The position numbers and the translations under genes are program-made. From positions 42,233,201 through 42,271,193 of the forward strand of contig NC_068995.1 of NCBI RefSeq assembly GCF_001194135.2: 37,993 bases of DNA. The letters are read 5' to 3'. The notes beneath the pieces were generated by a model. That model searched no databases and had not been told where the DNA came from. It saw only the letters and a list, made by a program, of their open reading frames with translations. Of this stretch, positions 1 to 37,993 are shown in pieces. Numbering within the stretch: position 1 is the first letter of the stretch; every line of letters begins with the position of its first letter. The stretch is from Octopus bimaculoides. Taxonomy: Eukaryota.

Positions 1-15
1 ATATGTTTATATATG

Positions 16-48
<33 letters not shown>

Positions 49-60
49 CTTTGTGTCTGT

Positions 61-210
61 GTTTGATAACCGTTGTTGGTGTATTTATAATTACTACTAG
101 GCGTACAAAGTATAAGTCCTGGGGTCGCTTTCTTCGTCTAAAAAACACTTTAAGGTGGTGATCCAGCATGGCCGCAGTCAAATGACTGAAACAAGTAATG
201 GAATAAAAGA

Positions 211-211
<1 letters not shown>
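61..211 (+). mobile_element. SINE family A, 3' module only, internally deleted
   Basis: Matches the tail of the full copy at 31757-32154 (CTAGGC..CAAAG..TAAGTCCTGGGGTCG; CCAGCATGGCCGCAGTCAAATGACTGAAACAAG); preceded by (TG)n. Confidence 0.85.
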
Positions 212-277
<66 letters not shown>

Positions 278-372
278 CATATAATGTGTGCGTATATGTA
301 TGTGTATATGTGTGTATATATATGCATGTACATACATGTATGTATATGTGTGTGTGTGCATGTATAGAATAT
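212..372. repeat. (CA)n followed by mixed TA/TG microsatellite
   Basis: Direct reading. Confidence 0.95.
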
Positions 373-460
373 ATAAATGTATGACTCATTACAGGCATAC
401 GGTCTTTTACACGTCGAAAGAATAGCCAAAACCACAGAAAGAGGAAGAGATAAAGAAGGA

Positions 461-493
<33 letters not shown>

Positions 494-758
494 TGTGAGG
501 CACGTCTCCTAGACATAAGGGTGGTAAAGGGGTGGAAAGGCGGTGGTAAATGCAATCACGAAACCGTGAATATTCGTGACGGGTGATAATTACTGCACTG
601 AATGAACCGTTGCCTGTTAATAAAGCGAGACGCACAGACAGACAGACAATATATTCACGGTCAGGTTAATGACGTAGCCCTCACGTGCTCTCTCGAAAAA
701 GTAGTAAAACCTCCCAGTAAGCTTGTAGGTAAAAGAAAGGGGCTACATATTTTCTGTC

Positions 759-955
759 ACTTGCTTCAATCATTCGACTGCGACGATGGCGAGTGCACCA
801 CCGCCTTAAAGGGTTTTAATCGATCAATCGACCCCCCAGTAGTTTGGGATATTAGTCTGATACTTATTATATCAGTTCCTTGTTAAACTGCTAGGTTACG
901 ATGACGTAAAGAAACGAACACCGGTTCTCAAGTGGCGTGGGGATAGATACAAAAT
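759..955 (-). mobile_element. SINE family A, 3' module, diverged
   Basis: ACTTGCTTCAATCATTCGACTGCG..CACCGCCTTAAAGG..ATCGACCCC..TACTTATT aligns to the reverse complement of the family A tail. Confidence 0.7.
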
Positions 956-1000
956 CAAACACACACACACACAAATATATATATATATATATATACATTC

Positions 1001-1144
1001 CTTGTTTCAGTCATTTGACTGCGGCCATGCTGAGGCACCGTTTCGAATTTTTAGTCGAATGTATCGACACGAGTATTTACTTTCTCTTAAAGCCCTGTAT
1101 TTACTCTGTCGGTATCCTTTTGCCGAGCCGCTGCGTTACGGGGA
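1001..1144 (-). mobile_element. SINE family A, 3' module (left arm of inverted pair)
   Basis: CTTGTTTCAGTCATTTGACTGCGGCCATGCTG...TTTTGCCGAGCCGCTGCGTTACGGGGA. Confidence 0.85.
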
Positions 1145-1150
1145 TGCTCG

Positions 1151-1241
1151 TGTGTTTACGTCCCCGTAACTTTGCGGTTCGGCAAAAATGGCCGATTGAA
1201 TAAGTACTAGGCTTACAAAGAATAACACCTGGGGTCGATTT
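1151..1241 (+). mobile_element. SINE family A, 3' module fragment (right arm of inverted pair)
   Basis: TGTGTTTACGTCCCCGTAACTTTGCGGTTCGGCAAAA...AATAAGTACTAGGCTTACAAAGAATAACACCTGGGGTCGATTT. Confidence 0.9.
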
Positions 1242-1270
1242 ACTATATATATAGTCGTGGCTGTGTGGTA

Positions 1271-1844
1271 NNNNNNNNNNNNNNNNNNNNNNNNNNNNNN
1301 NNNNNNNNNNNNNNNNNNNNNNNNNNNNNNNNNNNNNNNNNNNNNNNNNNNNNNNNNNNNNNNNNNNNNNNNNNNNNNNNNNNNNNNNNNNNNNNNNNNN
1401 NNNNNNNNNNNNNNNNNNNNNNNNNNNNNNNNNNNNNNNNNNNNNNNNNNNNNNNNNNNNNNNNNNNNNNNNNNNNNNNNNNNNNNNNNNNNNNNNNNNN
1501 NNNNNNNNNNNNNNNNNNNNNNNNNNNNNNNNNNNNNNNNNNNNNNNNNNNNNNNNNNNNNNNNNNNNNNNNNNNNNNNNNNNNNNNNNNNNNNNNNNNN
1601 NNNNNNNNNNNNNNNNNNNNNNNNNNNNNNNNNNNNNNNNNNNNNNNNNNNNNNNNNNNNNNNNNNNNNNNNNNNNNNNNNNNNNNNNNNNNNNNNNNNN
1701 NNNNNNNNNNNNNNNNNNNNNNNNNNNNNNNNNNNNNNNNNNNNNNNNNNNNNNNNNNNNNNNNNNNNNNNNNNNNNNNNNNNNNNNNNNNNNNNNNNNN
1801 NNNNNNNNNNNNNNNNNNNNNNNNNNNNNNNNNNNNNNNNNNNN
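1271..1844. other. Assembly gap (574 N)
   Basis: Run of N. Confidence 1.
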
Positions 1845-1888
<44 letters not shown>

Positions 1889-1939
1889 CACACATACATA
1901 TATATATGTGTGTGTGTGAGTGTGTGTGCGTGTGTGTGT

Positions 1940-2225
1940 GGAAGTGCAATGGCCCAGTGGTTAGGGCAGTGGACTCGCGGTCGTTGGATCACGGTTTCGA
2001 TTCCAGTACCGGGCGTGCTGAGTATTTATTGAGCGCAAACACCTGAAACTCTACGAGGCTCCGGTAGGGGGTGGTGGCGAACCCTGCTGTATTGTTTCAC
2101 CACAACTTTCTCTCATTCTTTCTTCCTGTTTCTCTTGTACCTGTATTTCAAAGAGCCAGCCTTGTCACACTCTGTGTCACGCTGGATCTCCCCGAGAACT
2201 ACGTGAAGGGTACACGTGTCTGTGG
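1940..2225 (+). mobile_element. SINE family B (tRNA-derived head), 3'-truncated
   Basis: A-box-like TGGCCCAGTGG, B-box-like GTTTCGATTCC; colinear with the copy at 23171-23539 up to GGGTACACGTGTCTGTGG. Confidence 0.9.
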
Positions 2226-2530
2226 TATGTGCGAGTTTTTCAGGATTTCCATGCGTTCGGCTACGCATAGCTTGCACCGTTTCGTGCCAGACGGTGGAGG
2301 ATTTTCCATGATATCGAGTATGAAATTCCGTCTTCCTTCATCGGCCAGATATGGCTGGCCAGCAATGTTACATATCTCCTTTCCGGGACTCTGAAGGTAG
2401 ATCTATGGCTGGAGAGACGTATCTTGAAGGATGTTCCCGTGCATCCGATGTATTTCTTTGGATGCGTGGAGTCGGAGTCGTGCTTACTATTACTTACTGT
2501 TGTGATCTAAACTCCTGCAGCATTCATTAT
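2226..2530 (-). pseudogene. Penelope-like element GIY-YIG endonuclease relic
   Basis: Manual translation: NAAGV*ITTV...KKYIGCTGTSFKIRLSSHRSTFRVPERRYVTLLASHIWPMKEDGISYSISWKIL, frameshift, then KRCKLCVAERMEIL. GV* at 2515-2507, YIG at 2452-2444, CxxC at 2282-2265. Confidence 0.85.
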
Positions 2531-2712
2531 TACCTTAAACTTTTGTCAATTTTTTAAATATATAAACATATGTCTTACTTGATACCAGATGTTTGCCTTT
2601 TTATTTATTTATTCTATTATACAGATTCAAATGCGCTTGTAGACATAAATGAAGACATACAGAACCACATATGCAATTATATCAAATGCCTACACGCATG
2701 CGTAAATGTAAA

Positions 2713-2780
2713 TACAGTAATGCCTCGATATACGACTAAATCTGTTCCCGGAGACTGCTCGTAAAGCGAAAACTCGTAAG
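2713..2780 (+). mobile_element. pogo/Tigger-like DNA transposon or MITE left end
   Basis: TA|CAGTAATGCCTCGATATACGA...CTCGTAAAGCGAAAACTCGTAAG resembles Tigger-type termini (from recall); no partner TIR seen. Confidence 0.45.
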
Positions 2781-2796
2781 CAGTTATTCTATCGTA

Positions 2797-3078
2797 AGTA
2801 CTTATTCTATCAGTCTCTAAGTTATTGGGACGTAAACATACCAGCATCGGTTGTCAAGCGATGCTGAAGGGGACAAACACAGACACAGAAACATATACAC
2901 ACCATACACATATATACATATATACAACGGGCTTCTTTCAGTTTCCATCTACCAAATCCACTCACAAGGCTTTGGTCGGCCCGAGGCTATAGCAGAAGAC
3001 ACTTGCCCAATGTGCCACGGCACTCGGAACCATGTGGTTAGTAGGCAAGCTACTTACCACAGAGCCACTCCAACGCCT
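2797..3078 (-). mobile_element. SINE family A, head to mid-tail
   Basis: Head GGAGTGGCTCTGTGGTAAGTAGCTTGC, CTTGGGCAAGTGTCTTC-type core, internal CA/TA tract, tail ending at AATAAGTACT. Confidence 0.9.
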
Positions 3079-3650
3079 GACGGAAATGTTTAATTTGCAA
3101 TGAAACCGATTTGTGACTGGATTCGAAACTGATTCTATCTCCATTGCTAAGATGTCTGAAAATAAAACCACAACTTTTCGCACACGCACAGCTTCATATT
3201 CTTTCTTTCTTTCTTTCTTTGCGTTTGTATGTGTGTACGTATATGCGTGTATTGTGTTGTATACGAAACACATACAAAACCGAATATGCCTATCCTCAAA
3301 TAAACGTACCTATGCATGTGTATGTATACACCCAGGTACACACCACGCCAATACCCCCTATCGCCCACCGCCGCCCCCCACACGCACACGTATGTATTTA
3401 TTTACGTACACAACTAAATATTTGCACGCTGTTCCTGGTAGCAATGGACAGTAGAGGTTGAACGGAGAGATCTTGTCACTAGGTGCGGTCAATTTGTACA
3501 TTATACGGTTTGTGTGCGCAGCATTGTGGTGTCGGGATGGCGGGGAGTATAGGGGTGGGATGGGGTTGTTGGTGTATGGATGAGGTGCGGAGGCGTATGA
3601 ATGAAGTTCTGACTCAAATTGTTTGTGCATGAAACGGTAATGGATATATA

Positions 3651-3795
3651 NNNNNNNNNNNNNNNNNNNNNNNNNNNNNNNNNNNNNNNNNNNNNNNNNN
3701 NNNNNNNNNNNNNNNNNNNNNNNNNNNNNNNNNNNNNNNNNNNNNNNNNNNNNNNNNNNNNNNNNNNNNNNNNNNNNNNNNNNNNNNNNNNNNNN
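3651..3795. other. Assembly gap (145 N)
   Basis: Run of N. Confidence 1.
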
Positions 3796-3848
3796 ATATA
3801 TATATACATACACACAAATACATACATACATGTTTTTCTTTTCTTTTC

Positions 3849-4045
3849 TTTTACTTGTTTTATTCATTTGATTGCGGCCATACTGGAGCATCGCATTTAG
3901 TCGAAGAAATCGACCCCATGACTTATTCTTTGTACGCCGACCACTTATTCTATCGGTCTCTTTAGCCGAACCGCTAAGTTACGGGGACGTAAATACATTG
4001 ACATCAGTTGTCCAGTGATGGTATGAGAACAAACACAGAAACACA
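3849..4045 (-). mobile_element. SINE family A, 3' module
   Basis: TCATTTGATTGCGGCCATACTGGAGCA...GAAATCGACCCC...CCGAACCGCTAAGTTACGGGGACGTAAA. Confidence 0.9.
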
Positions 4046-4049
4046 AATA

Positions 4050-4169
4050 TATACATATACATATACAGACAAATACATACAGACACCTACATATACATGC
4101 AAATACATAAATAAATACACACACACACACACACACACATACACACATATATATATATACATCATATGC

Positions 4170-4211
<42 letters not shown>

Positions 4212-4430
4212 CATACACGCAAGTATATAAACTCACACACCACATGAAATATATGAGTCAGCGCGAGTGTGTCTGTATGTGTGTATGTCTGTGTGTGTGT
4301 CTATAAGGTGTCCATTTATATATATATATGTATATATATATATGTATTTCTGTATATTTGCATTTATATATATTTATATGTGCGTATGCGTGTGTGTACA
4401 GGTATATGTGTATGTTTGTGTGTAGGGAGA
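4050..4430. repeat. Compound TA/CA/TG/TACA microsatellite field
   Basis: Direct reading. Confidence 0.9.
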
Positions 4431-4592
4431 TTTATATAGAAATATATTGACACAAGCGACCCTATGACGGTGCGTCCGAGCATTCGGTTGATTTGCCTTC
4501 AAACCACTCTTTAAATAACTCCGCAATGTCTAAAAATATAATGAAACATTGAGTGGATGTTGTGCTGTCTTACTAGGTAGACTGTGACTGGG

Positions 4593-4714
4593 AGAGTGAA
4601 CTGGAGCAATGTGAAATAAAGTGTCTTGCTCAAGAACACAACACGCAGCCCGGTCCTGGAATCGGACTCACTATCTCATTATTGTCAGCCCGATGCTCTA
4701 ACCACTGAGCCATG
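4593..4714 (-). mobile_element. SINE family C: tRNA-like head plus CORE-like domain
   Basis: Minus strand: TGGCTCAGTGGTTAGAGCATCGGGC (A box), GTCCGATTCC (B-box-like), then GTGTTCTTGAGCAAGACACTTTATTTCAC resembling the CORE-SINE motif. Confidence 0.75.
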
Positions 4715-4734
4715 AGTATTCTCATGAAAAAAGA

Positions 4735-4930
4735 AAAATGCTTCTTTATTCACATGGTTCTAAATCAATTATGCATTATCCTGTAGCTTGGAGATTTCAC
4801 AATGATGTGACTGTTTACACTTAGAATGACGATGCAGGGCATGTGTAAGAGGCCAGATCTAGCTGGTTTGAACATAAAGCAGGTAGAATGTCTGGGTGGG
4901 ATATGGCCAGTTTGAATGCAAAAGGGTTGG
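4735..4930 (-). mobile_element. Possible decayed MITE-like dispersed repeat
   Basis: Ends in AATGCAAAAGGGTT, resembling a TTAACCCTTT-type (piggyBac-like) terminus; only one end seen, identification from recall. Confidence 0.3.
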
Positions 4931-4934
4931 TTGG

Positions 4935-5003
4935 TACAAAGTCGAATCGAAACTGTGACCTCGTGATGTTCATGGAAGCGAGATTCCTCACCATTGAGCC
5001 ATG
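4935..5003 (-). mobile_element. Isolated tRNA-like SINE head
   Basis: Minus strand: TGGCTCAATGG (A box) ... GTTTCGATTCG (B-box-like). Confidence 0.5.
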
Positions 5004-5149
5004 TCTCCATCCATGCCTGTAAACATACACACACACACTTCACCTCTCGACAGCATTACCCATCACCACCGCTACCTCTAATACGGTCTCATCTCTTTTG
5101 AATCTCTGACTTACATTTACTGAATACAAAAGGTTTGGTGAAAGTTTTT

Positions 5150-5449
5150 ATAAAGACAACAACAACAACAACACCACGTGACTTATTGATTTGTGCTGTT
5201 TGAACAATAGCAGGTGACCGTGTTGGTGTTTCTTGTCGTTGTTGTTGTTGTTGTTGGCCTGCGTAGGTGTATGAGAAAAAACAATCTAACAACAACAACA
5301 GCAGCAGCAGCAGCAGCAACAATATCAACAACAACAATGACCTGGACAAGCGTTAACAAAAGCAATAATAAATATATAAAAATACAAGCAGTAAGACCGT
5401 CATTAATGCCAAGTAAAATAAAAGTACAACACGAACATCAAGAACAATA

Positions 5450-5518
<69 letters not shown>

Positions 5519-5560
5519 ATAACGGCAACTATTACTGCAACAAAATACTATAAAAACATC
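5150..5560. repeat. Trinucleotide cluster (CAA, TGT, CAG, CTA, CTG)
   Basis: Direct reading; longest is (CTA)n at about 5449-5500. Confidence 0.95.
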
Positions 5561-6477
5561 GCTGAAAACAAAAGCTTAAAGGTGTGGTTGTTGAAATAAA
5601 GATAAATGTGTGCGACAGCTATCTTAACCAACACATCTCACCGTACCCCCTCTATACCGTACCTCACTACATCATGCTACGTTGTACCAGCACCGTGCTA
5701 TATCGTATTACTCTACGCTACACCCTACTGGACCAAACCAAAAACGCTACACTATCCCTCACACTACACAACATCTCACCCCTCCATACTACACCGTAGA
5801 AGAAAAAAAAGCAAACAAACAAAAACGCGTTGTAGTACCCCCACGGTTTTCGGGTATATCACGTTGTAATAAGCATTCTTTTAGCTTCCAGCCAACGTAT
5901 GAGTTTCTCTGTAGTCGGTTGGCATGCAAAAAAAAAAAATAATAAATAAATAGTAACCAAATTCCTTTCAAATCACAATTTGGTCTTTTGGCAAGGACAA
6001 ATTTTATAATGTGTTCTTTGATACGCATACCCCCCCCCCTCACACACACACACACATACACCGTGTATGAGATGCTGGCCCTTACATCATCAGTTCATGA
6101 TAAACCACAGTACAATACACTCCAGCAGAACAGGTGAAGCTGATCTCACCCCACCATAGCATTCTCAACATGGAATACAGAGATAATGCCATACAGTACA
6201 CTACATTATGGTATATGATCCAGTAGACGAGGCCAAGTATTAAACGCTTTTCTTGGTTTACTCACGGGACAAAATGGCCTATATGTTTCGAGAAGGGTCG
6301 TTTTGTGATGATTAAGCTTTTTCCGAAGGGAATTCATGACGGATGTTAGTGAAACATAATAGCTGTTCCTGAGGATTGAACCTGCGTCCCAGTTTTAGGT
6401 TTACGTGATCTTAACTCTTGCTTTATGGCACTCGTCAACATTCTCGTATGGGAGCTGCTACCATAGACTCTTGAACT

Positions 6478-6600
6478 TCAAGAAATAGCAACAAAATCTT
6501 CCCTAAACGACAGGCTTCTGTATTCGAAGGAGAACGAAACATTGAGCGACCTAGTTCTACATATTACGAGATAGTCACGGCTGGAATGCCTTTGATTATA
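6478..6600 (+). repeat. Dispersed repeat family F (unclassified)
   Basis: Aligns by eye with the reverse complement of 28540-28680 (shared TAGCAACAAA, CCCTAA, CTG.AATGCCTTT.AT). Confidence 0.5.
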
Positions 6601-6907
6601 TGCCTGCACTGATATTGATATTTTACACAAAGCGAACTATGTAGAGATGTATAGTATAAAAGAAAATACATAGGGCGTGGTGACTTTCATGCCTTAGCAA
6701 ATGGTATCAGCGGACCAAATACACTAAACTTGCTTCAGCTTAAAATCGAAACTGTATCGCAGAAATTCAGTCCCTGTGTTATTTGCCTCTTGTTTAAATC
6801 GCAATACTTATAGTGGTTTCTAAGCTAATGCGTCCACACAGATTTCCAGTAGGGCGATGGAGTGAGGTGGGTAATCAAATCAATTGTATTGATCCTGACA
6901 TAGGAGA

Positions 6908-7130
6908 AGGCTGCAAGTTCGCAGAATCGTTAGTACGCCGGCCAAAATGCTTAACGTCATTTACTCTGGCTCTTTGCGTTCTGGGTTCAAACTCTGCCGA
7001 AGTCGACTTTGCTTTTCATCCTTTCGGGGGTCAATAAAATAAACTCTCGTTGGCCACTGAGTCGATGTAATAGACTTATCACCTCCCCCGAACTTGCTAG
7101 CCTTGGGCGAAAATCTGAGACCAGTATTAT
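6908..7130 (+). mobile_element. SINE family E, copy 1
   Basis: GCAGAATCGTTAG head, GGGTTCAAACT B-box-like, GTCGACTTTGCTTTTCATCCTTTCGGGG core, tail GAGACCAGTATTAT. Confidence 0.85.
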
Positions 7131-7135
7131 AGGAA

Positions 7136-7369
7136 AGGCGGTGAGCTGGCAGAATCATTAGCGCACCGGACGAAGTGCTTAGCGGTATTTTGTCTGCCGC
7201 TATGCTCTGAGTTCAAATTCCGCCGAGGTTAACTTTGCCTTTCATCCTTTCGGAGTCGATAAATTAAGTACCAGTTACGCACTGGGGTCGATGTAATCGA
7301 CTTAATATCTTTGTCTCTCCTTGTTTGTTCCTTCTATGTTTAAGACCCTTGTGGGCAATAAAAAAATAA
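7136..7369 (+). mobile_element. SINE family E, copy 2 (alternative tail)
   Basis: GGCGGTGAGCTGGCAGAATC...GAGTTCAAATTCCGCCGAGG...GATAAATTAAGTACCAG...CTGGGGTCGATGTAATCGACTT; tail CTTGTGGGCAATAAAA. Confidence 0.9.
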
Positions 7370-7501
7370 GAAACGTTAGCACGCCAGGCGACATGCTTAA
7401 CGGTATTTCGCCCGTCTTTACGTTATGAGTTCAAATTCTACCAAAGTCGACTTTGACTTTCACCCTTTCAGGAACAATAGAATAAGTATCATTTGAACAC
7501 T
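7370..7501 (+). mobile_element. SINE family E, copy 3 (truncated)
   Basis: GTTAGCACGCCAGGCG..ATGCTTAACGGTATTTCG..GAGTTCAAATTC..GTCGACTTTG. Confidence 0.85.
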
Positions 7502-7511
7502 TCCCCTAAGG

Positions 7512-7605
7512 ATCACAGAAGGGTAAACGGCAAATTCGACTTGGGTGCGATTTGAACTCAGAATGTAAAGAGATAAAAACGAAATATGGCCAGGCATTTT
7601 ACCCC
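7512..7605 (-). mobile_element. SINE family E, copy 4 (fragment)
   Basis: GGCAAATTCGAC..ATTTGAACTCAGAATGTAAAG..CGAAAT..GCATTTT. Confidence 0.75.
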
Positions 7606-7830
7606 ATAATATTGGTCTCAAATTTTGGTACGAGGCCAACAAGTTCGGGAAATGGGGTAAGTCGATGACATCGACTCTAGTGCGCAACTCGTACTTATTT
7701 TATCGATCCCAAAAGGATGAATGGCAAAGTCGATCTCGATTGAATTTGAACTCAGAACGGGAAGACGGACGAAATAGGGTTCAGCATTTTCTCCCTCCCC
7801 GGCATGCTAACGATTCTACCAGCTCACCCC
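7606..7830 (-). mobile_element. SINE family E, copy 5
   Basis: Head-to-tail colinear with the reverse complement of copy 1. Confidence 0.85.
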
Positions 7831-7849
7831 CACTTCATCATAGCATCTG

Positions 7850-8068
7850 ATAATATTTGTTTCAAATTTTGGCACAAGGCCAGCAGTTTAGGGGTGAGAT
7901 TTAGTCGATTACAACGACCCTAGTGCGCATCAGGTCCTTATTTTATTGAATCCGAGAGGATGAAAGGCAAAGTCGACCTCGGTGGTATTTGATCTCAGAA
8001 CGTGGAGACGGACGAAATATTGCTCAGTATTTTCTTCCGGCATTCTAACGAGGCTGCCAACTCGCCCT
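7850..8068 (-). mobile_element. SINE family E, copy 6
   Basis: GGATGAAAGGCAAAGTCGACCTCGG...CTCAGAACG; colinear with copy 5. Confidence 0.85.
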
Positions 8069-8232
8069 ACTTCATTCAGCGTCTAATGATATTACTTCCA
8101 AATTCCTTACATGTAGATCGATATATCAGGTGATGAGGGTGAAAAGCTCCCTTACATATTGTTGAAGTCAACATCCGATGTGTATTTATATATGTTGTAT
8201 ATAGGAAGTTTGTCTCGAAGGGGCATCGTCCA

Positions 8233-8235
<3 letters not shown>

Positions 8236-8316
<81 letters not shown>
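8236..8316. repeat. (CT)n followed by (ATCT)n
   Basis: Direct reading. Confidence 0.95.
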
Positions 8317-9020
8317 CACTTTTCAGCATCATTTAATTCTCTCTATCTCTCCTATTTTTTCTCTCTGTCTCGTCAACGTGTCTCACCTCTTTCAAAACAA
8401 AAGAAAGAATAACACGAAATGCAGGTGGCCGAGTTGCTGCTGCTGGTGGTGGTGGTGGTGGGGTAGAAGATGGTGTGACATGACGTAGAATGGTGTGGTG
8501 ATGTGTAGTCAAGTGTGGTGGGCTGTGATATGATGCGAGCGAACAGGCGTGCAAAGGGGCGGATCGGCAGCGGTGTTGGTGATGAAACAAGCTAGCTTAG
8601 TGACTTGTTAACTGCAAGATAAACACATGAAAGGATGGATGGGTGGCGCTGGAACGAGGTGGGGGGAAAAGGGGTGACGAGAGGAGTTGTGGAAGCCATT
8701 CAGGTGTGTCGAAAAGCATGCATACAGGTAGCAAACGGCAATAATAAAAGTAACAAGGATGATGATGATGCTTTTGTTGTTATTAATGATGATGATGATG
8801 ATGATGATAAAAAATGATAATCGAAGCTGATTGTATTGTGTGTGTATTCTCTGTGTAAATTGAATATGGACGTGAAGTTTCTATCTGTAATGTGTGTGGA
8901 TCAAAATGGGAAAAGAGGAAGAGAACAACATAAACGAATAACAAAGGCTGCAGACAATAACAAGATATGACAAAAAGAAATAGAATGAAAAGTATTGACA
9001 ATGTAGTCATTTTAAACACA

Positions 9021-9730
9021 NNNNNNNNNNNNNNNNNNNNNNNNNNNNNNNNNNNNNNNNNNNNNNNNNNNNNNNNNNNNNNNNNNNNNNNNNNNNNNNN
9101 NNNNNNNNNNNNNNNNNNNNNNNNNNNNNNNNNNNNNNNNNNNNNNNNNNNNNNNNNNNNNNNNNNNNNNNNNNNNNNNNNNNNNNNNNNNNNNNNNNNN
9201 NNNNNNNNNNNNNNNNNNNNNNNNNNNNNNNNNNNNNNNNNNNNNNNNNNNNNNNNNNNNNNNNNNNNNNNNNNNNNNNNNNNNNNNNNNNNNNNNNNNN
9301 NNNNNNNNNNNNNNNNNNNNNNNNNNNNNNNNNNNNNNNNNNNNNNNNNNNNNNNNNNNNNNNNNNNNNNNNNNNNNNNNNNNNNNNNNNNNNNNNNNNN
9401 NNNNNNNNNNNNNNNNNNNNNNNNNNNNNNNNNNNNNNNNNNNNNNNNNNNNNNNNNNNNNNNNNNNNNNNNNNNNNNNNNNNNNNNNNNNNNNNNNNNN
9501 NNNNNNNNNNNNNNNNNNNNNNNNNNNNNNNNNNNNNNNNNNNNNNNNNNNNNNNNNNNNNNNNNNNNNNNNNNNNNNNNNNNNNNNNNNNNNNNNNNNN
9601 NNNNNNNNNNNNNNNNNNNNNNNNNNNNNNNNNNNNNNNNNNNNNNNNNNNNNNNNNNNNNNNNNNNNNNNNNNNNNNNNNNNNNNNNNNNNNNNNNNNN
9701 NNNNNNNNNNNNNNNNNNNNNNNNNNNNNN
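9021..9730. other. Assembly gap (710 N)
   Basis: Run of N. Confidence 1.
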
Positions 9731-9817
<87 letters not shown>

Positions 9818-10229
9818 CACACATATACACACATATACATACATATACACACATATACATGTATGCACACGCATACACACACATACATTATATACGCTGC
9901 TGAGTCCCCCTTCGGTCATGACTGACCATGAGATTGCGCCTAGAAAGTTACCCTCCCAGGCACAAGTCCGGGCAAGGCATTATATATATATATATATATA
10001 TATTCAGATGGCCTACTGTCCTCCATGTTAGCTGATGTAACTCTAATGTTCATGGTCACCGATGCTGTAATCGTCAAAACTAGTCCGAAACAGCTGTATA
10101 TATGTTCGGTCTAAATATGACGAATTTTTATGACTTCCTTTTTTTTTTTCAGGAACAGTATAAGTGAACGGTCAATGGCGTTGAAAAGTATATAAATAAA
10201 TGTTGTAGTTAAAAAAAAAGCTTACTGAC

Positions 10230-10992
10230 ATGGAGGACTGGAAGCCATTTGAATATCGGAATCATGATGATTCGCCCTGTATCAAAATGCTGACATCATA
10301 GCGGCTGCTCAATACTGTGTGAGCACTACAAATGCTGTAAGACGTGACATGGGGAGTTGCGGCGGAAACTACAAAGCTGTAGCCATCAGGAAGGGACACA
10401 GCAAGCGTTCTGGCTGTATCCACATGTCAGAGTTCAAACAACAACTTCAGGGGGGAAAGTATTGGAATATCCGTGGAAGGGAATCCATGCTTTGGCGAGA
10501 GAGATGGCTGTTAGAATGAATATCATGAAGCTGGCACTTGTACAAAATGTGCAAGGAGCAACTTCTGACAGCCGAGACCGCTTGACCAAGGCAAAGAAGC
10601 TCCTGAACAAGCTGAAACAGCCTATCAAGCCGGGGAGGATCTGATTCTTTTCAGGTGAAAAGAACTTCAGTCAGTACCAAACACACAACACTCACAACAA
10701 TAAATGTCTTCCTTCGAACCTATGTGATGCCTCACGTCTCCAGTGAGGGTGATTTATATCCCTCCACATCATTGAAAAGGACCTTCGGCTCAACCGAGAC
10801 GTTTATGTGACGGTGCTGGAGAGTGTGGTAAAGCCCTGGCTGTAGAGGGCTGTCGTTTGAAGATCACATGTATGCCAGCAGGATTCGGTTCTATGATATA
10901 CTCCCAGAAAAAATGTGAAGTGATTGTCGGAAAAATTCTACAACTTCACTAACCCTAATATTTGGCCTTTTAATTTCCCCGTTGTAATCTGT
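10230..10992 (+). pseudogene. Tc1/mariner superfamily transposase relic, maT (Bmmar1/DD37D)-like
   Basis: Across stops and frameshifts: RKGHSKRSG; RLTKAKKLLNKLKQP; I*FFSGEKNF (first D as G); VSSEGD; LRLNRDVYVTVLESVVKPW; VCQQDS; IWPFNFP then TGTAATC (WPPNSPDCNP-like). TIRs not found. Confidence 0.85.
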
Positions 10993-11467
10993 TGTTATAT
11001 CTATTTGTCACCCTAAGAAACACATCTGCACCGTCTGATGCTTCTGAACCAGTTGTTAAGTATCCCACCCGTGAGGAATCGATGCTAGATATGGCGAAAA
11101 AATTGACGTAATAAATTTTTTAAAATGGAGATTGGGAAGTTAATAATTGTTTATTATTAACACCAAATTGGTCATCTTTACTTACAACCGTTTCTATTAA
11201 TACTCAATAAACATTGAATTTATATTTATACATGAGCATAATAAAATCATAGGAAAAAAGATGTACCTTTGGATCATGTATGTGTGTGTGTTTGTGAATT
11301 CATTTAACGGAGTTTACTAAAATGAGAGTGGGCTGAAGAAGGAGTGATGCTAGATGTATGAAGTCTTGCATGCATTAATTTCAACTCTTACTATTTTTTC
11401 CACGGAGACTGACATTTGACTGTCTAAAGAGGACTTCCAACGAAACAAACAGCGAGCTCCCTTGAAA

Positions 11468-12084
11468 GTGGACAAAATTTGGCATTGTAGCGTTACCAAA
11501 TACCTCAAGAAAAAGGGTTTAGCACACCACCAAGGACATTCATGCTGACACGGTTGTTATATTAATGGATGACACTGCAGTTTTATCGATAGTGCAGAAG
11601 CGGCCAGCTGAATTTAGGAGGGAAAGGCAGAGTCTTGAAGATGACCCGATGTCTAGACGTCCTACAACTGCTACCACTGAGGTAAACGTTGGTCGTGTTC
11701 ACCTTACGGTGATGGATGACGAGCAATTGGCTACAATTCAAATAGCTAAAGCTGTTAGCATATCCTGTGAGAGAGAGAGTTGAGAATATACTGTGCAATG
11801 AATTTGGCATGACGAAAGTTTCTGCTCGAAAGCTGCCAAGTCTTCCGATACCTGATCAAAACCGAACCAGGCTAATTAGATCAAGGGAAAATCTGACGCT
11901 GTGTCAGGCACACCCAACTGGTTTCCTTGAACGTTTCCTAAGCCATCATGAGTCTTGAGTTTATCACTTTAAGACAAAGGCAAAAAGACAATCAATGCAG
12001 TGGAAACCTTTCCTCACTTGCTCCAAAAAAGGTCAAGGTCATTTCGCTGATGGCTTCTGGGTTTTGGTACGCTAAAGATATTGC
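11468..12084 (+). pseudogene. mariner transposase relic, irritans-like, N-terminal half
   Basis: DKIWH..KYLKKKGL; AEFRRERQSLEDDPMSRRP; RVENILCNEFGMTKVSARKLP (WVP motif decayed); FLSHHES*VYHF; KRQSMQWK; MASGFWYAKDI. Two or more frameshifts. Confidence 0.92.
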
Positions 12085-12138
12085 ATGTACGTGTGTGTGT
12101 GTGCATATGTGCGTGCGTGCATGCTCGTGTGTGTGTGT

Positions 12139-12368
12139 CTGTGCCTGTTCCCCCACCACCACTTGACAACCGGTGCTGGTGTAATTACGCACCCCTCCTT
12201 AACTTAGATGTTCGGCAAAAGCAACCGATAGAATAAGTACTAAACTTTAAAAAATAATAGAAAATGTACCGGGGCGGTTTCATTCGACTAGAATTCTTCA
12301 AGGCGGTGCCCCAGCGTGGCTACAGTCTAATGAGTGAAACATAAAAGAATAAAAGAATAAAAGGAATA
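12139..12368 (+). mobile_element. SINE family A, 3' module with (AAAAGAAT)n tail
   Basis: CTTGACAACCGGTGCTGGTG...GTTCGGCAAAAG..CCGATAGAATAAGTACT...AAGGCGGTGCCCCAGC; follows (GT)n. Confidence 0.85.
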
Positions 12369-12373
12369 CATAA

Positions 12374-12417
<44 letters not shown>

Positions 12418-12509
12418 TCGCACGCACACCTATACATGTACGCACATATTTGTATATATATATATAGTTCAAAACTAACTTGCAGAGATGATGCGTGCGT
12501 TCGATCATG

Positions 12510-12741
12510 TAATACAAATAATAAATGAGTTTATACATATATACGTACATGTATGTACGGTGTCAGCTGATGAAGGAAATGTTCTCTATGTGGTCTGTGT
12601 GTTTTCTGTACTCTGTTTATCATTTTGTCCACGTTTTTTTGCAACGTCCTGTACCCAGATATGCATCTATATATACATGTAGATGTAGGTATGTACATAC
12701 ATGTACGTATATATGTATAAAATCATTTATTATTTGTATTA
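12510..12741. repeat. 49-bp inverted repeat, 1 mismatch, 134-nt spacer
   Basis: 12510-12558 versus 12693-12741, checked base by base. Confidence 0.9.
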
Positions 12742-12760
12742 TATATATATATATATATAT

Positions 12761-13058
12761 NNNNNNNNNNNNNNNNNNNNNNNNNNNNNNNNNNNNNNNN
12801 NNNNNNNNNNNNNNNNNNNNNNNNNNNNNNNNNNNNNNNNNNNNNNNNNNNNNNNNNNNNNNNNNNNNNNNNNNNNNNNNNNNNNNNNNNNNNNNNNNNN
12901 NNNNNNNNNNNNNNNNNNNNNNNNNNNNNNNNNNNNNNNNNNNNNNNNNNNNNNNNNNNNNNNNNNNNNNNNNNNNNNNNNNNNNNNNNNNNNNNNNNNN
13001 NNNNNNNNNNNNNNNNNNNNNNNNNNNNNNNNNNNNNNNNNNNNNNNNNNNNNNNNNN
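12761..13058. other. Assembly gap (298 N)
   Basis: Run of N. Confidence 1.
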
Positions 13059-13669
13059 TATATATATGTATATATGTATGTATATATATATGAATGTATG
13101 TGTATGTATGTAAACAGATTTGTTTGTTTTTGTGTGTTGTGTAAGTGGAAGAGTCGATAAGTGGCGGCAAACATTGAAACTAAGTAGACTTGAAAGCCAG
13201 ATAGAGAGATTAGAGAGTGTATCGAATATCTATTGAAAAAAGCCAATCCATCAAACATAACGACTGATCAGTTGACAAATAAACGGATATGAGTGTGTAA
13301 TAGTAAGGGATTATGGGATATTATTATGTAGCTGATATTGAACAACATTCGATACGTATATAAATAATAAGAGAGTCAGGTCAAAAAAAAGTCAAATATA
13401 TAATAAGTTATCAATGTGACAATCTTGCAACCGATTAACCTATCCATCAAATTACAGGTGAGGACGTGTGTGTGTTTGTGTGTGTGCGTGTGTGTGTGTG
13501 TGTGTCTGTATATACGTACAAACATACATATATGCATACATACACACCTATATACGTATACATGCATACATGAGTGTTTGACGTATACATGCTTCTCTTT
13601 TGTATTTCTCCTGTTATATATACATATACATACACACACACACACACACACATATATATACATACATAT

Positions 13670-13706
<37 letters not shown>

Positions 13707-14031
13707 NNNNNNNNNNNNNNNNNNNNNNNNNNNNNNNNNNNNNNNNNNNNNNNNNNNNNNNNNNNNNNNNNNNNNNNNNNNNNNNNNNNNNNNNNNNNNN
13801 NNNNNNNNNNNNNNNNNNNNNNNNNNNNNNNNNNNNNNNNNNNNNNNNNNNNNNNNNNNNNNNNNNNNNNNNNNNNNNNNNNNNNNNNNNNNNNNNNNNN
13901 NNNNNNNNNNNNNNNNNNNNNNNNNNNNNNNNNNNNNNNNNNNNNNNNNNNNNNNNNNNNNNNNNNNNNNNNNNNNNNNNNNNNNNNNNNNNNNNNNNNN
14001 NNNNNNNNNNNNNNNNNNNNNNNNNNNNNNN
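13707..14031. other. Assembly gap (325 N)
   Basis: Run of N. Confidence 1.
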
Positions 14032-14086
14032 NCATATATATAAAATCAGACAAAGTTGGAATTTCTTTGATATATATATGTGTGTG

Positions 14087-14126
<40 letters not shown>

Positions 14127-14479
14127 CGTTGACTGAATTTGCATGTTGTGATTCTTGTTATTAATGCTGTTGATCCATAAAAAAAACTATTAATGACCCC
14201 ATTAAATCCATGAATGTCGACATTGTTTAATATCTGTGGATATTATGCGGATGATGTCGGTGATGTTATTCTTGTTTAACTCCGGCCAGGTTTTAGCAAG
14301 CAGACCTAAGGATATAAGTGTTCAACTTGTAATCATCCTTCTTGTTTATACATCAAACTAAACATTGACTACTGTATACGTCTTCATTAAACACTATAAC
14401 ACGGGAGTTCAAGTTATCTACGCTGCTAGTTCTAGAAGCTTTCTAGATTTCAAATAACCAATTGGTGGGATTTGAAAGC

Positions 14480-15490
14480 AGAACTCAGAACTTGAAGTAA
14501 ACATTCAATTCACGATGGAATATAACCATCAACAACTTCTCTTCGACATTCTCATTAAGAAATCTAACAACGTAATAGAAACAGACATATACTATAAGCC
14601 CACGGACTCCAAGCAATATCTACCGTTCAACTCATGCCACCCCAGACACACCAGAATGGATATCCCCTTCAACCTAGTAAAAAGGATATGTACTATAGTT
14701 TCTAATGCAAGCACCAGAGACACACGACTGCATGAACTAAAGGATACACTCATCACCAGGTACTACCCACCTTCACTAATTGACATATGCTTTCAACGTG
14801 CCCTTCAACTCAACATCCAGGAACTCAGACATCCCAAATTAAAGAAGGATTTACAACCAAAAGCCCTACCATACATCTCCACATACAAACCTCTTAACAA
14901 TGAAACCTTCAAAACATTCCCTTGCTATAAAAAGGGCTACAGAATGAGCTTAATCCTCGAAACGCACACCATCATAAAACAGCAAGAGACAACCCAAATC
15001 TATAAAATGTCTCCTAACACAAGCCCGAATACTCCCAACAACACAGAAGCCTTCAGTAAAAAAAATGCGGAAGACCCAACTGTGGGATATGCGTGAATTT
15101 AATTGAGGGATCAGAGTTCTCCTTCAAACAGGGATGTTTCACAGTGCATAGCAACTTCACATGTGCATCGGAGAACCTGATATATGCACTAACCTGCTCT
15201 GGGTGTCAAGAGCAATACATAGGCCAAACAAAAACAGTCTTCGTAAAAGAATGGCTCTGCACAGATCCCAGATCAAAATTCCCCAAAACAGAAAAATACC
15301 ATTCAGCCAACGTATCGGTATTTGCGCCAATAACAAAAATCCAAGCTTCAATATTTTTCCACTCTACCAATTCAGCGACGATGCAACCTGTTGCCAACGA
15401 ATTAGAAAAGAGACTCTCTTTATTACAAAATACAGACCCCTTTTGAACGCGTCTACAACAAACGACATATCCACCACGGCCCTAGAATAA
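14480..15490 (+). pseudogene. Penelope-like retroelement, 5'-truncated: RT thumb plus GIY-YIG endonuclease
   Basis: IQFTME..LLFDILI..TDIYYKPTDSKQYLPFNSCHPRH (PLE RT C-terminus); NFTCASENLIYALTCSGCQEQYIGQT (LIY at 15177, YIG at 15216); LRKRMALHRSQI...KETLFITKYRPLLN. Several frameshifts; RT catalytic DD absent. Confidence 0.92.
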
Positions 15491-15995
15491 CACAAACGCA
15501 CACGCAAATGTTAAAAAATGATCCACACAAGAGATTCCCAAGAATTTATTAAAAAACAGTCCCAATCGCTGCTATAATCCATAACAAGTTCTTTTAGGTC
15601 ACTTGACCATTTAACACCCTACTACTATCATACTACCTACATTCCTTCTTACTCTCCCTTCTCTTTCTCCTTCTTCTTTGTCTTCTTCTTCTTTGTCTTC
15701 TTCTTCTTTGTCTTCTTCTTCTTTGTCTTCTTCTTCTTTGTCCTCTTCTTCTTTGTCTTCTTCTTCTTTGTCTTCTTCTTCTTTGTCTTCTTCTTCTTTG
15801 TCTTCTTCTTCTTTGTCTTCTTCTTCTTCTCCGCCAACTCCTTCCTTACTTTACTACTACTGCTGTTTAGAATAACACCTACGCAAATTTTATAAACGAT
15901 ACATTCAAAAGAGATATCTCAAGAATTCAATCATTACTATCGTCCATTACAGGTCACTTTCAGGTCACTTGACCATTTAACACACTACTATCATG
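15483..15995 (+). repeat. Diverged direct repeat of the Penelope 3' end (15483-15633 and 15868-15995)
   Basis: Both start TAGAATAACAC and share the identical 22-mer AGGTCACTTGACCATTTAACAC (15596 and 15962). Confidence 0.85.
15668..15825. repeat. 15-bp minisatellite (TTCTTCTTCTTTGTC)n, about 10 units
   Basis: Direct reading; explains the KKKTK and SSSSL ORFs. Confidence 0.95.
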
Positions 15996-16048
15996 GCAAT
16001 CCTGCATTCTTCTTCTTCTTCTTCTTCTTCTTCTTCTTCTTCTTCTTC

Positions 16049-16381
16049 NNNNNNNNNNNNNNNNNNNNNNNNNNNNNNNNNNNNNNNNNNNNNNNNNNNN
16101 NNNNNNNNNNNNNNNNNNNNNNNNNNNNNNNNNNNNNNNNNNNNNNNNNNNNNNNNNNNNNNNNNNNNNNNNNNNNNNNNNNNNNNNNNNNNNNNNNNNN
16201 NNNNNNNNNNNNNNNNNNNNNNNNNNNNNNNNNNNNNNNNNNNNNNNNNNNNNNNNNNNNNNNNNNNNNNNNNNNNNNNNNNNNNNNNNNNNNNNNNNNN
16301 NNNNNNNNNNNNNNNNNNNNNNNNNNNNNNNNNNNNNNNNNNNNNNNNNNNNNNNNNNNNNNNNNNNNNNNNNNNNNNNNN
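16049..16381. other. Assembly gap (333 N)
   Basis: Run of N. Confidence 1.
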
Positions 16382-16430
16382 AATCTATTTTTTTTTCTAG
16401 TTAATTTTTGTTTATTTTCAGATCATTAAA

Positions 16431-16964
16431 ATGAAATATCAAGTTAAGAAAAACGAGTATTTTCGACACCTCCTTCTTTTTGCTTTTAAACAAGGTTCTA
16501 AGGCTGCAAAAGCTGCTCGTGACATTTGTGCTGTGTATAGACGGGGTGCCATAGATGAAAGAACCGTTCGTGATTGGTATGCCAAGTTCAAAAATGGAAA
16601 TTTTGACCTCAAAGATGCACCTCGTTCTGTCCGTCCAGATGAGTTCGATGAAGAACGATTAAACCAACTTTTGCACGAAAGTTCTCGTCAAACGACAAGG
16701 GAACTGGCAGAGAAAATGAAATGCTCCCACGCTGCTATAGAGAAGCATCTTCACTCGATGGGAAAGGTTTAGAAGTATGGAACATGGGTTCCGCATGCTT
16801 TAAGTGACAACAAAAATTAACGAGCCACAATTTACTTGCTCGTCACCGCTCAACTCATGGACACAAGCAACGATTTCTTTACCGAATCGTTACTGGCGAC
16901 GAAAAATAGTGCCTGTACATCAATATGAAGCAGCGTAAGGAATGGCTTAGCCCTGGTAAACAAG
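16431..16964 (+). pseudogene. mariner transposase relic (mellifera/cecropia-like), N-terminal half
   Basis: FRHLLLFAFKQG..ERTVRDWYAKFKNGNFDLKDAPRS.RP; TTRELAEK; stop; WVPHAL (16785); RIVTGDEK* (first catalytic D); NMKQRKEWLSPGKQ, then abrupt end. Confidence 0.95.
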
Positions 16965-17838
16965 ATAAGAAAATTGTTAAATGAAGAAATAGAAAGTATT
17001 GCTTCAGATGGACACTGTTTTAGATCAAAACTGGATGACACGACAAGTAATATTCATGTAGCTATTCTGCTCCCCAAACACAAACTGCTTAATTCGATCT
17101 ATGAACCAGTGGATTATTGTTACATTTGAAGCTTAATTTAGGGTGCGTAATTAAATTCTCTTATGGTGAAAGTAAACCTATTGTAACGGAATTTTGGCGT
17201 GGTTCCCTTTTCATAAAATGCAATTAAAAATTTGACGAGAAGACAAACATCCGTAATGAATCTTATCGATGACAAAATCTATCTCAAGACTGCATGACAA
17301 ACTTCATGGGTCTTCAGGAGCCAATGCAAAATGTTCACCAGGAGATAGTTGAGCTGATACATCCGGTTGCATTTAACGAAATGTATAAAGGACGTGGTGG
17401 AACTTTTATTTTATTAAAATTATTGTAGTTCTGACCATCCATACATTGAGCTTCAAATATATGACAGAAATTTATTTTGGATTCTTTAGCGAACTTGAAG
17501 CGAAATAAAAGTCAAGAATATTTCTGAACAAAATTTTAAGGAAAATGATAAAAAAAAGTAATAAATGAAATAAATGAATAAATAAATAAAATGGCCACCA
17601 CTAACAATAACAACAATAACACGCACGATGTAATCGAAGGGTGACCTTTCCTTTGCAGTTTGGTGTGATATTTTCCCTAAAGTAAGGCTGTTCTTTCAGA
17701 GATAAACCATATTTCTCTGGTATCCGATCTAAACCAGTTTCGTATTTCGTAAAAAGGAAATAACTTTGGTATTTATAGAAGAGAGAAAGCGAGAGAGAGG
17801 CAGAGAGAGAGAGAGAGAGAGAGAGAGGCAGAGAGAGA

Positions 17839-18150
17839 NNNNNNNNNNNNNNNNNNNNNNNNNNNNNNNNNNNNNNNNNNNNNNNNNNNNNNNNNNNNNN
17901 NNNNNNNNNNNNNNNNNNNNNNNNNNNNNNNNNNNNNNNNNNNNNNNNNNNNNNNNNNNNNNNNNNNNNNNNNNNNNNNNNNNNNNNNNNNNNNNNNNNN
18001 NNNNNNNNNNNNNNNNNNNNNNNNNNNNNNNNNNNNNNNNNNNNNNNNNNNNNNNNNNNNNNNNNNNNNNNNNNNNNNNNNNNNNNNNNNNNNNNNNNNN
18101 NNNNNNNNNNNNNNNNNNNNNNNNNNNNNNNNNNNNNNNNNNNNNNNNNN
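17839..18150. other. Assembly gap (312 N)
   Basis: Run of N. Confidence 1.
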
Positions 18151-18977
18151 TATATATATATATACATATACATTTATATATATATATAGATAGATATATA
18201 TATACATACATACATACATACATACATACATAGACACACAGACACACACACACACACTCACACACATACACATATTCATTATGTAATGTGCACATGCACG
18301 AAGACATGTATACGCATATTCACGCATATTCATCACTATATATGCATATATGTATACACACACACGCATGCACACACAAACATACACACATAACATAAAT
18401 AATATGAGTAGACCTTCAAAGAACAATACTTCCGGTGGGATAGGGCAGCAAGAAACGTGTATATCCGGTTGGCATTTTGTTGGCTTAGCCGGAAGAACAT
18501 TGCAGAGTTACCTACTCTTAGGACTACTTGCTATAGGAAGAAGGCGCTGCGTGAGCATCGCTCTTGTAGAGGATGCAGAGTTCGTAAGTAAACCAGCTTC
18601 TGGATAAAAAAAAGATGCTTAAGTAAACATAAAAATTTTGAAAAATGCCATTGTTTCTCTTTGTATGGGTGTTCATTTGTGACTATATGCACAAATAGTT
18701 ATATATATATATATATACACAGGCATGAACGCATACTGAAGTCTCTGTCTTTCAGTATGTATGCGCATTTTATATTCAAACACCCACGCACAAATATAGA
18801 TATCTAGATGAAACACACCTAAATATGCAGAGGTTTCTACATATGAAAACACTGGACTTAAGATACATCGTTGATGAGGATGATGATGTACTTACCCTTC
18901 TTAAATTTTGCGGCCATATTCTTTACTTTTAACGATTATCTGACTGTCTTTCTGTTATATGTATATATATATATATA

Positions 18978-19271
18978 NNNNNNNNNNNNNNNNNNNNNNN
19001 NNNNNNNNNNNNNNNNNNNNNNNNNNNNNNNNNNNNNNNNNNNNNNNNNNNNNNNNNNNNNNNNNNNNNNNNNNNNNNNNNNNNNNNNNNNNNNNNNNNN
19101 NNNNNNNNNNNNNNNNNNNNNNNNNNNNNNNNNNNNNNNNNNNNNNNNNNNNNNNNNNNNNNNNNNNNNNNNNNNNNNNNNNNNNNNNNNNNNNNNNNNN
19201 NNNNNNNNNNNNNNNNNNNNNNNNNNNNNNNNNNNNNNNNNNNNNNNNNNNNNNNNNNNNNNNNNNNNNNN
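18978..19271. other. Assembly gap (294 N)
   Basis: Run of N. Confidence 1.
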
Positions 19272-19382
19272 ATATATATACATCCATACATCCATACATC
19301 CATACATACACACACACACACACACACACACATACACACATATAGCGACTTCACCCTATGTGCTATAGCATATATATATATA

Positions 19383-19540
19383 TAGACGACAGACTTTTTC
19401 TGCCTACCAAATCCACTCACAAGACTTTGGTCGAACCGATGCTAAAGTAGAAGAAATTTGCTCAAGGTGACACGCAGTGGGACGGAATGCGGAACCATAT
19501 GATTGTGAAGCAAGTTTCTTACCACACAGTCACGCATAGG
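19383..19540 (-). mobile_element. SINE family A, 5' half
   Basis: CTACCAAATCCACTCACAAGACTTTGGTCG...CACGCAGTGGGAC...CTTACCACACAGTCAC. Confidence 0.85.
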
Positions 19541-19554
19541 AGAAATGACGTTAA

Positions 19555-19853
19555 ACACAAGTTTATATAATTTGTTTCTACGTACGTTTCACCATTGTGT
19601 TTGCTTGGAATGCAGCATTGGATATTCAAAGTGCAATTGGGTTCTTAATCACAACAGATCATCGGGAAACACTTTATTGCGCTTGTTGTAGAGAGCTAAT
19701 GCCTCATTAATTCTCTGCAACGTAAAACAAAAATGTCTTCCCCTGATGATGCGACGTAGTTAAGTACCTAAGTGCAGTTGGAATATCCAATGCAGAATTC
19801 GAAACAACCAGAATGGTGAGACGTACGTAGGAACAAATGATACAAACTTGTGT
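19555..19853. repeat. About 300-nt imperfect palindrome with a 3-nt loop
   Basis: Outer 81 bp pair without gaps at 69/81; similarity continues inward to GTTGTAGAGAGCTAATG-CCT-CATTAATTCTCTGCAAC. Confidence 0.9.
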
Positions 19854-20148
19854 AGATCATAATTTCTCTTATAAGTTCTGTATACCATAAGCAGTTAAGC
19901 AGTACTATTATTAAGTACAATAGTACCACTACACTGTACATTTCTTCAAAGGAGCCATGTTAAGGAAACACTCGGTTTAAAGGGTACGTCGTTGATGAGA
20001 TGTTGATGATACTGTCGACATTACTGTAGTTGTTCTGATTATTAATGTTGTTAGTATTGCTACCGATGTCTTCGTCCTTAGAATGGTTTCCTATTGAATT
20101 TCGAAAAAAAAAGCGTTGAAGAATTATAGATGTTTTCGATGAGTAGAA

Positions 20149-20337
20149 TTATAGATGTTTTCGATCTAGTTTAGATTCTTTGCCATCAAATTTGAATTCT
20201 TTGCCATCAAATTTGAATTCTTTACCATCAAATTAGAATTCTTTGCAATCAAATTTGAATTCTGTCCAATCAAATTTGATGGCAAAGAATTCAAATCTGA
20301 TGGCAAAGAATCCAAACTAGATCGAAAACATCTATAA
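20149..20337. repeat. 189-nt foldback element with 68-bp arms and 21-bp internal tandem units
   Basis: 20149-20216 versus 20270-20337, 2 mismatches; unit GAATTCTTTGCCATCAAATTT, 5 forward and 2 reverse. Confidence 0.95.
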
Positions 20338-20591
20338 ATAATTAAACTAAGTTTCACTACAGCCTAACTCTAGGACAAGGTGAACGCTTTGAATTTCAGT
20401 TACAGCCCATATGATGGGCTTCCACACAGTTTCCGTTTACATGACTTCCAGATTAACTCCAGGTCATGGTTGAAAACTTTTGTCCAAAACAGATATACCA
20501 TGGCGTAATTATCGAACCTCTGACCTTTACATTCCAAAATATGTTTCTTACTCTGAGTCCTTATATACGTAACACACTTTAGTACTCGGAT

Positions 20592-20641
<50 letters not shown>

Positions 20642-20797
20642 NNNNNNNNNNNNNNNNNNNNNNNNNNNNNNNNNNNNNNNNNNNNNNNNNNNNNNNNNNN
20701 NNNNNNNNNNNNNNNNNNNNNNNNNNNNNNNNNNNNNNNNNNNNNNNNNNNNNNNNNNNNNNNNNNNNNNNNNNNNNNNNNNNNNNNNNNNNNNNNN
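20642..20797. other. Assembly gap (156 N)
   Basis: Run of N. Confidence 1.
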
Positions 20798-20965
20798 ATG
20801 CGCACACACACGCTCGCACATAAAACAAACAACGATATTCTATGTAATTTTTTGCATCTGTCCCACATTAATGCACCAAAATTGGGATCTAAAAGATACT
20901 CATTTCGTGTTTCAATATACCATTCTCTCTCCCCCTCTCTCCCTATCTCTTCGTTACACACACAC

Positions 20966-21004
<39 letters not shown>

Positions 21005-21853
21005 ACACGTCTTCTCTCTCTAATTTTCCTCTCTGTCATCTCAACACCACCACCATCACCACTCCACCATCACGTCTCATTCTAGATACACTTTACGTTT
21101 GTAATCACCGTCTCTCTCTCTCTCCCTGTCTCTCTCTGTCTCTCTGTCTCTCTATCTGTCTCTCTCTCTGTCTCTCTCTCTCTCTGTCTCTCTCTCCCTC
21201 TCTCTATCAATTCTCTAACCTCACTACCACCACAACCACTACCCACTCACCCCTACTAGCTACTACGACATCCCATTATCTTTCTCATAGACTTTACATT
21301 GGTAATCTCACATTCTCATTCCCTCCTCTCTCTCTCTTTAACAACCTATATTTCCCCCCCCCCACCACCACCACAGCCGCCGCCGCTGTTACGTCTCTTT
21401 ACATTGGTAATTCCATGCCATCTTTATTCCGTTTATATTGGTATTATTATTAAAAGCATGTCAATACAGCCTCCACCTTCTCCCTACGAATCTTTCTCTT
21501 CATTTAAACTCCGGCTTTCAATAGTAATCTCTTCGTATTAGTTTCATCATGTTCCTTTAAATGTGTGCGTACGAGTAAATGTACAGGTAGAGCTGTGTAT
21601 GTGTGTGTGTGCATAAAAATATATATGTATGTATATACACCCTATATGTGTGTATCTGTATACTTACAAATATACCTATCTACAAGTACACACGTACACA
21701 CACACACAACACATATTTACATATTTACATATATGTTTTTATATACATGCATACACATGCATCATACACACGCGTATTTTTAATAAATCTGTATGTATGT
21801 ATTTATCTATCTATAGCTTCTCTCTCTCTCTCTCTCTCTTTATATAAGATCGG

Positions 21854-21983
21854 NNNNNNNNNNNNNNNNNNNNNNNNNNNNNNNNNNNNNNNNNNNNNNN
21901 NNNNNNNNNNNNNNNNNNNNNNNNNNNNNNNNNNNNNNNNNNNNNNNNNNNNNNNNNNNNNNNNNNNNNNNNNNNNNNNNNNN
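21854..21983. other. Assembly gap (130 N)
   Basis: Run of N. Confidence 1.
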
Positions 21984-22027
21984 ATATATATATGTATATG
22001 TATATGTACATACATATACATATACAT

Positions 22028-22061
<34 letters not shown>

Positions 22062-22424
22062 ATTTGTATATACATATGCATAATATATATACATACACAC
22101 GCAGATATATGTATGTATGTATATATATATCCACTGTCAATTTCTTTCTTTCTATCACTATCTTCCTACTTGTTCCCACTGTAACAATCTCTTTAGCTAT
22201 ATATTTACCGACTCATCTACCTACTAATCTTTTTACCTATCTTCCTTCTTAACTACCCTTTCTTACCGACATACCTACCTACCTACCTATCTACATAAGT
22301 ATCTTTACTGCATCTCCCAACAGACCTACCCACCTGTATTTATACGATTGTCCAGTGATTTCTACGCTTGTCTCTTTATCTACTCTCTGTAGCTTTTGTT
22401 TTATTTTGTCTTCTACACATAAGC

Positions 22425-22590
22425 ACTCTCTCTCCCTCTCTCTCTCTCTCTGTGTCCCTTTCTCTCTCTCTCTGTGTCCCTTTCTCTCTCTCTCTGTGTC
22501 CCTTTCTCTCTCTCTGACCCTTTCTCTTTCTCTGTCCCTCTCTCTCTGTCCCCCTCTCTCTCTGTCCTCCTCTCTCTCTGTCCCTCTCTC
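22425..22590. repeat. CT-rich compound repeat with recurring TGTGTCCCTTT/TGTCCC interruptions
   Basis: Direct reading. Confidence 0.9.
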
Positions 22591-22831
22591 GAGCAAACAA
22601 ACAGCATAGATCTTAACGCAAATACTAAAACCAAACATTCCTCCTCTTCAGTTCCAGTTCCACTGCCAATCAACGTTGAATCAAAATGTTGTTAATGATC
22701 AAAACTTCTTGCAAAAACCAAAATGTACAATGGTTCCACCAACTTAAGTAGCAGTTAATTTGGAGAGAACGAGAGATCGACGCGAAGAGCGATACCAGTC
22801 TTTTGTGTATAGATGTGAAACACTGACCCAC

Positions 22832-22886
22832 CTTGCAGCGGTAGAAACATGATTCCGCACTGAAGGGGTTGAAACATGAACCTCCT
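22832..22886 (-). other. Candidate 55-nt exon of an unknown gene
   Basis: Minus strand: acceptor ATTTCTTTGTATCTCTGCAG, donor AAG|GTGGGT; open in all three frames, one reading GGSCFNPFSAESCFYRCK. No homology recognised. Confidence 0.25.
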
Positions 22887-23170
22887 CTGCAGAGATACAA
22901 AGAAATATATAAACCCGGAGGAGATACTCCTGCAACGTCTTATCTGGCAGTAACTGGAAAGTGGAAACTAACCCGAAGGGAGATAACTAAGTTTGACATG
23001 AATACTGCATAATATTTCTACTTGAATGCATCATCTCTCTTACCTTTCACCGATGTGAATATATGTCGGTATAGGTGTTGATATAAACGCAGTATATACT
23101 GTATATCGTATTTTGTAAAAAAAAAGAAAAAAAGAAACAGCTTCGAATATGCTTCACTGAAGTGTGTAAT

Positions 23171-23539
23171 GGAGGCGCAATGGCCCTGTGGTTAGGGCAG
23201 CGGACTCGCGGTCATAGGATCGCGGTTTGGATTCCCAGACTGGGCGTTGTGAGTGTTTATTGAGCGAAAACACCTAAAGCTCCACGAGGCTCCGGCAGGG
23301 GGTGGTGGCGAACCCTGCTGTACTCTTACTTCCTGTTTCTGTTGTGCCTGTAACTCAAAGGGCCAGGCTTGTCACCCTCTGTGTCACGCTGAATATCCCC
23401 GAGAACTACGTTAAGGGTACACGTGTCTGTGGAGTGCTCAGCCACTTGCACGTTAATTTCACGAGCAGGCTGTTCCGTTGATCGGATCAACTGGAACCCT
23501 CGACGTCGTAATCGACGGAGTGCCAACAACAAGAACAAC
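23171..23539 (+). mobile_element. SINE family B, full-length with 12-bp target-site duplication
   Basis: tRNA-like head, (ACA)n-type tail, flanked by GAAGTGTGTAAT at 23159-23170 and 23540-23551. Confidence 0.95.
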
Positions 23540-24388
23540 GAAGTGTGTAATAAACCGAAACATGTCTGTTACTTTAAAGTTGGCTTTAAAGACCAGATCC
23601 ACTTCATTCTACTTTGTTTATATTGTCAAGAAATTTCTAATACACATCAAGTTGGAGTTATCCAATTTGTGTCTTGCTTGTAAGTTTTAAGCACCTCTTG
23701 TGAGGGAGTTTTTGTCAAATGATTGCATGGAAGTTCTCAGTTAATCGAAGTTTTTGAACTCACTACACAACTTATGTACGACCCTAGTTTTTCATAGCAG
23801 CCAAGCATGGTAGTGTAGTTAGGAACTTCGGTTTGCAGCCAATATAATTCCCTGTATTTTCCATTCGGCAGCACAGTGAGCAATATTTCGTTAGGTCGTT
23901 GCAATGTGGAAATTCATGTTGAAGCGTGAGAATGGGTTTAAATTGTGATAGCCTTCAAGTATGAAACATAAGAAGGGAACGTAACAACAAATAATGGTTC
24001 TACGGCAAATTTGCTGTAGCATTTCCCTTTCTATTTACCAAAATATGGTTCCACACCGGAAAGTTATTTTACTGGAACCAACAAATATCTTCTCTAATAG
24101 CCAATGCTTGAGCAGTTACCTACAGGGATCTTTATATATATGTAATATATTTCATGTTAAGAGCCAAGGGAAATAACCCATTCACCCAGATTTTAAAAGC
24201 CAAGGAAAATAATCCATCATTTTCCTAAATCATTCGGTATAAATCAAATTGAGTATGTTCATTTCTTAATATTTGAACTGTTAGAGTTAATTTTGCAATT
24301 TATCCAGTACAACCCTTAAACAAGTAAATAGTATTTTCCAAAACAATAGATCCACTTATTTCGGTTAGTGACTTATTCATGAACATAC

Positions 24389-24458
24389 CAGCACTAGCGC
24401 TGCTGAGGGTAATATTCTCTGGGAACGCACAAAAGCCCTTTTCAGAGTTATTTATTTT
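24389..24458 (-). other. Candidate 70-nt exon of an unknown gene
   Basis: Minus strand: acceptor TTTTCTTAGTTATATTTTCCAG, donor CTG|GTATGT; only one open frame, KINNSEKGFCAFPENITLSSASA. Confidence 0.25.
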
Positions 24459-25910
24459 CTGGAAAATATAACTAAGAAAAATATGAAATGTGTATTTTAT
24501 TGCCAATATGTGTGTGTCTTTTCATACTCGTGTACTTAGATGTTTTTAAAATGTTTCTTTATGAGTAGACGTAGGTGTGTAGGTATTTTCTGAAATGCGT
24601 ATCCACGCCATCATCACAGTTAAAACCATCATCGCTATCACAACAAATGCATACAAACTAGTTTTAAAGGAACTTCTTTCAAACTCCCTATTTTGTTTTC
24701 CACACATTCACTGAAATATTTCAGCTGCTGGAAACATGTTAAACAATCTAAAGCATCAGAGAAGAAGAATAACCTAATTGTTTCTTGCAATAAATTCATC
24801 ACTATCACAACAAATGCAAACAGATTCTTTATTTCCAGCATCCATTTGCTCTTCATAGCATTGCACCAACTGACGTCCCACCTCACACGAAGGTAAACGA
24901 ATAAGTTGCCTCCAGGCTTTACCGTCTCACCAACGACGTATTTGACACACGAGCCGTCACTGAGGGTCTCAATATTTTTTATCTTGTTACACAAGCCATA
25001 AGCATTAAGATATCATTTGTTTACTTGTTTTTTTGTGTAAAGGATTTTGTGAACAATAGCATCGTATTTTCTGTGATATTTTGTGAACGATTATTTTGTC
25101 AGTGACAAAATCCCATCTGACCAAGCACTGATACACAGCTTTTAGAATAATGAGAACGACAAAAGAATGAGCAACTCAGACGAAATATACAGAATAGTTA
25201 TACTTCAAAGGACATGTTTAATGGTGAAACAAGTACCTCCTTTTTGTAGGCGGCGGGCTTGTCAATTGTTGTGAGATTTCTCTTTACGTGAAAGCACAGT
25301 TCGATATCAGCGAATCCTTCCAACAATTTTCCTGAAATTGTGATAGGTCTAAATATTTCGTTTATTCACAACGACTCTATAAATGAGCTACAGTATTGAT
25401 TCTTTGCAACAATTGACTCTTTTGTATTGACTCTTTGCAACAATTTCTTGTACTGTTGTTGTTGTTGCTGTTGTTATGTTGTCACTGCTGTCGCTGTCTC
25501 CAAAACTACTTATTTTAGTATTAGGAGCATTGTTTTCCATCAATTCTTTACTAAATGTTCATTTTCGTTTTGAACTTCTACTGTTGTGTGTTTGGACTTT
25601 GTGCTGTGTGTTTGGACTGTCTCCATTGCAGTACTTATCCTTATAGTATAAGTATGTCTGCTTGCCATTTGGATGTAATAATATCATGAATTTTTCTAAA
25701 AATTAATGTTTCAAAACACTCTCAACATTTTCCTTTTAGGTCAGGTTATCGAAGGCAGGCTTTTCTTAGATAATTACAGTTCTTTCTTACAAATAGCCCA
25801 AAGAAAATTTTATTTGGTAATACATGAGGAAATCGTGTGTCGCTGAGAGAATAGACGCGAAATCTTCGCACTATGAAAATCAAATAATAATAATCGCTTC
25901 TGTTATACAC

Positions 25911-26100
25911 ACAATCCCTGAAAATTTTGAAGGGAACATGTTAGTCGATTATATCGACTACAGTGCTCAGCGGATACATATTTAATCGACCCAGAAAGGC
26001 TGTAAAAAACAAGTCTACCTCAGTGGCATTTGAACTCAGAACGTAAAGTTGGACGAAATGCCTCTAAGAATTTTGTCCGGCACGCTAACGATTCTGCCAG
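25911..26100 (-). mobile_element. SINE family E
   Basis: TTAGTCGATTATATCGAC...ATCGACCCAGAAAGG...ATTTGAACTCAGAACGTAAAG...CACGCTAACGATTCTGCCAG. Confidence 0.85.
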
Positions 26101-26439
26101 TACACCGACTTAAAAAGAATACACCCACACACACATCTGCGTGTGTGTGTGTGTGTGCGTGCGTGCGAGTGTGGCCATATGTGTGTCAGTACGTATGCGT
26201 ATGTATATATTTATGTGGGCTACTCTCCGATATGCTTTATTTATTTTAACAGCTATACACAGCCTTATATACCCCTTATATACCCGGGAAACACTAAACA
26301 TCTTCAGGCTTCTTTCATTATATTCATTCACCCTCCTACATATCCATTCCGTTTTCTTTTTTTAATCAAATCACACTTTCCACCTGTTTTCTCATCATTT
26401 ATATTTCATATACTATTGTCTATACGCCTTTACTACTTA

Positions 26440-26512
26440 TCTATCTATCTATCTATCTATCTAACTATCTATCTATCTGCCTACTTACGTTCTACCTATC
26501 TATCTTTCTGTA
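26440..26512. repeat. (ATCT)n microsatellite
   Basis: Direct reading. Confidence 0.9.
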
Positions 26513-27113
26513 TCGAATTCATGGACCTCCCAGTCTATTTGTTTTTCTAAGTGATTGTCTCTATGTGTATGTATATATTAGTTTTCTTGTTTCCTTCAAA
26601 ATGATCCTATAAAAGAAGCGGCTGGTTTCCAACAAACGAACAAAGCTCCGTCGCTGGATTTGAAATAAGAACATTGGTAAAGAGTTACATTTTGTATCAC
26701 TTGGGGCAATAGTAAATTTTATGTGTTGGTCAATTTCTTTACCAAGAAACACAACGCAATATTTTCGAGATTACTGCGTTCATATATATACATTATGTTT
26801 CCTTTCATTATGCAGATCAATCATCCCTCAATAAAATCAAAACTCGTTGTTCGATTTTCTTGAAATTTTTACGGGATATGTAGGATTAAATATCCCATGT
26901 TTCGCGTAAATTTCGTCTAAATCAGTGTACATTTAAAGTGGAAATGAATAAAAACATGTTTATATGGTGTTTCTTTCTATAATGCAAGTTAACAAATATT
27001 ATATAAACTACATGTAATTTGATTTACATATAAAACAATACATAACCAGACCATTAATATATACATATATCTTCCACCATATAATTGTATTTACAAAACT
27101 TTAAGTATATATT

Positions 27114-27683
27114 TTACATCTTTATATAGCCTGCTTTACCATATATAACTTTAAATATTCTCTTATCAACTGATTTTGTCAATTTCTCAACAATCTCACT
27201 TTTGATATTACTTGCAGCAGTTTTTATTGCTTCCCATAGTAAATCTGTGTTTGGATATTGTTTACCATTCGAATATACATCTTTTTTAAAAATTGACCGC
27301 AAATCCTCTATTGGGAGAATGGCGGCGCCATCTCATTATCTTAAGTTCTTGGAAACCTTTCTGAGCTAAATGTTTAATAGTGAGTTTGGCAGACTGTGAA
27401 GGGGCATTATCATGCATAAACACGGTCTTTAACTTGAAACTTCGCGATGTTGACTTGTACCAATGAAAGAAGTTGTTATCTAGAACCTTGCAATAATTTT
27501 CAGCATTTATTTTGATTCCATCAGCAACTTTAAATGGACCTATAATATCTCCTCCAACTATACCAGCCCAAAACGATTCCCCCACTACCTTGCTGTCTTC
27601 TTAATCGTGTTGGTTGATTATTCCATGTAACACCCAGCCGCTTGCCCATCCATCAGGTCCATCTAATGTTGCTCTTCACTCAT
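27114..27683 (-). pseudogene. Tc1-like DDE transposase relic, catalytic domain and C-terminus
   Basis: E*RATLDGPDGW..RLRRQQG..FWAGIVG..GPFKVADGIKINAENYC; VFMHDNAPS; PIEDLRSIFKKDVYSNGKQY. Frameshifted; N-terminus cut at the adjoining SINE. Confidence 0.92.
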
Positions 27684-27870
27684 TTACTCTTTTAATTGTT
27701 TCTGTCATTTGACTGCGGCCATGCTGGGGCACCGCCTTTAGTCGAGCAAATCAACCTCAGGACTTATTCTTTGTAAGCCTAGTACTTATTATATCGGTCT
27801 CTTTTGCCGAACCGCTAATGTTACGGGGACGTAAACACACCAGCATCGGTTGTCAAGCGATGTTGTGGGA

Positions 27871-27915
<45 letters not shown>

Positions 27916-28095
27916 TTACATATATTATATACGACGGGCTTCTTTCAGTTTTCCGTCTACCAAATCCACTCACAAGGCTTTGGTCGGCCCGAGGCTATAG
28001 TAGAAGACACTTGCCCAAGGTGCCACGCAGTGGGAATGAACCCTGAACCATGCGGGTGGTAAGCAAGCTGCTTACCACTCAGCCACTCCTGCGTC
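27684..28095 (-). mobile_element. SINE family A, full-length, internal (CA)n
   Basis: Complete head-core-microsatellite-tail, colinear with 31757-32154. Confidence 0.95.
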
Positions 28096-28539
28096 GTGTG
28101 TATATTAAAGTAAAATATTCGGCAAAGTCACTGTGTTTTGGTCGTCATTATAGCAGGTCGTAGTTCTATTTTATAAGGACTGGACCCGGGACTAAACAAA
28201 CGACACCAGCAACAGTAACAACTACAATAACAATAAGGTTTATTTTATAGCAGCTGTATCGTCTCCATCTCAGTTACTGATGAAAATATGAGATTGCTGA
28301 TGTCACTACATACCTCTACAGAACAGTTTAACGATGACCCTAATACGTTCTGCATTCTGCACTTGTTGACACACCGGTGAGCAGAGTTGGAGGGTTGGTG
28401 CGGTCCATCTGTTGATCTGGTCATTGATAAACTGTGTACTTAGTAGACCTGTGTCAGACCACCTGCAGACGGGAGCTCTACATTGTTGATAATGTTACAG
28501 TTGTTCTTATTGTTCTTTAGCACTATGTTAACCCATATT

Positions 28540-28680
28540 GAGGGCACCCGTTATTAAAGGCATTTCAGTTATAATCAACCCTTCTTGTAATACATATAGG
28601 ACCTCATTGTCCAGTGTGTGACTTTTTCAAGCAGGAAGCGTGTGATTAGGGTGAGCATTTGTTGCTATGTCTAGCAGATT
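28540..28680 (-). repeat. Dispersed repeat family F, second copy
   Basis: See 6478-6600. Confidence 0.5.
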
Positions 28681-28977
28681 ATACGACCATGTAAAGGTTC
28701 ACTCGTTTGTGGTAGTATCGAGCGATGAGGTGTTCTCATTCATACTGCTGTTGTTGATTTGGTCATTGTGTCGTAGTTGATGACAATAATCGACAAGATC
28801 TGTCATCAAAAGCAATCCGTCCGTGCCCACCTTGTTTTTCGTCTTTTTTGGTGGGTGGAATAAAATACCTAGGATTATAATACCCAGTTTGTGCTTTTCT
28901 TGTCTAAGTCATTCGTGTTAAATTCGAGGGAAATTATTTCAAGCAGGTCAGGTAACCACGTTCAGACTTAACCGTTG

Positions 28978-29053
28978 GATAGTAGTAGTAGTAGTAGTAG
29001 CAGTAGTAGTAGTAGTAGTAGTAGTAGTAGCAGCAGCAGCAGCAGTAGTAGTA
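28978..29053. repeat. (AGT)n/(AGC)n microsatellite
   Basis: Direct reading. Confidence 0.95.
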
Positions 29054-29139
29054 GATTTTGCAGTTATTGTTACAATTGCTGGTGTAGTAGCAGTTGTTGC
29101 TACGGACGGTTCTTTAATCTTTTACTTATTTCACTCATT

Positions 29140-29317
29140 AAATTGCGACCTTGCTGGGGCATTTTGAAGAATTTTAGTTTAAAAAAATCAACCCCAGTAC
29201 ATTATTTTATTTTAAGCCTGATACTTATTCTATCCTTTGATTTGCCGAAAAGCTAAGTTACGGGGACGTAAATATGCCAATGTCGGTTGTCAAGCAGAGC
29301 TGGGGACAAACACAGAC

Positions 29318-29377
<60 letters not shown>

Positions 29378-29528
29378 TACAATGCTTGCTTCAGTTTCCG
29401 TCAACCAAATCCACTCTCAAGGCTTTAGTCGCCCCGAAGATATATTAGTAGACACTTGCCCAAGGTGCGACACAGTGGGACTGAACCCGGAACCATGTTG
29501 CTAAGAATCAAACAGCTACGTGTGTGCC
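29140..29528 (-). mobile_element. SINE family A, diverged, A box missing
   Basis: Core and tail align; head reads TAGGCACA-CAC-GTAGCT on the minus strand. Confidence 0.85.
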
Positions 29529-29941
29529 TATTGTTGCTACCGTTGCGGAGGGAAGAAGGGAGGTTTGTGCTGACTGCAATGTGGGTTGTGGTGGAGGTAA
29601 GAGTGATCACGGTAGTAGTAGTATCAGTAATGGCTAAATTAATAGCAGTAGCCGTAGCGGATCTTTGTCGTCGTTGTTACAAAACTGGTAGTTGTTATTG
29701 AGAAATGCCAGAATAGATAAATCACGCTTAAATCGTTCTCTACTGTCTTAAAAAGTGACGGGAACAGTGGTTAAGGCAGGTCTAACAATGCTACCTTTGA
29801 ATAAAAAGATAGGATTGTCATGTTAGGATAAAACTATGCCCAGTGTACTTATTTTATTGATTGCGATTTACAGATTGGCTAAGTTTTAACCTTTAGTAAG
29901 AAAAAGAAGACGATTTGTCACACGCACACACGCACATACAT

Positions 29942-30194
29942 GGGCGCAGGAGTGACTGTGTGGTTAATCGATACAGCTACTTCACCCCTTTTATGTTTGT
30001 CTGTCCTTGTTCGTACCCTCTTTGTAATGCCTTTATGGCAAATATTTATCAAATAAAGTAGCTTGCTTACGAACCACATGGTTCCAGGTTCAGTCCCACT
30101 GCGTGGCACCTTGGGCAAGTATCTTCTACTATAGCCTCGGGCCGACCAAAGACTTGTGAGTGGATTTGGTAGAGGAAACTGAAAGAAGCCCGTC

Positions 30195-30243
<49 letters not shown>

Positions 30244-30403
30244 TGTGTGTATATGTTTGTGTGCCTGTGTTTGTCCCCCCAACACCGCTTCACAACCGAT
30301 GCTGGTGTGTTTACGTCCCCGTAACTTAACGGTTCGGCAAAAGAGGCCGATAGAATAAGCACTAGGCTTACGAAGAATAAGTCCTGGGGTCGATTTTCTC
30401 GAC
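29942..30403 (+). mobile_element. SINE family A with a 91-bp insertion in the head, 3'-truncated
   Basis: GGGCGCAGGAGTGACTGTGTGGT [29965-30055 insert] AAGTAGCTTGC..., internal (TA)n, ends at GGGGTCGATTTTCTCGAC. Confidence 0.92.
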
Positions 30404-30733
30404 ATTTTTTCGGCTATCTTGGAAACGCCTGAAACATTCGTACACTTGTGTCCGGCTCATACACTCCTCTCCATGCACTTTCTGCAATTTTGCATAGGCC
30501 TCTGAGCAGATATCACCATGACAACTTTCTCTGTCATGATCAATATGATGATCACACGCTACACACCTTCCTTCCAAGCATTGCTGTAAACAGCAGAAGA
30601 GAACTAGAACGCTAAATCTTAACGTGCATGCACAACAGATTTCAAGATCAATCTCTGCCAACCGGCTTCACTCTGCATGCTTTAGCTTCGTTACTATGGC
30701 AACAGTCCGGATACTTATTGTTCAGAACTCGTA
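30404..30733 (-). mobile_element. mariner 5' end: TA, TIR, UTR and first helix-turn-helix region
   Basis: Minus strand: TA|CGAGTTCTGAACAATAAGTATCCGGACTGT (mariner-type TIR, 30731-30702); MTEKV..GDICSEAYAKLQKVHGEECMSRTQVYECFRRFQDSRKNV. Confidence 0.88.
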
Positions 30734-30879
30734 TTTCTCTTTTACTTTTTACCATTGACTGCTTTTTTTCTGTCTTCTACGTCTCTCTCCTAACTTTATT
30801 CGCCCTCTCCAACCGTATGACTACCTCTTTCACTTTTTCTCTAAATTTCTGTCTTCGTCGTTTGACTCTCCTCCTGTCT

Positions 30880-31045
30880 CCCCTCTCTCTCTCTTTTACA
30901 TTCAGTCTCTCTCTCTCTCTCTCTCTCTTTTACATTCAGTCTCTCTCTCTCTCTCTCTTTTACATTCAGTCTCTCTCTCTCTCTCTTTTACATTCAGTCT
31001 CTCTCTCTCTCTCTCTCTTTTACATTCAGTCTCTCTCCCTCTCAC
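30880..31045 (+). repeat. Compound minisatellite [(TC)n-TTTTACATTCAG] x5
   Basis: 12-mer at 30894, 30928, 30958, 30986 and 31018. Confidence 0.95.
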
Positions 31046-31619
31046 ATACACGCATACACACACACACACACATTCTGTTTATAAAGACTCCTCCTTCACT
31101 TACGGACTCACCCCCCTCCACATTCTCTCCCTCTAATGCTATCTTATAAACCGCAATAAATATTTTGCTTCAACATTGAAAATCTTTTAAAATCGCCATT
31201 TTCTATTGTGAAATGCCAAAAATCAGCAAAAATCATCTAAAAATCACCGCCCCCATCCGAAAAAAATGTTTCCCCCCCCCCCCACCAAATCACTTAAAGG
31301 CACCACCTCAACAACGAGACAGATAATCCACAGTTACCTGCTTCCTTTAAATCCTTACATGAGACATTTTGGCATCAGCAAATATTTTTACTCCTCCCCT
31401 CCATCCACTTCTTCATACGGCACTTAAATTTGTTTGTTGTCGATGTGGTCTGTTGGGGATGGTGTTGTTCTTTTTGTTGTTGATCTAATGCCGTTGCTGT
31501 TGCTGCTGCTGCTGCTGCTGAGGATGAGGATGAGGATGAGGATAAAGCTGGCAAAAAGGATGGTTTCATTGTAGCATCATTTGAGCATCGGACAAAACGC
31601 CATGCAGTATTTGTTCCGT

Positions 31620-31742
31620 TTATTCGTGTACTGGTTTCAAATTTTGCCCAAGTCTACTTTAGTTTTCTCTATTTGAGGCCGATAGCAACGACTAAACCCG
31701 TTCCTCCCAAAATTGCTGGCCTCGTGCTGAAATCAGAAATAA
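31620..31742 (+). mobile_element. SINE family E, heavily decayed
   Basis: GGTTTCAAATTTTGCCCAAGTCTACTTT...CCCAAAATTGCTGGCCTCGTGCTGAAAT resembles the E core and tail. Confidence 0.55.
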
Positions 31743-31756
31743 TTATTACTGTTATA

Positions 31757-32154
31757 GGCACAGGAGTGGCTGTGTGGTAAGTAGCTTGCTTACCAACCAC
31801 ATGGTTCCGGGTTCAGTCCCACTGCGTGGCACGTTGGGCAAGTGTCTTCTACTATAGCCTCGGGCCGACCAATGCCTTGTGAGTGGATTTGGTAGACTGA
31901 AACTGAAAGAAGCCCGTTGTATATATGTATATGTATATATCTGTGTGTGTGTTTGTATGTCTGTGTTTGTCCCCCCAACATCGCTTGACAACTGATGCTG
32001 GTGTGTTGAGGTCCCCGTAACATTAGCGGTTCGGCAAGAGAGTTTGATAGAATAAGTACTAGGCTTACAAAAGAATATGTCCTGGGGTCGATTTGCTCGA
32101 TTAAAGGCGGTGCACCAGCATGGCCGAAGTCAAATGACTGAAACAAGTAAAAAA
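31757..32154 (+). mobile_element. SINE family A, full-length (reference copy)
   Basis: A-box-like TGGCTGTGTGG, B-box-like GGTTCAGTCCC, CORE-like TTGGGCAAGTGTCTTC, short internal TA/TG tract, tail CAAATGACTGAAACAAGTAAAA. Confidence 0.95.
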
Positions 32155-32390
32155 ATTACTGTTATAGGCACAGGAGTGGCTGTGTGGTACTTTTATATAT
32201 AAAAGAGGTGAGGATCGGAATCCTTCAAAAGTCCGCCGGTACAATCCAGGCAAAGAATATATAGAAATACATATTCAGTATTTGCAAAATCAATAAATAA
32301 AGTATAAGGACAGGAAAAAAGAAATATAGGTGTAGACAATCTTTTATTTAAATCCAAGTTGGTACAAAACTGATATATGTTATACAAATA

Positions 32391-32460
32391 GTTTCGGAGT
32401 CTAATGAATTCCAAAAAACAAAACAGAAAACACTTCAAATAAAATTAGATTCTTCGTCAG
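32391..32460 (-). ncRNA. Hammerhead-ribozyme-like core, degenerate
   Basis: Minus strand: CTGACGA-A-GAATCTAAT-[38 nt]-ATTAGACTC-C-GAAAC; stem II pairs 8 of 9; stems I and III not convincingly formed. Confidence 0.4.
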
Positions 32461-32596
32461 GAATTACGACTTGGCATAAATAATTATGACCAACAAAAAA
32501 CCATAAAAAGACCTTTTATAGCCCCCCTCCCCCCACACGTGTCTGTGCGCAGGCGCTTATACCTCTAAATGCGCGTGTACGTAGTATGTTATTCCG

Positions 32597-32796
32597 TTTA
32601 CGCAAAATGTTTAACGCTATTTCGTCCATTTAACGTTCCGACTTCAAATTCCGCCGAAGTCGACTTTGCCTTTTATTGTTTCGGGGGTCGATGAAATACG
32701 TATCAGTCGAGCATTGGGATCGATTTAATCGATTAGCTCCCTTCCTCAAAATTACATTCTATTTATCTTTTCCTACCAAAAATTTCAGGTCTCGTA
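32597..32796 (+). mobile_element. SINE family E
   Basis: TTCAAATTCCGCCGAAGTCGACTTTGCC...GGGGTCGATGAAATACGTATCAG...ATCGATTTAATCGATT. Confidence 0.85.
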
Positions 32797-33199
32797 CTTA
32801 CAACAGAAAGGATATTTCAATTTATGATTAAGAGTTCCATTGATAGGATAAAATAATAATTTAGTTACTATTTCTAGCATATCGACTGACCACTTACAGA
32901 TTTTATTTTTAGCTTGCGTTAGACGGAGATGTTTAAAGCGGTCATCTATTGGTTTACAGAAGAAAACGATCGTACCAGTTGACGTTCTGTACATACATAT
33001 GTATGCATGTGTGTGTGCTTGTGTGTGTGTGTTTGTCTGAGATCATGTGTGTGTGTTTTTATACATGGTTATGTAAATGTTTTTAGAAAAATCTGTGTAT
33101 TCTCTGGCAAAAGTAGGATGTATATAAAAATGTTTGAGAAATGTTTTTTACTTCTGCAATTTAAGGAAAATCCGGATTCATGTCGTTTCGTGTGCATAT

Positions 33200-33354
33200 G
33201 ATTGCAGGAACACACACACACGCACACACATATAAACATATAAATATATATACATACACGTGCATACGTATGCACATACATATACATACATATATATACA
33301 TGCATACACGTACATACGTATACACATACATATACATAAATATATACATACGTA

Positions 33355-33415
<61 letters not shown>

Positions 33416-33900
33416 TATATATATGTATATATGTAGATATACATATGTTTGTATATATATATATATATATACACACATATATAAATACCTAAGTATATAT
33501 ATATATATACATATATACACATATATACATCATATATATATACATACATGCATATATATACATACATATATAAATATATATATATGCACACACGCTCATA
33601 CATACATTTATATATGTATGTGTGTATATATATATATATGCATATATATATATATACATCCATATATATACACACATATGTGTATATACATATATATACA
33701 TATATATATATATCTATATATATATTTACATATGTTGTGTTAACGTATATGCATTATGAACCTGTTTCTCACTTTCACCCTCTTTTTTCTGTATACCTGT
33801 ATATAAACATTAAAAATACGTGTTTATATATATACGTATGCTGGCGTGTGTCAATGTGTAGATGTATCTGTCTATGTACATATGTACATGCACTGATGCC

Positions 33901-33958
<58 letters not shown>

Positions 33959-33985
33959 TATATGGACACATGTATGTGTGTATGT
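33200..33985. repeat. About 0.8-kb RY-alternating microsatellite field (TA/CA/TG/TACA)
   Basis: Direct reading; source of the many IYIY/THTH ORFs. Confidence 0.95.
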
Positions 33986-34010
33986 GTGATCATATAAATG
34001 AGTGTACGCT

Positions 34011-34171
34011 TTATTTCCTTGTAATTCCTTTTGTACTTACCATTATTGGGATTATTTTTGCATAATTCTTCACATTTTCGATGTTTCTATTTCCAAGTCT
34101 TTATACTTAGAAACTTTCTCCAGTTCTTTTAATGGAGGTATTTTGGTCCATCGGGATTTGAGCATTTCAAT
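34011..34171 (-). pseudogene. Restriction-like endonuclease C-terminus of an R4/Dong-like non-LTR retrotransposon
   Basis: Across frameshifts: IEM..IPMDQNTSIKELEKVSKYKDLEIETSKM(W)KNYAKIIPIMVSTKGI, matching the D-x-x-x-P...K..KY..L..+P+++G pattern of REL domains. Confidence 0.8.
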
Positions 34172-34194
34172 GAATGCTACTATAACGGAAATCA

Positions 34195-34224
34195 TCATCA
34201 TCATTATTATTATTGGTGGTAGTG

Positions 34225-34288
<64 letters not shown>

Positions 34289-34290
34289 CA
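34195..34290. repeat. (ATC)/(ATT)/(AGT)n microsatellite
   Basis: Direct reading. Confidence 0.95.
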
Positions 34291-34592
34291 TTTTAATCTT
34301 CGCTGTTTTAATGCTCATTTTTAACAGATTGCATCGCAGTACACACACAATAGAATACCACACACTCACACACACACACATTCACACACGCGCCCGCGCA
34401 CACACACCCACACCCACACACGCACACACACACACACACATGCACGCACGTAGTGGCACAGTAACTGTTAAAAGTGAACAAGCAGGACAACATCAAAGAT
34501 CTAAAGTCTAAGATCTAAATGTGTTCCAAATACGTTTAAGTTACTTCTCGTGTCAAAAATATAGTTACCTCTAGTGTAAAACACACACACAC

Positions 34593-34628
<36 letters not shown>

Positions 34629-35102
34629 CACGCACGCACGCACATACACATACTCTTGGCATCACAAATATGCTTAATGTTACCGCAAGTTTTACAGATA
34701 TGTTCAATGTGACTTCGAGAAACACTAATAAAACTGTAGTTACATCCAAAAGATGTAACAAAAACACCATGTCGCTGGCTAGAAACGCGTTGCTTACAAA
34801 GAAAGTAAGGAAAATAACCATGATATACACTCTTCCCACATGCAAAAGCCCCTCCTTTAAAACCGTTAAAAATAGATATAAATATTCACTCCTATGATTT
34901 TATATATGTGCACAGATACGTGCGCACGCAGACAAGTAGACGTGCAAATGACCATACATGTACGCTCGTACACGCTTCTACACGCATTTGCCGTTGAAGG
35001 TTTTTGACATGAAGGTGCGTAACTTACACGGAAATGTTCACTTCTCAAAAAGTATGGTGTGGCGAAGGTAGTTTGCCACACGAAAATCTGTGTACATAAG
35101 GG

Positions 35103-35192
35103 GCGGCAAACCGGCAGAATCATTGGCAAGCCGGGCGACATGCTTAGCGGTATTTCGTCTGCGGTTACGTTCTGAGTTCAAATTCCGCCGAG
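35103..35192 (+). mobile_element. SINE family E, head only
   Basis: GGCAGAATCATTGGCAAGCCGGGCGACATGCTTAGCGGTATTTCG...GAGTTCAAATTCCGCCGAG. Confidence 0.85.
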
Positions 35193-35327
35193 CACGGAAA
35201 CTGAAACACAACAAAAGCTACACAAAGCCTTACATTTGAAAAACCTTTTTTTAAAACAGTGAAACCGGTCAAGTCAATAAACATCTTTAAAAGACCTCTG
35301 CATTTTCAAATTATATATATATATATA

Positions 35328-35663
35328 GGCGCAAGAGTGGCAGTGTGATAAGTAGCTTGCTTACCAACCACATGATTCCGGGTTCAGTCCCACTGCGTGG
35401 CACCTTGGGCAAGTGTCTTCTACTATAGACTCGTGCCGACCAAAGACTTGTGAGTGGATTTGGTAGACGGAAACTGAAAGAAGCCCGTCGTATATATATA
35501 TATGTATATGTTTGTATCTATGCTTGTCCCCCACCATCGCTTGACAACCGATGTTGTTGTGTTTACGTCTCCGTAACTTAACGGTTCGGCAAAAGAGTCC
35601 GATAAGATAAATACTAGGCTTACAAAGAATAAATCCTGGGGTCGATTTGTTCGACTAAAGGCG
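35328..35663 (+). mobile_element. SINE family A, lacking the terminal tail
   Basis: Colinear with the reference copy to CGACTAAAGGCG. Confidence 0.95.
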
Positions 35664-35701
35664 AATAAAGGAAAGAATACACACACACACATATACATAC
35701 A

Positions 35702-35730
<29 letters not shown>

Positions 35731-35732
<2 letters not shown>

Positions 35733-35868
35733 GGGCTTCTTTCAGTTGTCGCCTTCCAAATCTACTCACAAGGCTGAAGCTAGAGTAGAAGACACTTGAC
35801 TAAGGAGCCACTGGGTGAGGCCGAAACCGGAACCATGTGTCCGGGAAGCATATCTCTTACGACACAAT
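35731..35868 (-). mobile_element. SINE family A, 5' half, diverged
   Basis: GGGCTTCTTTCAGTT...CTCACAAGGCT...AGAAGACACTTG...GGAACCATGTG; adjoins (TACA)n. Confidence 0.8.
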
Positions 35869-36638
35869 TACATTACACAGCACATTTTCCGATACTCCAT
35901 TGTTTTTTTATTTTTTCTTTTTTTTTTTTTCAGTTCAACGTCTTAATAAAGTACGAAACAATCTCCAATAACAGCTCCGAAACAGTCTCCAGTAACAAGG
36001 AATTGACTATCAGATGGGCAAAACTAGTTAAAACATTGTACCACAGTCTGTTTAAAACAACCGCAGAAACTACAAACAAAAAACAAAAAACAACGACGAG
36101 ACTGAATCAAAACATGGAATCGACACATTCTTAAATGTGTCTCGACATTAAAAGACTCCACTTTTATGCCTTTCTATTTATTAATGGCGCTTAATACCGG
36201 TGCCATTACTTTGATGTTGTTGTAATTTCTAGCAGTAGAAGAGCCACAGCAAACTTTGTTATTGCCCTCATTTTTAAGATATTTTTGTAGTTGTTATTGT
36301 TGATGTTGTTGTTGTTGTTGTTGTTGAATATTTCAAAATATTCTTTAATATATTCTATGTGTCTTTACACCATTTCTAAGTCTACGAAATACGTTTCTGC
36401 AAAAACCTTTAAAAAAATTGGTAGCTTTTCTATCATGGCTATCGTTGTTATTGTTATTGTTATTGTTATTGTTATTGTTGCTGCTATAGTTGTTGTTGTT
36501 GTTGTTGTTTTGGAGACGTTTTAGGTTCCCTATTTATTTTCACATTAGTATTACTGGTGCTGGCCACGGTACGAAGAGCTTAGCGTAACTGTTTATGTGT
36601 CAGATGTGTGTGAGCATACTTGTATATGAGTGTGTATG

Positions 36639-36640
<2 letters not shown>

Positions 36641-36702
<62 letters not shown>
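36641..36702. repeat. (CA)n microsatellite
   Basis: Direct reading. Confidence 0.95.
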
Positions 36703-36708
<6 letters not shown>

Positions 36709-37174
36709 TGTTCAAACTCGTGTATATTGAATGAAAATGGGCATTGCTCGGATAATGTCTGTTTGTAAATAACGAAAAGCAATAAAATGAGAAAAAAAGT
36801 TTTAAATTACTATTATTATTATTAATATTATTATTATTATCATTATCGTTTTAGACTTGTGAAGCTTAAATTTTTTCTTAAGCGCCAATCTGTCCCTTTC
36901 GATTAATAAAAACAGTTCCTACATGTGGGCCCACATTTACCTCAAAGAAAATCCTTTAAAAAAATAAACGAAGAGAATGGAAGACAGACCTCCAAAACAA
37001 GCAAATAAATAAATATAATGACAGGAAGTGGGGAAAGACTAGGGGACAGGCGGGAAAAAAAGATTAGCTGCCATCAGTTCGATTACATCAAATTTATAGA
37101 ACAGAGTGCAGCAGGACCCCAACAATACACTTACGTATGTCAATATAAATGTGTTTGTGTGCGTGTGTGCGAGT

Positions 37175-37211
<37 letters not shown>

Positions 37212-37413
37212 TGTGTGTTTGTGTATCTACGTATACACACACGTGTTTTTATGCGAGATTATGTGCATTAATTGAATATATGTATGTATGTATGTATTAG
37301 TGTAAGATATTTTATCAGCAGCTGTGAGAAAGTGATTCAAAAGCCGATAGTTTCGTTTCATAGGAGCCTTACACGAAACTATTGAGCCTTGAGTCACTTT
37401 GTAACTTCACGGA

Positions 37414-37993
37414 ATAATAATAATAATAATGATAATATTAGATGCCCGGATGCAGTACCAGGCAGTGGCTCTCATGGCTTCTGATCTTAACTGATTGGAA
37501 GTGTTATCATGTACATTGTTTTGTCTTGATATAAAAGATGAACTACAGCAAATATTCTGCTTAATACCACAGATTTGTTTGTCAGTTGTTTGACCATGAC
37601 TAGCTGAGCATGTCCCTTGGGGGCTGACGATATGTGCATCTCTGGTCACGAGCAGAAGTAGTGGGGGAGCATCATAGCCATGTGTTGAGAGCAGTTATTT
37701 GGAGTTTCAATAATTCACCTTTGGAAACATGGGTATTTTGCTCAACACCCTTAAACAAACAATATTCAGAGACTTTTTGAGCGGGATGGGCTACTCGACC
37801 TGAAGAAAATTCTAACTAGGCCCCACCTGCGAGGTCATGCGCTGTTTATCTTGATATGAGATCACCATGTTGCGCACATATGGTTGTGATGCATGTGCCT
37901 GGTGTACCCTTATCAGACGGGTAGTCACGATGTGTATATTGGGCTTCGTATATTTTACTCCAGTGTCACTTTGATGGCATGCACTGCTCTCTC
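37414..37993 (-). mobile_element. Probable retroposon 3' region with an (ATT)n tail, running off the window
   Basis: GC-richer, non-coding in the frames I tried, ends sharply at an (AAT)n tract at 37414-37439; family not established from this window alone. Confidence 0.4.

What the first reader, a model, noticed from the sequence alone, without database searches (positions are those of the whole stretch)
19555..19853. Cryptic 300-nt palindrome: one long hairpin with a 3-nt loop
Sequence that looks unique is self-complementary end to end. The outer 81 bp pair ungapped with 12 mismatches, the middle aligns with about two gaps, and the innermost 17 bp close on CCT (19702-19704). No ORF and no second copy in the window. 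Ends are CACAAG...CTTGTG with TA on the right. Mismatches show no clear G-U bias, which fits an old palindromic MITE, but such elements are an established source of miRNA and hairpin-siRNA loci, and this would be a strong ADAR or Dicer substrate if transcribed.
Basis: partly seen in the sequence, partly recalled or inferred. Interest (0 to 1): 0.75.

Follow-up and report, generated by a model that had tools for sequence, protein, structure and literature searches.

The report
Old decayed DNA palindrome in octopus
This is a real 337-base self-complementary stretch in repeat-rich octopus DNA, but it looks like an old, neutrally decaying palindromic repeat of a kind that occurs about every 10 kb in octopus genomes, so it is ordinary.

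Summary
The palindrome is real and larger than reported: 19536-19872 (337 nt), with 165 aligned arm positions (129 Watson-Crick, 7 G:T, 29 other) and a CCT loop at 19702-19704. Both strands fold equally well as RNA (z -17.1 and -16.9). The window is Octopus DNA, rich in SINEs, mariner remnants and microsatellites. Mismatches are spread evenly along the stem, with 16 transitions to 20 transversions, and 7 G:U against 9 A:C. That is the pattern of neutral decay of a once near-perfect DNA palindrome (about 0.13 substitutions per site per arm), with no sign of selection on an RNA helix. Similar unique-sequence palindromes occur about once per 10 kb in the window and in 40 kb of O. vulgaris DNA, and published work already ranks octopus among the animals richest in dsRNA-forming loci. 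I could not establish MITE identity: there is no TSD of 3 nt or more and no second copy in 75 kb, and no octopus genome could be searched. A local inverted duplication remains a live rival. Published work finds no siRNA pathway in molluscs. The geometry is not miRNA-like. The duplex fails a published "nearly perfect dsRNA" rule, so it would be only a mediocre ADAR substrate if transcribed. Low interest.

The parts
19536..19701 (.). Left arm of the palindrome (166 nt)
   Evidence: Self-alignment and pair table. Pairs with 19705-19872 through three 1-2-nt indels near 19664-19684.
19702..19704 (.). Central 3-nt loop, CCT
   Evidence: Sequence read, folds.
19705..19872 (.). Right arm of the palindrome (168 nt)
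   Evidence: 75.5-78% complementary to the left arm; K2P distance between arms 0.259.
19536..19546 (.). Outer 11-nt terminal pairing block ATAGGAGAAAT, partner 19862-19872 ATTTCTCTTAT.
   Evidence: 10 WC + 1 G:U of 11 in the same ungapped register, P about 8e-6. The next 10 positions outward pair only 2/10.
19547..19555 (.). 9-nt poorly paired bubble GACGTTAAA, partner 19853-19861 TAGATCATA
Evidence: 4 of 9 WC.
19397..19533 (-). Context, not part of the palindrome: an old, 5'-truncated copy of the abundant tRNA-derived octopus SINE, whose head ends 2 nt from the palindrome
   Evidence: At least 8 copies in the window and 9 in 40.8 kb of O. vulgaris DNA. It lacks the last 9 nt of the consensus head and has K2P 0.175 from the consensus.

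Best explanation
This is a relic of a DNA palindrome of about 340 bp that arose once as a near-perfect inverted repeat and has since decayed neutrally in repeat-rich, probably non-coding Octopus DNA.

The most likely origin is a dead copy of a non-autonomous DNA transposon whose whole sequence is palindromic (a palindromic MITE). It would be of a type with a short self-complementary target duplication such as TA, which would be hidden inside the terminal pairing, and it landed beside an old SINE copy.

It has no sequence-specific function of its own. If the locus lies in a transcribed intron or UTR, the RNA would fold into an imperfect duplex of about 165 bp. ADAR could deaminate that duplex non-selectively, as it does for many similar hairpins in octopus transcripts.

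Shown: the palindrome, its extent, its decay pattern, the organism, and the high background density of such palindromes. Inferred: the transposon origin, the neutrality, and any editing.
For: Structure.

Neutral decay of a once-complete palindrome:
- Mismatches per 33-pair bin are 7, 5, 6, 10, 8 (chi2 2.06, 4 df).
- There are 16 transitions and 20 transversions.
- 7 G:T against 9 A:C, so neither strand is favoured.
- Both strands fold equally as RNA.

Age: 0.129 substitutions per site per arm. This is comparable to the adjacent old SINE copy at 0.175.

No coding or known RNA: the only ORFs are 48 and 57 aa, and they have no homologue among 5.8e9 and 1.84e9 proteins. Rfam gives nothing.

Organism and setting: a SINE-derived ORF matches O. 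vulgaris and O. bimaculoides proteins, and mariner HTH_48 remnants lie in the window.

The class is common:
- About 7 unique-sequence full-length palindromes of 107-440 nt occur in 75 kb of octopus DNA.
- One of them has a second partial copy.
- Porath et al. 2017 report that O. bimaculoides has one of the highest densities of loci forming long dsRNA, and that in frog a palindromic Harbinger MITE plays this role (PMC5625713).
- Zolotarov et al. 2022 place most octopus editing in introns and 3'UTRs rich in hairpins (PMC9699675).

Termini: TA|GGAGAAAT...ATTTCTCT|TA is compatible with a TA target duplication.
Against: No defining transposon feature was demonstrated.
- No direct repeat of 3 nt or more flanks either 19536/19872 or 19555/19853. 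The TA reading is uninformative because TA is self-complementary.
- No second copy was found in the window (34.7 kb without N) or in 40.8 kb of O. vulgaris DNA. This bounds the copy number only at about 1e5 or fewer.
- The ends resemble none of the transposase-bearing remnants in the window.
- The one octopus palindrome for which a second copy was found (L014:322-577) shares with that copy one arm plus the flank beyond the arm. That pattern fits inverted or segmental duplication better than a transposon with fixed ends.
- Transcription of the locus is unknown.
Confidence: 0.5

Rival explanations
1. A local, non-transposon inverted duplication. A break or stalled fork folded back on a short inverted microhomology (template switch or fold-back priming) and copied about 165 bp of pre-existing unique sequence in reverse. 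This made a perfect palindrome with a 3-nt centre, which then decayed neutrally.
For: The sequence is single-copy as far as could be tested. There is no TSD. The even mismatch spread implies the whole length was once palindromic, not only the termini. In O. vulgaris, the L014:322-577 palindrome shares one arm plus its outside flank (96 nt, 92.7%) with a non-palindromic copy 18 kb away. That shows at least one such palindrome is tied to duplication of ordinary sequence rather than to an element with fixed ends.
Against: The copy-number test has almost no power (75 kb out of about 2.7 Gb). Palindromic MITEs with TA or TTAA targets would look the same. A density of about one palindrome per 10 kb, each with a different sequence, is easier to reach by transposition of many families than by independent fold-back events, although that argument is an inference. 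The L014 case can also be read as a segmental duplication that broke inside an existing palindrome.
Confidence: 0.32
2. A functional hairpin RNA locus. The region is transcribed and the long hairpin is used, either as a precursor of small RNAs (hpRNA/endo-siRNA or a young miRNA) or as a selected ADAR-binding and editing element.
For: The fold is very stable on either strand. Octopus has exceptionally high hyper-editing and abundant hairpin substrates (PMC5625713; PMC9699675). The duplex meets the looser published rule for 'long and strong' dsRNA, namely >=65% identity to a reverse-oriented sequence within 2 kb.
Against: There is no excess of G:U over A:C and no strand asymmetry, and 22% of positions are unpaired and evenly spread. 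The longest perfect run is 13 bp and the best >=40-bp window is 90.5%, below the >95% rule for nearly perfect dsRNA. The 3-nt loop and 165-bp stem are unlike a pri-miRNA. No Rfam family matches. Published work finds no siRNA-class Dicer/Argonaute or detectable endo-siRNAs in molluscs (PMC12479628). The hairpin sits among dead repeats with no recognisable exon nearby.
Confidence: 0.05
3. An assembly artefact. A chimeric or fold-back read or mis-join created an inverted repeat inside the 1.37-kb contig piece 19272-20641, which lies between two N gaps.
For: The window is a gapped draft scaffold with 10 N runs, and the palindrome lies in a short contig piece between gaps.
Against: Artefactual fold-backs give identical arms. 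Here the arms differ at 22% of positions and by three indels. Comparable palindromes occur in a chromosome-level O. vulgaris assembly.
Confidence: 0.02

Closest known systems
Palindromic Harbinger MITE of Xenopus tropicalis (about 200-220 bp; the most hyper-edited repeat in frog; Porath et al. 2017, PMC5625713)
   Same: A short non-coding element whose whole length is self-complementary and folds on itself with a very short loop. It needs no inverted neighbour to make dsRNA. Its host genome ranks, together with octopus, at the top for dsRNA-forming loci and hyper-editing.
   Different: The frog element is a defined high-copy family with a consensus and nearly perfect stems, and its editing is documented. 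Here no family, consensus, TSD or editing could be shown, and the stem is only 78% paired.
Human MADE1 / miR-548 (an 80-bp palindromic MITE derived from Hsmar1 mariner; recalled from memory, not checked here)
   Same: A palindromic MITE in a genome that also holds mariner elements.
   Different: MADE1 is 80 bp, the size of a pre-miRNA, and has a known autonomous partner and TA duplications. This hairpin is four times longer with a 3-nt loop, and shows no similarity to the mariner remnants in the window.
Drosophila hpRNA loci (long inverted-repeat genes giving endo-siRNAs through Dcr-2/AGO2; recalled from memory)
   Same: A single long hairpin of hundreds of nucleotides encoded at one locus.
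   Different: That mechanism needs a dedicated siRNA Dicer and Argonaute, which a survey of 32 molluscs did not find (PMC12479628). hpRNA stems are kept well paired, whereas this one has decayed evenly.
Other unique-sequence palindromes in octopus DNA: window 20124-20337; O. vulgaris L014:322-577 and 1888-2213; L015:8853-9208, 11582-11688 and 17660-18099
   Same: Similar size range (107-440 nt), full-length self-complementarity, short centre, AT-rich, non-coding, and embedded among SINEs. Fold z-scores are -17 to -23.
   Different: They are unrelated in sequence to this one, and most are younger (arms 86-97% complementary against 78%).

Membership tests
MITE (miniature inverted-repeat transposable element) | Short (under about 800 bp) with no coding capacity | tested here: met
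   The element is 337 nt. The only ORFs are 48 and 57 aa, mirror images of each other, with no homologue.
MITE (miniature inverted-repeat transposable element) | Terminal inverted repeats | tested here: met
   The whole length is an inverted repeat, including an outer 11-nt block with 10 WC + 1 G:U.
MITE (miniature inverted-repeat transposable element) | Target-site duplication flanking the ends | tested here: inconclusive
   No direct repeat of 3 nt or more at 19536/19872 (2 of 8 flank matches by eye) or at 19555/19853 (1 of 8). TA|GGAGAAAT...ATTTCTCT|TA is possible, but TA is self-complementary and so cannot be told apart from the stem.
MITE (miniature inverted-repeat transposable element) | Many dispersed copies with shared ends in unrelated flanks | tested here: inconclusive
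   No further copy in the window or in 40.8 kb of O. vulgaris DNA, which bounds the copy number only at about 1e5 or fewer. Metagenome and viral pattern scans gave only chance seeds. No octopus genome could be searched.
MITE (miniature inverted-repeat transposable element) | Ends shared with an autonomous transposon | tested here: not met
   Tested only against the window. There is no significant similarity to the mariner (16431-16772, 30368-30661) or Tc1-like (27286-27585) remnants or their surroundings. The one weak hit at 26941-26979 (E 0.04) is AT-rich and itself a small hairpin.
Animal miRNA precursor | Hairpin of roughly 55-80 nt with an imperfect duplex of about 22 nt and a sizeable terminal loop | tested here: not met
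   The stem has 165 pairs, the loop is 3 nt, and mismatches are spread along the whole stem.
Animal miRNA precursor | Membership of a described miRNA family | tested here: not met
   No Rfam match at gathering threshold or at E up to 10 over 19536-19872, apart from noise.
Animal miRNA precursor | Discrete 5p/3p reads with Drosha/Dicer offsets | not testable with these tools
   This needs the small-RNA libraries, for example those of PMC9699675.
hpRNA / endo-siRNA locus | Host has a dedicated siRNA Dicer and Argonaute and detectable endo-siRNAs | tested here: not met
   From the literature rather than this sequence: none were found in 32 molluscs, including O. bimaculoides (PMC12479628).
hpRNA / endo-siRNA locus | Long, well-paired inverted repeat that is transcribed | tested here: inconclusive
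   It is long, but only 78% paired, with a longest perfect run of 13 bp. Transcription is not testable here.
ADAR hyper-editing substrate (operational rules of Porath et al. 2017) | Reverse-oriented similar sequence within +/-2 kb, >=65% identity over most of the region | tested here: met
   75.5% identity over 339 aligned columns against its own reverse complement. The rule is quoted.
ADAR hyper-editing substrate (operational rules of Porath et al. 2017) | Long, nearly perfect dsRNA: >95% identity over at least 40 bp | tested here: not met
   The best window of >=40 bp is 90.5% (42 bp, 19555-19596 / 19853-19812). The neighbouring palindrome 20149-20337 passes with 97.7% over 43 bp.
ADAR hyper-editing substrate (operational rules of Porath et al. 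2017) | Transcribed, with clusters of A-to-G mismatches in RNA reads | not testable with these tools
   No RNA-seq data or gene models for this locus were available. Exact-ORF look-ups found no annotated record.
Local fold-back / template-switch inverted duplication | Single copy, with one arm continuous with ancestral flank, and an unduplicated site in relatives | not testable with these tools
   This needs octopus genome assemblies. The composite six-frame search for any annotated orthologue or paralogue found none.

The most novel reading that the evidence does not exclude
The hairpin lies in a transcribed intron or UTR, is kept across Octopus species, and serves either as a selected ADAR docking or editing-inducing element for a neighbouring transcript or as the raw material of a lineage-specific small RNA. 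It would then be one concrete example of how the unusually dense palindromic repeats of octopus genomes feed the cephalopod editing and miRNA expansions.
Probability: 0.03. Interest if true: 0.5.

Novelty: new member of a known kind. Interest (0 to 1): 0.15.

Why it matters
On its own this element matters little. It is one more decayed hairpin-forming repeat in a genome already reported to be exceptionally rich in dsRNA-forming loci and in ADAR hyper-editing.

The only wider point is at the level of the class. In this small sample, octopus DNA carries about one unique-sequence, full-length palindrome per 10 kb. The repeat families or duplication mechanism behind them were not named in the papers I read. 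A genome-wide census of these palindromes would explain where the octopus surplus of ADAR substrates comes from. Such a census should record their families, ages, TSDs, position in introns and UTRs, and editing. This locus would be a single data point in it.

Tried and rejected
1. Palindrome inserted into the SINE. The adjacent SINE copy stops 9 nt short of the consensus head, 2 nt from the palindrome, so I looked for the missing TCCTGCGCC after 19872 or 19853. The best local score is no better than for 59% or 95% of random octopus 20-mers. In addition, 3 of 11 other SINE copies are also 5'-truncated. Rejected: the SINE simply abuts the palindrome.

2. Link to the Tc1-like remnant. A weak match of the left terminus to 26941-26979 (E 0.04) is AT-rich and is itself a small hairpin. 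Rejected.

3. ORFs as handles to other copies.
- Exact look-ups of the two arm ORFs and three other ORFs found nothing on record.
- A profile of the two arm peptides found nothing in 5.8e9 or 1.84e9 proteins.
- A control with a SINE-derived ORF returned only 5 annotated octopus proteins. These databases therefore cannot measure the copy number of non-coding octopus repeats, and the negatives carry little weight.
- A composite six-frame query of 18400-18977 plus 19384-20592 also found nothing.

4. DNA pattern scans. TTGTTYCTACGTACGTYTCACC gave 0 hits in metagenome and viral contigs. GCATTGGATATTCNAANTGCA gave 13 metagenome hits, and all of them stop at the 21-31-nt seed.

5. One larger element spanning both palindromes. 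The spacer 19873-20123 and the downstream 20338-20592 have no meaningful repeats, and the two palindromes are unrelated and of very different age. Rejected.

6. Rfam hits of the second palindrome to long plant MIR families occur on both strands and are far below gathering scores. They are generic hairpin matches.

7. The octopus genome paper (PMC4795812) is not held, so no published dating of repeat bursts could be cited.

Full report

Yes. The inverted-repeat finder reports arms 19536-19666 and 19742-19872, 131 nt and 79% complementary. A gapped alignment of the region with its own reverse complement covers 19536-19872 continuously, with three 1-2-nt indels between 19664 and 19684. Of 165 aligned arm positions, 129 are Watson-Crick, 7 are G:T and 29 are other mismatches.

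Folded as RNA, the plus strand gives -154.1 kcal/mol against -73.8 +/- 4.7 for dinucleotide shuffles (z -17.1). As DNA z is -12.2, and the minus-strand RNA gives z -16.9.

- The outer 81 positions from 19555 have 69 WC pairs and 12 non-WC.
- The innermost 17 positions have 14 WC, 2 G:U and 1 A:C.
- The loop is CCT at 19702-19704.

Two corrections are needed. The palindrome is 337 nt, not 299. Beyond a 9-nt poorly paired bubble (19547-19555 / 19853-19861, 4 of 9 paired), an outer block 19536-19546 / 19862-19872 pairs 10 WC + 1 G:U of 11 in the same register (P about 8e-6). Pairing then stops, with 2 of the next 10 positions paired. Small ORFs of 48 and 57 aa do lie over the arms. They are translations of the two arms in the same frame, 58% identical to each other, and have no homologue anywhere.

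**2. Where are we?**

The window is a gapped eukaryotic draft scaffold with ten N runs. It has about 35% G+C and is crowded with (CA)n, (TA)n and other microsatellites. It contains mariner HTH_48 remnants at 16431-16772 and 30368-30661, a Tc1-like transposase fragment at 27286-27585, and a retroelement-like ORF pair at 14515-15446 (identified by eye only, with no Pfam hit).

The 137 nt immediately left of the palindrome (19397-19533) are a copy of a tRNA-derived SINE. This SINE occurs at least 8 times in the window. An ORF read across one SINE copy matches annotated proteins of Octopus vulgaris and O. bimaculoides, so the organism is an Octopus. Two 20-kb loci from the O. vulgaris chromosome assembly (L014, L015) carry nine further copies of the SINE.

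No exon-like ORF with a Pfam domain lies near the palindrome. No annotated record of this locus could be found. Whether it is intronic, in a UTR or intergenic is therefore unknown.

**3. What the sequence says about its history**

- The 36 mismatches are spread evenly along the stem: 7, 5, 6, 10 and 8 per 33-pair bin, chi2 2.06 with 4 df. The whole length was therefore once complementary, not only the ends.
- There are 16 transitions and 20 transversions.
- Mismatches that would be G:U in a plus-strand RNA (7) are no more common than those that would be G:U in a minus-strand RNA (9 A:C).
- The two strands fold equally well.

Nothing here suggests selection to keep an RNA helix. It is the picture of neutral decay of a DNA palindrome.

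The Kimura distance between the arms is 0.259, or about 0.13 substitutions per site per arm if the arms started identical. The neighbouring SINE copy is one of the oldest in the sample, at 0.175 from the family consensus against a median near 0.06. The two ages cannot be ordered, given their errors.

The SINE copy lacks the last 9 nt of the consensus head and ends 2 nt from the palindrome. I tested whether the palindrome had split the SINE. The missing 9-mer is not found after either candidate right end (no better than 59% of random 20-mers). Truncated heads are also common in this family, in 3 of 11 other copies. The SINE simply abuts the palindrome.

**4. Is it a member of a repeat family?**

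This is the decisive question, and I could not answer it.
- The window holds no second copy of either arm, nor do the two O. vulgaris loci. Together that is 75.5 kb of a genome of about 2.7 Gb (size from memory), so the bound is only about 1e5 copies or fewer.
- The public DNA collections at hand hold no octopus genome. One arm-consensus pattern gave no hit in metagenome or viral contigs. The other gave 13 metagenome hits that end at the seed.
- Protein-indexed routes also failed. The SINE control shows why: only annotated octopus proteins are indexed, and a SINE present about every 4.5 kb returned only five hits.
- No target-site duplication of 3 nt or more flanks either candidate boundary. 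The reading TA|GGAGAAAT...ATTTCTCT|TA is possible, but TA is its own complement and cannot be told apart from one more base pair of the stem.
- The ends resemble nothing near the transposase remnants in the window.

**5. How unusual is such a palindrome in octopus?**

Not unusual. I scanned the window and the two O. vulgaris loci against their own reverse complements. After setting aside microsatellite artefacts and inverted SINE pairs, these full-length, unique-sequence palindromes remain:
- window 19536-19872 (this one);
- window 20124-20337;
- L014:322-577 (99-nt arms, 95% complementary);
- L014:1888-2213 (144-nt arms, 87%, RNA z -23);
- L015:8853-9208 (114-nt arms, 86%, z -18);
- L015:11582-11688;
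- L015:17660-18099.

That is about one per 10 kb. All are different in sequence, and most are better paired than the one under study.

This agrees with published genome-wide work:
- Porath et al. 2017 found that O. bimaculoides and Xenopus tropicalis have exceptionally high hyper-editing. They also have the highest fraction of loci able to form long, nearly perfect dsRNA (4.4e-3 and 3.2e-3). In the frog the main substrate is a palindromic ~200-bp Harbinger MITE that folds on itself (PMC5625713).
- Zolotarov et al. [quoted passage not shown]

One side observation bears on the origin of this class. The L014:322-577 palindrome shares 96 nt at 92.7% with a site 18 kb away. The shared piece consists of one arm plus the flank outside that arm, and the second site is not palindromic. 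At least one octopus palindrome is thus tied to duplication of ordinary sequence. Either an inverted duplication made the palindrome, or a segmental duplication broke inside it. It is not an element with fixed ends. This keeps the non-transposon origin alive for the present case.

**6. Mechanism and rivals**

My best explanation (0.5) is a dead copy of a palindromic non-autonomous DNA transposon that has decayed neutrally. The main rival (0.32) is a one-off fold-back or template-switch inverted duplication. The two differ only in how the palindrome was born, and both predict no function. Taken together, I put about 0.85 on the statement that this is a neutral, decaying DNA palindrome.

A functional hairpin RNA gets 0.05:
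- The decay pattern argues against it.
- The geometry (165-pair stem, 3-nt loop, longest perfect run 13 bp) is not miRNA-like, and Rfam has no match.
- A survey of 32 molluscs, including O. bimaculoides, found no siRNA-class Dicer or Argonaute and no detectable endo-siRNAs (PMC12479628).

For ADAR, the duplex meets the looser published rule (>=65% identity to a reverse-oriented neighbour) but fails the "nearly perfect" rule (>95% over >=40 bp): its best window is 90.5%. If transcribed it would probably be edited at a modest level. That would be ordinary for octopus, not a discovery.

An assembly artefact (0.02) is excluded in practice by the 22% divergence of the arms and by like palindromes in a chromosome-level assembly.

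**7. Comparison with known things, and novelty**

It works like, or once worked like, the palindromic MITEs exemplified by the frog Harbinger element. It may or may not be a member of that kind, because copy number, TSD and an autonomous partner are untested or not met. It is not a member of any described miRNA family, and it is not an hpRNA locus in the Drosophila sense. I file it as a new member of a known kind: hairpin-forming palindromic repeats, already known to be abundant in octopus.

**8. Verdict**

Interest is 0.15.

The neighbouring young hairpin at 20124-20337, and the class-level density of palindromes in octopus DNA, are more worth a follow-up than this element.

Noticed in passing
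window 20124-20337: A second, unrelated and much younger hairpin lies 250 nt downstream. Its 68-nt arms (20149-20216 / 20270-20337) are 97% complementary (RNA -106 kcal/mol, z -16.7). It is built from five 21-bp tandem units, ATTCTTTGCCATCAAATTTGA, followed by about two inverted units. The outer 17-mer TTATAGATGTTTTCGAT occurs twice in direct orientation (20124, 20149) and once inverted (20321). It passes the published 'nearly perfect dsRNA' rule (97.7% over 43 bp). It is foldback-element-like and a better ADAR or small-RNA candidate than the reported palindrome. No second copy was found in 75 kb.
   Followed up: partly
window 19536-19872 and 20124-20337; L014:322-577 and 1888-2213; L015:8853-9208, 11582-11688 and 17660-18099: Full-length unique-sequence palindromes of 107-440 nt occur about once per 10 kb in this sample of octopus DNA, and all are unrelated in sequence. 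This may be the genomic basis of the published excess of dsRNA-forming loci in octopus. The families or mechanism behind them were not identified.
   Followed up: partly
L014:505-600 and L014:18327-18422: One arm of the O. vulgaris palindrome L014:322-577, together with the flank outside that arm, recurs 18 kb away (96 nt, 92.7%) at a site that is not palindromic. This points either to an inverted duplication of ordinary sequence or to a segmental duplication that broke inside a palindrome.
   Followed up: partly
window 6913-8065: A 1.15-kb self-complementary block (about 66%) turns out to be a cluster of an abundant 130-240-nt dispersed repeat in both orientations. Further copies lie at window 25887-26122, 32577-32753 and 35081-35192, and at several places in L014 and L015.
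   Followed up: partly
window 19397-19533, 2942-3068, 27949-28086, 29395-29511, 30056-30172, 31766-31902, 35337-35473, 35751-35871: A tRNA-derived SINE with an internal (TA)n/(CA)n microsatellite occurs about once per 4.5 kb, both here and in O. vulgaris. Much of the window's microsatellite load sits inside or next to these SINE copies. Copy ages range from K2P 0.02 to 0.22 from the consensus.
   Followed up: partly
window 16431-16772 (+), 30368-30661 (-), 27286-27585 (-), 14515-15446 (+): Transposon remnants. Two ORFs carry the Mos1-type HTH_48 domain (E 3.5e-20 and 2.7e-5). There is a Tc1/mariner-like DDE fragment, and an ORF pair that looks by eye like the C-terminal part of a Penelope-like element with a GIY-YIG motif; these last three ORFs have no Pfam hit.
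   Followed up: partly
window 15658-15828 and 30876-31043: Two minisatellites: a 15-bp unit CTTCTTTGTCTTCTT repeated 11.4 times (96% matches), and a unit of about 30 bp rich in CT repeated 5.5 times.
   Followed up: no

What the first reader, a model, noticed from the sequence alone, without database searches (positions are those of the whole stretch)
20120..20337. Foldback element built from a 21-bp unit that flips orientation at an internal palindrome
68-bp arms with only 2 mismatches enclose units of GAATTCTTTGCCATCAAATTT starting at 20173, 20194, 20215, 20236, 20257, then two reversed units (20272, 20293). The switch happens on the palindrome TCAAATTTGA (20270-20279). Outer units match the consensus best and inner units are mutated. 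A further 21-bp direct duplication (20120-20140 = 20145-20165) sits at the left edge. This resembles Foldback-type transposons with arrayed transposase-binding sites, or a replication template switch. It lies 300 bp from the palindrome above.
Basis: partly seen in the sequence, partly recalled or inferred. Interest (0 to 1): 0.75.

Follow-up and report, generated by a model that had tools for sequence, protein, structure and literature searches.

The report
Small foldback repeat in octopus DNA
A real 189-base hairpin-forming repeat, built from a 21-base unit that reverses direction, sits in junk-rich octopus DNA; it is most likely a small non-coding "foldback" jumping-gene remnant or a local copying error, and either way a known kind of thing.

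Summary
Window 20149-20337 is a 189-bp foldback with 68-nt arms that differ at 2 positions. It holds five direct 21-bp units and two reversed ones, and the orientation flips on the palindrome TCAAATTTGA. A 25-bp tandem duplication straddles the left edge. The single strand folds at -72 kcal/mol (z = -16).

The window is a gap-ridden draft scaffold of an octopod, packed with SINEs, mariner and Penelope-like remnants and microsatellites.

I could not show mobility.
- No second copy occurs in the 34.7 kb of the window that is not N, or in 60 kb of Octopus vulgaris DNA.
- The only collections I could scan are prokaryotic, viral or metagenomic. They gave only chance 20-mers.
- The only flanking repeat is TA. 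Because TA is a palindrome, it cannot be told apart from an extension of the arms.
- The 8-10-bp duplication expected of Foldback/Mutator elements is absent.

One replication template switch inside a pre-existing 21-bp minisatellite reproduces every detail, including the 5-versus-2 unit asymmetry and inner units older than the arms.

Verdict: the structure is real. It is either a foldback-type MITE (about 0.45) or a local template-switch hairpin (about 0.37). Both are known kinds, so interest is low. A BLAST against complete octopus assemblies would settle it.

The parts
20120..20144 (+). Leftmost 25-bp tandem duplicate. Its first 21 nt are identical to 20145-20165, followed by GAGT. It includes 4 nt (AGAA) that lie outside the inverted repeat.
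   Evidence: family D4, 100% identity, spacing 25
20150..20151 (.). Left TA dinucleotide, a candidate TA target-site duplication. Ambiguous because TA is a palindrome.
   Evidence: offset 3, k = 2
20149..20216 (+). Left arm of the inverted repeat: the terminal 24-mer, then units L1 and L2, ending with the palindrome TCAAATTTGA at 20207-20216.
20152..20172 (+). Terminal degenerate unit L0 (TAGATGTTTTCGATCTAGTTT). It is in register with the array and matches the unit consensus at 13 of 21 positions.
   Evidence: empirical frequency 8.5e-4
20173..20277 (+). Five direct 21-bp units L1-L5, with 2, 0, 2, 1 and 3 mismatches to GAATTCTTTGCCATCAAATTT. L4 and L5 share a C-to-A change at unit position 12.
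20217..20269 (+). Loop of the hairpin. It has no unique sequence and consists of the more diverged units L3-L5.
20270..20279 (.). Palindrome TCAAATTTGA, on which the unit orientation flips (axis between 20274 and 20275).
   Evidence: pair I6 (arms with 0 nt between them)
20270..20337 (-). Right arm: reversed units R1 (20272-20292, 0 mismatches) and R2 (20293-20313, 2 mismatches), then the reversed terminal 24-mer at 20314-20337.
20335..20336 (.). Right TA dinucleotide, a candidate TA target-site duplication. Ambiguous.

Best explanation
This is a real, non-coding foldback repeat of about 189 bp in an octopod genome. It consists of nothing but an array of 21-bp units that reverses direction on the 10-bp palindrome carried by every unit.

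Most likely it is one copy of a small non-autonomous DNA transposon, a foldback-type MITE. Under this reading:
- the two arms (a diverged terminal unit plus two subterminal units each) are the terminal inverted repeats;
- a transposase encoded elsewhere would bind the repeated units, pair the ends, cut at the termini and reinsert the element, probably at a TA as Tc1/mariner enzymes do;
- the unequal unit number (5 versus 2) and the 25-bp duplication at the left end are later slippage or repair accidents, favoured by hairpin extrusion.

Shown: the structure, its statistical significance, its hairpin potential, the lack of coding capacity and the TE-rich octopod context.

Inferred: mobility, the TA target, transposase binding to the units, and the superfamily.

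Whichever reading is right, the flip sits exactly on the unit's own palindrome with no unique spacer. This implies that the foldback was first made by a hairpin or template-switch copying event in a direct array, either here or in a master copy.
For: - Sharp 68-nt arms at 97% identity, with a perfectly conserved 24-nt terminus in both arms.
- Size of 189 bp and 28.6% G+C. The only ORF across it is a 63-aa repeat translation with no relatives.
- TA dinucleotides flank TAGATG...CATCTA on both sides.
- The host is an octopod. The SINE ORF at 31790-32146 matches O. vulgaris and O. bimaculoides proteins.
- In octopus, Tc1-Mariner families are the most numerous recently active TIR elements, and MITEs are annotated (PMC13282606).
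- Mariner remnants lie in the same window.
- A second, older MITE-like palindrome with possible TA flanks lies 277 bp away.
- TIRs made of tandem subrepeats with variable unit numbers define foldback elements. That architecture is thought to have arisen independently in several superfamilies (PMC4079207).
- The two arm mismatches and the arm asymmetry argue that this is evolved genomic sequence, not an artefact.
Against: - No second copy in the 34.7 kb of the window that is not N or in 60 kb of O. vulgaris DNA.
- No similarity of the termini to the mariner fragments in the window.
- The TA flanks are palindromic and merge with the arms, so they prove nothing.
- No 8-10-bp duplication is present. 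The best candidate matches 8 of 10 positions, and only if the outer duplicated end is used.
- The left 25-bp duplication spans the flank/arm boundary, so it is a local event, not transposition.
- The inner units are significantly more diverged than the arms: 6 of 63 positions against 2 of 136, Fisher p = 0.013. A recent local inverted duplication predicts this directly.
Confidence: 0.45

Rival explanations
1. A local, non-mobile inverted duplication. A 21-bp minisatellite (L0-L5) was already at this locus. During replication or break repair, the nascent strand ending in TCAAATTTGA (20270-20279) re-annealed to the identical palindrome at 20207-20216 on the complementary or nascent strand. It then copied L2, L1 and L0 backwards as far as 20149 and returned to the original template at 20338. 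This corresponds to the '3-2-1-4' type of the four-point template-switch model, which creates an inverted repeat.
For: - One event reproduces the whole anatomy: 68-nt arms whose inner ends are the two palindromes, a 53-nt loop made of L3-L5, and the 5-versus-2 unit asymmetry.
- The arms are younger than the inner units (Fisher p = 0.013).
- The terminal segment is itself a degenerate unit, as expected at the edge of a minisatellite.
- The direct 25-bp duplication at the same boundary shows that local copying errors happened here.
- A direct ATAA|ATAA repeat sits at the return junction, 20334-20341.
- Minisatellites are frequent in this window.
- The mechanism and this event type are documented: 31% of high-confidence human-chimp events are of this type (PMC5453318). 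Template switching is also reported to create RNA hairpins (PMC8794818).
- No other copy was found anywhere.
Against: - From my own knowledge, which I did not check in PMC5453318, documented short template switches are mostly tens of bases, so a 68-nt copy is long.
- MITE insertions are far commoner than such events in TE-rich genomes.
- The absence of other copies is weak evidence, because only about 95 kb of octopus DNA could be searched.
- The TA flanks also fit an insertion.
Confidence: 0.37
2. An internal or terminal fragment of a larger, unrecognised mobile element, for example a Helitron/Helentron-derived element carrying tandem repeats, as is common in molluscs. In that case the true element boundaries lie outside 20120-20337.
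For: - Mollusc non-autonomous elements often carry tandem arrays (PMC3879986 and PMC7492417).
- The neighbouring palindrome 19536-19872 lies only 277 bp away, next to a SINE copy that ends near 19533.
- The right flank contains a short stretch resembling the SINE core.
Against: - The flanks 19880-20148 and 20338-20592 have no repeated relatives in the window or in the O. vulgaris sample, beyond matches of about 30 nt.
- The arms end sharply, with AGAA on one side against TTAT on the other.
- The tandem-repeat MITEs described in the clam Donax trunculus (DTC84) have a central array of direct tandem repeats (PMC3879986 abstract), not inverted arrays of 21-bp units. From my own knowledge, their monomers are also much longer, about 150-170 bp.
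Confidence: 0.1
3. An assembly artefact: a chimeric or collapsed foldback produced by short-read assembly of a repeat in a gap-rich draft.
For: - The window has 10 N gaps, and the element lies in a 1370-bp contig between gaps.
- Repeats of 21 bp and reverse-complement k-mers are hard for de Bruijn assemblers, so the unit counts in particular may be wrong.
Against: - Artefactual foldbacks are perfect palindromes about a single point.
- Here the arms differ at two positions, the arm lengths are unequal, and the loop units carry their own substitutions, including one shared by L4 and L5.
- The structure is shorter than a typical read pair.
Confidence: 0.05
4. A hairpin-RNA gene: a miRNA or endo-siRNA precursor maintained for its transcript.
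For: - A 68-bp stem would be a Dicer or ADAR substrate if it were transcribed.
- An Rfam search at permissive thresholds reports long-hairpin MIR families over the element.
Against: - All Rfam matches are far below the gathering scores (for example 101.8 against 230 bits).
- They occur equally on both strands and are to plant families, so they reflect only 'long perfect hairpin'.
- Nothing was found at gathering thresholds.
- The stem is much longer than an animal pre-miRNA.
- There is no evidence of conservation or expression.
Confidence: 0.03

Closest known systems
Foldback (FB-like) transposons: Drosophila FB, Galileo, Tetris (PMC4079207, PMC3573991)
   Same: The inverted arms are built from tandem subrepeats. 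The terminal domain differs from the internal repeats. The unit number is variable and unequal between the arms. There is little or no unique middle and no coding capacity.
   Different: This one is far smaller: 68-nt arms against Tetris TIRs of up to 1,735 bp, and 21-bp units against about 220 bp in Tetris. No 7-10-bp target-site duplication is present. Neither multiple copies nor a transposase partner could be shown.
Stowaway-like / Tc1-mariner MITEs
   Same: Under 200 bp, AT-rich, non-coding and hairpin-forming, with possible TA flanks. It lies in a genome where Tc1-Mariner is the largest recently active TIR group.
   Different: Typical Stowaway-like MITEs have short simple TIRs and a unique core, not arms and a loop made wholly of one tandem unit. 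The termini show no similarity to the mariner remnants in the window.
Short-range template-switch mutations (four-point model, type 3-2-1-4; PMC5453318, PMC8794818)
   Same: A reverse-complement copy of adjacent sequence that creates a hairpin, with the switch at a pre-existing palindrome or microhomology.
   Different: At 68 nt it is longer than the typical event (my own knowledge; I did not check the size distribution in PMC5453318). The ancestral state could not be examined.
Tandem-repeat-containing MITEs / Helentron-derived elements of bivalves (DTC84, pearl; PMC3879986, PMC7492417)
   Same: A mollusc genome, and a non-autonomous element that carries an internal tandem array.
   Different: DTC84 has a central array of direct tandem repeats; from my own knowledge the monomers of such elements are long (about 150-170 bp) and sit between distinct left and right modules. 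Here 21-bp units form the inverted arms themselves.

Membership tests
Foldback elements (FB / Mutator-related, as in Tetris) | Terminal inverted repeats composed of tandem subrepeats, with a distinct flanking or terminal domain | tested here: met
   Each arm is a diverged terminal unit plus 21-bp units, at miniature scale.
Foldback elements (FB / Mutator-related, as in Tetris) | 8-10-bp target-site duplication (PMC4079207) | tested here: not met
   No 8-10-bp direct repeat flanks 20149/20337. The best candidate matches 8 of 10 positions, and only when the outer duplicated end (20127) is used. That is not significant given about 200 combinations tried.
Foldback elements (FB / Mutator-related, as in Tetris) | Dispersed copies with variable unit number, and an autonomous partner encoding a transposase | not testable with these tools
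   No eukaryotic genome collection was available. There were 0 further copies in the 34.7 kb of the window that is not N plus 60 kb of O. vulgaris DNA.
MITE of the Tc1/mariner (Stowaway-like) type | Short (under 800 bp), non-coding, with terminal inverted repeats | tested here: met
MITE of the Tc1/mariner (Stowaway-like) type | TA target-site duplication | tested here: inconclusive
   TA is present at 20150-51 and 20335-36, but it is palindromic and continuous with the arms.
MITE of the Tc1/mariner (Stowaway-like) type | Termini shared with an autonomous Tc1/mariner element | tested here: not met
   The mariner remnants in the window (16431-16980, 30368-30661) share nothing with the 24-nt terminus. 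Only this window could be tested.
MITE of the Tc1/mariner (Stowaway-like) type | Multiple copies in the genome | not testable with these tools
   searched only prokaryotic, metagenomic and viral collections and found chance 20-mers. One search found none in 60 kb of O. vulgaris DNA.
Template-switch mutation (four-point model, type 3-2-1-4) | A segment that is the reverse complement of nearby sequence, with switch points at microhomology | tested here: met
   The inner ends of the arms are the identical 10-bp palindromes at 20207-20216 and 20270-20279. A weak ATAA repeat lies at the return junction.
Template-switch mutation (four-point model, type 3-2-1-4) | Ancestral or outgroup sequence lacking the inverted copy | not testable with these tools
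   No orthologous locus could be retrieved.
Rfam miRNA / hairpin RNA families | Score at or above the family's gathering threshold | tested here: not met
   One search found none. In one search the best score was 101.8 bits against a 230-bit threshold, on both strands, to plant families.

The most novel reading that the evidence does not exclude
The locus is a snapshot of the birth of a foldback element or hairpin. A single template switch on the palindrome inside a 21-bp minisatellite unit turned a plain direct array into a near-perfect 68-bp-stem hairpin with sharp ends. That would be the raw material from which foldback MITEs or hairpin-RNA loci (Dicer or ADAR substrates in an RNA-editing-rich cephalopod) could arise de novo. 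The second, larger array in the same window that also flips orientation (6913-8065) would then point to a recurrent process in this genome.
Probability: 0.3. Interest if true: 0.4.

Novelty: new member of a known kind. Interest (0 to 1): 0.2.

Why it matters
If it is a MITE, it adds one small foldback-type family to the poorly curated cephalopod repeat catalogue. It would also give a compact example of terminal repeats made entirely of a palindrome-bearing 21-bp unit.

If it is a local template switch, it is a clean, datable example of how a direct minisatellite becomes a long hairpin. The arms are about 3% diverged. That process has been proposed for the origin of hairpin RNAs and could seed foldback elements.

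Neither outcome would surprise a specialist in transposable elements. The practical value is mainly for annotation, and as a warning that such hairpins are fragile in short-read assemblies.

Tried and rejected
1. Other copies in the window. I searched for the 24-mer and the 21-mer with up to 3 mismatches and ran blastn at word size 7. Only the element itself was found.
2. Exact 20-mer scans of metagenome and prokaryote genome collections. Each gave 15 loci, and each locus carried a single chance match of 20-32 nt, one of them inside a bacterial gene. Two viral scans found nothing.
3. Searching in protein space for other copies. The 63-aa ORF across the element had no exact record and no homologue. 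The other open frame (55 aa) hit only unrelated heptad-repeat translations of other 21-bp repeats.
4. Full-text search of papers for the unit and the terminus as strings: none. The supplement of the O. vulgaris repeat paper holds no repeat library.
5. I fetched 60 kb of O. vulgaris DNA through SINE-derived proteins. The SINE and a 175-bp repeat family are shared, but the element, the neighbouring palindrome and both flanks are absent.
6. Target-site duplications of 2-10 bp at offsets of -2 to +8. Only TA, AT and TATA (all palindromic), a 3-bp AAT and an 8-of-10 10-mer turned up. None is convincing.
7. Rfam. Nothing at gathering thresholds. Sub-threshold matches on both strands to plant long-hairpin MIR families I rejected as generic hairpin matches.
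8. tRNA scan: none.
9. Identifying the organism through the Penelope-like ORF gave only anonymous ENA and Logan contigs. The SINE ORF gave the Octopus names.
10. I considered and rejected a nested insertion of one copy into another, because the sequence after 20337 does not continue the interrupted end.

Full report
**What is there**

- The repeat finder reports inverted arms at 20149-20216 and 20270-20337: 68 nt, 97% complementary, 53 nt apart. It also reports a perfect 21-nt direct duplication, 20120-20140 = 20145-20165.
- The 21-mer GAATTCTTTGCCATCAAATTT matches with up to 3 mismatches at 20173, 20194, 20215, 20236 and 20257 on the + strand and at 20272 and 20293 on the - strand. That is seven matches against 0.01 expected.
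- Tandem Repeats Finder gives period 21, 5.0 copies, 91% matches.
- The 24-nt terminus TTATAGATGTTTTCGATCTAGTTT occurs exactly twice in the window, once per arm.
- As single-stranded DNA the region folds into one long hairpin of -72 kcal/mol. Shuffles give -19.9 +/- 3.3, so z = -16.

**Refinements to the description**

- The two arm mismatches are both A/G, at 20173/20313 and 20189/20297.
- The perfect units are the second from each end (L2, R1). The outermost pair (L1, R2) share the variant GATTC, so the arms are copies of each other as wholes.
- The inner left units L3-L5 carry 2, 1 and 3 substitutions, and L4 and L5 share one of them.
- Substitutions are denser in the inner units (6 of 63 positions) than in the arms (2 of 136). 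Fisher p = 0.013.
- The terminal 21 nt (20152-20172) is itself a degenerate unit in register with the array, matching 13 of 21 positions. Only 29 of 34,213 window 21-mers do as well. The whole object is therefore one 21-bp periodic array, six units forward and three reversed.
- Each unit contains the 10-bp palindrome TCAAATTTGA, overlapping the palindrome GAATTC.
- The inner ends of the two arms are two copies of the 10-bp palindrome (20207-20216 and 20270-20279). The flip axis lies between 20274 and 20275, with no unique spacer.
- The left duplication is a tandem repeat of period 25 that includes 4 nt outside the arm. It is therefore a local duplication, not a transposition product.

**Context**

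- The window is a eukaryotic draft scaffold with ten N gaps. It is 38% G+C outside the gaps and saturated with microsatellites.
- It carries mariner remnants, seen as HTH_48 domains at 16431-16772 and 30368-30661.
- It carries a Penelope-like remnant at 14515-15096. Its relatives carry the HTH_animal, RVT_1 and GIY-YIG domains.
- It carries at least ten copies of a 350-400-bp SINE-like repeat.
- An ORF read through one SINE copy matches proteins named from Octopus vulgaris and O. bimaculoides at 55-80% identity. The SINE is also abundant in O. vulgaris chromosome pieces I fetched, with 13-17 hits in 60 kb at up to 91% identity. The host is therefore an octopod.
- A recent O. vulgaris repeat annotation reports that about 66% of the genome is repeats. 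Tc1-Mariner is the largest group of recently active TIR families, and MITEs are annotated (PMC13282606).

**Search for relatives**

- Nothing resembling the element occurs elsewhere in the window or in the 60 kb of O. vulgaris DNA.
- The DNA collections I could scan are prokaryotic, viral or metagenomic. They returned only isolated chance 20-32-mers.
- Two attempts to find other copies through their accidental ORFs failed. One gave no candidates. The other gave only unrelated heptad-repeat translations.
- A full-text search for the sequence strings found nothing.
- Copy number therefore remains unknown. The data only exclude a very abundant family, roughly more than one copy per 30 kb.

**Target-site duplication**

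I scanned all duplication lengths from 2 to 10 bp at offsets of -2 to +8.
- The only perfect candidates are TA (TA|TAGATG...CATCTA|TA) and its palindromic relatives, plus a 3-bp AAT.
- TA fits a Tc1/mariner insertion, but because it is palindromic it simply extends the inverted repeat. It cannot count as evidence.
- There is no 8-10-bp duplication of the kind reported for foldback elements assigned to the Mutator superfamily (PMC4079207).
- The best 10-mer matches 8 of 10 positions and needs the outer duplicated end. It is not significant after multiple testing, and it is too diverged for arms that are 97% identical.

**Interpretation**

Two readings remain.

(A) A foldback-type MITE.
- The arms are terminal inverted repeats made of subterminal units, as in FB, Galileo or Tetris but in miniature.
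- A transposase encoded elsewhere would bind the units.
- Unit-number asymmetry and the edge duplication are later accidents.
- Support: the sharp arm ends, the perfectly conserved termini, the size and composition, the TE-rich octopod context and the general predominance of TE insertions over other sources of long inverted repeats.

(B) A local template switch.
- Suppose a direct L0-L5 minisatellite was already here. A nascent strand ending in TCAAATTTGA at 20270-20279 re-anneals to the same palindrome at 20207-20216, copies back to 20149 and returns.
- That single event yields exactly the observed 68-nt arms, the 53-nt loop made of L3-L5, the 5-versus-2 asymmetry and arms younger than the inner units.
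- This is the '3-2-1-4' event type of the four-point model, which creates inverted repeats (PMC5453318). It has been proposed as a source of RNA hairpins (PMC8794818).

The neighbouring 25-bp direct duplication shows that local copying errors did occur at this boundary, but this is compatible with both readings.

I put (A) at about 0.45 and (B) at about 0.37.
- A fragment of a larger element: about 0.10.
- An assembly artefact: about 0.05. The two arm mismatches, the unequal arms and the loop-specific substitutions argue against it.
- A dedicated hairpin-RNA gene: about 0.03. The Rfam hits are sub-threshold, fall on both strands and are to plant families.

Under either of the two leading readings, the flip lies exactly on the unit's own palindrome. 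The foldback was therefore first created by a hairpin or template-switch copying event in a direct array. The open question is only whether that happened here or in a mobile master copy.

**Age**

The arms differ at 2 of 68 positions (JC 0.03). The calibration quoted for O. vulgaris repeats is JC 0.09 for about 25 million years. This suggests an age of a few million years, but with only two substitutions the uncertainty is very large.

**Comparison with known systems**

- The architecture is that of foldback transposons. Membership of the FB/Mutator group is not supported, because the defining 8-10-bp duplication was tested and not met.
- Membership of Tc1/mariner MITEs is undecided. The TA flanks are inconclusive, and no shared termini were found in the window.
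- It is unlike the tandem-repeat MITEs described in bivalves. DTC84 has a central array of direct tandem repeats (PMC3879986); from my own knowledge the monomers of such elements are also much longer, and PMC7492417 links similar arrays in the Pacific oyster to Helentron non-autonomous elements.
- Both leading explanations are known kinds of thing.

**Verdict**

Novelty is at most a new member of a known kind, and interest is low (0.2). The decisive test is a BLAST of the element and its flanks against complete octopod assemblies, with a long-read check of the locus.

Noticed in passing
window 19536-19872: A second, older hairpin-forming palindrome lies 277 bp upstream. It has 131-nt arms at 79% complementarity with a 75-nt spacer, and folds at -83.6 kcal/mol (z = -12). 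Possible TA flanks are TA|GGAGAAAT...ATTTCTCT|TA. It starts 2-3 bp after a SINE copy that ends near 19533. No other copy occurs in the window or in 60 kb of O. vulgaris DNA. It is MITE-like.
   Followed up: partly
window 6913-8065; also 25943-26111, 32637-32732, 35102-35192; L035 10933-11995: A much larger array also flips orientation. Units of about 175 bp, spaced about 230 bp apart, lie direct at 6900-7078, 7129-7368 and 7369-7494, then inverted at 7658-7831 and 7896-8066. The region is 67% self-complementary over 1153 bp. The unit is an interspersed repeat shared with O. vulgaris, where it also forms a direct tandem array.
   Followed up: partly
window 86-279, 973-1244, 2784-3078, 3817-4117, 12105-12375, 19308-19536, 27670-28106, 29111-29517, 30056-30403, 31738-32156, 35304-35867: At least eleven copies of a 350-400-bp SINE-like repeat with an internal microsatellite. 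It is shared with O. vulgaris at 79-91% identity (best hit per copy). ORFs read through it match 'hypothetical proteins' annotated in O. vulgaris and O. bimaculoides, which are therefore probably repeat-derived gene models.
   Followed up: partly
window 16431-16980 (+), 30368-30661 (-), 14515-15446 (+): Decayed transposon genes. Two are mariner N-terminal HTH_48 domains; the first has its frame broken after about 113 aa and lacks the catalytic domain. The third is a Penelope-like remnant whose relatives carry HTH_animal, RVT_1 and GIY-YIG domains. An ORF at 27286-27585 (-) looks by eye like the C-terminus of a Tc1-like transposase, but it had no Pfam hit.
   Followed up: partly
window 1271-1844, 3651-3795, 9021-9730, 12761-13058, 13707-14032, 16049-16381, 17839-18150, 18978-19271, 20642-20797, 21854-21983: Ten N gaps of 130-710 bp, most of them bordered by microsatellites such as (AC)n or (TA)n. 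This is a short-read draft whose contigs break at simple repeats, so unit counts in any tandem array here should be treated with caution.
   Followed up: no
window 15658-15828, 30876-31043 and 22426-22590: Other minisatellites: a 15-bp unit in 11.4 copies at 96% matches, a 30-32-bp unit in about 5 copies, and a 22-bp CT-rich unit in about 8 copies. Short tandem arrays are common in this region, which bears on the local-origin hypothesis.
   Followed up: no
window 23162-23432 and 1932-2225: A direct repeat of about 290 bp at 80% identity, 21 kb apart, also present in the O. vulgaris sample. It is another unclassified interspersed repeat.
   Followed up: no
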